Source: a virus (taxonomy: Duplodnaviria; Caudoviricetes). Taken from it: a DNA stretch of 44,497 nt. Where the stretch lies: IMG/VR virus record IMGVR_UViG_3300022307_000004, positions 1-44,497 of that record; one strand, given 5' to 3'. Of the stretch, positions 1 to 44,497 are shown one piece after another. The notes beneath the pieces are model-generated. The model was not told the origin of the DNA and made no database searches. It saw only the letters and a list, made by a program, of their open reading frames with translations. The translations under genes were made by a program, and so were the position numbers. The stretch's first letter is position 1. Every line of letters begins with the position of its first letter.

Positions 1-82
<82 letters not shown>

Positions 83-161
83 GAAACACTAACAAGAAAA
101 CTAACATGAAACCCTATGGAAACAACATTTCAAAAGAACAATAGGGGTTGGGCTACACCCG

Positions 162-203
162 TTACAATGGTTACGTGGGTTACAACAATTACAACAATTA
201 CAA
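162..203 (+). repeat. 9-bp period iteron-like array (TTACAAnnn x5)
   Basis: TTACAA at 162, 180, 189 and 198, and TTACGT at 171. Inverted counterpart at 44257-44304. Confidence 0.8.
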
Positions 204-235
204 AAAACCAGGTTTAATCAAAAGTTGGGTTAATT

Positions 236-260
236 CCTATGGAAAAAATTTAACCATAGG
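236..260. repeat. 25-bp dispersed palindrome, copy 1
   Basis: CCTATGG-AAAAAATTTAA-CCATAGG. Confidence 0.95.
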
Positions 261-278
261 GCGGTACAACTTCGGGCG

Positions 279-314
279 AAAAACGGGAACGACAACCCGT
301 CGGTTGCCATTCCC
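279..314 (-). terminator. rho-independent terminator for ORF 659-321
   Basis: On - strand: GGGAATGGCAACC-GACG-GGTTGTCGTTCCC followed by GTTTTT. Confidence 0.85.
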
Positions 315-320
315 TTTTCA

Positions 321-659
321 TTAAACATTCGCGTTGTATTTTGCTAAAAGTTCCGCTTTCAAATCTTCTGGCATCCCTGCCCATGCAGCCTTGGCTTGTT
401 CCCGTGCTTCGGCTTTAGTCATGATCTTACTTCCGGCATGAATGACATGCACATTGTAGCCGGATTCAGTAAGCTCTATCAATGATTCATCAGTAAGCTT
501 ACGAAGTTGTGCTTGCAATGCAATCACCCGTTGCTGCTGTGCCCAGTTTTGAAGTTCGTCACTGGGTGTGTCAGTCCAGTCAAAAGTTACGGTAATTTTG
601 TGGCTTTCCGCGTCCTTGCTGGTTTTAACAGTGATTGTTTGTGTAGTGGTGGTTTTCAT
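321..659 (-). CDS. hypothetical phage protein (112 aa)
   Basis: GGAG SD upstream of the ATG and its own terminator directly downstream. Confidence 0.8.
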   Translation of the reverse strand: MKTTTTQTITVKTSKDAESHKITVTFDWTDTPSDELQNWAQQQRVIALQAQLRKLTDESLIELTESGYNVHVIHAGSKIMTKAEAREQAKAAWAGMPEDLKAELLAKYNANV

Positions 660-966
660 GATTTTTCTCCATGTTTGCGGCCATTAGTGGCCTTTGTTCA
701 TGTGGTAACGACATGTTACCCCATGTAGTTCGTGTGTTTCGATTGTCAAAGAACTTTTGAAGCCAAACTTGTAATGCAAATACATCATACCACATTCTGA
801 AAATGTTTGCATGGAAGGGATGATTTCCGATGGGGGAAACAAGTTCATATATTGCGCGGTGTGGTAGTGATCTATAATTTCTAAATTTTCAAATACTAAT
901 GGCTCCATTTGACATTTTTTAACATACTAAACTAATGCCTGCCTCAATTGCCTCCATAAAATGTCA

Positions 967-995
967 TTGACATTGCGCTTAAAACCAGTCATAAT
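967..995 (+). promoter_or_regulatory. sigma70-type promoter for terS/structural operon
   Basis: TTGACA-17 nt-CATAAT. Confidence 0.7.
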
Positions 996-1042
996 TTAAC
1001 TATAAAGAATTATTTTTTGCTCAACAAACAGGACACCAAACC

Positions 1043-1576
1043 ATGACTACCACACTGGCCTCAGCTTCACCAGTTAAAACTGATAAGCGTTTCTGCGCAC
1101 CCGGTGAGAAAAAGTCCTGGCAAGTTACTGACCAGTGGGAACTCCACCATGAAATCCGTCGTAGGATTTTCCTTGGACAGAAGAATGTAGTGATTGCTCA
1201 AGAACTTGGCTGCACTCCTCAAACAGTTTCTAATGTTCGGAACTCTGACATTGTTAGGCAGCAACTTGCTGAGATGAATAAAGCTGCAGATGATAATGTA
1301 GTGAATATTCATAAAGAAATAGCTGCTAAGACTCCTGAGGCTCTTAAGGTTCTTGAAGAACTTATGCAGCACTCGGAAAATGATGCTATTCGGGCCAAGT
1401 GTGCTATTGATATCCTTGATCGTGGTGGCTATGCGGCGCCCAAACAGGTACAGCTTAAGGGTGCTGTAGTTCACCTGAATGGGGACGACATTAATGATAT
1501 CAAGCAGCGGGCAAGAAATGCTTCAATAGCTTCTGGAATTGTCATTGATTGTCAGGAGAAATTAGTTAATGAGTAG
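1043..1576 (+). CDS. terminase small subunit-like protein
   Basis: N-terminal HTH (VVIAQELGCTPQTVSN), helical ...IRAKCAIDILDRGGY motif typical of TerS-like proteins, first gene of the packaging/structural arm. Confidence 0.7.
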   Translation: MTTTLASASPVKTDKRFCAPGEKKSWQVTDQWELHHEIRRRIFLGQKNVVIAQELGCTPQTVSNVRNSDIVRQQLAEMNKAADDNVVNIHKEIAAKTPEALKVLEELMQHSENDAIRAKCAIDILDRGGYAAPKQVQLKGAVVHLNGDDINDIKQRARNASIASGIVIDCQEKLVNE

Positions 1577-1931
1577 TGATCCTCCTGATCAATTTTTTCT
1601 TATGAAAATCAGAACTGACTTCGAACAGATTATTCGTTCAGAGCTTGAACCCTTTACAGCAAAAGTTGAGAAGGCTACTACTAAGCTAGCTGTGATTACC
1701 AAGGAACTCAGCTTTTATAATCAGCGTAATCAGGATATTGAAGTTTCTGTTAAGGATTTAGAAAAACGGACTAAGGTTCTTGAAAGTTTTAAGGATAATC
1801 AGGATGGTCGGGATGCGGCCAGTAAACAGATGGCCATTAGGGCTGGTCGGTGGGCTGGTTATTTAACTGGGGGGTTTGCCATCATAGTTTCTGTGTGGCA
1901 CTTAGTTATAGAATACTTACATCATGGATAG
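1569..1931 (+). CDS. coiled-coil protein with C-terminal TM helix (lysis cassette, holin/haemolysin-like)
   Basis: Heptad-like middle region, hydrophobic WAGYLTGGFAIIVSVWHLVI tail, adjacent to the endolysin candidate. Confidence 0.55.
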   Translation: MSSDPPDQFFLMKIRTDFEQIIRSELEPFTAKVEKATTKLAVITKELSFYNQRNQDIEVSVKDLEKRTKVLESFKDNQDGRDAASKQMAIRAGRWAGYLTGGFAIIVSVWHLVIEYLHHG

Positions 1932-2358
1932 TCCACGCATCTTACTTCTCCGAACAGTTTCTAGTGCTCAAGGAACGTTCGGCTTTTTCTGCCATCCTGA
2001 CCTTTTGCTTAGGACTTGTGAACTTCCTTGGCATGATAATGAACCAAACTTTTCTTGCATTCCTGAAGGGCTTTATGTAGTTAAGCCTTACCATTCACGC
2101 AAGTTTGGTGATGTTTGGCATGTCACAGGGGTTGATGGCCGCACATGGATTCTGACGCATTCAGGTAACGTTGCGGGGGATGTCAAACAAGGTTGGCACA
2201 CTCACAGTGAGGGTTGCATCTTGCTTGGTAAGTATATGGGTTTTCTCACTTATAATGGTCGCAGGCAAAGGGCAGTAATGGTTAGCAAGCCCGCCCTTCG
2301 CGCCCTTCATAATCTCGGACTTGAGCAGTACCTCTTGGAGGTCAAGAATGGATATTAG
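1924..2358 (+). CDS. DUF5675-family putative endolysin (L,D-peptidase-like)
   Basis: ELPW..N....SCIPEG.Y, ILTHSGN and HSEGCILLG motifs. Confidence 0.75.
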   Translation: MDSPRILLLRTVSSAQGTFGFFCHPDLLLRTCELPWHDNEPNFSCIPEGLYVVKPYHSRKFGDVWHVTGVDGRTWILTHSGNVAGDVKQGWHTHSEGCILLGKYMGFLTYNGRRQRAVMVSKPALRALHNLGLEQYLLEVKNGY

Positions 2359-2917
2359 CAGTATTATTGGAGCTGTTTCTAATTTTGCCAGTGGCGGCGC
2401 TATTGGTGGCATCATGGGTCTTGGAAAGTGCTGGATTCAGTATAAGCACGAACAGGTTATGGCCCAGCAAAAGCGTGAAACTCTGAAAATCCAGAATGAA
2501 CACGACCTCGCGATGGCTGACAAGGAGATGTTTCGCTCTAAGCTTGAGGCACAATATGAGGTTGAGAAACTTGATCTGAATAACCTTGGCGAGTCGGTGC
2601 GTGGGCAGGATGCTGAAATCAAGGCCATGGCTCCTGCGCTTGAGAAATCTTCACAAAGAGTGCAATCTTTTGTTGCCTTGATGTTCGGCTTTGCCACTTT
2701 CAGCGGGAAGATGATTCGGCAAGTCCTCACAGTCGCACTTGTTATTCTGACATCCGTTATCTTTTGGAAAGTTCAGGGTATTATAGGTGGTCTTAAAGTA
2801 CTTACAGTAGCCGAGCTTATTGGGATTTTCACGAGTGTCATTAATACCATTCTAAACCTGACAGGTATTTCCGTTGGCTACTGGTATACTACCAGGCCGA
2901 CTGCGACAAGGAGGTGA
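2348..2917 (+). CDS. multi-TM holin-like protein
   Basis: GGAGG SD favours the start at 2348. N-terminal Gly-rich hydrophobic segment, coiled coil, C-terminal TM helices ending GYWY..R. Confidence 0.6.
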   Translation: MDISSIIGAVSNFASGGAIGGIMGLGKCWIQYKHEQVMAQQKRETLKIQNEHDLAMADKEMFRSKLEAQYEVEKLDLNNLGESVRGQDAEIKAMAPALEKSSQRVQSFVALMFGFATFSGKMIRQVLTVALVILTSVIFWKVQGIIGGLKVLTVAELIGIFTSVINTILNLTGISVGYWYTTRPTATRR

Positions 2918-2919
2918 GT

Positions 2920-3105
2920 ATGTACGGAGTTGGGCGGTTAACCCAGGAGCAACTGCTGGAGCTGCAGCAGCAGTATAATGACAACATCCCTATTCTTGAG
3001 ACGGCTATCGCCCAGGAAGAGGATGAAAACAGCAAGCAGACGCTTACGGAAATGCGGGACAGGCTGGTCAGTAAGCTCGCCGCAGTTGAGGCAAGGATAA
3101 GCTAA
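2920..3105 (+). CDS. small coiled-coil hypothetical protein
   Basis: GAGGTG SD, TAATG coupling to the next gene. Confidence 0.65.
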   Translation: MYGVGRLTQEQLLELQQQYNDNIPILETAIAQEEDENSKQTLTEMRDRLVSKLAAVEARIS

Positions 3106-4526
3106 TGGCTGACTATTACATAGACTTCACCGCCGGTTCAACAATCACTGGCACGTGGACCTTCACGAATGGGTCTGCCGGGGTTTCCGCTAATTCCGAT
3201 GGCGCGGCCACGACTGAGTTGGCTGTGGGAAACTACGTTCGGGTGAGCAACGGATCGCAGTGGTATAAGGTCAATGGTATTACTGATGATAATAATATCG
3301 TTTTGTTTGCTCTTTTTGGCCAGGCAACAATTACTGACACGACCGATGGAAGTCTAAAAAATGCCGGGGATGGGAGTAGCGGAACTCCTTGGGCACATCC
3401 TCGACAGGCATCCACTGATAATATTAGGACGGCTGGAGATATAGTTCATTTCCAGAACGGCCAGACCCTGGTCTTACATAATGTAGATTGGGTGTTTGAC
3501 GAGAGCGGCACCGCCGTTGCTCCGATTACATATATTTCGGATGACTGGAAAGGGTTGTCAAATTCAACGCCCTATGTGTTGGATTTTGACTCAACTAGTC
3601 ACGGCATTTATTGTAATGGACGGGATTATCTAATATTTAAAAACTTCACAAACAAGAACAGTCAAGACTCATCAGGAGCCATTGTTAACACCGGTAGTGG
3701 CTCTTTGCTTTTTGAAGATTGTGATTTTACAGACTGCTACATAGGAACTTATACTTATGACGGACATACATATTTTAAAAACTGCAATTTCACAGGATTG
3801 TCCAACAAAGGAATAAGTCTCTATAACGGAGGCCGATGTATTATGGAGGGGGGCAGTATCGAGGGCTCTAGTGCCGTTTACGGTGTGTGGGCCGACCTAG
3901 GCGTCAAAATATTTTTAAGGGATGTAGAGATCGGACAGGTTTCTGCCCTTAATTTTGATTTTTATATGTCTAACAGTTCCGTTACGGCAGAACTGTTTAA
4001 TTGTAAGTGGGATTCATCAAAGATTGGATTTGAATCGGCTTATGACAATATGTCGATATCCAGCTATAATCACAATCAGGTTGAGGATGCGTATTTTTAT
4101 AAGCACTCTGAGCGAGGGGCTGTTGAAAAAGATACTGTCGAGGTCAGAGCCGGAGGTGCCTCCTCTTGTGTAAAGGCTTCTCCTGCTGGTAGTTTGTGGC
4201 CGGGGCTTGAGTATAAACTACTTGATTGGGTTGAGGAGGCTGTAGCGGCAGCTGCCCAAACTCGGACGGTCTATATCAAATCGAAAGGCCTGTCCTCAAC
4301 CTTCCCGACCGCTACCCAACTTTGGCTTCAGGCCGAGTACCTTGATGCTGCAACAGGCTCATCCAGGACAACGGTTAAGAGTACTGCTGTAATAAGTGTC
4401 GATGACACTTACACGGCCTTTGCAGTTAATTTTACTCCGGCTCAAGTCGGCAAGGTTCACTACAAGGTCTTCTGCGGCGTTTATATCTCCGGCGGCGTTT
4501 ATTACGTGGATAACCAGTTGAACTGA
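3105..4526 (+). CDS. tail spike / right-handed beta-helix (pectin lyase-like) virion protein
   Basis: GDGSSGTPW..AGDIVHF motif and beta-helix-like rungs (FEDCDFTDC, FKNCNFTG). Confidence 0.65.
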   Translation: MADYYIDFTAGSTITGTWTFTNGSAGVSANSDGAATTELAVGNYVRVSNGSQWYKVNGITDDNNIVLFALFGQATITDTTDGSLKNAGDGSSGTPWAHPRQASTDNIRTAGDIVHFQNGQTLVLHNVDWVFDESGTAVAPITYISDDWKGLSNSTPYVLDFDSTSHGIYCNGRDYLIFKNFTNKNSQDSSGAIVNTGSGSLLFEDCDFTDCYIGTYTYDGHTYFKNCNFTGLSNKGISLYNGGRCIMEGGSIEGSSAVYGVWADLGVKIFLRDVEIGQVSALNFDFYMSNSSVTAELFNCKWDSSKIGFESAYDNMSISSYNHNQVEDAYFYKHSERGAVEKDTVEVRAGGASSCVKASPAGSLWPGLEYKLLDWVEEAVAAAAQTRTVYIKSKGLSSTFPTATQLWLQAEYLDAATGSSRTTVKSTAVISVDDTYTAFAVNFTPAQVGKVHYKVFCGVYISGGVYYVDNQLN

Positions 4527-4527
4527 T

Positions 4528-5133
4528 ATGGCTATTAACGGCACCTTCTCACAAAACGGAAGTGTTTTAGTAAAAGAGGCATCTTCACTTGATGCTTCTT
4601 GGGGTGTTTATGGTAGTTTTTTAGATACCCTTATAAGCGGCGGCGGAGATATTGAGGTTGTTATTCAGGATGCTGTGCATTCTGTAAGCTTTGACAATGT
4701 AACCATTAGTCAGAATCATGAAATAGTTATCCAGGATGCTAATCATTCTGTAGGTTTTGATAACGTTTTAATCAGTCAGAACCATGTACTACTTATTCAG
4801 GATGCTCTTCATAGTCTGACTGTTGATAATGTAACCATTAGTCAAAACCATGTTGTTGCAGTAATTGATGCTCTTCACAGTTTGTTGGCAGACAATGTGA
4901 CGATTTCTCAAAACCATGTTGTTGTGGTGGATGATATAGATTTTGACCATATTCTCGACAATGTGTATGTTTTTATAGTTGCTGTTGTAGATAGTTTAAT
5001 AAGTTTTTCTTCTAAGTATCAAAAAAGATCTTTTAATGCATCTGAACAAACTACTTCTCTTGCTTCAGAAGCGCCACTTAGGAGTTTTAGTTCTCTATTT
5101 GAGAAAAGGTCTTTTACTTCTAAGCTTCAATAA
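4528..5133 (+). CDS. fibre-like virion protein with 22-aa repeats
   Basis: 4-5 copies of (V/I)QDA.HS...DNV.ISQNH. Confidence 0.7.
   Translation: MAINGTFSQNGSVLVKEASSLDASWGVYGSFLDTLISGGGDIEVVIQDAVHSVSFDNVTISQNHEIVIQDANHSVGFDNVLISQNHVLLIQDALHSLTVDNVTISQNHVVAVIDALHSLLADNVTISQNHVVVVDDIDFDHILDNVYVFIVAVVDSLISFSSKYQKRSFNASEQTTSLASEAPLRSFSSLFEKRSFTSKLQ
4651..4965 (+). repeat. 66-bp tandem coding repeat (~4.5 units)
   Basis: Recurring gatgct..cat...gacaatgtaaccattagtcagaa.catg units. Confidence 0.8.
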
Positions 5134-5147
5134 CTCGGAGGTTTTTA

Positions 5148-5522
5148 ATGGCTAAGTTAGTAAGTGACAATGTTCTAGATGCAGCACTTGACTACATAAA
5201 GAACAACTGTTCAAAAATGACAATCTGCTCTCAACAGCCAACCACTTACACTGAGGCGCTGACAACTTATGCCTTGGCAGATGTCGCCATGACCAGTACT
5301 GACTTTACTATTGCTGATGGGGACGTAAGTGGTCGTAAAATAACGGTGGCCCAAAAAGCTGGTGTCACAGTTGACACGACTGGCACGGGTGTTTATATTG
5401 CCTTACTGTATGAGAGCAACACAGAGTTGCTTCTGGTAACTACTTGTACTTCTCAAGCACTTACTCAAGGCAATACTATGACTTTTGACAGTTGGGATGA
5501 TGAGATCTCTGATCCGACATAA
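5148..5522 (+). CDS. conserved phage structural protein (tail/fibre-associated)
   Basis: GGAGG SD; DNVLDAALDY...CSQQPTTY...DGDVSGRK pattern of small Thr-rich virion proteins. Confidence 0.65.
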   Translation: MAKLVSDNVLDAALDYIKNNCSKMTICSQQPTTYTEALTTYALADVAMTSTDFTIADGDVSGRKITVAQKAGVTVDTTGTGVYIALLYESNTELLLVTTCTSQALTQGNTMTFDSWDDEISDPT

Positions 5523-5531
5523 GGAACTGAT

Positions 5532-5858
5532 ATGGCTAAGTTTCAAGGAACTTATGAAGTTGAAAAGCAGGAAGCTGAGGTTTTCTTCATTGATGTTGAC
5601 TTCGCTGAGCACATTGCCAGTGGTGAGGCCATCGTTATAGGTAATTGTTCGGCGTTGATGATTAGAAAGTCTGATGATCAGGATATGTCAACAACTATGA
5701 TTAGTTCTGGCACTCTGGCCACTATGGATACTACCAAGTTGAAGGTGCAGATAAAGGGTGGGAGTTTGGATGATAAGGAGTACATCCTCTCTATCCGTTG
5801 TGGGACTGATGTAGATAATGTTTTTGAGGAAGACATTCTCATTACCATGAGGAGTTAA
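5532..5858 (+). CDS. putative fibre-tail adaptor protein
   Basis: KQ.AE.FFI.VDF...ASGE.I N-terminal pattern, beta-rich. Confidence 0.5.
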   Translation: MAKFQGTYEVEKQEAEVFFIDVDFAEHIASGEAIVIGNCSALMIRKSDDQDMSTTMISSGTLATMDTTKLKVQIKGGSLDDKEYILSIRCGTDVDNVFEEDILITMRS

Positions 5859-5860
5859 TT

Positions 5861-5885
5861 CCTATGGAAAATTTATTTCCAAAGG
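5861..5885. repeat. 25-bp dispersed palindrome, copy 2 (contains the terL ATG)
   Basis: CCTATGG-AAAATTTATTT-CCAAAGG. Confidence 0.95.
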
Positions 5886-6790
5886 ACGAAGAAGTTAGCT
5901 TAGCCAGGTCTGATGAAGTTAAGGATGTCCTTGCTCAATGTTATCTCTCTACCGAGGTGAGTAATAAAACCTTATTCCCTGAGCGTTTTAGTCTTCCTTA
6001 CTGCGCCCTTCATCGGGAGATTTTCAAGGTTTTGGATGATGACAGTATCCAACAGGCAGTTATAACTGCTCCTCGTGGTTGGGGTAAGACAAGTAACTGC
6101 ACTATTGGTTATCCTGCTAAGAAGATTCTCTTCCGAGAGAAAAAATTTATAGTGCCTGTAAGTGCTACCGCCACTAGTGCAATCCTTCAGGGTGAGAACC
6201 TGAAGAATGAGTTAAGTACTAACTATCGTGTCAAGGAACTTTTCGGCTCACTGAAAACTGATAAGTTTGCTAAGGACATGTGGGTTACTTCAACAGGAAC
6301 TATGGTCATGCCTCGTGGGGCTGGTCAGCAGATTCGAGGACTTCTTTATGACCGTCACAGGCCTGACCTTATCGTTGTTGACGACCTGGAGACTTCTGAA
6401 GGTGTGGCTTCTGAAGAACAGCGAGCTAAACTTAAGGATTGGTTTTTTAGTGATTTATGTAACTCTGTTAATCGCGCTAGTAATGATTGGAAGATCGTTG
6501 TTATCGGAACAGTTCTTCATGAGGATGCTCTTTTAGTAAACTTATTGGAAGACCCTGAATGGTACTCAGTTGAGCTTAGTCTTTGTTCTGATGACTATAA
6601 GTCAAACTGGCCAGACTTTATGTCAGATGATGACATTATGAAGCTTAAACTTGCTCATGAGGCTCGCGGTCAGCTTGACCTTTTCTTCCGTGAATACATG
6701 GGAAAGCCCATAAGTTTTGAAGATGCAGTTTTCAGACCGGAGTATTTTAAACCTTATGAAGAGACCGAGATCAGAACTTCGAAGTCTTGA
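5864..6790 (+). CDS. terL: terminase large subunit, ATPase domain (frame 1 of split gene)
   Basis: Walker A APRGWGKTS, Walker B LIVVDDLE, coupling motif VIGT. Confidence 0.9.
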   Translation: MENLFPKDEEVSLARSDEVKDVLAQCYLSTEVSNKTLFPERFSLPYCALHREIFKVLDDDSIQQAVITAPRGWGKTSNCTIGYPAKKILFREKKFIVPVSATATSAILQGENLKNELSTNYRVKELFGSLKTDKFAKDMWVTSTGTMVMPRGAGQQIRGLLYDRHRPDLIVVDDLETSEGVASEEQRAKLKDWFFSDLCNSVNRASNDWKIVVIGTVLHEDALLVNLLEDPEWYSVELSLCSDDYKSNWPDFMSDDDIMKLKLAHEARGQLDLFFREYMGKPISFEDAVFRPEYFKPYEETEIRTSKS

Positions 6791-7403
6791 TCGACAAGCT
6801 AAGGACTTAAAGGAGGGTGGTAATAAGCTTCCTTCACTTAAGAACGTAGTAATTGTTGATCCCGCGAAGACTGTAAAACTTCATAGTGCTGACTCAGCAG
6901 TTGTTGGGGTAGGGATTAACCGTGCTAAGCCGGCCATATATGTTCGAGATATTGTTTCAGGTAAGCTTTATCCTGATGAACTTTATAATGAATCCTTTGA
7001 CATGGTTGCTAGGCTTAATGCAAATGTGCTTGGAGTTGAGGTTACCTCACTACATGAGTTCATTAGCCAGCCCATTAAGAATGAAATAAGAAAGCGAGGG
7101 CTTTTTATAAGATATGTCGAGCTTAATGCTAAGGGGAAGAAAGAAGATCGAATTGCTCAACTAGCACCTTACTACCGCCAGGGTTACATTTACCACAATC
7201 CTGCAGTTTGTACCAAGCTTGAAACTCAGCTCCTTAGCTTCCCTCGGAGCAAACTTTGGGATGTTATGGATGCTTTAGCTTATATAATTGAGCTAATGGA
7301 ACTTGAGTCTGATTTCTTTGATCCGCCTAATATGGATGATGATGAAGATTGTTATGATGAGCTTCAAAATGATCGAGCACTTTCACTAAGGAGTCTTGTA
7401 TAA
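6761..7403 (+). CDS. terL: terminase large subunit, RNase H-like nuclease domain (+1 frame; start approximate)
   Basis: IVDPA...DSA, GVE, K.DRI..L.P and DVMDALAY motifs. Overlaps the end of the ATPase ORF and has no convincing start of its own. Confidence 0.85.
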
Positions 7404-7954
7404 TGGCTGTTAGGAAAATGTTCTTAGGCTCACTTGGACCTTTTTATTATGATGATACTGACCTTCCGAATGATCCTGATGGAGATTTTGGTGGGCAGAC
7501 TCAGAGTGCGGTGCTCTCTAATGGCCAAATAGTCATACAACAAGCCCCAGTTCAGTCTGAAGAAGTTGCTCGAAAGCAGGAGATTGATATAGTAACCTTA
7601 CCTGCAATAGCAGTTACTGATCTTGATGATCCCTCTGCTGAGTTGGCCAGTATTTCAGGGCTTCAAATAGGAGTTTTGCTCGTAGCTTATGAATCAATTG
7701 CTAATGCTGCAGACCCATTCACACTTTATTGTTGGGATGCTAATATTGATTCCGCTAATACTCCGTACATAGTAACAGGAGCTGATAGTGGCTTTTGGGT
7801 TGCTGTGGCAGGCAAGTATAATAACTTATTCAAGACTGTGACGCAAACTGTCATAACAGCAATTCAAGATAATGCTGGAACGATTGAGTATAAAACTCGT
7901 GACTTGACTTTTCAAGGAACCCTTGGAACTGAGTCGGATTGGATTTCTACATAA
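7403..7954 (+). CDS. hypothetical (probable virion) protein
   Basis: AAGGAG SD, TAATG coupling, acidic beta-rich composition. Confidence 0.7.
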   Translation: MAVRKMFLGSLGPFYYDDTDLPNDPDGDFGGQTQSAVLSNGQIVIQQAPVQSEEVARKQEIDIVTLPAIAVTDLDDPSAELASISGLQIGVLLVAYESIANAADPFTLYCWDANIDSANTPYIVTGADSGFWVAVAGKYNNLFKTVTQTVITAIQDNAGTIEYKTRDLTFQGTLGTESDWIST

Positions 7955-7959
7955 TTAAT

Positions 7960-7984
7960 CCTATGGAAATATTTTAACCAAAGG
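7960..7984. repeat. 25-bp dispersed palindrome, copy 3 (overlaps portal SD)
   Basis: CCTATGG-AAATATTTTAA-CCAAAGG. Confidence 0.95.
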
Positions 7985-7991
7985 AAATCAA

Positions 7992-9959
7992 ATGCCTAAT
8001 ATCTTACAGGGAAATACTTCGGGCCAGGCGCCTATTTTTAATGAGGACTTGAAGTATGAGTATCCTAACAACTTGCGCCTAAAACCTGGGTCAAAACTTC
8101 ATAAGAAATTGGTTAAGGAAATCCTTCAAAGGGCTTCTGAAAGTGCTACTATGATGAGTCAGCGTTTTCATACTTGGCGGAAGATGGATGAGATCATGAC
8201 TACTTTCATCGAGCTTGATGATGAAGAGAAGAATGTTAAGGATGCGGACCCTCGAAAACCAGTTTCAATAGTGTTTCCTTACTCCTATGCTATTATGGAG
8301 ACTATCCTAGCTTACATGGTTGCCGCCTTTTTTCAAGAACCTATCTTTCGCTATGAGGGGAATGGTCCTGATGATACCATCGGGGCTATAATGCTTGAGA
8401 AGGTAGTTAATACTCATGTGATTAAGTCCAAAGTCCCTGTTAATCTTCACACCTTTTTTCGTGATTCCTTCATTTACGGGGTGGGAATTTGTGCCCCTGT
8501 ATGGCGAGTCAAAACGGGTAAGAAAACTATTCGAAGGGCTCAGACAAGGTTTAGCAAACTGTTGTCAGCTTTAAGGGATACTGGGAAGTTTGAAAAGGCT
8601 ACGGAAAAAGCTATCTTGTTTGAAGGTAATGCTCTTGACAACATTGATCCTTATAAATACCTTCCCGATACTAATGTTCCTATTCATGAGGTTCAGAATG
8701 GGGAGTATGTTGGTTGGGTTGAGGAGACAAACTTACAACGACTCAGGGCTGATGAAGCTACTGATTCAGATACCTTCAATGTTGAGTATTTGAAAGCTGT
8801 CAAAGGCCGCCGAACCTCCATTTATAATTCAGATGATAGCGGTAGGAATAAGAAAAGTAGGGTCAGCCCCCTCAGTGATGGCTCAAATACTACTAACCCT
8901 GTTGATGTTATTCACATGTATGTTGATCTTATTCCTAAGGAATGGGGGCTGGGTGTTGGTGAGGAACCTGAGAAGTGGGTATTCGCACTTGCTGGTGACG
9001 CTGTTATAATCAAGGCTTCTCCAACAAGTCTTGATCATGGTATGTTTCCAGTTGTTGTTGCGGCTCCTGATACTGATGGTTATTCAAGTATTCCCATTAG
9101 TCGGTTGGAAATTCTCAGCGGCCTCCAGGGTGTTCTTGACTGGCTTTTCAACTCTCACATTGCGAATGTGAGGAAGTCTATCAACGATATGTTTTTAATT
9201 GATCCCTACTCGGTCAACATTAATGATGTTAAGAATCCTAGTGAAGGGAAACTTATCAGAACTCGTCGGCCTATTTGGGGCAAGGGTGTTAAGGATGTCA
9301 TGGCACAGTTGCCAGTAACTGACATCACACGTGCGAATATTTCTGATACTTCCTTCATTGTTAATTGGATGCAGAAGATTGGTGCTTCTGATGATTCTAT
9401 TATGGGGAGTGTTCGTCAGGGTGGTCCAGAACGTCTCCCAAGTGCGGAAGCTCAGGGAGCTATGCAAGGAGCTTCCAATCGACTTCAAAGAATTGCTATG
9501 CTTATAAGTTTTCAAGCCATGCAGGATATAGGATACTTGTTCGCTAGCCATACTCAGCAGTTGATGAGCCAGGAAGTTTATGTAAAAACTGTTGGGGAGA
9601 CTCAAGATAGAATTTTAAAAGAATTCGGTGCTGAGTCTGAGGATCGTCATAAGGTTACTCCCTTTGACCTGCTTGTTGATTATGATGTGCTTGTAAGAGA
9701 TGGGTCAATTCCTGGGAGCAACTTTTCTAGTCACTGGCTTGAGTTGTTCAGAATTATTGCAGGTGATGAGGAGCTTCGTCAAAAGTTTGACATTGCACGA
9801 ATCTTCAAGCATATTGCCAGAAACCTAAATGCCAAGAATGTTGATGAGTTTGAGGTGAGGGTTGTTCCTGATGAGCAGGTTAGAACCATGATGGCTAATA
9901 ATCAAGTACAGCCAGTACCTAGGGAGGGTTCCGAGAATGGTATCAGCGCAGCAGCTTAA
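7992..9959 (+). CDS. portal protein (podovirus type)
   Basis: 655 aa, lies between TerL and scaffold; SFIYGVGI, N..I.N....IN and .AE..G.MQG...RL patterns. Confidence 0.85.
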   Translation: MPNILQGNTSGQAPIFNEDLKYEYPNNLRLKPGSKLHKKLVKEILQRASESATMMSQRFHTWRKMDEIMTTFIELDDEEKNVKDADPRKPVSIVFPYSYAIMETILAYMVAAFFQEPIFRYEGNGPDDTIGAIMLEKVVNTHVIKSKVPVNLHTFFRDSFIYGVGICAPVWRVKTGKKTIRRAQTRFSKLLSALRDTGKFEKATEKAILFEGNALDNIDPYKYLPDTNVPIHEVQNGEYVGWVEETNLQRLRADEATDSDTFNVEYLKAVKGRRTSIYNSDDSGRNKKSRVSPLSDGSNTTNPVDVIHMYVDLIPKEWGLGVGEEPEKWVFALAGDAVIIKASPTSLDHGMFPVVVAAPDTDGYSSIPISRLEILSGLQGVLDWLFNSHIANVRKSINDMFLIDPYSVNINDVKNPSEGKLIRTRRPIWGKGVKDVMAQLPVTDITRANISDTSFIVNWMQKIGASDDSIMGSVRQGGPERLPSAEAQGAMQGASNRLQRIAMLISFQAMQDIGYLFASHTQQLMSQEVYVKTVGETQDRILKEFGAESEDRHKVTPFDLLVDYDVLVRDGSIPGSNFSSHWLELFRIIAGDEELRQKFDIARIFKHIARNLNAKNVDEFEVRVVPDEQVRTMMANNQVQPVPREGSENGISAAA

Positions 9960-10182
9960 GGATTTTTATGAAAATTCTGAAATCTGGAAAGCAATTAAAG
10001 ATGAACTTGACCTCTGGATTGATGATATACACATGGCCAATGAAGACCCTGACTTAAATATTGTGGAGACTTCTGCACTTCGCGGAAGTATTAGCGCCTT
10101 GAGAAAGGTGAGAAGAGCTCCTTTGATCATGAGTGAGAATTTGGAGCAATACGAAGAGGGTGATGATGATGGTAGGAAATGA
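9937..10182 (+). CDS. small head-assembly protein following portal
   Basis: GGAGG SD; ..W....EL...LRG.I.AL pattern common between portal and scaffold genes. Confidence 0.65.
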   Translation: MVSAQQLKDFYENSEIWKAIKDELDLWIDDIHMANEDPDLNIVETSALRGSISALRKVRRAPLIMSENLEQYEEGDDDGRK

Positions 10183-11062
10183 GAGTTTTGAAGAACTACT
10201 TGGTGATGGTTGGCCTGAAAGTGATGAGGCAGAGGAGAATCAGGAGGACCAGAATTCTGACAATCCTGAGACTGAAAATGCTTCTAACCATTCTGCTGAC
10301 GAAGGTTCTGAGGAGGCTGAAAATGACCAAGAAGGAGCGGAGGATCAAGAATCAGCAGAAGAAGAGGAAACAGGTGGTCCTAAAGCTTCGGAAAATCAAG
10401 AGGGAGCGGCAGAAAACTCTGGAGAAGCTGAGGAGTCTTTAACTTCTCTGAGAGAGCAAAATAAACTACTTCTTGAAAGAATTGAAAAACTCTCAGGAAC
10501 TTCTGCTGGTAGTGAAAGTTCTTCTTCTGCGGAAGCTGCGGCGGCTCCAGCTGGTAAGGAATCTTCTAAGGAGGTTAAGGGGATTCTTGAAGAACTTGGT
10601 GTTGATGATATTAATGATGTTATTGGGGATAAGGACAACTTTGAAACTGTCCTCAATGCTGTAGTTGTTAGGGCTCAGGAACGAGCAGTTGAAAGGGTTC
10701 TTGAGCAAATCCCTCAAATAGTATCGAAAAATGTTCGGCAGACAATGACTACCAAACAATTAGTAGATGTTTTTTATGAGGAGAATCAAGACTTGACCAC
10801 TGTCAAGCAAACAGTAGCACTTGTAGCAAACGAGGTCTATGCCGAGAATCCTGGATGGGAATTAGGCAAGGTTTTTCATGAGGCTGGGGTTCGGACGAGA
10901 AAGCTTCTGGGGATGCGTGAGGCTGCTATGGCTAGTGCGGAGAATTCTGCTTCTGCCAGTACTAAAACCCCATCGTTTGCGAAAACTAAGACGGGGACTA
11001 AGGGTAAACCAAAGCCTCAGTTAAGTAAACTTCAATCTGATATTAATGATCTTATTCTTTAA
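10169..11062 (+). CDS. capsid scaffolding protein
   Basis: Highly acidic disordered N-terminus, coiled coil, basic C-terminus, immediately upstream of the MCP; GAGGGTG SD. Confidence 0.8.
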   Translation: MVGNESFEELLGDGWPESDEAEENQEDQNSDNPETENASNHSADEGSEEAENDQEGAEDQESAEEEETGGPKASENQEGAAENSGEAEESLTSLREQNKLLLERIEKLSGTSAGSESSSSAEAAAAPAGKESSKEVKGILEELGVDDINDVIGDKDNFETVLNAVVVRAQERAVERVLEQIPQIVSKNVRQTMTTKQLVDVFYEENQDLTTVKQTVALVANEVYAENPGWELGKVFHEAGVRTRKLLGMREAAMASAENSASASTKTPSFAKTKTGTKGKPKPQLSKLQSDINDLIL

Positions 11063-11096
11063 GGTCATTAATTCTTAAAACTGAAAGGACTTTATT

Positions 11097-12383
11097 ATGA
11101 GTATTGCATTTGTCGGGATGCGTGGAACTGGGTCTTGGTCCACTGATGAACGTCCCAAGAATTATCGCGAGACCATTCTGTTTCTCTACCCTAACGGTCG
11201 GGCACCACTGACTGCTCTGCTCAGCAAGATGCGTTCTGAGTCAACCGATGATCCGGATTTCAACTGGTGGACTCAGGCTCTGGCTGATCAGCGCGCAACG
11301 GTTACTGGTGTTTACACTGACGTCCTGTCAACTGCTTATGTGAGTGGCGCTTCTGCTGGTGACACCCTTTATATTAAGATGTCTGAGGATGATGCCAAAC
11401 AGTTCCGGGTAGGGCATCAAATCCTGCTGCGTGATGCCAGTGACTACACTGTTGATGTGAATGCTAAGGTTACCGCGTCCACCAAGAACGGTGCCAGTAG
11501 CTACCTGACCGTCACCTTACTTGAAGATGATGATAACTCATCTCTGGGTGATCTGAGTGATTGTGATACCTGTTTGGTAATTGGTAACATCAACGCTGAG
11601 GGCGCGACCATGCCGTCAGCTATCAGTTACGATCCGACCAAGTGGAACAACTACACTCAGATTTTCCGGACTCCTCTGAGCATCACCCGTACTGCTGCCA
11701 AAACCAGGTTGCGAACCAAGGATGCCAGAAAGAATGCCAAACGTGAGGCATTGGAAATCCACTCTATGGAAATGGAGAAGGCTTTCCTCTGGGGTATTAG
11801 GACTGAGGGTGTCGGCTCCAACGGTATGCCTGAGCGAACTACTGGAGGCTTGCTTAGTGCTGTCAAAACTTCCGGTACTGTAAGTGATCATTCAGTTGAT
11901 GCTGATGTGGATTCCGGTGGCACTTGGTTGACCAGTGGTGAGAACTGGCTTAACGAACAGCTTGAAATCATGTTCCGGTATGGGAACTCTGAGAAGCTGG
12001 CCTTTGTAGGTTCTGGAACTTTGCTGGCCATTCAGCAGCTTGTTCGGAACGGTGCGAACTACACCTTTAACCGGGAGAAAATCTACGGTTATGCGGTGGT
12101 TCAGTGGGAAACTCCTTTCGGCATCATCAACATGATGACTCATCCGCTGATGAGTTACGAGGTTACTAACCGTAACTCCATGGTCGTGTTTGAGCCACAG
12201 AACTTGAACTATCGTTACATTGACGATACCACGTTCTTTGGGGAGGCCGAGAAACAGAATACAGGTGCTGGTCGTACTGATGGTTATAACGAGGAGTTCC
12301 TGACTGAGGCCGGCCTTGAGTATCATCATCCTATTGGATGGGGTTACTTGAACGGCTTTGGAACTGCTCCGCCTCAGAGTTAA
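11097..12383 (+). CDS. major capsid protein (SU10/DUF5309-like HK97 fold)
   Basis: NYTQIFRTP...T.TA, E.EKAFLWG...RTTGG and E.GLE motifs; biased codon usage; followed by a terminator. Confidence 0.9.
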   Translation: MSIAFVGMRGTGSWSTDERPKNYRETILFLYPNGRAPLTALLSKMRSESTDDPDFNWWTQALADQRATVTGVYTDVLSTAYVSGASAGDTLYIKMSEDDAKQFRVGHQILLRDASDYTVDVNAKVTASTKNGASSYLTVTLLEDDDNSSLGDLSDCDTCLVIGNINAEGATMPSAISYDPTKWNNYTQIFRTPLSITRTAAKTRLRTKDARKNAKREALEIHSMEMEKAFLWGIRTEGVGSNGMPERTTGGLLSAVKTSGTVSDHSVDADVDSGGTWLTSGENWLNEQLEIMFRYGNSEKLAFVGSGTLLAIQQLVRNGANYTFNREKIYGYAVVQWETPFGIINMMTHPLMSYEVTNRNSMVVFEPQNLNYRYIDDTTFFGEAEKQNTGAGRTDGYNEEFLTEAGLEYHHPIGWGYLNGFGTAPPQS

Positions 12384-12401
12384 TTAGTTAATGGCTGACA
12401 G

Positions 12402-12426
12402 AGGAGGCCTATTAAGGCCTCCTTTA
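12402..12426 (+). terminator. terminator-like hairpin after MCP
   Basis: AGGAGGCCT-ATTA-AGGCCTCCT-TT with a short U tail. Confidence 0.7.
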
Positions 12427-12429
12427 AGC

Positions 12430-12454
12430 CCTTTGGAAAAATTTTAACCATAGG
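12430..12454. repeat. 25-bp dispersed palindrome, copy 4 (overlaps adaptor SD)
   Basis: CCTTTGG-AAAAATTTTAA-CCATAGG. Confidence 0.95.
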
Positions 12455-12461
12455 AAGTAGT

Positions 12462-13190
12462 ATGAACCTGAAAGAAGTTAGAACACAATTAATAAAGCTT
12501 AGCGGAATTCCTGATTTAGAGGATGAAGATGGTCTTGATAATGGTGGTAACTTCTACATTAATGAGGGAAGTCGTTATCTAGATCAGAAATCTTCTGACC
12601 TTCTGGGTAATTCTCGAACATCAGTTTTTAAAACTTTGGCTATAGGTTCCTATTATACAATTTTTGAAAACTGTCGATCAGTATTGGAGGTGTGGATTCA
12701 TACTGATACAGGAGTTACTCGGCTTGTCAAGGCTGATTATAGTGAGCTTAAAGCTTATTATGGTGAGAAAATTTCTGATCTGGATAAGGGCACTCCAGCT
12801 TATTATGCCCTTGTGCACTTAAGATTTGAACCTAACTATGATGATCAGACTGTCAGTGAAAAACTGGCTTCTGCTTTTGCTGATGTAGTTGTTAGTGACT
12901 CAGTTGACTATAACGCAGTGTTGATCACTCCTCCACCGGATGAGGCAGTTCAACTTGAGATTGTCGGAAACTTTTATTCTCCAAAACTGACTGCTAATTC
13001 TTCAGTGAACTTTTGGTCAGCTCGTTATCCGGGGCTTTTGCTTAAAGCTGCTTTGATGGAGATTGAAGTTTATAATCGAAATACTCAGGGAGTTAAGGAT
13101 TGGGAAGCGGCTATTAATGCTGACTTTCTTGGGATTGATATGGATAGTGTTCTTGAACAAAATGCAGAAGTTGATGCACTTGAGGGATAA
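12462..13190 (+). CDS. head-tail adaptor protein
   Basis: FYINEG.RYL, G.P.YY, P.PD and N.W...YP.LLL.AAL pattern of podovirus adaptors; position after MCP. Confidence 0.75.
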   Translation: MNLKEVRTQLIKLSGIPDLEDEDGLDNGGNFYINEGSRYLDQKSSDLLGNSRTSVFKTLAIGSYYTIFENCRSVLEVWIHTDTGVTRLVKADYSELKAYYGEKISDLDKGTPAYYALVHLRFEPNYDDQTVSEKLASAFADVVVSDSVDYNAVLITPPPDEAVQLEIVGNFYSPKLTANSSVNFWSARYPGLLLKAALMEIEVYNRNTQGVKDWEAAINADFLGIDMDSVLEQNAEVDALEG

Positions 13191-13191
13191 T

Positions 13192-13698
13192 ATGGCTAGG
13201 AAGAATGTCTTTGTCGTTGGGAAAACAACTGAGGAAAAGTTTGGCAAGGTTGAGCAAACTCTTCAAAGATTTAGTCGGAGGTTATCTAAAACCATTATAG
13301 GTGTAATTCCTCCTACAATTATTCAAGGGTTCGCTCATGAACCTGATGAAGATGGGACTGTTTTCAGGGCGTTTATTCCTATTGGCGGCAAGCTTGCTGG
13401 TGGAGGACTTTATGTAGATTCTTATAGCACTAATCAGTTAGTAACTTTTTACTGTAATGTCATTAGTCCTGATGCCAGAAATGGTATGAAGTTAGTAACC
13501 AAGAAGCAATCTCAAGTCCTTAGTTTTGACTTCAACATTCCTGCCATGAGTAGGCTTGTTATTAAGGTGGATGATCCTAAGGCTGTGAAAGATGTCTGGG
13601 TTGGGATTGCCTTAATTATTGAGCCGTCAGAGCAGGAGACTAAGCAGTTCTTGATCTCAGAACTTGAAAAATCTTTTGATAGTGATTCCAATGCGTGA
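13192..13698 (+). CDS. hypothetical virion protein
   Basis: GAGG SD favours the start at 13192 (MARKNV). Confidence 0.7.
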   Translation: MARKNVFVVGKTTEEKFGKVEQTLQRFSRRLSKTIIGVIPPTIIQGFAHEPDEDGTVFRAFIPIGGKLAGGGLYVDSYSTNQLVTFYCNVISPDARNGMKLVTKKQSQVLSFDFNIPAMSRLVIKVDDPKAVKDVWVGIALIIEPSEQETKQFLISELEKSFDSDSNA

Positions 13699-14122
13699 AT
13701 TTGAGTATGACTTTAGCCTTGAGGGTCTGAACAAGGGCTTGAGGAACTTTAGTAATAATCCTCGAAACAATAAAGCCCTTGTAGAATGTCATAATGTAGG
13801 CCCCGGAAAGGGTGGTCCAGAGTTGCATGAGCCACTGACTGACCTAAATGCTGATGGTATTACTTGGGGTGGCGAGGGATTGGAAGATCAACCTTCCACC
13901 ACTCGAGATATTACTATTGTGGTTAAGGACTATGTCACTGAGGCAGAACTTCCTGATGCTCATGTGTATGTTGATGGAGTTGATGAAGGAGTTGCAGACT
14001 CAAATGGTGAGGTTAACATTACTGGAATTGAGCTTGGGGGACATTCTATAAGAATTACCTTAGCTGGATACCTAGATTCTGATGCTGATGATCTTCTTAA
14101 TGATTACTTTGTGGTAGTGTAA
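13691..14122 (+). CDS. virion protein: nozzle-like N-terminal segment fused to PEGA/Ig-like domain
   Basis: GLR.....RN...L.EC.N..P N-terminus; A.VYVDG...G.ADSNG.V.ITG...G.H.I.I...GY C-terminus. Confidence 0.55.
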   Translation: MREFEYDFSLEGLNKGLRNFSNNPRNNKALVECHNVGPGKGGPELHEPLTDLNADGITWGGEGLEDQPSTTRDITIVVKDYVTEAELPDAHVYVDGVDEGVADSNGEVNITGIELGGHSIRITLAGYLDSDADDLLNDYFVVV

Positions 14123-16108
14123 ATGGCTAACGATAAGTATACTTTTCGTATAAAGCAACCTGGATCAAGTTTCCCACCAGTTCCTTATCAGAACTTCCAG
14201 GTTTATATGAAAACTGTTGAGCAGGCTCCTCCAATTACTGCTACAGATACTATCGAACTTCCTATTCAACGCCCCGAGAATGGTATCCCAGTTTTCTTCG
14301 AACTTGATCCCAGTGTTGCCTGTTGTGACTCTGCAGGATATAATTTCTATTTTGGCTTTAACACTGATGTTATTGTTCCTGATGGAAGTGTTATAGTCTA
14401 TGTTCAAGGTGGATGCCCACCATATGACTGGGTAATTAAGGACTCCAAGCCTGGTTATTCCTTCGACAATGCTCAGACAACAGATCCATGGAACACTTTA
14501 AATGCGGCACTTGATGCTGAGGGTGGTGATGTTACTCTTGAAATAACTGATTCATGTAGTAATACTGTTACTGGAGTTATTCGAAACTATGGTATTACTC
14601 CAATAATCATTGATTCAATTCTCACGGCTCTTGAAGGTAATTTGGACGAGAATTATTTCACCACCTTATTCAATTCTCGTATTGATCAGATAGAGACTAA
14701 TGAAACTGATATTGTAAATGCTCAGACACTGCTCACTACTCATGATGAAACCCTTGGTTACCTCTCAGCTGAGTACTTTGTAAAGTTCGATGTTAATGGG
14801 TATATTAGTGGTTTCGGAATTGTTGGGCAGGAGGACTACACCGAGGCTGTTTTTTATGTAGACAAGTTTAGAATAACTTTTCCTACTAGCACGAGTGGTG
14901 AGTATACTGCTTGGAGTGATCTTGATACTTATGAGGCCGGGGAACTTGTTATATATTCTTCAGTTATTTACTCGGCAGATGTTTATATAAGTGCTGGCCA
15001 GGATGCTCCAGACATAAACTCTAACTGGTCTGTCTTTGATGTTGATAATCAAACACCTGTTAGCCCACTAATAATCGGTCGACTTGATGGCAGTCCTATT
15101 GTTGGAGTTAATGGGAATTTGGTGGTTGCAGGAAGTATTCTTGCTGAGAGTATAAATTCTGAAGAGATTTTCACTATGAATCTTCAAAGCGAGAATTATG
15201 TTGCAAGTACTAGCGGTTATAAACTTGATGCAGTGGCTGGAACTGCTGAGTTTAATGACATGACTGTTGTGTTCAATAGTCCCAGTAATATCAGAACACA
15301 ACTTAATGTTGCAGATGGTGCTGATGTGACCGCCATCAATACCGCCGCCGGAATTACTGGTCAAGGTTCCCTAGCCACAATCAATTCAGCAGACTGGGCC
15401 ACACAAGTATCTGGTACTGGTAAGCCTGCTGACAACGCAACGGATAATTCAACCTCTATCCCCTCTTCTGTCCAGCTCGACGGCACCGGCTCGGCCTTAT
15501 CCTTAATTGAGAGTAATGCATCCAGCGCCATGACTGCAGCAACAAATATGAGCGCTGATGGCATGTTTTCGGTACAGGAAAAGGCGACCTGGCGTGTGCA
15601 GTGGCCGGGCATGGACGCAAACTATACCAATGTGATTGCTCAGGCTACGGCCTGGGGCATTCAGGCGGAAACGGTATTTACCGACGTGGTGAGCAGTCGG
15701 AACACGCTATACAACTACCTAAACACAACCCATGATATATGGGCTGTGACACCAACCGACACCGCCATTAGCCCATCTGATCAGTTAATCTTGTATGTCG
15801 AGGATTATTACGACAAACTTCAACTCGCGGTTAACCGCCTGGTGGCTGCGAGTAATGAAAAGCTAACTGCGGATAATATTAAGAATGGCGCATCTTGGAC
15901 TACACTGCCTGCTGATAATGCCACAGACAACTCTGGGTGGGAATACTCGGGCGACACGTCCTATGTGGATGCATCAAAGATTCATCCGGACAGTAGTTTG
16001 TATGTCAGGTCTGCATCCACTGGTGAGCGCATGGAGCTCTCGAACAACTCCCTTAAGGTCTATGATTCTACTGGCACCCTAAGGGTTCAGTTAGGGTTAC
16101 TGTCATGA
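14123..16108 (+). CDS. tail fibre / lambda J-like host-specificity protein (DUF1983-like domain)
   Basis: YFVKFDVNGYISGFG...VDKFRI motif, CBM-like insert, C-terminal LKVYDSTGTLRVQLG.L typical of central-fibre C-termini. Confidence 0.75.
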   Translation: MANDKYTFRIKQPGSSFPPVPYQNFQVYMKTVEQAPPITATDTIELPIQRPENGIPVFFELDPSVACCDSAGYNFYFGFNTDVIVPDGSVIVYVQGGCPPYDWVIKDSKPGYSFDNAQTTDPWNTLNAALDAEGGDVTLEITDSCSNTVTGVIRNYGITPIIIDSILTALEGNLDENYFTTLFNSRIDQIETNETDIVNAQTLLTTHDETLGYLSAEYFVKFDVNGYISGFGIVGQEDYTEAVFYVDKFRITFPTSTSGEYTAWSDLDTYEAGELVIYSSVIYSADVYISAGQDAPDINSNWSVFDVDNQTPVSPLIIGRLDGSPIVGVNGNLVVAGSILAESINSEEIFTMNLQSENYVASTSGYKLDAVAGTAEFNDMTVVFNSPSNIRTQLNVADGADVTAINTAAGITGQGSLATINSADWATQVSGTGKPADNATDNSTSIPSSVQLDGTGSALSLIESNASSAMTAATNMSADGMFSVQEKATWRVQWPGMDANYTNVIAQATAWGIQAETVFTDVVSSRNTLYNYLNTTHDIWAVTPTDTAISPSDQLILYVEDYYDKLQLAVNRLVAASNEKLTADNIKNGASWTTLPADNATDNSGWEYSGDTSYVDASKIHPDSSLYVRSASTGERMELSNNSLKVYDSTGTLRVQLGLLS

Positions 16109-16392
16109 GTTATGGTTTTAAGATATATGATGCCAACGGCAATCTGGAGGTCAGCTCAGATGATATGGGCTACTGGTGGGTTGATACTATTTATCTGGCT
16201 AATGTAGCTGATGGTTCGCAAGCTTATCCTGAGTATGATGGTAGAGAATTTCGAGTATGGTTTGTCCGGCGGACCTCGATGGTAAACAAGTATGCATACA
16301 CTGTGACGGTTAATGGTTATACAGTTTATTGGACCAGGGATGATAATAACACAGTTAGTTTAACTGGCTGGATTATGATTTTCATTAAGTAG
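16105..16392 (+). CDS. small tail-tip accessory protein
   Basis: MSYG..IYDANG N-terminus typical of genes following J-like fibres. Confidence 0.7.
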   Translation: MSYGFKIYDANGNLEVSSDDMGYWWVDTIYLANVADGSQAYPEYDGREFRVWFVRRTSMVNKYAYTVTVNGYTVYWTRDDNNTVSLTGWIMIFIK

Positions 16393-16401
16393 GAGTCATT
16401 T

Positions 16402-17163
16402 GTGAGTTACGGAGTACTGTTCAATAGTAGTGCTGATGGAAGCGTTATACTTTCTGCTGAACAACAGTTAGCAGTTTTTCTCGGGAAAGGTGGGCTTAAA
16501 ACACAGTACTCAACGGACTACCAAGGCTACTGGACATACTGGACTACTGATCTCTATTGTCCAGTGGTAACGCGAGAGGATACCGGCACATATTCTGAGA
16601 TTGATATGTCAAAGCCTGATGTTGGTTTCTATGCGCTGCCAACCAGTTCTTCGAATCGTTTTTATATAGATGAGACTGATGCTGAATATCTTGACGGTAA
16701 TAATAAACTTCATTTTATGCATATTTTTTACGCGCTTACAAATGTCATGCCTGAAGTTTACTGGTTCAGGGGCGAAGTTTTTGCTACTGCAGGTTCAGAG
16801 AATTATGGGCTACGGTTGTTTGATGCTAGTAGTAATTTGATTTTTGATAATGGTCAGAAGTTTTTATATGTAAGGCAATTCGTCAGTATTAACATTGCTG
16901 ATGGTGGGTATTCTGATGTTATTGATTCTCGTATAACAAAACCCTGCATACTTCTGCGTCCTCCTTGGGTACAGATTGTTTATCCATCAATCCATAATGC
17001 TTCTTATGCTGATATGTATGTGCTCGGTGCTTATTTTAATACATCAGACAGGAGAATCTATCTGTCTAAAATGGTAAGAGTTTTGTCTGGTTATACTTCA
17101 AGTGATCTCCGGCACACGGGTACGTTAGTACTTCCAATAATTGATGGCGCACTTTATGATTAA
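16402..17163 (+). CDS. tail-tip / receptor-binding accessory protein
   Basis: MSYG start plus internal YGLRLFDAS...FD repeat; AGGAG SD with GTG start. Confidence 0.7.
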   Translation: MSYGVLFNSSADGSVILSAEQQLAVFLGKGGLKTQYSTDYQGYWTYWTTDLYCPVVTREDTGTYSEIDMSKPDVGFYALPTSSSNRFYIDETDAEYLDGNNKLHFMHIFYALTNVMPEVYWFRGEVFATAGSENYGLRLFDASSNLIFDNGQKFLYVRQFVSINIADGGYSDVIDSRITKPCILLRPPWVQIVYPSIHNASYADMYVLGAYFNTSDRRIYLSKMVRVLSGYTSSDLRHTGTLVLPIIDGALYD

Positions 17164-17165
17164 TT

Positions 17166-17190
17166 GCTATGGAAAAAATTTAACCAAAGG
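17166..17190. repeat. 25-bp dispersed palindrome, copy 5 (overlaps SD of ORF 17199)
   Basis: GCTATGG-AAAAAATTTAA-CCAAAGG. Confidence 0.9.
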
Positions 17191-17198
17191 AAAAAATT

Positions 17199-17369
17199 AT
17201 GCCTGAACTTAATATCAAGAACATTCAACGGGAACAAACTCTTACACATATAATAGCTGAACGAGATGTTACAATTCTCAACTTGATTCAAGAACTGTCG
17301 AATGAGCGCAGGAAGAATGAAAAACTTCGGGAGCAGATAGGTAAAGCTAATGACGATTCAAGCACTTGA
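17199..17369 (+). CDS. 56-aa coiled-coil protein (not in ORF track; possible fibre chaperone)
   Basis: AAGGA SD; MPELNIKNIQREQTLTHIIAERDVTILNLIQELSNERRKNEKLREQIGKANDDSST; fills the gap and overlaps the next start. Confidence 0.7.
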   Translation: MPELNIKNIQREQTLTHIIAERDVTILNLIQELSNERRKNEKLREQIGKANDDSST

Positions 17370-18702
17370 TGGCACCTTTACTGTTACGTGGCCTTGGCCA
17401 CAGGTAGTCTTCACCACTCAGTATGTGTTAGTATTTGCCTTAGCTGACTATGGTCTGGCTACTGGGCAGGCGGCTAGTGGTGTCGACACAGTTGTGTTAT
17501 TTGAACTTTATAATTCAAGTGATACTTGGAATGCTCAGGCATGGTTAGACCTTGGTTCGGCTAGTGATATTACTAGCATTGACATTATGGACTTTAACTT
17601 ATTCTACAGTGTTAATGTTCTTAGGCCTGACAAGACTGTTGACAACTACACTCGAAATCCCAGAACTGACACGTTGGGAGAAACTCACACTACGTTGCCT
17701 ACCAGCAACTGCCCAAACTTCGTAACTGGTTGTAACTTCAATGGTCAAGCAATCATTGGTGGAGTTGTTGGTAACACTGATGCAAGTTGGGAGTATGCGA
17801 ACTCTGGCACTGTGTTGTGGAGTGGGATTGGTAGTTTTAACTTCCGCTATGTTGAGGATAAGACTGCAGGTTCAGCTCAGGTTCCTTGGGGTGAGGAGTC
17901 TCATGGGTGGGTCTTTAAGGTTCATAAGCTTGGTTCTGTAGTCATGGTTTATGGTGATGGTGGTAGGATGGCATTGGTGCCTCATAGTAGTCCTGTTTCA
18001 ACTTATGGAGTCCAGAAACTTTCAGGTCCTGGGATTGCAAATCCTAATCACTGGGCCGGTGATGAGACTATTCATGGGTTTATCAGTACTGAGCATGAGT
18101 TCATTCTTCTTGACTCTGAGCTTAAGGAAACTAACCTTGGTTACAAGGAGTGGCTTGAGGACCTTGACCTAAGCATTACCAAAGTCAGTTATGAGCCACT
18201 GAAAAGGCGTTTCTTTATCAGTGATGGCACTATCGGCTATGTGTTTAAAGATGGTGGGCTTTACACTTGTAACCAACTTGTGACCAGCGTAGGTATTTAT
18301 CACGGAAGAGTTTTTTGTGGTTTCTTTGCTGATTCAGGAGATTATGAAATTAGGATAACTTCTGACACATTAGACTTTAATCAGCGTGGGCTTAAGACCC
18401 TTGAGGGTATTGAGCCTAGTGCTGATTATTACAGTGTTGATAGCAGTGGTGATAACCGGACGCTTAAGGTCTCCAGTAAGTTTAAAACTACTAACCAGGC
18501 CCGTCAGACAGACTTTCGACAGGCAGCTTGGAGTGTGGTTAATAATCTGGGGATTGGAAGGGTTCGACTCCAGGCTAATGAATTTCGACTTCAGCTTAAG
18601 GCTGATGAGTACCGAGATGCTTTTTTCACTATTGACAATATCAAGGTTCGGATTAAACTAACAGATTACAGGAATATAAGGGGGTTTGCAAGTGTTAATT
18701 AA
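17350..18702 (+). CDS. tail nozzle / tubular protein B-like beta-propeller protein
   Basis: Beta-rich; FNGQ.I.GG, VLWSGIG and C-terminal TSDTLDF..RGLKT...A.EFR motifs; position upstream of the ejection genes. Confidence 0.65.
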   Translation: MTIQALDGTFTVTWPWPQVVFTTQYVLVFALADYGLATGQAASGVDTVVLFELYNSSDTWNAQAWLDLGSASDITSIDIMDFNLFYSVNVLRPDKTVDNYTRNPRTDTLGETHTTLPTSNCPNFVTGCNFNGQAIIGGVVGNTDASWEYANSGTVLWSGIGSFNFRYVEDKTAGSAQVPWGEESHGWVFKVHKLGSVVMVYGDGGRMALVPHSSPVSTYGVQKLSGPGIANPNHWAGDETIHGFISTEHEFILLDSELKETNLGYKEWLEDLDLSITKVSYEPLKRRFFISDGTIGYVFKDGGLYTCNQLVTSVGIYHGRVFCGFFADSGDYEIRITSDTLDFNQRGLKTLEGIEPSADYYSVDSSGDNRTLKVSSKFKTTNQARQTDFRQAAWSVVNNLGIGRVRLQANEFRLQLKADEYRDAFFTIDNIKVRIKLTDYRNIRGFASVN

Positions 18703-19129
18703 ACTTACTCCAGAGCAAGTAAGTGGTGGTTGGCCTGTTATTAAGGAAACTATTGAATACTCCTTGGCCCCAGTTGTTGGAGAGTCCGAGGAGAAGATGA
18801 ATAATATCCTTATGAGTCTTCTCAATAAGACTATGCAATGTTGGGTAGCTACCAAGGATAATAAATACGTTGCCGTGGTTACTACCAAAATTCTCTATGA
18901 TGATTCAAGTCTGACAAAGTCTCTCTTGGTATATTCAATCTATGCCAGCGGAACTGAGGAAAGTGTTTGGATCAGCAGTTTTGAAACTTTAAGGAAGTAT
19001 GCAATTAGTAAGGGTTGCTCAAGGATTGTTGGCTATACTGATAATGTCAACATGATTAAGCTTGCTGAACGACTTGGAGGAGAGGCTAGGTATACTCTAG
19101 TTTCAATGCCTTTAGGAGTAGCTAAATGA
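18686..19129 (+). CDS. GNAT-like virion assembly protein
   Basis: L..YA...GC.RI.G acetyltransferase-like pattern; typical position between nozzle and ejection proteins. Confidence 0.6.
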   Translation: MQVLIKLTPEQVSGGWPVIKETIEYSLAPVVGESEEKMNNILMSLLNKTMQCWVATKDNKYVAVVTTKILYDDSSLTKSLLVYSIYASGTEESVWISSFETLRKYAISKGCSRIVGYTDNVNMIKLAERLGGEARYTLVSMPLGVAK

Positions 19130-20121
19130 AGATTTATAATAGGGTTGTTCTAAGTATTGCCACCGGAGAAGTTCTGGAAGAGGATAGTTTTAACTATGCT
19201 GGTCCAGTGGCTTTGGCGAAGGGTGGTGGCGGTGGTGGTGGTTCAAGTGGTGCCGTTAGTTATCCTGCCTACATTGAGACTGCTCATGGAAGGGTTTTGG
19301 ATCATGGTGGTACTGATAGTCCTACTGTGTCAATTATTCAAGCTCTTAACTCAGCCATAAGTAGTTCTCCTTTCACTGCAGCAAGTGCGTTTGATCCCTC
19401 TACAGAGGTGGGTAATATACTTAATGCTGCTACTGCTTTTGATACATTTGTCAGTGCTCTTAATCACATTACTGATTGGCAGACAGCAGTTACCACTGCT
19501 TCAACTGCAATTGATGCCCTGATTGACTATACCTACATCAATGCAGATATTGCTGCCTATAGTGACCTACTTGATGATGAGCTGAATGATAACATCATTC
19601 CGGCCTTTGAGTCTGGAATGAGAGACATCAATGCAGTTAACACTTCTGCATTTGTCATGGGTAAGGCTGACATCATGGCTAAGAAGGTGAGGGATGTCAG
19701 CAAGTATGGAACTGAGTTACGAACAAAACTTCAATACCAGCGTAATGAGATGATTATGCTGGGGGTTGAGGGTATTCAGAAGTTCCAACTAACTCGGGCT
19801 GAGTTAGAAAAAGCAGCCGCAGCAGTGATCATTGAAGCTAATCGAATTAGCATTGTAGCGAACAAAGAAGAGAGTGATCAGAACATCGCCTACGATGAAG
19901 CAGATGCTCGGTGGGATATTGAACTCTTCCAGCATGTGGCTAATATGTTTGCCGGAGTTGGTGGTGGTTCTGTAGGCACCGCTGGAGCTAAGCAACCCAG
20001 TGCTCTTCAAAGTGCTCTTGGTGGAGCTTTGAGCGGCGCTGCTATTGGTGCTCAAGTTGGTGGACCCCCTGGGGCGGCTGCTGGTGCTTTTCTTGGTATT
20101 GGTGCAGGTCTTTTAACCTAA
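19126..20121 (+). CDS. ejection (pilot) protein, P22 gp7-like, with probable cleaved leader
   Basis: Leader ...Y.GPVALA|KGGGGGGG; C-terminal Gly-zipper GGALSGAAIGAQVGG. Confidence 0.7.
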   Translation: MKIYNRVVLSIATGEVLEEDSFNYAGPVALAKGGGGGGGSSGAVSYPAYIETAHGRVLDHGGTDSPTVSIIQALNSAISSSPFTAASAFDPSTEVGNILNAATAFDTFVSALNHITDWQTAVTTASTAIDALIDYTYINADIAAYSDLLDDELNDNIIPAFESGMRDINAVNTSAFVMGKADIMAKKVRDVSKYGTELRTKLQYQRNEMIMLGVEGIQKFQLTRAELEKAAAAVIIEANRISIVANKEESDQNIAYDEADARWDIELFQHVANMFAGVGGGSVGTAGAKQPSALQSALGGALSGAAIGAQVGGPPGAAAGAFLGIGAGLLT

Positions 20122-20133
20122 TAAGGAGTTAAC

Positions 20134-20580
20134 ATGTTTGATTTTTCACAATTACTGGACAAAGCTAAAACTGGCATTAATGACTTTGTACAAGGTGCTG
20201 GAAAACCTGGAACAATTCGGGGAATGGATCCTAATGCTTTTGCTATCCTAGCCGGGAATGTAGGAAGCACCATTAGTGGTCCTAATAGTATTATGGGCAA
20301 GGTTGGAGACTTAGCTGCTCAACGTGGCCAGAGTGCCCAGCTTAATGACCAGCGTCAGCAGATGTTACAGTTACTTGCCGGACATCCAATTACTCCAAAA
20401 GGAGTTCCTGGACCTTCCGAGGTTAAGGTTAACTCTGACGGGTATAATATAACAGGTGATTTGCCCAAAAGTGGGCTTGGCACTCTAGAGGCTGGAAACC
20501 CTGAGCAAAAGCAGCCTGCCGGCGGTCAGGCCTTCAGCCCTTTTTATCAGGCTCTGATGGGGCAGACCTATCAGGGCTAG
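20134..20580 (+). CDS. ejection protein, N-terminal part
   Basis: TAAGGAG SD; Gly/Gln-rich; contains C CCT TTT leading into the -1 frame ORF. Confidence 0.7.
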   Translation: MFDFSQLLDKAKTGINDFVQGAGKPGTIRGMDPNAFAILAGNVGSTISGPNSIMGKVGDLAAQRGQSAQLNDQRQQMLQLLAGHPITPKGVPGPSEVKVNSDGYNITGDLPKSGLGTLEAGNPEQKQPAGGQAFSPFYQALMGQTYQG

Positions 20581-20594
20581 AGCCAAATCAGATT

Positions 20595-21239
20595 ATGGGT
20601 TTGATGAATCAAGATGTGGCCGTTAAAAGGCTTGAAGGGTCCACTGCGCAACGTCAGTTTGAGGAACGTCAGGCAGGTATTCAAAATGCTCTTAACGCAG
20701 CAGGCTTGAAGAATCAGACGATTTTAACAGGGCTGAAGGTTAAGGATTTTAAAACTAACCAGGATGCCTATGATGTTCTTGAGAAAGAGACTAATCCTAT
20801 GAAGCGTATGGCTGCGCTTATCAGAGTTGCTCCAGGTGTAGCAGCTGAGCTTCAGCGTGGTAAGACGGTTCCTGCAAGTGTTCAGCAATTCTATCTGGCT
20901 CAGCAGCAGCTTAAGAACCTGGGTCTTGATGATATTACTAAGACTCCTATGGTTCAGTACCTGAGGTCGATTAAGGAAACTGATAGCAGGGATAAAATTG
21001 CGGCAGGGTTGGCTAAAAGTATGCTTAGTGGTTTTGGGGCATTTACTATTATGCCTAAACTTATGGGCGGCGATCCTGCTTATATTACTCAGTTTAATAC
21101 GGCTATTGGGAACCTTACAGATGCTATCATTAATCAACAAGCAGCACCAGCGCCAAAACCTAAACCAAAACCTAGTGAAGAACCCAAGACTGATATTGAT
21201 TCACTGATTGATGCCACACTGAAGAGTGTCAAAAAATAA
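20595..21239 (+). CDS. ejection protein, C-terminal part (probably fused to the upstream ORF via -1 frame)
   Basis: Frame open from 20505, no clear SD; helical Gln/Ala-rich with a PKPKPKP tail. Confidence 0.65.
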   Translation: MGLMNQDVAVKRLEGSTAQRQFEERQAGIQNALNAAGLKNQTILTGLKVKDFKTNQDAYDVLEKETNPMKRMAALIRVAPGVAAELQRGKTVPASVQQFYLAQQQLKNLGLDDITKTPMVQYLRSIKETDSRDKIAAGLAKSMLSGFGAFTIMPKLMGGDPAYITQFNTAIGNLTDAIINQQAAPAPKPKPKPSEEPKTDIDSLIDATLKSVKK

Positions 21240-21249
21240 GGAGTAACCA

Positions 21250-24200
21250 ATGGCTTTTGCTGATGAGTTATTGCAATCAGATCGATTTAAAGGGCTCGCT
21301 CCTGAGGTTCAGCATAAGGTGGTTGATAGGTTTTTTGAAAGCCGAATTGTTGACCATCCTAAGATTCAGCAGTTAGATGATCAGACTAGGCGTCAGGCTT
21401 TAGGAAGGCTTAGAGCAACCTTGGATGATACAGTAGCTAAGGGTCTGGGTTATAAGGACCTTGATACTTGGAATAATGCAGGTGGGGTTCCAATGGCTGC
21501 CAAAAGTCCAGAGGAGCTTTATACTGGAGCACCTGACCAACCGTTAGTTTCTGACACTACAATGCTGGCTGGGGGTCTTGCGACTGGTATGAGACCTCTT
21601 TCTGCTGCAGCCAGTTTTGCAACAGCTCCGATAGCTCATCAGTATAAGGCTCAGGATGCATCAGGACAACTTTGGGAAGCTTTGGCAGTGGGGGCAAAGG
21701 CGGCTAAGGCGGACTTACTCCCCTCCAGTGAGCGTCCAGATTATGAGGGGCAGGTTGTTGAAAACTACTTCCCCAACATGCCGGAGCAGTTAAAACCTAC
21801 GGCCTCAACTCTTCTTGGTTTCCTAGGTGATCCAGCATCAATAGTTTTTCCATTCAAGAAAGGTTTCCAAGAAGGTTTGGCTATAGCAGCGCGTACAGGT
21901 ACTGAGCTTAATCCCTTCTCAAGAGCCTTGGCTGAGATGGTTAGTTATGTACCTATGCGAGATGAGGAGTATCACCACTTGGCTGGTTTAGCAAAATTGG
22001 CAGATGGTGGGGACAAGGCTGCAGCAGACATACTAGTTAATAGTGATGTGGTTAAGCCTCCGAACTTAGGTGAGCATGTCAAAGCTATTACACCAGAAGG
22101 CAAAGTAGTTGAAGCAGCCAAGTCGAGCAGTCCAGCAGTGATGCCTCAAAAGGATTTTAATGCTAACTACTTAACTGCGAGTTCAGCTGAGAAAAGTATT
22201 CATGAGGACTTGCAGAAAGCTTATTTTGAGCCAGAGGTTAAGGAAGCCAAAGCAGCCAAAGCAGTAGGGGAAGTTACTCCTGAAGTTACTCCTGAAGTTG
22301 CTGCGGAGGTTACTACTCCTGATCCCATGGTGATAGAGCCGTGGGCAGGTTCGGCAGGTCCAGTAATGGTTGAGCCGGTTGAGTCCTATGGAAAAAATAT
22401 TTCCAAAGGGATTGATAATACCTTTACTGAAGGCTCTCAGAAAAGCCTTAGTGGGAAGTACACTAAGAAACTCAACACCGTTCATGAGGAGTTTCAGAGC
22501 CTTAGTGAGGACTACCTGAGGATGCAAAAAGATCCTTCAATCAAGCCTAAGGAACTTGATTCTATGATCTTTGGGGACTTGGAGATTACCCTTGAGGACC
22601 TTAAGGACCGTAGGGTATTAAGCTCAGAGGATGTTAATAATGTCCTTGATGGACTTAAAACTGGAACGTATAAAAGGATGCTGTTAAACCCTGATAAAGA
22701 CTTCCTCAGTCGCGTAATGGAGGGGTTGAATATCAGTGGTATGACTGAAAGTGAAAAGGCCTTTAAGGGGTTGAAGTCTCAGGGTGGTTACATAAGCCCA
22801 GTTATTATGAAGGATCTTGGCATTAACTCTATTGGAGCCTTAACAGGTTTTGATGTTGATGAGAACGGAGTTCCTAGGTGGAAATTTGAAAACTGGGTTC
22901 ATCGTGGTGGAGCAGCACTGTCAGCATTAACTATTGGTCGGCACTTTTATAGGAAAATAGGGGCAGCTGATCAGATAAGAAAAGTAGGTTCAAATTTTTC
23001 AGAGCGTTTCTGGAAGGCCTTAAGTGAACCTGCCAGAACTGAAACTGGTCAAGTTATTAAAACCAGTGCCCGTAAAATTGCTGAGTCATTTCACCCTACT
23101 GAACGTGCCGTCAAGGAAGCCTATGCACTTAAGCGTCAGTTCTACAGGCAGAAAGCTAATATTCGAAGGGCCGCAGATAAGTTTGCAATGGATGTGGCAA
23201 CGAAGTTTTCTCCTGAAGAGCGTGCACTTATAAGTGATATCATTGAGCAGGAGGGTGATTGGGAGAAGGCTTCAAAGCACTTGTTTGCTCAGGCTGATGA
23301 GATAGTCGGCTTTCACAAACAGATTAGGCAAATGCTGATTGATTCAGGTCTGGCAGAGGAGGAGGTTAACAAGTTGGGGGATAAGTACCTTCATCGGGTC
23401 TATGCTCCAAGGATGAATAAAAGACCTTACCAATACCTAAGGGCTAAGATAAAAGCGATCAGTGTGAAGTACTTAAAGAATCGTGGAATTGTAAGGTCCT
23501 TGAAGCCAGAGCAGTTTAAGGAACTTGGGATTAATCTTGACCAGCTTGCTAAAGATGATAAGGTTGTCAGTTTTCGCGATAGTGACTTAAGATGGCGTCG
23601 GTTTGCCCTAGCAGTTGATAGAGGTAAGATAAGAGAACTCAGTATGGGTGGTGAATTTGAACCTTTTGACTGGCGAGTTGAGAGTACTGAGAATGGAGTG
23701 TTGAAGCTTCGTAGGGATTATACCAGAACTGAACGTGAGGCTATGGGTGAGTCACGGGATGTGGCCTTAAGAATGGCAGTGCTGAATCGGGAGGCTAGTC
23801 ATGATATTGCTCTTGGAAGGATGTTTCAAAATATTAAGGAGAATCCTGGCTGGACTGTTAAGTCTGATGTGTTAGCCAAAAATGAATCACTTAGAGCTCT
23901 TGAGAAAAGGATGCAGGCTTGGGGATGGGTTAAAGTTCCATTAACAGAAACTCATAAAGGCATTAAGAAGTACGGAGCCCTCTCCGGTCATTATGTGCAC
24001 CCTGATGTTATGAAAGTCCTTGGAAGTATGACTAGTGGCCGGCTTCAGAATGATGTGTTAGCTGGGCTTGACAAACTCAACCAGGCACTGCTTAAGCCTT
24101 GGAAAATTGGAAAAACAGCTTTCAGTCCTGCTACTCACGGGATTAATGTGCTTACCAACTTTCACATTTCAGTTATGGATGGGAGGGAGCCAACTAGTTT

Positions 24201-25452
24201 GGCCATTAGAGGAGCTCAGAGTATTAGGAATAATGATAAGTGGTTCCAGGAGGCTATTAATGAAGGTCTTATTGACTCAGGAATAATGCAAGCAGACTGG
24301 GATATTAATAGTTTTATTAATACTGCTAAGAAGATCAAGGATCAGGAAAACCCCGGAGGCTTGCTCAAGGCCTTTGGGAACTTATTTACTAAGCCTGCTC
24401 GTGGAGCTATGAAGCTTTATGAGAAGGAGGATCAGATCTTTAAAATGGGAGTTTATATTTCAGAGCGTGAGAAAGGTGCTGAACCTCAGGAAGCTCTGGA
24501 GGCTGCGAATAAGTTGTTCTTTGATTATTCGGATGTTCCCAGAGGTATTCAGTTCCTTAGAAGAACCGGCCTTGTGCCTTTTGTTAGTTGGACATATAAA
24601 ATCATTCCAGTGATTGCAAACACTATGGTTGATAATCCTCATAGAATTCTAGCCTTGATAGCAGGGTATAAGGCACTTGGGGATTATCACTATGAGCATG
24701 AGTATAAGGACAAAGCCGAAGCTCAAAGAGCCTATGAGCATTCGCTTATGCCAGACTGGCAGAAGAAATCCTTTTATGGATTAGGACCTTCAACATCAGT
24801 TAGGCTTGCTAATGCTGATGATGGCCAGGCTAGGTTCCTAGATGCTTCAAGGTTCCTGCCCGGTGCTGATCTTTTTCAGGATATGGCTAATGGTTTTCCC
24901 TTCGGTTTTCACCCCTTAATAGCTACAGTTTTTACGCTGGCTAGTGGGAAGACTGCAAGTTTTAAGAGGGAACTTTATCCTTATGATAACCCTGTTACCA
25001 GTGAACAAAAGAGTTTGAATGCTAAGTCGTTGGTTAATTATTTAGCCAATCAGTGGGCACCAAACCTACCGTTCATCAACCCTTATAGTTATTCTACCAA
25101 CAACCTTGGTAATGCCCTAGTAGCTAATGGGACTATTAGCAAGGACGTTGGTAATGAACTTGGCTGGACAGGTAAGGACTGGACAGGTCATGATGTTAGC
25201 CTAGCTGAGACTATGCTTGGTCTCTTTGGGCCGAAGATTCGAAGGCTTGACACTGATGCATCGTTACAATCAAGGGTGGGGATCATTAGGAGTAAGACTA
25301 AGGACGCTGGTATGGATGTTTTTAAAACTATGATTGACCCAAGAAAAACACCGGCTGAGAAAGAACAGATGATTCAGAATGCAATCGAAACTGGTCAATA
25401 CTCAGCCGATGAAATTCAGAAGCTTTACAAACTTAAGCAAGCAACTCAATAA
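21250..25452 (+). CDS. large ejection / internal virion protein (1400 aa)
   Basis: TAAGGAG SD; last gene of the structural arm; mostly helical; WK..KT..SP..H..N...N and FFDY...PFVSW.YK patterns of large podovirus core proteins. Confidence 0.75.
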   Translation: MAFADELLQSDRFKGLAPEVQHKVVDRFFESRIVDHPKIQQLDDQTRRQALGRLRATLDDTVAKGLGYKDLDTWNNAGGVPMAAKSPEELYTGAPDQPLVSDTTMLAGGLATGMRPLSAAASFATAPIAHQYKAQDASGQLWEALAVGAKAAKADLLPSSERPDYEGQVVENYFPNMPEQLKPTASTLLGFLGDPASIVFPFKKGFQEGLAIAARTGTELNPFSRALAEMVSYVPMRDEEYHHLAGLAKLADGGDKAAADILVNSDVVKPPNLGEHVKAITPEGKVVEAAKSSSPAVMPQKDFNANYLTASSAEKSIHEDLQKAYFEPEVKEAKAAKAVGEVTPEVTPEVAAEVTTPDPMVIEPWAGSAGPVMVEPVESYGKNISKGIDNTFTEGSQKSLSGKYTKKLNTVHEEFQSLSEDYLRMQKDPSIKPKELDSMIFGDLEITLEDLKDRRVLSSEDVNNVLDGLKTGTYKRMLLNPDKDFLSRVMEGLNISGMTESEKAFKGLKSQGGYISPVIMKDLGINSIGALTGFDVDENGVPRWKFENWVHRGGAALSALTIGRHFYRKIGAADQIRKVGSNFSERFWKALSEPARTETGQVIKTSARKIAESFHPTERAVKEAYALKRQFYRQKANIRRAADKFAMDVATKFSPEERALISDIIEQEGDWEKASKHLFAQADEIVGFHKQIRQMLIDSGLAEEEVNKLGDKYLHRVYAPRMNKRPYQYLRAKIKAISVKYLKNRGIVRSLKPEQFKELGINLDQLAKDDKVVSFRDSDLRWRRFALAVDRGKIRELSMGGEFEPFDWRVESTENGVLKLRRDYTRTEREAMGESRDVALRMAVLNREASHDIALGRMFQNIKENPGWTVKSDVLAKNESLRALEKRMQAWGWVKVPLTETHKGIKKYGALSGHYVHPDVMKVLGSMTSGRLQNDVLAGLDKLNQALLKPWKIGKTAFSPATHGINVLTNFHISVMDGREPTSLAIRGAQSIRNNDKWFQEAINEGLIDSGIMQADWDINSFINTAKKIKDQENPGGLLKAFGNLFTKPARGAMKLYEKEDQIFKMGVYISEREKGAEPQEALEAANKLFFDYSDVPRGIQFLRRTGLVPFVSWTYKIIPVIANTMVDNPHRILALIAGYKALGDYHYEHEYKDKAEAQRAYEHSLMPDWQKKSFYGLGPSTSVRLANADDGQARFLDASRFLPGADLFQDMANGFPFGFHPLIATVFTLASGKTASFKRELYPYDNPVTSEQKSLNAKSLVNYLANQWAPNLPFINPYSYSTNNLGNALVANGTISKDVGNELGWTGKDWTGHDVSLAETMLGLFGPKIRRLDTDASLQSRVGIIRSKTKDAGMDVFKTMIDPRKTPAEKEQMIQNAIETGQYSADEIQKLYKLKQATQ
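22385..22409. repeat. 25-bp dispersed palindrome, copy 6 (intragenic)
   Basis: CCTATGG-AAAAAATATTT-CCAAAGG, read as SYGKNISKG in the 1400-aa ORF. Confidence 0.95.
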
Positions 25453-25744
25453 GAAGTTTCCTAAGGGCAGGAAATTTTTCAAGAATCTCCTCAGCCTCGC
25501 GCCTGATAAGGACTACTCTGTTAAGTGCGCTCAGGGCTTGGCTAGGAGATTCAGCTCCTATCTCATTCATAAACTCTTCAGCCTCCTCCAACCATTTTAG
25601 GTGGCTTGGAAGTTCCCATTCATCAACTATTACCTGCTCTAGGTAGTAGTGACAAAAATGAGTATCAGTCTTAAGTTGCTCCATAGTCTCCAAATGCTTC
25701 TCTCTACAGCGCAGCGTATGAAGTAGTGCTGCTAGTTGCTTCAT
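25433..25744 (-). CDS. hypothetical protein
   Basis: GGAG SD, ATGA overlap with the upstream helicase gene. Confidence 0.65.
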   Translation of the reverse strand: MKQLAALLHTLRCREKHLETMEQLKTDTHFCHYYLEQVIVDEWELPSHLKWLEEAEEFMNEIGAESPSQALSALNRVVLIRREAEEILEKFPALRKLLIELLA

Positions 25745-26973
25745 TTTGTCTCCTCCGCTACAGACGCAGAGATTGCCCTATCAAGTGGATTGTCTGCATT
25801 TCCAACATACGTTAAGTGCGTAGTTTTTCCTTGGTAGGATATTCTAATTATCTTCATTTCGCTTAAGGTTTTAATAATAGCCTCCAAAGTTCTCTGATCT
25901 GCATCAACATGATATTTGCTTAGAATTTGCCCAAAAGTCATATCCTTACTAAGAGCTAAGTCAGTCCAGACCTTAGTAAGAATATCACTCTGAGTATTCT
26001 TCCCAACCCCTGTAAATGCCTGCGGCATTTTTATCTCAGTTCGTTCAAGTAATGCCAAAGCTCTTTCAAAATCTTCTGGAGAAATCTCCATAGAATCTGA
26101 TCTGGAAGCGCTAAGGATCATGCAAAGTTTTAATAAATGTGTCGGCCTTCGTTCAATATAGCCTGCGAAGCGGGTGTCTTCGAACGGAGGGTGTCGATCT
26201 TGTTGATAGTACCACTCAGTCCAAGGGTCGATGAATTCCTTATGAATTTTAAACTCTCCTTTGAGTGAGTAGATTCGCTCAAGATCATCCATGAGTTTCT
26301 TTCTTAAAACTATTTGTTCTCTTCCCCACTGAGGGAATGGTTCAAGATGCCCCTTTCGTGGCTCAAAAACAAAGATCATTCGACTTGTTAAGCCGCCACC
26401 AATTGCATCAAGGGGTAGGGCCGTTCTTATTAAGTCAGGGGTTGTAGCCCCTAACATATTCACCCATACCCCAATTATGTTATCAGTTCCAGAACCTTTA
26501 GTCCGGTAAATCCACTGATTAGCACAGTCGTACCAGTCAGTAAGGTCCGCCATAAGTTGATAGTTTTGATGTCCAAGAAACACAATCAATTCCTCAGAAT
26601 AAACTGTGAGAGAACTGTGTGTTTCCATTATGCCCTTGTCAGAGTAGATTAACGAATCAGAACATTCCTGAAGTTCTCGAACTAATGCTTCTCGAGTAAT
26701 GCTCTCAGCAGCCATTTTAACTCCTAGGTCCATTAAAAAGTCTCTTCCAACTTTCATGGCAGTTCCCTTACGAGCCTTTCCAGGAGGGCCTACGAGAACA
26801 GTATACATATTAGGGTAGAAGGTTAAACTTCCCCAACGAAGTCTGCATTTTCTCTGCATTGCTGCAGCCATTACGGAAACAGCTACCCAGGTTCGAAACA
26901 TTTCAGGAGGTTCAGTGAATGTTGTTAATTCTAAATAACTATTAAGCCAGTCCTCAAGAATTCTTTTTGACAT
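25741..26973 (-). CDS. DUF3987/YfjI-like AAA+ helicase
   Basis: YPNMYTVLVGPPGKARKGTA P-loop, SEE, LT.WYD, LGATTP and GG..SRMIFV motifs. Confidence 0.8.
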   Translation of the reverse strand: MSKRILEDWLNSYLELTTFTEPPEMFRTWVAVSVMAAAMQRKCRLRWGSLTFYPNMYTVLVGPPGKARKGTAMKVGRDFLMDLGVKMAAESITREALVRELQECSDSLIYSDKGIMETHSSLTVYSEELIVFLGHQNYQLMADLTDWYDCANQWIYRTKGSGTDNIIGVWVNMLGATTPDLIRTALPLDAIGGGLTSRMIFVFEPRKGHLEPFPQWGREQIVLRKKLMDDLERIYSLKGEFKIHKEFIDPWTEWYYQQDRHPPFEDTRFAGYIERRPTHLLKLCMILSASRSDSMEISPEDFERALALLERTEIKMPQAFTGVGKNTQSDILTKVWTDLALSKDMTFGQILSKYHVDADQRTLEAIIKTLSEMKIIRISYQGKTTHLTYVGNADNPLDRAISASVAEETK

Positions 26974-27000
26974 GTTGGTGTTATTCCTAGTATAATAAAC

Positions 27001-27025
27001 CCTATGGAAAAAATATTTCCATAGG
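27001..27025. repeat. 25-bp dispersed palindrome, copy 7
   Basis: CCTATGG-AAAAAATATTT-CCATAGG (perfect 10-bp arms). Confidence 0.95.
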
Positions 27026-27029
27026 AGTT

Positions 27030-29485
27030 TCAGTCATCTTTGTGTTCATTCCACGCTGATGCAAGTTGTTCAGAAAGGACTTTTAAATCTCTTGAGAATT
27101 TTTTACCTTTTAACTCCGTTCCCTTCTTAAACCTTTTAAAAATAGTCAGGTCGGCGGGAATAACAAACTCGCGACCATTAGTTTTCAAAGGTATCTCAAG
27201 TTTTGATCTTATATCATTGATCATCCTAGCATGTTCTTCCCAAGGAACTGACAGGGGAATTTGAAAAATAATCTCATCATGAACCTGGCCGAGAAGTTCA
27301 ATAGGTTCAAACTTCTCAGGGTTGTAATAGATATAGTTCATCCCCCGCTCATTGATCACATCTCCGACAGTTCCTTGAGGAATACATGCATAAGATTCTT
27401 TAAACGTAGCATCATCGAGTCGCCCGAGGAAAGGAGTCTTACGACCCATAAGGTTTGTAACAACCCTTGAGGTAAAGAGTTGGTCACGAATCTTTTTATG
27501 AAACACATTCCTTACGCCTGGGTAAGCAAGGTGGTAACGGGAAACTATGAACTTACCTTCACGCTCCGGGATTTCGTAATAAAAACTGAAAGTACGATAG
27601 CCTAAGTCATAATTCAATCCGTGGTTTGCCTTCTTACCCCAGAACCTTTCTGAGTGTGTTCCATCACCTAGGTCGCAGGTATTATCCTCGGTAGTTATTT
27701 CCGTTATCGGCTTTTGAAAAATCAATGATGCCGTTAATGAATGAACGTCCTTTTCATGCTCAAACGCATCAATCATGGCCTGTACGTTGCCCACATACGC
27801 CACAATCCGGTTTTCCGCTTGTGACAGGTCGAACGCATACCCCACATAACCATCATCAGCCATTAAAAATTTCAGCATGGCATGAGGCCAGTTCTGCATG
27901 TTCATGCCGGTGCCGAAGATGTTTGAGCTTGAACTTATTCTCGAATACCTAGTGCCAACAGGATTGTACGAACAGCGGATACGGTTGTCAGGATCAATCT
28001 TATCTGAGTTTAAGTAGGTCGAAGCTAGTTTCTTATTCTTCCTAATTCGTTGGATAAGTTTGGCTTCCTTCATACCCTTCCTAGCCAGCCGCTTAAGAGC
28101 GTCATTGTCAACAGCTATGGAACCTGTGCCTCGTTTCTTATAAGGCTTCAGCCCCTTCTTGACATAGAAGTAATTCTTAAGTTGTGCTGGAGAGTTGGGA
28201 TTAAGTTCTCCACCAGCCAGCTGGTTTAACTTATCTTGAAGTTCCTCAACTTCTTTCATCAAGGACTCATAAAGGTTTTTAATACCTTCAATATCAACAT
28301 TAGTGCCATGTTCCATTATGTAAACTAGTGGTTCAATAATGGCTCGTTGGCGGTTATAAGTATCAATGTTTCCCTGGTTTTGAAGTTCTTTAAGTTGCTT
28401 CGGAAAAGATATCGAAGGAGTCAAGGAGTCAAGTCCATTATAATGCCACAGTTGTCCCCAACTGCCGCCGACCTTAAACCAGCGTTTCCCCTCATCCTTG
28501 TAGTAAGGAAGGTCGGTGTGGATGCTAGTTATGAAGTCTAAGCCCTTAGGATAATCTGGCATGATAATTTGCTGAGCGACCATAGTATCATGAATCGGTC
28601 TCACCTTGATCCCGTAACGGCGAAGTAGGAAGTGAGCATCAAAAGCTAGGTTTTGCCCAAGCTTTCTGATGGAACTATCTTCAAGAATCTTGGCGATTTT
28701 TAACCAGATTTCCAACTCCTGTTCGATAGTAAAAATATCTCCCTGATCGTCAACAAAGGCAATGCTCATAGAAACCCGCCGCTCAACGGAGAAGGAGATA
28801 CAAGAGACTTCTTCATTACTGACTTCAATATCAAAGGCGGTAATGGTCTTACCTTCTTCAATATCATTAAGGAACTCCATTATCTGGAAAAAGCTGGGCC
28901 TGGTTATCACCTCATAAGAATAGGGTTCATAAGATTCCTTCTCACAAATCCTTGCGGCTTTGAGAAGGTCATTGATTATTAGATGTTTGTTAAGGAAAAC
29001 ATTCTTAGGTGGAATCACTGTGGCTGGATGGATTATGGGAATAACCCACTTATCAGGAACAAGTGTTGACTTCATTACTGAGCCACGCCACTTAGTAATC
29101 CCTGTTCGTGAGCAGAGTGCTTGAAGAGCTACATTTCCAACAGCGATTATGTAATTACAAGGAATTGCTTCAAGTTCTTTTTTCAGAACTTCAACATAAT
29201 CCTGCCCAGGTTTGGTAAAGATTGAGCGATTTCTGTTTGAGTCATAGTAGTAAGGAAGTCGGTGGTCAAGGTCCTTAATTACAGTAGTCAGATAACACTC
29301 ACCTCGGATGATGTTCGCAGCACTTAAGCAATCCTGTAGAACTCTTCCCGCCGGACCTATAAAAGGTTTCCGATTTTGATTTCCTGGAACCCTGGCTGCT
29401 CACCTACAATAATCAACTTGCAGGATGAGTGTATCCCCTCAGGCAGCACAAAGGTTCTTGCATTATTGGGATTAAGTTCGTTCAT
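27030..29485 (-). CDS. polA: family A DNA polymerase with N-terminal family-4 UDG-like domain (frameshift near 29375)
   Basis: Exo I FDIE, Exo II GQN..FD, motif A DLSQAENR, motif B R..GKK.NHG.NY, motif C VHDE. Upstream of the called start at 29075 the frame stays open (PFIGPAG..L, IIAVGN.AL, KWRGS), and IVGEQPG..E lies in the adjacent frame from the ATG at 29485. Confidence 0.9.
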
Positions 29486-29496
29486 AGGTTCTGGCC

Positions 29497-30084
29497 TTAT
29501 TTGGTAAGTTCGTAGTAGCAGCGAGCAGTAGCATTGACATCATCGAGGGCGTCATGAGTTCCAGCAAAACCTTCTTCAAATAATACTTGGTGAAGTTCAG
29601 TCAACTTAGGCCACTTAGGTCTTCCGTTCTTGGTAGTTAGGCCGCAGAACTCAGTTGATTCCTTCATGGTGCAATAAGTAGGGAGCTGATCGAAGAATTT
29701 AGTATCAATGTTATGACGAGTGAGGAAGGTGTTAATTACTGCTTTGTCAAACTGAACATTGTGAGCAACAAGAAGATCAGCCTCGTGTAAGAGATCATCT
29801 AATACTGAGGTGGCTACATGGCCGGGGATTCCGTACTCATTACACAATTCAACACTGATTCCATGAACCTCAAGAGCGAAAGGGTTTATAGTAGTTCCTA
29901 CTGGAACCCTTATAATGGCTCCGAAACTTTGGAGGGGTTGGAAGCCATAGAATTTTTTTGAGTTCCTTTGAGTAAGCATCAAGCCGAGTTGAACGACATA
30001 GGGCTGCTTAGGATCATCAACCGGGGCAGAGTGTTTGTAGAGGCCAGTGGTTTCAGTATCAATGAAGAGGATATTTGTGGTCAT
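29497..30084 (-). CDS. DEDDh 3'-5' exonuclease (DnaQ-like)
   Basis: IDTETTGL, VAHN..FD and H.ALDDV motifs. Confidence 0.9.
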   Translation of the reverse strand: MTTNILFIDTETTGLYKHSAPVDDPKQPYVVQLGLMLTQRNSKKFYGFQPLQSFGAIIRVPVGTTINPFALEVHGISVELCNEYGIPGHVATSVLDDLLHEADLLVAHNVQFDKAVINTFLTRHNIDTKFFDQLPTYCTMKESTEFCGLTTKNGRPKWPKLTELHQVLFEEGFAGTHDALDDVNATARCYYELTK

Positions 30085-30093
30085 GATTTTATT

Positions 30094-30118
30094 CCTTTGG
30101 AAAAATTTTTTCCATAGC
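30094..30118. repeat. 25-bp dispersed palindrome, copy 8 (overlaps exonuclease SD)
   Basis: CCTTTGG-AAAAATTTTTT-CCATAGC. Confidence 0.9.
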
Positions 30119-30126
30119 GCGAGTTA

Positions 30127-31443
30127 TTAGAATTGATTTTTAACTTTGATTAAATAATCCTGCTGATAAGACTCGGAGAGGTCGTAACCTATGGGAATCA
30201 TATCTTCAAGACCTGCTGCAATAAGCGTAGCTCCGCTGCCGGCAAAGGGGACAAGGACCTTAGCATTTGGTTTTGCAAAGGTGGTAAGGATTTCCTGCAT
30301 TAATGGGACTGGTCGTTCAGTAGGATGTTTCTTATTATCCGGGCTTACAGGGCTAAACTCAAAACCATTAATACTGCCGGGTTTAGCAAGGGTAGCTTGT
30401 CCCTTTCGAGCATAGAAAAACATTTCATAAGAGTTACCAAGTCGAGTTGTGGGGGAGTTAGTCTGACCATAAGACTTATTCCAAATTCCACACATGCGAG
30501 TAATAACAAGGCCAGTTTTCTTAATGGCCTGGTAAACGTCTTCGAACCAAGGTTCAGGAGCGAACCAGAAAACTAACCATGAACTAGGAGCCATCACACG
30601 ATAGACTTCAGACATAAGTTTCTCAAGAAAGACTTTGTAATCCTTCTTCTCAACCTCATTATAGTCCTCGTATGAGTAGTTTTGTTTGGTATGTTCGAGG
30701 TCGATTCCATAAGGTGGATCAATCTCTACTAAGTCAAACATCCCAGACTGGAGTTTTGGAAGAGCTTCGAAAACGTCATTTATAATATAAGCTTCTGACA
30801 TATGTTTCTGCTGACCACCATTAGTGGAAATAGCCGCCTTAGCATCGGTAGAAAGAACCGAACGCTCGACAATGGCAGTAACTTTTTTCAGTAGCTTGTT
30901 AGCGTCATTTTTATTTTTGCACTTTTTCCAAGGCATTTCGGGAAAGTCCTTTATAGCCTTGACAAGTTTTAGGTCTTGAACAACTGTTGAATGAGACTTG
31001 CCCAGAAGTTTTGCCGTGTCGCGGATAGAGTGTCCGGAAGCACCTGGAGCTTTTGAGATTTTTTCTCCATGAATGGAGATTTGAAGTTGATTGATTTCAT
31101 CCTCGAGGAATATCTTCTCCTCCCACGAAAGAGACTTCCGCCTGACATTCTCCTCCAACTCAATTGAACGTAGCTCGAGGTCATTTAGTTGGCGGTCATA
31201 AATACGAACAGGAATATCCTTCATACCAATCTGTTGGCAGGCTCTAAAACGGCGGCCTCCGGCGATAAGAATATACTCCTTGTCTGACTCTATATAGTTT
31301 TTTGTAAGGCCTACAGCTATAGGATTTATTAACCCCTTTTCCTTTATTGATAGGGCAAGTTCACTGATATCCCCATAGTCAACCCTTCTCCGCTCTCCCT
31401 CAAATACTTCATCAATGTTGAGAATTTTCAGCTGCATGAGCAT
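30127..31443 (-). CDS. ParB-N + HTH + N4/N6 DNA methyltransferase fusion
   Basis: LA.SI...GLINPI.V, IAGGRRFRA and EEN..R (ParB); SIRDTAKLLGKSHSTV (HTH); DPPY, HPTE.P and PFAGSG (beta-class MTase). Confidence 0.9.
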   Translation of the reverse strand: MLMQLKILNIDEVFEGERRRVDYGDISELALSIKEKGLINPIAVGLTKNYIESDKEYILIAGGRRFRACQQIGMKDIPVRIYDRQLNDLELRSIELEENVRRKSLSWEEKIFLEDEINQLQISIHGEKISKAPGASGHSIRDTAKLLGKSHSTVVQDLKLVKAIKDFPEMPWKKCKNKNDANKLLKKVTAIVERSVLSTDAKAAISTNGGQQKHMSEAYIINDVFEALPKLQSGMFDLVEIDPPYGIDLEHTKQNYSYEDYNEVEKKDYKVFLEKLMSEVYRVMAPSSWLVFWFAPEPWFEDVYQAIKKTGLVITRMCGIWNKSYGQTNSPTTRLGNSYEMFFYARKGQATLAKPGSINGFEFSPVSPDNKKHPTERPVPLMQEILTTFAKPNAKVLVPFAGSGATLIAAGLEDMIPIGYDLSESYQQDYLIKVKNQF

Positions 31444-31631
31444 CCCCCTGATTTAAGTGTCTCAATAACATTGCAGATGCTTATGTCCTCACTAACGGTA
31501 AGGTGAAATACCTGACCAGAGTCAGTGATTACTCTGACCATTCCCTTAGGTGAGTCATTAACAACTGCCTCGACTTTCTGGGGGTTAATGTAGACGGTGG
31601 GACTTATTTGTATCAGATCTATGTTTTTCAT
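31428..31631 (-). CDS. small hypothetical protein
   Basis: YINP..V pattern, overlapping operon context. Confidence 0.6.
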   Translation of the reverse strand: MKNIDLIQISPTVYINPQKVEAVVNDSPKGMVRVITDSGQVFHLTVSEDISICNVIETLKSGGCSCS

Positions 31632-31867
31632 AACTTTCCTGTAAGTTCTTGAAGAAGTTGTTGCTTCATTGAATCATCAAGCATTGAGAATAGTTGCAGA
31701 GGAGAAAGTTTGCTACTGCGTTTCTTACTCCCCTTAGTCTTGACACTTTTTGTAAGAGACTTCTTAGAAGTTCTCCTAGAAGTTCTGAGATTTTTAATTA
31801 ACTCAAATGCTTCCTCGTGAGGAAGTTGAGTGATGCTAGGCTTTAGTGAATCTATAGTCGCCATCAT
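31628..31867 (-). CDS. small basic hypothetical protein
   Basis: Translationally coupled; Lys/Arg/Ser-rich middle. Confidence 0.65.
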   Translation of the reverse strand: MMATIDSLKPSITQLPHEEAFELIKNLRTSRRTSKKSLTKSVKTKGSKKRSSKLSPLQLFSMLDDSMKQQLLQELTGKL

Positions 31868-32100
31868 GAACTCCCACTGATTGTTTTTGAAAGGTCATTT
31901 AGCTTAAGTTTGCGATCTAACACCATAGCAACGAGCATTTGAGGATTAGGATGCTCGGAAAAGGTTTTAGTAATGTCGTCAATGATACAAGAGAAGAAAG
32001 TATTCTGCGTTCCCCACGGAAGAAACTGATTAAGCTTATCCCGCTGTTCTCTTGTAATGTCAACAGATAAACGGATTCGGTATGGTTCCCTGCCTCCCAT
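31864..32100 (-). CDS. putative ribbon-helix-helix-like DNA-binding protein
   Basis: RLSVDIT.EQ...L alternating strand followed by two helices. Confidence 0.45.
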   Translation of the reverse strand: MGGREPYRIRLSVDITREQRDKLNQFLPWGTQNTFFSCIIDDITKTFSEHPNPQMLVAMVLDRKLKLNDLSKTISGSS

Positions 32101-32677
32101 CTAAGTGCTCCTTGATAATTTCTTCTATCTCCTCAAGACGTTCTTGAATAGAGATAGTTTCCAGCACGTAAATGGCTGGATAATGTGACTGTTGGTAGAA
32201 GGTGTTAAACATAAGACCTTTTAATAAAAGGTCAATCTCATATTGGTACCAGAACTTGCCAGACCTTATTCCATCATCCTCAAGTTCAAACATCCCGCAA
32301 GGGAAGAAGAAGATGATGTCGTAGTAGTTCCTGGCATAAGTCAGGCATTTGTTAATATAATCATTAAGCCATTCCTGACATTCCTGACATCTTGAAAGCC
32401 ACCTTAAAGCGTAGGCAGCATTGTCAAGGGTTGTTCGATCAGTGATAAAAGCATCAAACTTCGACTCAGCCTTTATTTTACGGCTTAGGACTTCTTCCTG
32501 AAGCTTGATAGTACCTTCATCACCCAGTTCTCTAAGATGAGAAATACCATTTGCCTTTAAGTAACTTCTTATTCCCTCTGGAATAGTAGGGATTTTCAGT
32601 TTCTCACTGACCACTTTTAACATAGTAGTCTTACCAGAACCTCCAGAACCAGTAAAACCAATTCTTATTTTTTTCAT
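32060..32677 (-). CDS. P-loop nucleotide kinase-like protein (NadR/Ttd14 AAA_28 type)
   Basis: GSGGSGKTT, I.E..R, ITDRT..D..AY and E.DG.R motifs; adjacent to thyX. Confidence 0.8.
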   Translation of the reverse strand: MKKIRIGFTGSGGSGKTTMLKVVSEKLKIPTIPEGIRSYLKANGISHLRELGDEGTIKLQEEVLSRKIKAESKFDAFITDRTTLDNAAYALRWLSRCQECQEWLNDYINKCLTYARNYYDIIFFFPCGMFELEDDGIRSGKFWYQYEIDLLLKGLMFNTFYQQSHYPAIYVLETISIQERLEEIEEIIKEHLDGRQGTIPNPFIC

Positions 32678-32688
32678 TCTTGCTGTCC

Positions 32689-33627
32689 TTACTTGGTGAT
32701 TTTTAACACTCCGTTAAAGCGTTTTGCAAGTGCCTCATTGAGTGGGAGCATAAGTTCACGAAACTGCGGATGAGCAGCTGGGGAGCAGCGCAGTTTTGAG
32801 ATGATGTTCCACTCATCAACATCGGCAGTTACAACAATCTCAGTTTTGGTGCAGTTGGGCAGGACTGATCGGGCGATCTGCGGAGAACAACCTTCATCCA
32901 GCATTGCCAGATATTTTTCTTCAGCAAACATACAAAGGCTTAACCAATGAGCACGTTGTTTTGGAGAAAGGCCTGGAGGTTCGATGAATGAGCATTCGTT
33001 TCCGAACTTTTCCTGACTATAATTACAGAAGCGAGTTGATTCCTGGGCAAATGAACAGGGGCGGTGCCGGACAATTGCATGACTGACTCCCCGGTCACAG
33101 ATGAACTTGACAGTTATCCGCTTCAAGGCCATAGGAATTTCCTCTGGGTTCATGACCGTTTCGAAAGTTTTAAAAGGAGGCGGCTCAACCGGCGGAACGA
33201 GAGTTGAAAAGTTTTCCCAAATCAAGTAACGCAATTCCTGGATAATGCTGAAATCAGTCAGCATTCCAAGGGGATTTGTAAGACTTTCAATCCAGGCCCG
33301 AAGGTTTCCACTAATGTGAAGAACTCCATCATGAATGTAGAACTTATGATAAGCAGTCCGCTCACGAAAGATTCTTCGCAAGGAGGTCTCAAGACCTCTG
33401 GGGTTGGTAGTAGTTGTGCAAACCCTGAACACCACGTTGGAGTGCTCCAGCATAGCAAGGTGTTCTTTGTTAAGCAAGGTCTTTACCATCTCCCTGGCAG
33501 AATTTTCAGTGATGCGTTCCTCACTTTTATAACAAGTTCGTGCTGCACTCTCGATCCACTCTAAGGTTTTAATGCCAGGAGCTGGACACTCACCAAGGAT
33601 TATAGTGTGGGGTGTTACTATTCTCAT
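32689..33627 (-). CDS. thyX: flavin-dependent thymidylate synthase
   Basis: ARTCYKS, H...LEH, RHR..SFAQESTR, AR.VLPN and LR....AHPQ.R motifs. Confidence 0.92.
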   Translation of the reverse strand: MRIVTPHTIILGECPAPGIKTLEWIESAARTCYKSEERITENSAREMVKTLLNKEHLAMLEHSNVVFRVCTTTTNPRGLETSLRRIFRERTAYHKFYIHDGVLHISGNLRAWIESLTNPLGMLTDFSIIQELRYLIWENFSTLVPPVEPPPFKTFETVMNPEEIPMALKRITVKFICDRGVSHAIVRHRPCSFAQESTRFCNYSQEKFGNECSFIEPPGLSPKQRAHWLSLCMFAEEKYLAMLDEGCSPQIARSVLPNCTKTEIVVTADVDEWNIISKLRCSPAAHPQFRELMLPLNEALAKRFNGVLKITK

Positions 33628-33637
33628 TTATCCTCCT

Positions 33638-33706
33638 AAAAAAGCGCCCTAGGAGGAGACCGCTAATGCCAGTAAGCGGCACAACTATGTTGTTGCCTAG
33701 GGCGCT
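33638..33706 (-). terminator. multi-branched terminator/attenuator-like structure upstream of thyX
   Basis: 11-bp stem AGCGCCCTAGG/CCTAGGGCGCT enclosing two hairpins, then a U tract and AGGAGG SD. Confidence 0.6.
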
Positions 33707-33720
33707 CAGTTTTAATGGTT

Positions 33721-33745
33721 GCTATGGTTAAAATTTAACCATAGG
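33721..33745. repeat. 25-bp dispersed palindrome, copy 9
   Basis: GCTATGG-TTAAAATTTAA-CCATAGG. Confidence 0.9.
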
Positions 33746-33750
33746 GCTGA

Positions 33751-34158
33751 TTACAGGAAGCGTTTTACATAGTTCTGCGGGCCGTACTCGGAATCTTCAT
33801 TCTCATCAACTCCAAGAATAGCCCAGCCGGTGGCGCCAATGATCTCCTCAATATTGAGCTGACCACCCGAGTAATCAATCTCGAAGGCTTTGAAGAACTT
33901 ACGCAATGCCAGAGCGGCGTTGTTTTTCTTCTTCGCATCCATCTCATCAGTAGGCAGGGCCAGATACTTCGTAAAGTTCTTGGCCGTGGGAAAATCCAGG
34001 ATTTCAAAGGTTGGCATGATATAGGGATTGTCATTCTTATCCCGATCACAACGAACGTCGATTACTTGAAGTTTTACTTCTTCATTAGACCGTACCGGCT
34101 TCAGTTCCTGAGCGTCGTCCAAGTCACCCGCAGCGATATCAAGCATTGAATCAGACAT
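33751..34158 (-). CDS. putative ssDNA-binding protein (DUF669-like OB fold)
   Basis: Acidic, beta-rich, ends YGPQNYVKRF; directly follows the Sak4-like ATPase; GAGG SD. Confidence 0.6.
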   Translation of the reverse strand: MSDSMLDIAAGDLDDAQELKPVRSNEEVKLQVIDVRCDRDKNDNPYIMPTFEILDFPTAKNFTKYLALPTDEMDAKKKNNAALALRKFFKAFEIDYSGGQLNIEEIIGATGWAILGVDENEDSEYGPQNYVKRFL

Positions 34159-34197
34159 AATAATTATACCTCGGTTTTTTTAATTTGATTAAAGTAA

Positions 34198-34230
34198 GTT
34201 TCATGTTTCACGTTTCAGGTTTCAGGTTTT
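34198..34230. repeat. 7-bp tandem repeat (GTTTCAN)x4 in the leader of the SSB-like gene
   Basis: gtttcat gtttcac gtttcag gtttcag gtttt. Confidence 0.8.
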
Positions 34231-34285
34231 AAGTTATTTTCTTCACAGGGAGCCTCCATAAGTTATGATTATTTGCTTAGATGAT

Positions 34286-35116
34286 TTACCTCAGCTTCGG
34301 TTTATCATCTGTTGAGTACCCGGCCTTTTTGAGAATCTTCTTAATGTTTGGCTCCTCGTACTTATCCAGCAGACCATCCTGAGCTAGGCGGCTACGAGCA
34401 AGATTAGTCCCCGTAGAGGCGGTAAGCAGACGATAGTTGATTCCCTTAGAGCCATCCTTAGGATCCATCACATAGATTTCATCAAACAAGAGTGGAATGG
34501 TAGTTGTTCCCTGACCCGTCGTCATGTAGCGGTAGACCATGCGGCCAGATTCCTTATCCTCCTTGGCTTCCAAGTGACCAGTAACGATTACGTCACAAGG
34601 GAAGGAGAGGATTTTCTTGAGCCAATTCCTGATGGTAGTTTTCTGTGGGGTGTAGTCCTTGGTGAATCTGGGTGCAGCACCAGGAATCCCTGCACGTTTT
34701 AACAAGGCGTTCATAATTGAATCGGCCCAGGTAGTTGAAGAGTCAAGTACGTAGGTTCCGATGTAGTCAAAGTAGCCCATCCTAAGCCGGCGTTCCATCT
34801 CCTTTTCCCACAATGTGAAGGCTGTAGGTTTCATTGGGTCTTCATTTTCAAACCTGGAGTCCACCATCACAAGGCCTTGTTCGATGTGTTTCTTAAGCCC
34901 CTTGCTGCCACCAGGATCAAAACTGTCAACATGGACAGGGCCTCGGCAAGTATGAAGCATAAAACTTTTGCCGGAGCCAGACTCGCCGAGAACCAGGGCA
35001 TTGAATGAATTGCTCTTGGGGTCCTCTTGATAAATCTTCTGGATGGCTTCAAACTCCTTCTTAATGATAAGTTTTTTAGCCTCATTAGTTTCATCAGCTT
35101 TTACTCTTTCTGTCAT
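34286..35116 (-). CDS. Sak4-like / AAA_24 ATPase (recombination)
   Basis: GESGSGKS, VLDS.T, VIVTGH, FDE.Y and A.SR motifs. Confidence 0.8.
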   Translation of the reverse strand: MTERVKADETNEAKKLIIKKEFEAIQKIYQEDPKSNSFNALVLGESGSGKSFMLHTCRGPVHVDSFDPGGSKGLKKHIEQGLVMVDSRFENEDPMKPTAFTLWEKEMERRLRMGYFDYIGTYVLDSSTTWADSIMNALLKRAGIPGAAPRFTKDYTPQKTTIRNWLKKILSFPCDVIVTGHLEAKEDKESGRMVYRYMTTGQGTTTIPLLFDEIYVMDPKDGSKGINYRLLTASTGTNLARSRLAQDGLLDKYEEPNIKKILKKAGYSTDDKPKLR

Positions 35117-35571
35117 TGCTCCTCCTTAGGTAAGTATAGTTTGTATCCGTCAGAAGTAAGAAGCTTCCAACGTTTGTTGATTTGAACCCTTGCTACGGTT
35201 CTAAAACAATTATCATTTGCTCGGCAGATATCCTCAGCAGTGTCAATTTCATCTAAGGCTTGCCAGAGTTGTTCACAAATAAGTTGAAGTTGCTTAACAT
35301 CTGTGACTTCACTGAGGGGAGTTCCGCGAGATTCATCCTCCAGTTCAACTTCTATACAGCCTCTTGGAAAGTGTTTTAACTGATCCTCTTTCCAGTGAGT
35401 TTCCGGATATTCAAAGCAGAACTTGGAGCCAAAAAGTTCAAATGCTTTCTCACGATTTTCAGCATAGCTGGGGCCATTTATGATGGCCACACAGTCACGG
35501 TCAAAAACTTGGTTGTCTATCCTATGAACATGGTCATAGCCGAAGGTGATGAAAGTTTTACAGTTTGACAT
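35113..35571 (-). CDS. hypothetical protein
   Basis: SD and operon context; .TFG..H N-terminus. Confidence 0.7.
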   Translation of the reverse strand: MSNCKTFITFGYDHVHRIDNQVFDRDCVAIINGPSYAENREKAFELFGSKFCFEYPETHWKEDQLKHFPRGCIEVELEDESRGTPLSEVTDVKQLQLICEQLWQALDEIDTAEDICRANDNCFRTVARVQINKRWKLLTSDGYKLYLPKEEQ

Positions 35572-35592
35572 AGTTAATTAACCCCCTTCCGG

Positions 35593-35868
35593 CTAAACAT
35601 CACAACGGTTAAGGATATCTTCTACTTCCTCAAGAGTCCGATAACATGAAGAAATTGTTGAGAGTAATGCATCAAAGACTGGAGCCACGTTTCGGTTTTC
35701 TGAAGTTTCTGGGGGATGAGTGGGACATGCTGGAAGGCAGAATCTATCCAGTTTCGTATCCATGTGGTCGGCAAAGATACTGAATCTACTTGCAAATTCC
35801 TCTATTGATCCAATCGTTTCGGCCATCCCGGTCATATGAGCAACTCCCAGTTCTTTACGTTCTGACAT
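35593..35868 (-). CDS. hypothetical protein
   Basis: AAGGAG SD. Confidence 0.65.
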   Translation of the reverse strand: MSERKELGVAHMTGMAETIGSIEEFASRFSIFADHMDTKLDRFCLPACPTHPPETSENRNVAPVFDALLSTISSCYRTLEEVEDILNRCDV

Positions 35869-35881
35869 TTTTTAATTCTCC

Positions 35882-36106
35882 TTATAAAATTTTTATTGGA
35901 TCAGTCCAGCCATTAACAGTATCCCACCGAGGAAACTCTTCCTCCTTAGGGTCAGGCCAGAAGATGAGGGAGTGGAAAGAAACTCCATTAAGCTCCAGCA
36001 AATCCTGCCCAGTTTGAAGTTCATCAAGGTTAATAGGGCCAGAGTTCCACTTGGAATACATCGCCCCCTCGTGAGAAGTATAGAATAGTGGCTGGAGAGT
36101 TTTCAT
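35882..36106 (-). CDS. hypothetical protein
   Basis: TAATG-coupled to the upstream mini-ORF; RWD.VNGW motif. Confidence 0.65.
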   Translation of the reverse strand: MKTLQPLFYTSHEGAMYSKWNSGPINLDELQTGQDLLELNGVSFHSLIFWPDPKEEEFPRWDTVNGWTDPIKIL

Positions 36107-36147
36107 TAGACTTCTTTTCTTATTCGTTTTGCTACTTTTGCTATCAT
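36106..36147 (-). CDS. 13-aa basic mini-ORF (MIAKVAKRIRKEV)
   Basis: AGGAG SD; stop overlaps the next start (TAATG). Confidence 0.45.
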   Translation of the reverse strand: MIAKVAKRIRKEV

Positions 36148-36167
36148 CAATTTCTCCTAATAAATTG

Positions 36168-36343
36168 TGGGGCAGGCAGGATTCGAACCTGCAAGGGTCT
36201 GTTTTAGTGGGGCATAATCCACCTTACGACAGCTTTACTCAAGGTTCTGAACATCCGCTTATTTATGCCGTTCACCGCAGAATACTTTCCCTATCTGTAG
36301 TACCCTAGCCGCCAAAAGCGTCTACCAGTTCCGCCACTGCCCT
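36168..36343 (-). ncRNA. tRNA-like RNA with ~100-nt structured insert replacing the anticodon loop
   Basis: Acceptor GGGCAG/CTGCCC, Leu-type D arm TGGCGGAACTGGTAGACGC, perfect T arm GCAGG-TTCGAAT-CCTGC, discriminator A, no encoded CCA. Confidence 0.8.
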
Positions 36344-36368
36344 GAGGAGTGTTTGGTGCAAGGAAACC

Positions 36369-37355
36369 TTACTTTAAGTCCAGATTCCATACTGCTTTGG
36401 ACGGCCTTTCGCTAGGATCCCAATGCTCCACTTTGAAACCTAAAGGAGCTTGAAATGCCTTTCTTAACGGATTTGGCCAGGCATTACAAAGGTCATGATA
36501 AACACAACCGAAGAACTTTGTGCAGTTCTTAGGATTGCATGGGAAAGACTTCATGACATCCTCTGAATCACTCTCAGTTGAAAGCAACTCATAGTTTTGC
36601 TCAAGCAGATCAATCCACCTATTAAGATGGACGTTCCAAGTCCTTATCTGATTAAAAGACTTGTTAACTGGAACTCGAGCGAACTCATACTTTTCAACCC
36701 TTGAGTTGTCCTTGACCTTTTTGAAAAAGGTCCCATTCATGACTACTCCCCGAACTTTCGAGGGGTCATAGTTACAGTACAACGCATGAGTATAAAGCAG
36801 TGGTTGGTGGTCAAGCTCCCATTGATCCTGCCAGGTTCTGGTGAATGAGGAGCCAGTTTTGTGCTCCATAGAGAAAATTTTGTCAGCTGTCCGGTCCTTT
36901 ATGATCGAGTCAAGACGAAAGTGCATGACACGACCATTAGGGCCAACCGGAACAGTACCGGCAATCTCAGTATGAAGGACTTCGAAATTCTCCTCATCAG
37001 CACTATACTTACCAGCATACTTTGCCAAGGCCTCAAAAGCCCTTAATGGAGTTTTGGGCGAGTAAAGATCATCCATATCAGGGTCATTAAAGGTTTCCCT
37101 GTAGGTTCTTTGAAAGAGCAAGAAGGCATCATAGAGGGAATCCTCACTGTAGCCATTCAAAAGAATATGCTCCATCGCATCATGCCAGGCCGAACCGAAC
37201 ACTAAATGATTATTAGGCCTGTCACTTCGCCAGCCAAGCATGTACTCATAGAAGAACTTTCTAGGACATTCGAGAAAAGAACCCAACTTCGAAGAATCCA
37301 GAATTTCATGAGTATGTGTTGGCAGAATAGGAAGTTCGTAGTTAAGGAAGCTCAT
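36369..37355 (-). CDS. PD-(D/E)XK nuclease, Cas4/RecB-like with Fe-S cysteines
   Basis: CPRK.FY, FGSA.H, E...G, R.D, EHKT, Q...Y and C-terminal C.....C.Y..LC. Confidence 0.85.
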   Translation of the reverse strand: MSFLNYELPILPTHTHEILDSSKLGSFLECPRKFFYEYMLGWRSDRPNNHLVFGSAWHDAMEHILLNGYSEDSLYDAFLLFQRTYRETFNDPDMDDLYSPKTPLRAFEALAKYAGKYSADEENFEVLHTEIAGTVPVGPNGRVMHFRLDSIIKDRTADKIFSMEHKTGSSFTRTWQDQWELDHQPLLYTHALYCNYDPSKVRGVVMNGTFFKKVKDNSRVEKYEFARVPVNKSFNQIRTWNVHLNRWIDLLEQNYELLSTESDSEDVMKSFPCNPKNCTKFFGCVYHDLCNAWPNPLRKAFQAPLGFKVEHWDPSERPSKAVWNLDLK

Positions 37356-37635
37356 CGTTAATTAAGTCCTCCAAAGTCTCTTCGGTTTCATCTTCAGCAG
37401 CTTCCACGGCTGAGTGCGCCCTGGCTGTTTCGTAAGAAACTGGACTGAGGTAAACCTTTTCACCTTTATCCAGCTTAATACAGATGTTTTTAATCGCCTT
37501 CAAGGTAGTCAATTTGAACACTTTAAAGTCCATGTTGACAATCTCCTCTGGGGTCATATCCTCAGCAATAAAGCAGTTGCCGAGTTTAGAAAAGATTGCA
37601 AACTTTCCATCAGGTTGTTTAACGATTTGATGCAT
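37342..37635 (-). CDS. hypothetical protein
   Basis: AAGGAG SD; IVKQPDGKFAIFS pattern. Confidence 0.7.
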   Translation of the reverse strand: MHQIVKQPDGKFAIFSKLGNCFIAEDMTPEEIVNMDFKVFKLTTLKAIKNICIKLDKGEKVYLSPVSYETARAHSAVEAAEDETEETLEDLINDELP

Positions 37636-37668
37636 GGGTTAGTTCTCCTTAGCTTGAGTTTGTCGTTA

Positions 37669-38055
37669 TTAGTGGACTGTTGGAGATATCTGTGCCGATC
37701 CTTTTGGCGCCCTAAGAACTTCTTCAAGGTCTTTCAAGACCCTAAGTTGTTCATACTTCATTTGCTCCATAGCTTCAGTCCTTGCGGTGCCCCAAATGGC
37801 ACATATAGTAGCTGAGGAGAGTTCCATGTTTTCAAGGATGAACTCAGCAAGTTCTTTTCCAGTGGAGTTTTTGGATTGAGTGAAGTCTCTTATTATCAGA
37901 CTTGCCTCAAAGCACTGGATATTCCAGTCTATATACTCCTCCTCAGTCATACTTTCCTGGGCTTTCTTGTCGTAAAAACGCATACCTTCAGGAGTTCTTA
38001 AGTAGTTCTTGAAGTCCTCTAATTCTTGTTGCGTGGTGGGTTTAAGCTTAGTCAT
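37669..38055 (-). CDS. hypothetical protein
   Basis: 128-aa ORF in the operon with GGAGG upstream. Confidence 0.65.
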   Translation of the reverse strand: MTKLKPTTQQELEDFKNYLRTPEGMRFYDKKAQESMTEEEYIDWNIQCFEASLIIRDFTQSKNSTGKELAEFILENMELSSATICAIWGTARTEAMEQMKYEQLRVLKDLEEVLRAPKGSAQISPTVH

Positions 38056-38085
38056 TTAAAGTCTGGTTCCTCCTTCTGAGTTTGT

Positions 38086-38110
38086 CCTATGGAAAATTTT
38101 TAACCATAGG
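38086..38110. repeat. 25-bp dispersed palindrome, copy 10
   Basis: CCTATGG-AAAATTTTTAA-CCATAGG. Confidence 0.95.
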
Positions 38111-38129
38111 GATTAATAAGCTACTTGGG

Positions 38130-38999
38130 TTAAAGTATTTCTATTTTTGAACAGAACTTGGGAACTTTCTTTGCACTGGTCAGTGCTTGGTAGTGAACTA
38201 TACATTCACGATTGATTAAGTTGGTGTTACGGATGCGCCAAAGCTCGTCACGAAGTTCATCATTAAGCCCTGCGGAGACGCCGAAGGACTGGCCATCATC
38301 AGAGCAGCAAATCAAAGTGCCGATGCGTCCCTTAGGAATGCCCTCATTAGAAACCTCTTCTCTCCAACCTATAATTCGGTAACGATCCTTTTTCTTGGGC
38401 TTAAACTTCATCATAAAGGTCGAGCGTTTTCTGACATAAGGAGCCTCAATGTGCCGGATTATCATTCCCTCATAACCTTGTGAGAGGAATAATTCATAGT
38501 ACCGCATGACTTCCTCAAATGAGTAGGCTAAGTAGTATGGGACAAACTTAATGATGTCAGACTTAAACTCCTGAGCTATTTTGGCTAGGTTAATTGTACG
38601 TTTGATTTGATGTGTTGATTCATCACAGTAGTCAAAAATGTGGAATTGCATGAGGTGAGAATCAGGGTGACGATTAACTGTGCGACTTACCACTGAATGA
38701 ATCTGCTCAAAAGTCCAGCCGTGACGGTAAAGTTCACCATCATACTCAAGGTTGGCAACTTTTGAAAGCCTGAGGAACTCATCCTGAATGTGCTCCATGA
38801 AGAAGATTATATCCTCTGTTGAGGAAATCAGGATGTTATTATGATTGGGAAGTTCTAACCGCCTGCTGCGTTCACCATCAAGTTTAGGATGCATGATAAC
38901 GGGCCAAGAGTTCCAAGCCATTCTGCTTGAACCCATAAGGCGCTTTTCCTCGAACGGTTGGGCTAGGAGGATTCCTGTGCGTTTTCGGTATTCTGACAT
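38130..38999 (-). CDS. lig: minimal ATP-dependent DNA ligase
   Basis: Motif I KLDGER, III YDGELY, IIIa FHIFD, IV EGMIIR, V MKFKP and C-terminal OB fold (VPKF). Confidence 0.9.
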   Translation of the reverse strand: MSEYRKRTGILLAQPFEEKRLMGSSRMAWNSWPVIMHPKLDGERSRRLELPNHNNILISSTEDIIFFMEHIQDEFLRLSKVANLEYDGELYRHGWTFEQIHSVVSRTVNRHPDSHLMQFHIFDYCDESTHQIKRTINLAKIAQEFKSDIIKFVPYYLAYSFEEVMRYYELFLSQGYEGMIIRHIEAPYVRKRSTFMMKFKPKKKDRYRIIGWREEVSNEGIPKGRIGTLICCSDDGQSFGVSAGLNDELRDELWRIRNTNLINRECIVHYQALTSAKKVPKFCSKIEIL

Positions 39000-39021
39000 T
39001 ATTAGTCCCCAGTTATTTCCC

Positions 39022-39216
39022 TTAATAGTGATTTAAAGTACTAACAACTCCACTGTGATGGATGCCGTACTGGTTAATTAAGTTGTCAAAATGTTCTTTG
39101 GAAAAGGCTGGGGAATCTCCTTGAATTTCTCGCTGCTTATTCTCAGCGGCCATTCCCATAGCTTCTATCAAAGCACAGACTGATTGGCTAAGAATATATG
39201 CAATTTCTTTATCCAT
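39022..39216 (-). CDS. hypothetical protein
   Basis: AGGAG SD; IEAMGM.AEN..R...G.S.A pattern. Confidence 0.7.
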   Translation of the reverse strand: MDKEIAYILSQSVCALIEAMGMAAENKQREIQGDSPAFSKEHFDNLINQYGIHHSGVVSTLNHY

Positions 39217-39234
39217 AAGTTAGTTTCTCCTAAG

Positions 39235-39453
39235 TTAGGCTTCTTTAACTCCTATATTTACACGAGTGAAAGGACAATCTGGTTCATCATAGTTCCAAAT
39301 AATCCTCTCAATCCTGTAAAACTTTCCATCACCAAGTCCACCAAGTCTAACCCCGCTACCTAGTGAGGGGATAAACAATGAGATCTTCTTGAGCAGGATG
39401 ATTCCTGTTTCTTCATCAATAAAGTGGATCAAAGCTTCAGGATTTAAAATCAC
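39235..39453 (-). CDS. hypothetical protein
   Basis: GAGG SD with GTG start, operon context. Confidence 0.6.
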   Translation of the reverse strand: MILNPEALIHFIDEETGIILLKKISLFIPSLGSGVRLGGLGDGKFYRIERIIWNYDEPDCPFTRVNIGVKEA

Positions 39454-39455
39454 CT

Positions 39456-39659
39456 TCAGTCCTCGTAGTCAAAGGCTTCCCTGGTGGCTTCGAGTGCTGC
39501 TATAACAGCCTCACGCTTAAAAACACATGCCCCATGTCCGAGGTCTAAGTAAACGAGGTCAGGATGCTTTGAATGGTTACTGACTTTAAGTACTTCACGT
39601 GTACTGTTTTCTACATGTTCTGTTACAGAACAGACTACTTCAATGAGAGGTATTGGCAT
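39456..39659 (-). CDS. hypothetical protein
   Basis: AAGGAG SD. Confidence 0.6.
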   Translation of the reverse strand: MPIPLIEVVCSVTEHVENSTREVLKVSNHSKHPDLVYLDLGHGACVFKREAVIAALEATREAFDYED

Positions 39660-39709
39660 TAGAGTTCTCCTTAACTGGTTTTAAAAATGTCAAATACATC
39701 CATTAGGAA

Positions 39710-39778
39710 TAAAAAAATCCAGACTCGGAGGTTATCAGACAGGAGGTTCTAATAAAGTTTGGTTCCGAGTCTGGATTT
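39710..39778 (-). terminator. long-stem, large-loop terminator
   Basis: 15-bp stem AAATCCAGACTCGGA/TCCGAGTCTGGATTT with ~34-nt loop, followed by U residues on the - strand. Confidence 0.65.
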
Positions 39779-39812
39779 AATCTTAACAGATGATAGTTTT
39801 TCGCTGGCCTTA

Positions 39813-40163
39813 TTAACCTTTGGCCGATGCAGCCAGGTCCTTCAACAGGGCCTTTGCCTCTGCCGGGTCCATGTTCTTGAGCTGAGCCTTCAGGGTGGCA
39901 ACTGGATCAATAACACGTTCAAGAGTCTGGCCGGGCTTCCAGTCAGCCATGCGAGCGGCAACGGCATCCTGATCCTTACCGTCTTCAAGCATCCGGCGCA
40001 TTGCAGCCTGGGCGGTGATCTTGGCGCTCTGTTTGAAGTTGCTGAAAACGACTTCGGCGCCGAACTTTTCCACGGCAGCGTCCAGGTTTTCTCCAAAGTC
40101 ATAGGCGATGGTAGCGACATGGGGTTCGTCATTGATGATCTTCTTTGCGGTGATTTCAGTCAT
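39813..40163 (-). CDS. probably highly expressed hypothetical protein
   Basis: Own promoter, AAGGAG SD, downstream terminator, GC3-rich codons. Confidence 0.8.
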   Translation of the reverse strand: MTEITAKKIINDEPHVATIAYDFGENLDAAVEKFGAEVVFSNFKQSAKITAQAAMRRMLEDGKDQDAVAARMADWKPGQTLERVIDPVATLKAQLKNMDPAEAKALLKDLAASAKG

Positions 40164-40240
40164 GATACTTTACTCCTTTTGTTAGTGGCATCAAGTGCCC
40201 TTTGGTTTGTGGTGCATAAGCACCATTTGAATGATGTTAC

Positions 40241-40269
40241 ATCATACCATTGATTGATGGAATTGTCAA
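40241..40269 (-). promoter_or_regulatory. sigma70-type promoter
   Basis: TTGACA-17 nt-TATGAT with extended -10 TG. Confidence 0.8.
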
Positions 40270-40316
40270 GCAGGCAATAGCTTTTTCAGTCCCATAGCGA
40301 CATTTTTATGGTGATT

Positions 40317-40341
40317 CCTTTGGAAAAAATATTTCCATAGG
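40317..40341. repeat. 25-bp dispersed palindrome, copy 11
   Basis: CCTTTGG-AAAAAATATTT-CCATAGG. Confidence 0.95.
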
Positions 40342-40347
40342 AAAGTT

Positions 40348-40659
40348 TCAATCTATTTGATCCCTCAGTTCTTGAAGCAGTCCTGGGTCAGACTTTAGAA
40401 GCTTTAGAAGTTTTTCAAAGCCTTGTCGTTTATCCTTCGCGGCTTTTGCTACGCGAGGTGGAACCTTAGTTATCATTTTCTCTGCTTCAAACCTGAGGAG
40501 CTGCAAGTCAATGTAGTCCTTTTGAAGCGCCCCTCGGAGGTTTTGAAGTTTTTGATAAATGTTGGAGTAATGTTTTAGCTCGAACAACACCTCAGTAAGC
40601 TGAGCTTTCAAGTCCTCTTCTTGTAACCTTAGTTCAGCTAAACCACTTTTATTAATCAT
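40348..40659 (-). CDS. coiled-coil hypothetical protein
   Basis: Heptad pattern, AAGGA SD. Confidence 0.65.
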   Translation of the reverse strand: MINKSGLAELRLQEEDLKAQLTEVLFELKHYSNIYQKLQNLRGALQKDYIDLQLLRFEAEKMITKVPPRVAKAAKDKRQGFEKLLKLLKSDPGLLQELRDQID

Positions 40660-40663
40660 AACA

Positions 40664-41119
40664 TTAGTCCTTTTTATTAGGAAAGCTTCTCAAGCCATCA
40701 TGCTCATCCTTAGTTCGCTTACCTGCTGAAAGATTTTGCTCAAGGAGTTGTTGTGCCTCACTCATGGCATCATCAAGGGATGGTGCGGAGAGGGCTTCAA
40801 AACTGGGGCCGGTATCACTTTTAGCATTAAGTGACTCAATGGCTAGTTGATTAGTAAGGGTTTTCAAGTTTCTCTGCTTCTTAGCTTTTGGCATAAGGTC
40901 GAATTGCTTGAGGATTTCAAGCGCCTTGGTGGTGGATGTTACTGATAAGCTTGAGTCTTGTTTAAGGAGGTTTTCCTTAAGTGCCTCAAGGCTGATGGTT
41001 ATTAAGTTATTACGACTTCCAGGCTCGATGTTATTCTTTCTGAGCCACAAGACAAGGGTGGCCACAGTCCTTAGGTCAAGCCTTACACTGGTAACAAATG
41101 AGTTAGTAGTTTTCATCAA
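40664..41119 (-). CDS. hypothetical protein, possible RHH-like N-terminus
   Basis: TSVRLD...ATL...S...LI..SL pattern; GGAGG SD. Confidence 0.6.
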   Translation of the reverse strand: MMKTTNSFVTSVRLDLRTVATLVLWLRKNNIEPGSRNNLITISLEALKENLLKQDSSLSVTSTTKALEILKQFDLMPKAKKQRNLKTLTNQLAIESLNAKSDTGPSFEALSAPSLDDAMSEAQQLLEQNLSAGKRTKDEHDGLRSFPNKKD

Positions 41120-41471
41120 ACTTCCTCCACGTACCTGCTTTTTTCGCAGCGACTTTTGCTATAGTTAGCACAATATCGAAGTCAGCCTCTAGAATATAAT
41201 CTAAGTAAAAACTTGGATACCTTAAGCAGCCGTTTGGCCAAAGTTTTTGAAGTGGGCAGTGCTTCGCACAAGCTGCGAAATTATCATCAGTTCCAGGAAA
41301 TGTATCAAAGGTATTACTGACATATTGGCAGCAGGGGCAATATAAAAAGATATCAAAATTAGTAAAGCCAAAACTTTTTAAAACCTCATGCTTTGCAAGG
41401 GTTTTTTTCCTATACATCTCCAACCACAGGGAGGCAGTTAGTTCAACTGCGGCACTTTTATTAAGTTTCAT
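41103..41471 (-). CDS. Cys-rich hypothetical protein
   Basis: CPCC...C..HCPL...W...C; GGAGG SD. Confidence 0.65.
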   Translation of the reverse strand: MKLNKSAAVELTASLWLEMYRKKTLAKHEVLKSFGFTNFDIFLYCPCCQYVSNTFDTFPGTDDNFAACAKHCPLQKLWPNGCLRYPSFYLDYILEADFDIVLTIAKVAAKKAGTWRKFDENY

Positions 41472-41718
41472 GTTTAGTAATTCCCTCCCTTAAAAAAGTT
41501 CTTTGATAAGCAATAATGCAAGCATGAAAATTGCTACTGGCCATAAGAAGGAGCAGATGTCCTCAACAAAGTTTTTCTTTTTACGCATTAGTTAAGTTTC
41601 TCCAAGTTAAAAAGCTCCTTGAAGGCAACCTTACTTTTAATTTGCTCAATATCAATAGTCATAATAAAACTCCCGCTCATGTGGTGGGCCAGCTAGTGAC
41701 CCACCACCACCAGTTTGA

Positions 41719-42231
41719 TTATTTCTTTTTAGCCTTAGCAAGGTCATTGTCAGTGATAATAATGTCCTCACCAGCATGTTCTGATGGAAGTTGAGGAACA
41801 GCCTCAGGATCAATAACTCGCAGTTCGTCCAACAACTGACGAGTAACAGGATCGGTTTTACTCAGGAGGAGCATAAACTTTATATCCTCCATCTCTTCCA
41901 TCCTCTGTCTGAGGCTGGCCCTAATGTCTGCAATAGCTGACTCACGCTTCATTCGCTCGAGGTAGTCATTAAGGTCTATTTTCCCAACTATCCACTTACT
42001 AGCCCGGTTGATAGCATCTTTTGAAAGTCCAGAGACTTTGCAAACAGTTGCTACTTTAGGAAATACCCGAGGAGGTACGCCGGTGGCTACCAGCACAGAG
42101 TCATTGACTTGGATACTGTCATCATCAGTCCAATAGGAGTATGATTTGGTGGAAGTATCAAACTCAGAATTTCTCGCACTAGAGATACTAACACTTATTG
42201 GGAACCTTACTTGAATTACTTTTCTTGGCAT
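41719..42231 (-). CDS. hypothetical phage protein
   Basis: AAGGAG SD; K.Y.Y....V.D.V.V...A.KWIVGKID pattern. Confidence 0.75.
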   Translation of the reverse strand: MPRKVIQVRFPISVSISSARNSEFDTSTKSYSYWTDDDSIQVNDSVLVATGVPPRVFPKVATVCKVSGLSKDAINRASKWIVGKIDLNDYLERMKRESAIADIRASLRQRMEEMEDIKFMLLLSKTDPVTRQLLDELRVIDPEAVPQLPSEHAGEDIIITDNDLAKAKKK

Positions 42232-42285
42232 GATGTTTCTCCTTTTGTTAAGTTATACTGCGTTAAGTTGGTTAAGGGCCTAAGT

Positions 42286-42338
42286 TTAAGAGTCCTATAA
42301 GGCACCCAAAGTTAATTGGGTGCCCTAAGGAATCTTAA
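42286..42338. other. long imperfect intergenic hairpin (RNase III site-like)
   Basis: TTAAGAGTCCT..AGGCACCCAA / TTGGGTGCC..AGGAATCTTAA. Confidence 0.55.
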
Positions 42339-42342
42339 TAGG

Positions 42343-42606
42343 TTAAAGCTCCAGTAGGCCTTGAAGGCGTTTTCTGATAATTAGCTCAATCCAACTGGAG
42401 TCGAATCTGTTCAAACGAGTGCGGAAGGCCATCCTGATTAAAAACTCACCTTCGGGGCAAACTATGTGGACTAGCGTACCTTTGTTGTTTACGAAGGCTG
42501 TCCACTTATGATAACGGCTGGCATCTTCAAGTTTCATGGCTAAGCTGGCACGAAGGTCAGCAGGGAATTTAACATACAGTTTTAGCTTCAGTTTTAGCTT
42601 CTTCAA
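42343..42606 (-). CDS. hypothetical protein
   Basis: TTG start with GGAG upstream. Confidence 0.55.
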   Translation of the reverse strand: MKKLKLKLKLYVKFPADLRASLAMKLEDASRYHKWTAFVNNKGTLVHIVCPEGEFLIRMAFRTRLNRFDSSWIELIIRKRLQGLLEL

Positions 42607-42622
42607 GGGAGGTTACTCCAGG

Positions 42623-43111
42623 TTAGTTGCAAACTATTTTTTGCTCTTTTATTTCCTTAACTATGACTTTCTCCACTACTTGACAGCTCCTGCTACTTAT
42701 AAAGTGGATGCTTAGTTCAAGTCTGAAGGTATTTTTATAGAAGTGAAAATTCCGTGTGTGATTAACTGGCTGATCCACACATCGGGCATATTTTAGTCCC
42801 AGAGCCTCTATGTGCTCAATGATGGGGATGAAGTCCTTGATGCCGTCTGAGGGGCTGCAGTAGTAATGCAAATCCGCATCGTCGCCATAAAGGAAAGTGC
42901 TGAAGGCTCGGCTGTACTTGTTATTCTGAGTGCGCCATCCAGACCAGGTGCGGCCAGCTTCAATAAGCGCAGGTAGCACGTTGTCTCTTATTTGAAGTGC
43001 TTCCCTAAGCTCGTTTAATTGCTTAAGTTGCATCTCAGCTATTTCTGCATAGATTTTAGCAGAATCCTTAACAGTTATAGTGTTTCTAATCGGTCTGTGC
43101 TTCAAGTTCAT
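42623..43111 (-). CDS. hypothetical protein
   Basis: GGAGG SD, ATGA overlap. Confidence 0.7.
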   Translation of the reverse strand: MNLKHRPIRNTITVKDSAKIYAEIAEMQLKQLNELREALQIRDNVLPALIEAGRTWSGWRTQNNKYSRAFSTFLYGDDADLHYYCSPSDGIKDFIPIIEHIEALGLKYARCVDQPVNHTRNFHFYKNTFRLELSIHFISSRSCQVVEKVIVKEIKEQKIVCN

Positions 43112-43260
43112 TTGCTTCCCTCCTTAGCTTTTTGAAGTTTAAGCAGCTCTTTTGCCCGCTGAGATTGCCACTCAAAGGCTTTTTTGCTGGTTGGCTTGAA
43201 AATCCTATGGGCAAACGTACAGGTTTGCTCTGGACAGAGAGTTGAAAAGTATGTTCTCAT
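43108..43260 (-). CDS. small hypothetical protein (50 aa)
   Basis: GGAGG SD favours the start at 43260 (MRTYFS). Confidence 0.55.
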   Translation of the reverse strand: MRTYFSTLCPEQTCTFAHRIFKPTSKKAFEWQSQRAKELLKLQKAKEGSK

Positions 43261-43270
43261 AACTTCCTCC

Positions 43271-43501
43271 TTACCAGGCTGCGTAAAGTTCCTTAACTTC
43301 TTCCCACCAGCACTTGACAGGAAAACCAGTAACACCCGCAAAGGTGCTGAGCAAGCGGATTACTTGAAGTGTGGCCCCGTCGACCATGGTATAGTATGCC
43401 AAGTCATCACTGTGCTGTGGCAGTATGAAACTTTCCATATCCGCTGCTGCCTTTTGTTGACTAAGTTTGCTTCTCTTTTGGTAATGAACTGTAGTTTTCA
43501 T
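43271..43501 (-). CDS. hypothetical protein
   Basis: AGGAGG SD. Confidence 0.65.
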   Translation of the reverse strand: MKTTVHYQKRSKLSQQKAAADMESFILPQHSDDLAYYTMVDGATLQVIRLLSTFAGVTGFPVKCWWEEVKELYAAW

Positions 43502-43541
43502 TGCTTAGTTACCTCCTGCTGTTGTTATGGTTAAGTGGTGC

Positions 43542-43607
43542 TTAATGGTTATGAAAAAGCACTTGAATGGTTAAGTGGTTGCTCAAGTGCTTTATCATAA
43601 CTGTTAA
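43542..43607. other. long imperfect intergenic hairpin (RNase III site-like)
   Basis: TTAATGGTTATGAAAAAGCACTTGA / TCAAGTGCTTTATCATAACTGTTAA. Confidence 0.6.
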
Positions 43608-43668
43608 ACGCTCAGGTGTTCAGCCTTCAACCTTAAGGTGTTGTCCATCCTCTTGCAGCTCGTAACGC

Positions 43669-43860
43669 TTACTCATTAACCCTCTCCTTTTTAGTTCTAA
43701 GTTTTTGTTTCCGGATTTTTCCACATTTGTCACAAGTTCTAGTGGCGAAACCAGGATTAATTCTTACGGTATCGTAAACTATATGTCCGTAGTTCCTTAA
43801 GCCAGAATCGCGGGGAAAATCTGAACTAATAAACTTTCCACCACATATACATTTAAGCAT
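43669..43860 (-). CDS. small zinc-ribbon-like protein
   Basis: CICGG...CDKCG; AAGGAG SD favours the start at 43860. Confidence 0.6.
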   Translation of the reverse strand: MLKCICGGKFISSDFPRDSGLRNYGHIVYDTVRINPGFATRTCDKCGKIRKQKLRTKKERVNE

Positions 43861-43910
43861 AGTTTTCTCCTTATAAGGGGCTATGCAGTTTCCCACATAG
43901 CCCTAGTTAT

Positions 43911-44132
43911 TTAACCCTCAACCTTCAAATGCTGGCCATCAGATTGTAATTGATACTTCTGCCCTAAGCCGGTTCCCAGGTGTCCGATTCCCCTGTACCG
44001 GAAACACTCATTACACATCGTAGCCCAGGGGCCGTAGATTGTCCGAGCGTCGTAGAGAAGCTTTTCTTCGGTCAGGTCCTTTTTGCAGAAGTCACATTGC
44101 TTCGTGCTTAGCCAATGAACTTTGTATTCCAT
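43911..44132 (-). CDS. small zinc-finger-like early protein (73 aa)
   Basis: CDFC...YDART..GPWA.MC.EC...G.GLGQKY; GAGG SD; lies downstream of the consensus promoter. Confidence 0.75.
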   Translation of the reverse strand: MEYKVHWLSTKQCDFCKKDLTEEKLLYDARTIYGPWATMCNECFRYRGIGHLGTGLGQKYQLQSDGQHLKVEG

Positions 44133-44202
44133 GTTGCTGGCCTCTTTGAGTTTTGGTGGCCACTGGTTGCGGCCCCCGTTGTGGTACATCAATAACAGCG
44201 TT

Positions 44203-44231
44203 ATTATAACCCGCACTGGCGGGAATGTCAA
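44203..44231 (-). promoter_or_regulatory. consensus sigma70 early promoter
   Basis: Perfect TTGACA-17 nt-TATAAT. Confidence 0.9.
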
Positions 44232-44256
44232 GTAGTGGTGGGATGATACAGTGGTG

Positions 44257-44304
44257 GTTGTAATCGTTGTAATGGTTGTAACGGTTGTAATGGTTGTAAC
44301 CCAC
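44257..44304 (-). repeat. 9-bp period iteron-like array (GTTGTAAnn x5)
   Basis: GTTGTAA at 44257, 44266, 44275, 44284 and 44293, then CCCAC; inverted relative to 162-203. Confidence 0.9.
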
Positions 44305-44349
44305 CCCCATGTGCCCCCCATAAATGTTGAAACCAAAGGTTAATTCCTT

Positions 44350-44374
44350 CCTATGGAAATATTTTAACCAAAGG
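44350..44374. repeat. 25-bp dispersed palindrome, copy 12
   Basis: CCTATGG-AAATATTTTAA-CCAAAGG (identical to copy 3). Confidence 0.95.
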
Positions 44375-44398
44375 GTTGCTTTTCCTTGTTTTTCTTCT

Positions 44399-44497
<99 letters not shown>

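What the first reader, a model, noticed from the sequence alone, without database searches (positions are those of the whole stretch)
36168..36343. 176-nt tRNA-like RNA with the anticodon loop replaced by a large structured domain
Seen in sequence (- strand): AGGGCAG-TG-GCGGAACTGGTAGACGC ... GCAGG-TTCGAAT-CCTGC-CTGCCCC-A. The acceptor stem (A1/C72 mismatch), D arm with GG and T arm are canonical. After the D arm, TTTTGGCGG can pair with CCACTAAAA and enclose ~100 nt with further pairings (GGCATAA/TTATGCC and TGAAC/GTTCA, possibly a pseudoknot). It is too short for a group I intron, and it lacks the G3-U70 pair and an obvious tag ORF of tmRNA. Established: bacterial LeuRS relies on A73 and D/T architecture rather than the anticodon, and some bacterial Y RNAs contain tRNA-like domains. 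Inference: this may be a tRNA-mimic ncRNA, for example a decoy for anticodon nucleases, a chargeable mimic or an RNase P/Z processing signal, rather than a decayed tRNA.
Basis: partly seen in the sequence, partly recalled or inferred. Interest (0 to 1): 0.75.

Follow-up and report, generated by a model that had tools for sequence, protein, structure and literature searches.

The report
Phage tRNA chassis carrying conserved cargo
A small uncultured phage carries a gene for a 176-base RNA that keeps the outer frame of a leucine tRNA but holds, in place of the anticodon and variable arms, a 125-base domain also found in two otherwise barely related phages, so the frame likely gets the RNA cut out and protected by host enzymes while the domain likely does a still-unknown job.

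Summary
Confirmed at 36168-36343 (-): Leu-type D arm, T arm, 6-bp acceptor, U48, A73, no CCA, 125-nt insert. ARAGORN (default) and Rfam find nothing. The window is a 44.5-kb podovirus-like phage; the RNA sits 25 nt after the exonuclease gene.

The insert is not a unique scar. Two homologues (L352, L406) are 76-77% identical over the whole RNA, in phages with no other blastn match and shared proteins at about 30% identity or less. Their acceptor stems are rewritten with compensatory pairs. In the 7-bp register both homologues have C73, so leucylation is doubtful. Intron, tmRNA, Y RNA, ORF and antisense readings failed.

The frame belongs to a wide phage class (78 distinct long frames, 46 insert clusters here) that includes T5 RNA1. 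This scan noted the class before on other DNA, but I found no note of this insert. Best reading: a natural tRNA scaffold releasing a trans-acting cargo RNA. No expression data exist here.

The parts
36168..36343 (-). Whole tRNA-framed RNA gene, 176 nt to the discriminator (RNA position n = window 36344 - n)
36337..36343 (-). Acceptor stem, 5' strand (positions 1-7); sequence rewritten in homologues with pairing kept
   Evidence: 6, 7 and 6 of 7 pairs; 1 of 7 columns invariant
36318..36336 (-). U8-G9 and Leu-type D arm (3-bp stem, A14, A15, G18, G19)
   Evidence: 18 of 19 columns invariant (partly imposed by the search patterns); best public matches of the L406 D arm are mostly tRNA-Leu genes
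36193..36317 (-). 125-nt cargo domain replacing the anticodon and variable arms; last base is U48
36307..36313 (-). P1 5' strand (31-37), pairs with 110-116 (36228-36234)
   Evidence: 7 of 7 pairs in 3 of 3 sequences, one one-sided change, otherwise invariant, three G·U in homologues
36282..36303 (-). P2 hairpin (41-45/58-62) with 11-12-nt purine-rich loop ending in GGAA
   Evidence: invariant stem, so no covariation support
36254..36281 (-). P3 hairpin (63-67/86-90); its 17-19-nt loop holds the kissing strand 75-81 (36263-36269)
   Evidence: 5 of 5 pairs in 3 of 3, three pairs with a change on both sides
36228..36253 (-). Conserved block 91-116: short GUU/AAC motif, AGUAAA and P1 3' strand; 92-102 can also pair with the RNA's own T arm
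   Evidence: 21 of 26 columns invariant; anti-T-arm pairing not better than shuffles
36206..36223 (-). Probable P4 hairpin (121-125/134-138); its loop holds the kissing strand 127-133 (36211-36217)
   Evidence: 5, 4 and 5 pairs with different sequence in each homologue; combined shuffle p = 0.06; kiss in the two homologues alone p = 0.024
36193..36205 (-). Conserved A-rich joiner and 146-150, which can pair with 38-42 (candidate pseudoknot), then U48
   Evidence: 9 of 13 columns invariant; 5, 4 and 5 of 5 pairs; overlaps P2 by two bases, unresolved
36176..36192 (-). T arm (5-bp stem, canonical 7-nt T loop)
   Evidence: G-C to A-U compensation at the first pair in L406
36165..36175 (-). Acceptor 3' strand, A73 (36168) and CAA trailer in place of CCA
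   Evidence: ACAA is the commonest tail of the class, 12 of 51
36369..37355 (-). Upstream co-oriented PD-(D/E)XK exonuclease gene; stop 25 nt before the RNA (context)
   Evidence: PF12705 E 4.5e-15; phrog_1218
36106..36147 (-). 13-codon basic ORF after an AGGAG site (36154-36158), its stop overlapping the start of the 74-aa ORF 35882-36106 (context; not shared with homologues)
   Evidence: no family for the 74-aa protein

Best explanation
This is a phage gene for a non-decoding RNA built of a leucine-tRNA frame and a conserved 125-base domain, and the frame likely serves as a natural tRNA scaffold that host processing enzymes would cut out of the replication-gene transcript and keep stable, so that the domain would act in trans, most likely by binding a host protein. 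Shown: the frame and its elbow positions (A15 with U48, G18-G19, T loop); no anticodon arm; conservation and partial covariation of the insert across three barely related phages; free variation of the acceptor sequence; a co-oriented position within 0.8 kb of a PD-(D/E)XK-type nuclease gene in all three; a class of frames with exchangeable inserts. Inferred from established tRNA biology: RNase P cuts at 36343, the 3' trailer is trimmed, CCA may be added. Inferred and untested: expression, the P3-P4 kissing fold in vivo, and a protein-binding (decoy or aptamer) role against a host defence or translation-control factor.
For: Insert found again in L352, which was picked up by a frame-only pattern, at 74% over 95 nt, E 3e-9 against 86 unique inserts, and in L406. 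The whole RNA is 76-77% identical over 162-175 nt and is the only blastn match (E < 0.01) between the window and either record; tblastn finds 3 shared proteins at 22-27% with G002, 1 borderline hit with G001 and none between G002 and G001. Acceptor 1 of 7 columns invariant yet paired, insert blocks 16 of 19 and 21 of 26 invariant. P1-P3: 51 of 51 cells paired, 3 pairs changed on both sides, slid controls 39-62%. Class: 78 distinct long Leu-type frames in 46 insert clusters, 53-182 nt; one insert family sits on 6 different acceptor stems and one acceptor stem carries 11 inserts; U48 in 23 of 23 acceptors from loci not selected for it. CCA is encoded in 1 of 51 frames against 21 of 53 true tRNA-Leu genes (p 1e-6). 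The downstream genes differ in the three phages and L406 is followed by a hairpin plus U run, which fits a trans-acting RNA. T5 RNA1, annotated as a tRNA-like stable RNA, is caught by the same detector with an 80-nt insert. The engineered tRNA scaffold has this design and works in E. coli (PMC3753655, passages).
Against: No expression, processing or binding was observed. Only 3 distinct family members are known, so covariation is thin: 39 of 500 shuffles reach the observed score, P4 combined p = 0.06, and P1 and P2 are nearly invariant. In the unconstrained 2D ensemble of the window's copy the T stem has p = 0.01 because 92-102 pairs with the T arm (0.39 and 0.84 in homologues); the frame-constrained fold lies 2.5-3.6 kcal/mol above the minimum. 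No partner protein is shared by the three phages. A73 is still enriched in the class (37 of 51), which a pure chassis need not keep. The protein-binding role has no direct support.
Confidence: 0.57

Rival explanations
1. The frame is the working end: an elbow and acceptor decoy that titrates tRNA-recognising host factors (tRNA-cutting defence nucleases, LeuRS, uncharged-tRNA sensors), with the insert only shielding or replacing the cleavable anticodon.
For: D and T arms are the most constant part across 46 unrelated insert clusters (partly imposed by the patterns). A73 in 37 of 51 acceptors. The anticodon arm is dispensable for leucylation (PMC2377443, abstract). L352 can be read as an 8-bp acceptor followed by A-CCA.
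Against: The insert has invariant blocks outside helices in phages that share little else, which filler would not need. In the 7-bp register both homologues have C73, and A73 falls from 53 of 53 in true tRNA-Leu to 37 of 51 (p 2e-5). There is no variable arm, whose orientation LeuRS needs (same abstract). An RNA without an anticodon loop is a poor substrate mimic for anticodon nucleases (inference).
Confidence: 0.2
2. The cargo is a catalytic or ligand-binding RNA of an undescribed class (small ribozyme or sensor), carried in a tRNA frame for folding and release.
For: Size (122-127 nt), stacked P2-P3, a loop-loop kiss, candidate further pseudoknots (91-94 with 141-144; 38-42 with 146-150) and invariant joining strands are the general anatomy of ribozyme and riboswitch cores (my own knowledge).
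Against: No Rfam match over the RNA at E up to 10 for any of the three. Resemblances to group I, pistol and glmS cores that I considered by eye, from memory, lacked their catalytic elements or the right order. No excision restores a tRNA. Downstream genes are not shared, so a cis sensor is unlikely.
Confidence: 0.11
3. It is a cis processing signal: RNase P and 3' processing at the frame cut the replication operon mRNA and tune the expression of the genes on either side.
For: Tight intergenic, co-oriented position 25 nt after a stop and 10 nt before an AGGAG site. The leader CUCCU can pair with that site in the unprocessed window transcript.
Against: It does not explain insert conservation. 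In L406 the RNA is followed by a terminator-like hairpin. None of 114 distinct exonuclease relatives has a frame in this slot. The leader pairing rests on 5 bp and no such pairing is evident in the homologues' flanks.
Confidence: 0.07
4. It is an intron-containing tRNA or a minimal tmRNA.
For: ARAGORN with -i calls an intron-bearing tRNA in each of the three. Lak phage tRNAs have unexplained introns (PMC6784885, passages). A tmRNA-like resume context precedes a 5-codon frame in the window's copy (my reading).
Against: The three -i calls disagree (Ser, Pro, Met). Exhaustive single excision gave 0 canonical anticodon arms in 3 of 3. ARAGORN tmRNA search found 0 of 3 at a lowered threshold. There is no G3·U70, a D stem is present, and indels shift the reading frame between homologues.
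Confidence: 0.03
5. It is a decayed tRNA-Leu gene or an integration scar with a random insertion.
For: A1·C72 mismatch; no encoded CCA; folding z-score 0.11; absent from this slot in 114 relatives.
Against: Insert conserved with compensatory changes in two distant phages; acceptor rewritten but paired.
Confidence: 0.02

Closest known systems
Phage T5 RNA1 (NC_005859 30501-30644; annotated 'tRNA-like stable RNA with unknown functions'), with RNA2 and RNA3
   Same: Leu-type D arm, T arm and acceptor stem around a non-anticodon insert; RNA1 passes the same frame detector with an 80-nt insert. Function unknown in both.
   Different: Unrelated insert (no R1 match over RNA1). T5's RNAs lie in a large tRNA cluster; this one is in the replication module of a 44-kb phage with no tRNA genes, as are both homologues.
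Phage T4 RNAC (species 1 RNA, 139 nt) and RNAD
   Same: Small stable phage RNA of unknown role (PMC3014915, PMC9697503, passages); RNAC has a canonical T arm near its 3' end and is followed by CAA in the genome, like this gene.
   Different: RNAC was not picked up by my frame detector and shows no Leu-type D arm; no sequence or model match; it lies in a tRNA cluster.
Engineered tRNA scaffold for recombinant RNA (PMC3753655)
   Same: Acceptor stem, D and T arms kept, anticodon stem-loop replaced by a cargo, so that host enzymes process and protect the RNA (passages).
   Different: Artificial; it keeps a hairpin at the insertion site, while here no conserved anticodon-stem equivalent was found (9 of 78 frames against a shuffle mean of 5.8).
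tmRNA (SsrA)
   Same: Acceptor and T arm closing a large pseudoknotted insert.
   Different: Has a D stem, no G3·U70, no conserved tag frame, half the usual size; not detected by ARAGORN or Rfam.
Bacterial Y RNA YrlA
   Same: D and T arm mimicry with a Levitt pair; also found in phages (PMC4201824, passages).
   Different: In YrlA the acceptor-like stem-loop lies between the T and D arms (permuted order) and the RNAs were found with Ro60; here the order is that of a normal tRNA and none of 61 ORFs matched a Ro60/TROVE family.
Intron-bearing tRNAs of Lak megaphages
   Same: Phage tRNA-like genes with long conserved insertions that Rfam does not classify (PMC6784885, passages).
   Different: Lak has alleles with and without the insert; here no excision gives a tRNA and no insert-free allele was found.

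Membership tests
Bacterial tRNA-Leu (RF00005) | Acceptor stem, D arm with G18-G19, T arm, A15·U48 | tested here: met
Bacterial tRNA-Leu (RF00005) | 5-bp anticodon stem with 7-nt loop and U33, long variable arm | tested here: not met
   125-nt insert; ARAGORN 0; Rfam 0
Bacterial tRNA-Leu (RF00005) | A73 discriminator | tested here: inconclusive
   A73 here; C73 in both homologues in the 7-bp register, though their stems can extend by 1-2 bp to leave an A
Bacterial tRNA-Leu (RF00005) | Leucylation by LeuRS | not testable with these tools
   needs an in vitro assay
Intron-containing tRNA | One excision restores a canonical anticodon arm, at the same site in homologues | tested here: not met
   0 solutions in 3 of 3; ARAGORN -i gives Ser, Pro and Met
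Group I intron | Rfam group I core match; P7 with guanosine site; P1 with U·G at the splice site | tested here: not met
   no match over the RNA at E up to 10; no P7-type pairing seen among conserved helices (feature list recalled)
tmRNA | G3·U70 and a D loop without a stem | tested here: not met
   G3-C70, G-C and A·C at 3-70 in the three; 3-bp D stem; G3·U70 in 1 of 51 class acceptors
tmRNA | Conserved resume codon and tag frame | tested here: not met
   indels of different length shift the frame; peptides differ in all three frames; ARAGORN -m 0 of 3
YrlA / bacterial Y RNA | Permuted tRNA-like domain and a Ro60 gene in the genome | tested here: not met
   normal 5'-D-insert-T-3' order; no TROVE family among 61 ORFs; CheckV completeness 93%
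T5 RNA1-type phage tRNA-like stable RNAs (a kind, not a curated family) | Leu-type D arm, T arm and paired acceptor around a non-anticodon insert | tested here: met
   one detector finds both
T5 RNA1-type phage tRNA-like stable RNAs (a kind, not a curated family) | Accumulates as a discrete stable RNA in infection | not testable with these tools
   uncultured phage; needs northern or small-RNA sequencing
Antisense RNA acting on the phage's own genes | Conserved complementarity to an mRNA of the same genome | tested here: not met
   best 14-nt match is no better than shuffles (-24.5 against -20.4 to -26.5 kcal/mol) and is not repeated in homologues; host targets not tested, host unknown

The most novel reading that the evidence does not exclude
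Phages have evolved the tRNA scaffold on their own: one leucine-tRNA chassis delivers a library of dozens of unrelated folded RNA effectors, and this cargo is a new kissing-loop aptamer or ribozyme that moves as a self-contained 176-nt module between unrelated phages to disarm a host defence or redirect a host machine during DNA replication.
Probability: 0.35. Interest if true: 0.85.

Novelty: new variant of a known kind. Interest (0 to 1): 0.6.

Why it matters
Standard tools miss these genes (ARAGORN default and Rfam give nothing; ARAGORN -i mislabels them as intron-bearing tRNAs), yet a simple pattern finds dozens of unrelated cargo families. If the frame is a delivery chassis, the long-unexplained tRNA-like stable RNAs of T5 and T4 become examples of a general phage strategy, and each cargo is a candidate RNA effector. 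This member helps separate frame from cargo: its cargo is held at 76-77% identity with covarying helices across phages that share almost nothing else, while its acceptor stem drifts. That makes the frame-swap and cargo-swap experiments directly testable with three natural variants.

Tried and rejected
Exact D-arm-plus-insert scan of IMG/VR: 0 hits. blastn of the RNA against phage records: only T-arm or D-arm matches, none over 80% of the query; of the L352 insert: one short chance match; plasmids: 4 short chance matches. GTDB genome scans: 0 hits and 7 hits, none in a tRNA frame, so no host lead. 3'-block viral scan: 3 of 14 hits real, all the L352 sequence. Frame-free viral scan: 4 of 8 hits real, all known members; no insert without its frame. 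nhmmer with the insert profile over 1.84 Mb of held loci and the covariance model R1 over 89 sources (433 kb) found only the three sequences. Sequencing runs: no RNA holder listed; the two DNA runs showed no variants over the RNA. Promoter and terminator scans were at shuffle level (13 against 10.6; 4 against 6.6). Anti-T-arm complementarity: present in 3 of 3 but no better than shuffles (16, 11 and 12 of 25 as good) and not enriched in the class (5 of 61 at 1 of 25 or better). A sarcin-ricin-like reading of the P2 region was considered by eye and dropped, since it lacks a closing helix and competes with P2. Pistol, glmS and group I resemblances were recalled leads only and failed. In one search my anchors for P3 and for one candidate helix in L352 were off; P3 was redone, the other helix (37-40 with 100-104) was dropped. 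Supplements of PMC10690425: no hit for two conserved 11-mers in 6 files, but files 1, 2 and 4 could not be searched, so this insert may be among its 10,006 candidates. The Atlas search of the downstream 74-aa protein gave only sub-threshold leads.

Full report
Observation. On the - strand, 36343 to 36168 reads as a tRNA frame: acceptor strand, U8-G9, a 3-bp D stem with the loop typical of tRNA-Leu, 125 nt of other sequence ending in U, a canonical T arm, the second acceptor strand, A73 and then CAA. Six acceptor pairs form and A1·C72 does not. ARAGORN finds no tRNA or tmRNA in the window. Rfam finds nothing at gathering level in the whole window, at E up to 1 in 30000-44497, or over the RNA at E up to 10. 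The folding energy is ordinary (z = 0.11 against 200 shuffles). A detector that asks for D arm, T arm and a paired acceptor gave 7 hits in 161 phage loci, one of them this genome, and 0 on the same sequences reversed, so the frame is not chance.

Setting. The window is a whole virus record of 44,497 bases, CheckV completeness 93%. It encodes SU10-type capsid, portal and adaptor proteins, a terminase, PolA, a primase, Thy1, an ATP-dependent ligase, a Sak4-like protein and a PD-(D/E)XK exonuclease: a podovirus-like phage. The RNA starts 25 nt after the exonuclease stop, on the same strand, and ends 10 nt before an AGGAG site that precedes a 13-codon ORF coupled to a 74-aa ORF of no known family. 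Among 114 distinct exonuclease relatives with at least 300 nt downstream, four had a D- or T-like motif in the next 450 nt; on inspection all four lay in or at the end of coding sequence and none formed a frame. The RNA is therefore an accessory element in a variable slot. Six other relative loci (L131, L140, L151, L183, L226, L227) carry a co-oriented frame 1.4-3.9 kb from the exonuclease, each with an unrelated insert of 48-182 nt.

The class. A scan of IMG/VR for a Leu D arm 110-140 nt before a T loop returned 120 loci from a third of the collection; 44 of the 120 hold a single long frame, many of the rest being tandem tRNAs. A second pattern that also fixed the T stem returned 104 loci, 86 with a long frame. 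Pooled, there are 78 distinct long Leu-type frames in 46 insert clusters. Frame and insert assort freely: one insert family of 15 sequences sits on 6 different acceptor stems, and one acceptor stem carries 11 different inserts. U48, the partner of A15, is present in 51 of 51 acceptors and in 23 of 23 from loci not selected for it. A73 is kept in 37 of 51 against 53 of 53 true tRNA-Leu genes from the same loci, and CCA is encoded in 1 of 51 against 21 of 53; the usual tail is ACAA or ACTA. An anticodon-stem equivalent is not enriched (9 of 78 against a shuffle mean of 5.8, maximum 13). The D and T arm constancy is partly imposed by my patterns, and acceptor pairing by my detector. Earlier notes of this scan describe the same class on other genomes (8 of 16 shown); look-ups by sequence and by place found no note on this insert.

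This insert has homologues. L352, found by the frame-only pattern, matches the insert at 74% over 95 nt (E 3e-9 against 86 unique inserts); the same sequence occurs in three contigs. L406 came from a pattern of D arm plus first insert block. Four further scans, nhmmer over 1.84 Mb and a covariance model over 89 sources added no fourth sequence and no copy without a frame. The RNA is 76-77% identical over 162-175 nt between the window and the two records, and it is their only blastn match at E < 0.01. Protein links are three hits at 22-27% identity to G002 (a 17.7-kb fragment), one borderline hit to G001, and none between G002 and G001. In G001 the RNA follows a PD-(D/E)XK nuclease and an ssDNA-binding protein gene, precedes PolA, and is followed by a hairpin and U run. 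In G002 it lies between a Dda-like helicase region and the exonuclease-like gene. All three thus sit in the replication module within 0.8 kb of such a nuclease gene, with different immediate neighbours, and none of the three records has an ordinary tRNA gene.

Structure. The acceptor stem is rewritten in each homologue (1 of 7 columns invariant) but keeps 6-7 pairs; the first T-stem pair changes from G-C to A-U in L406. In the insert, P1 (31-37/110-116) and P2 (41-45/58-62) pair in all three but are nearly invariant, so they are compatible with the data rather than proven. P3 (63-67/86-90) has three pairs changed on both sides; over P1-P3 all 51 cells pair, against 39-62% when slid, though 39 of 500 shuffles reach the same score with only three sequences. 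A hairpin P4 (121-125/134-138) closes at the same base in all three with different sequences (5, 4, 5 pairs; combined shuffle p = 0.06). UGAAC/GUUCA keeps 5, 4 and 5 of 5 but would leave one base after P3; 38-42 with 146-150 (5, 4, 5 pairs) and 91-94 with 141-144 (invariant) are further candidates that partly exclude one another. Against the model: block 92-102 can pair with the RNA's own T arm, and a 2D ensemble without tertiary contacts prefers that in the window's copy (T stem p = 0.01; 0.39 and 0.84 in the homologues). That duplex is no stronger than shuffles give, so I treat it as a caveat and a possible folding switch, not as a finding.

What it is not. Not a decoding tRNA: no anticodon arm. 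Not an intron-bearing tRNA: no single excision yields a canonical arm in any of the three, and ARAGORN -i names three different amino acids. Not tmRNA: no G3·U70, a D stem, no conserved frame, 0 of 3 by ARAGORN -m. Not YrlA: there the acceptor-like stem lies between the T and D arms and the RNAs go with Ro60 (PMC4201824, passages), and no Ro60 family matched 61 ORFs. Not an antisense RNA to its own genome: one 14-nt match to ORF 31864-32100 is no better than shuffles and has no counterpart in the homologues. Leucylation is doubtful. [quoted passage not shown] The core is here, the variable arm is not, and both homologues have C73 in the 7-bp register, although L352 can be read as 8 bp plus A-CCA.

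Mechanism. What stays fixed in the frame is shape: elbow bases and a paired acceptor-T helix, not acceptor identity. That is what processing enzymes read (established knowledge), and it is the design of the engineered tRNA scaffold, in which acceptor, D and T arms carry a foreign RNA in place of the anticodon arm so that it is processed and protected in E. coli (PMC3753655, passages). I infer that the RNA is co-transcribed with the replication genes, cut at 36343 by RNase P, trimmed at the 3' end, perhaps given CCA, and accumulates. The cargo is under its own selection, has no fixed downstream gene, no reading frame and no antisense target in the phage, so I infer that it acts in trans as a folded, protein-binding RNA, most likely against a host defence or translation-control factor. 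The last step has no direct evidence. I give this chain 0.57; the frame as working decoy 0.20; a catalytic or sensing cargo 0.11; a cis processing signal 0.07; intron or tmRNA 0.03; decay 0.02.

Comparison with what is known. T5 RNA1 is annotated as a tRNA-like stable RNA of unknown function and passes the same detector with an 80-nt insert: the same kind, with a different cargo and a tRNA-cluster setting. T4 RNAC and RNAD are expressed RNAs of unknown role (PMC3014915 and PMC9697503, passages); RNAC has a T arm and a genomic CAA tail but no Leu-type D arm. Lak phage tRNA introns are a looser parallel (PMC6784885, passages). A survey of viral candidate RNAs names five tRNA-like candidates, none described as a frame with cargo (PMC10690425, passages); three of its supplementary files could not be searched. 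A review of non-canonical tRNAs does not mention phages (PMC7609411, passages). PMC10424219 (passages) added nothing specific. Full-text searches (listings only) found no paper that describes the class; the library lacks most subscription papers and the older T4 and T5 literature, so this is no proof of absence.

Verdict. A real, conserved, non-decoding phage RNA gene: a new cargo family in a kind of RNA known from T5 but, as far as I could search, not catalogued. New variant of a known kind; interest 0.6. The limits are three family members, no host and no expression data.

Noticed in passing
L405 (- strand, 1412-1538), L411 (+, near 1485-1620), L415 (- strand): A second cargo family (inserts of 76-83 nt) in the same Leu frame starts with the same GGCGGCUAGGG block and has CAGAAC further on, with acceptor stems extended to 10-11 bp. 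It may be a distant relative of this insert, but it was selected on that block and model R1 does not match it.
   Followed up: partly
L007, L068, L072, L116 (frame near 289-477): A frame whose 133-nt insert itself holds a second D-arm-like and T-arm-like element: a tRNA-like RNA nested in a tRNA-like RNA, reminiscent of the Lak intron that may encode a tRNA.
   Followed up: no
L015, L033, L077, L098: Several frames with the same acceptor stem (AGTCAGG) but different inserts lie in tandem within single large phage contigs, which would allow cargo exchange by recombination.
   Followed up: no
class-wide: Frames keep C74 (35 of 51) and A76 (34 of 51) but avoid C75 (5 of 51 against 25 of 53 in tRNA-Leu, p 3e-5): an A-C-N-A tail that is almost never CCA.
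   Followed up: partly
window 36106-36147 (-): 13-codon Lys/Arg-rich ORF with its own AGGAG site, stop overlapping the next start; the leader 6 to 2 nt before the RNA (CUCCU) can pair with that site in the unprocessed transcript.
   Followed up: partly
window 31996-32009 (+): 14-nt exact copy of RNA positions 55-68, antisense to ORF 31864-32100; not better than shuffles and not seen in homologues.
   Followed up: yes
window 5864-6790 and 6717-7403 (+): The terminase large subunit is in two overlapping ORFs that match consecutive parts of phrog_38: split gene, frameshift or assembly error.
   Followed up: no
window 27030-29075 and 29497-30084 (-): PolA has a separate stand-alone 3'-5' exonuclease gene upstream, with a 420-nt gap between them that holds no - strand ORF of 60 aa.
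   Followed up: no
window 30127-31443 (-): ParB-N domain fused to an N6/N4 DNA methylase; a distant homologue is one of the three proteins shared with G002.
   Followed up: no
run X1, record 2: A 166-nt contig in the same DNA run matches only the D and T arms of this RNA with about 120 other bases between: another frame with a different cargo.
   Followed up: no
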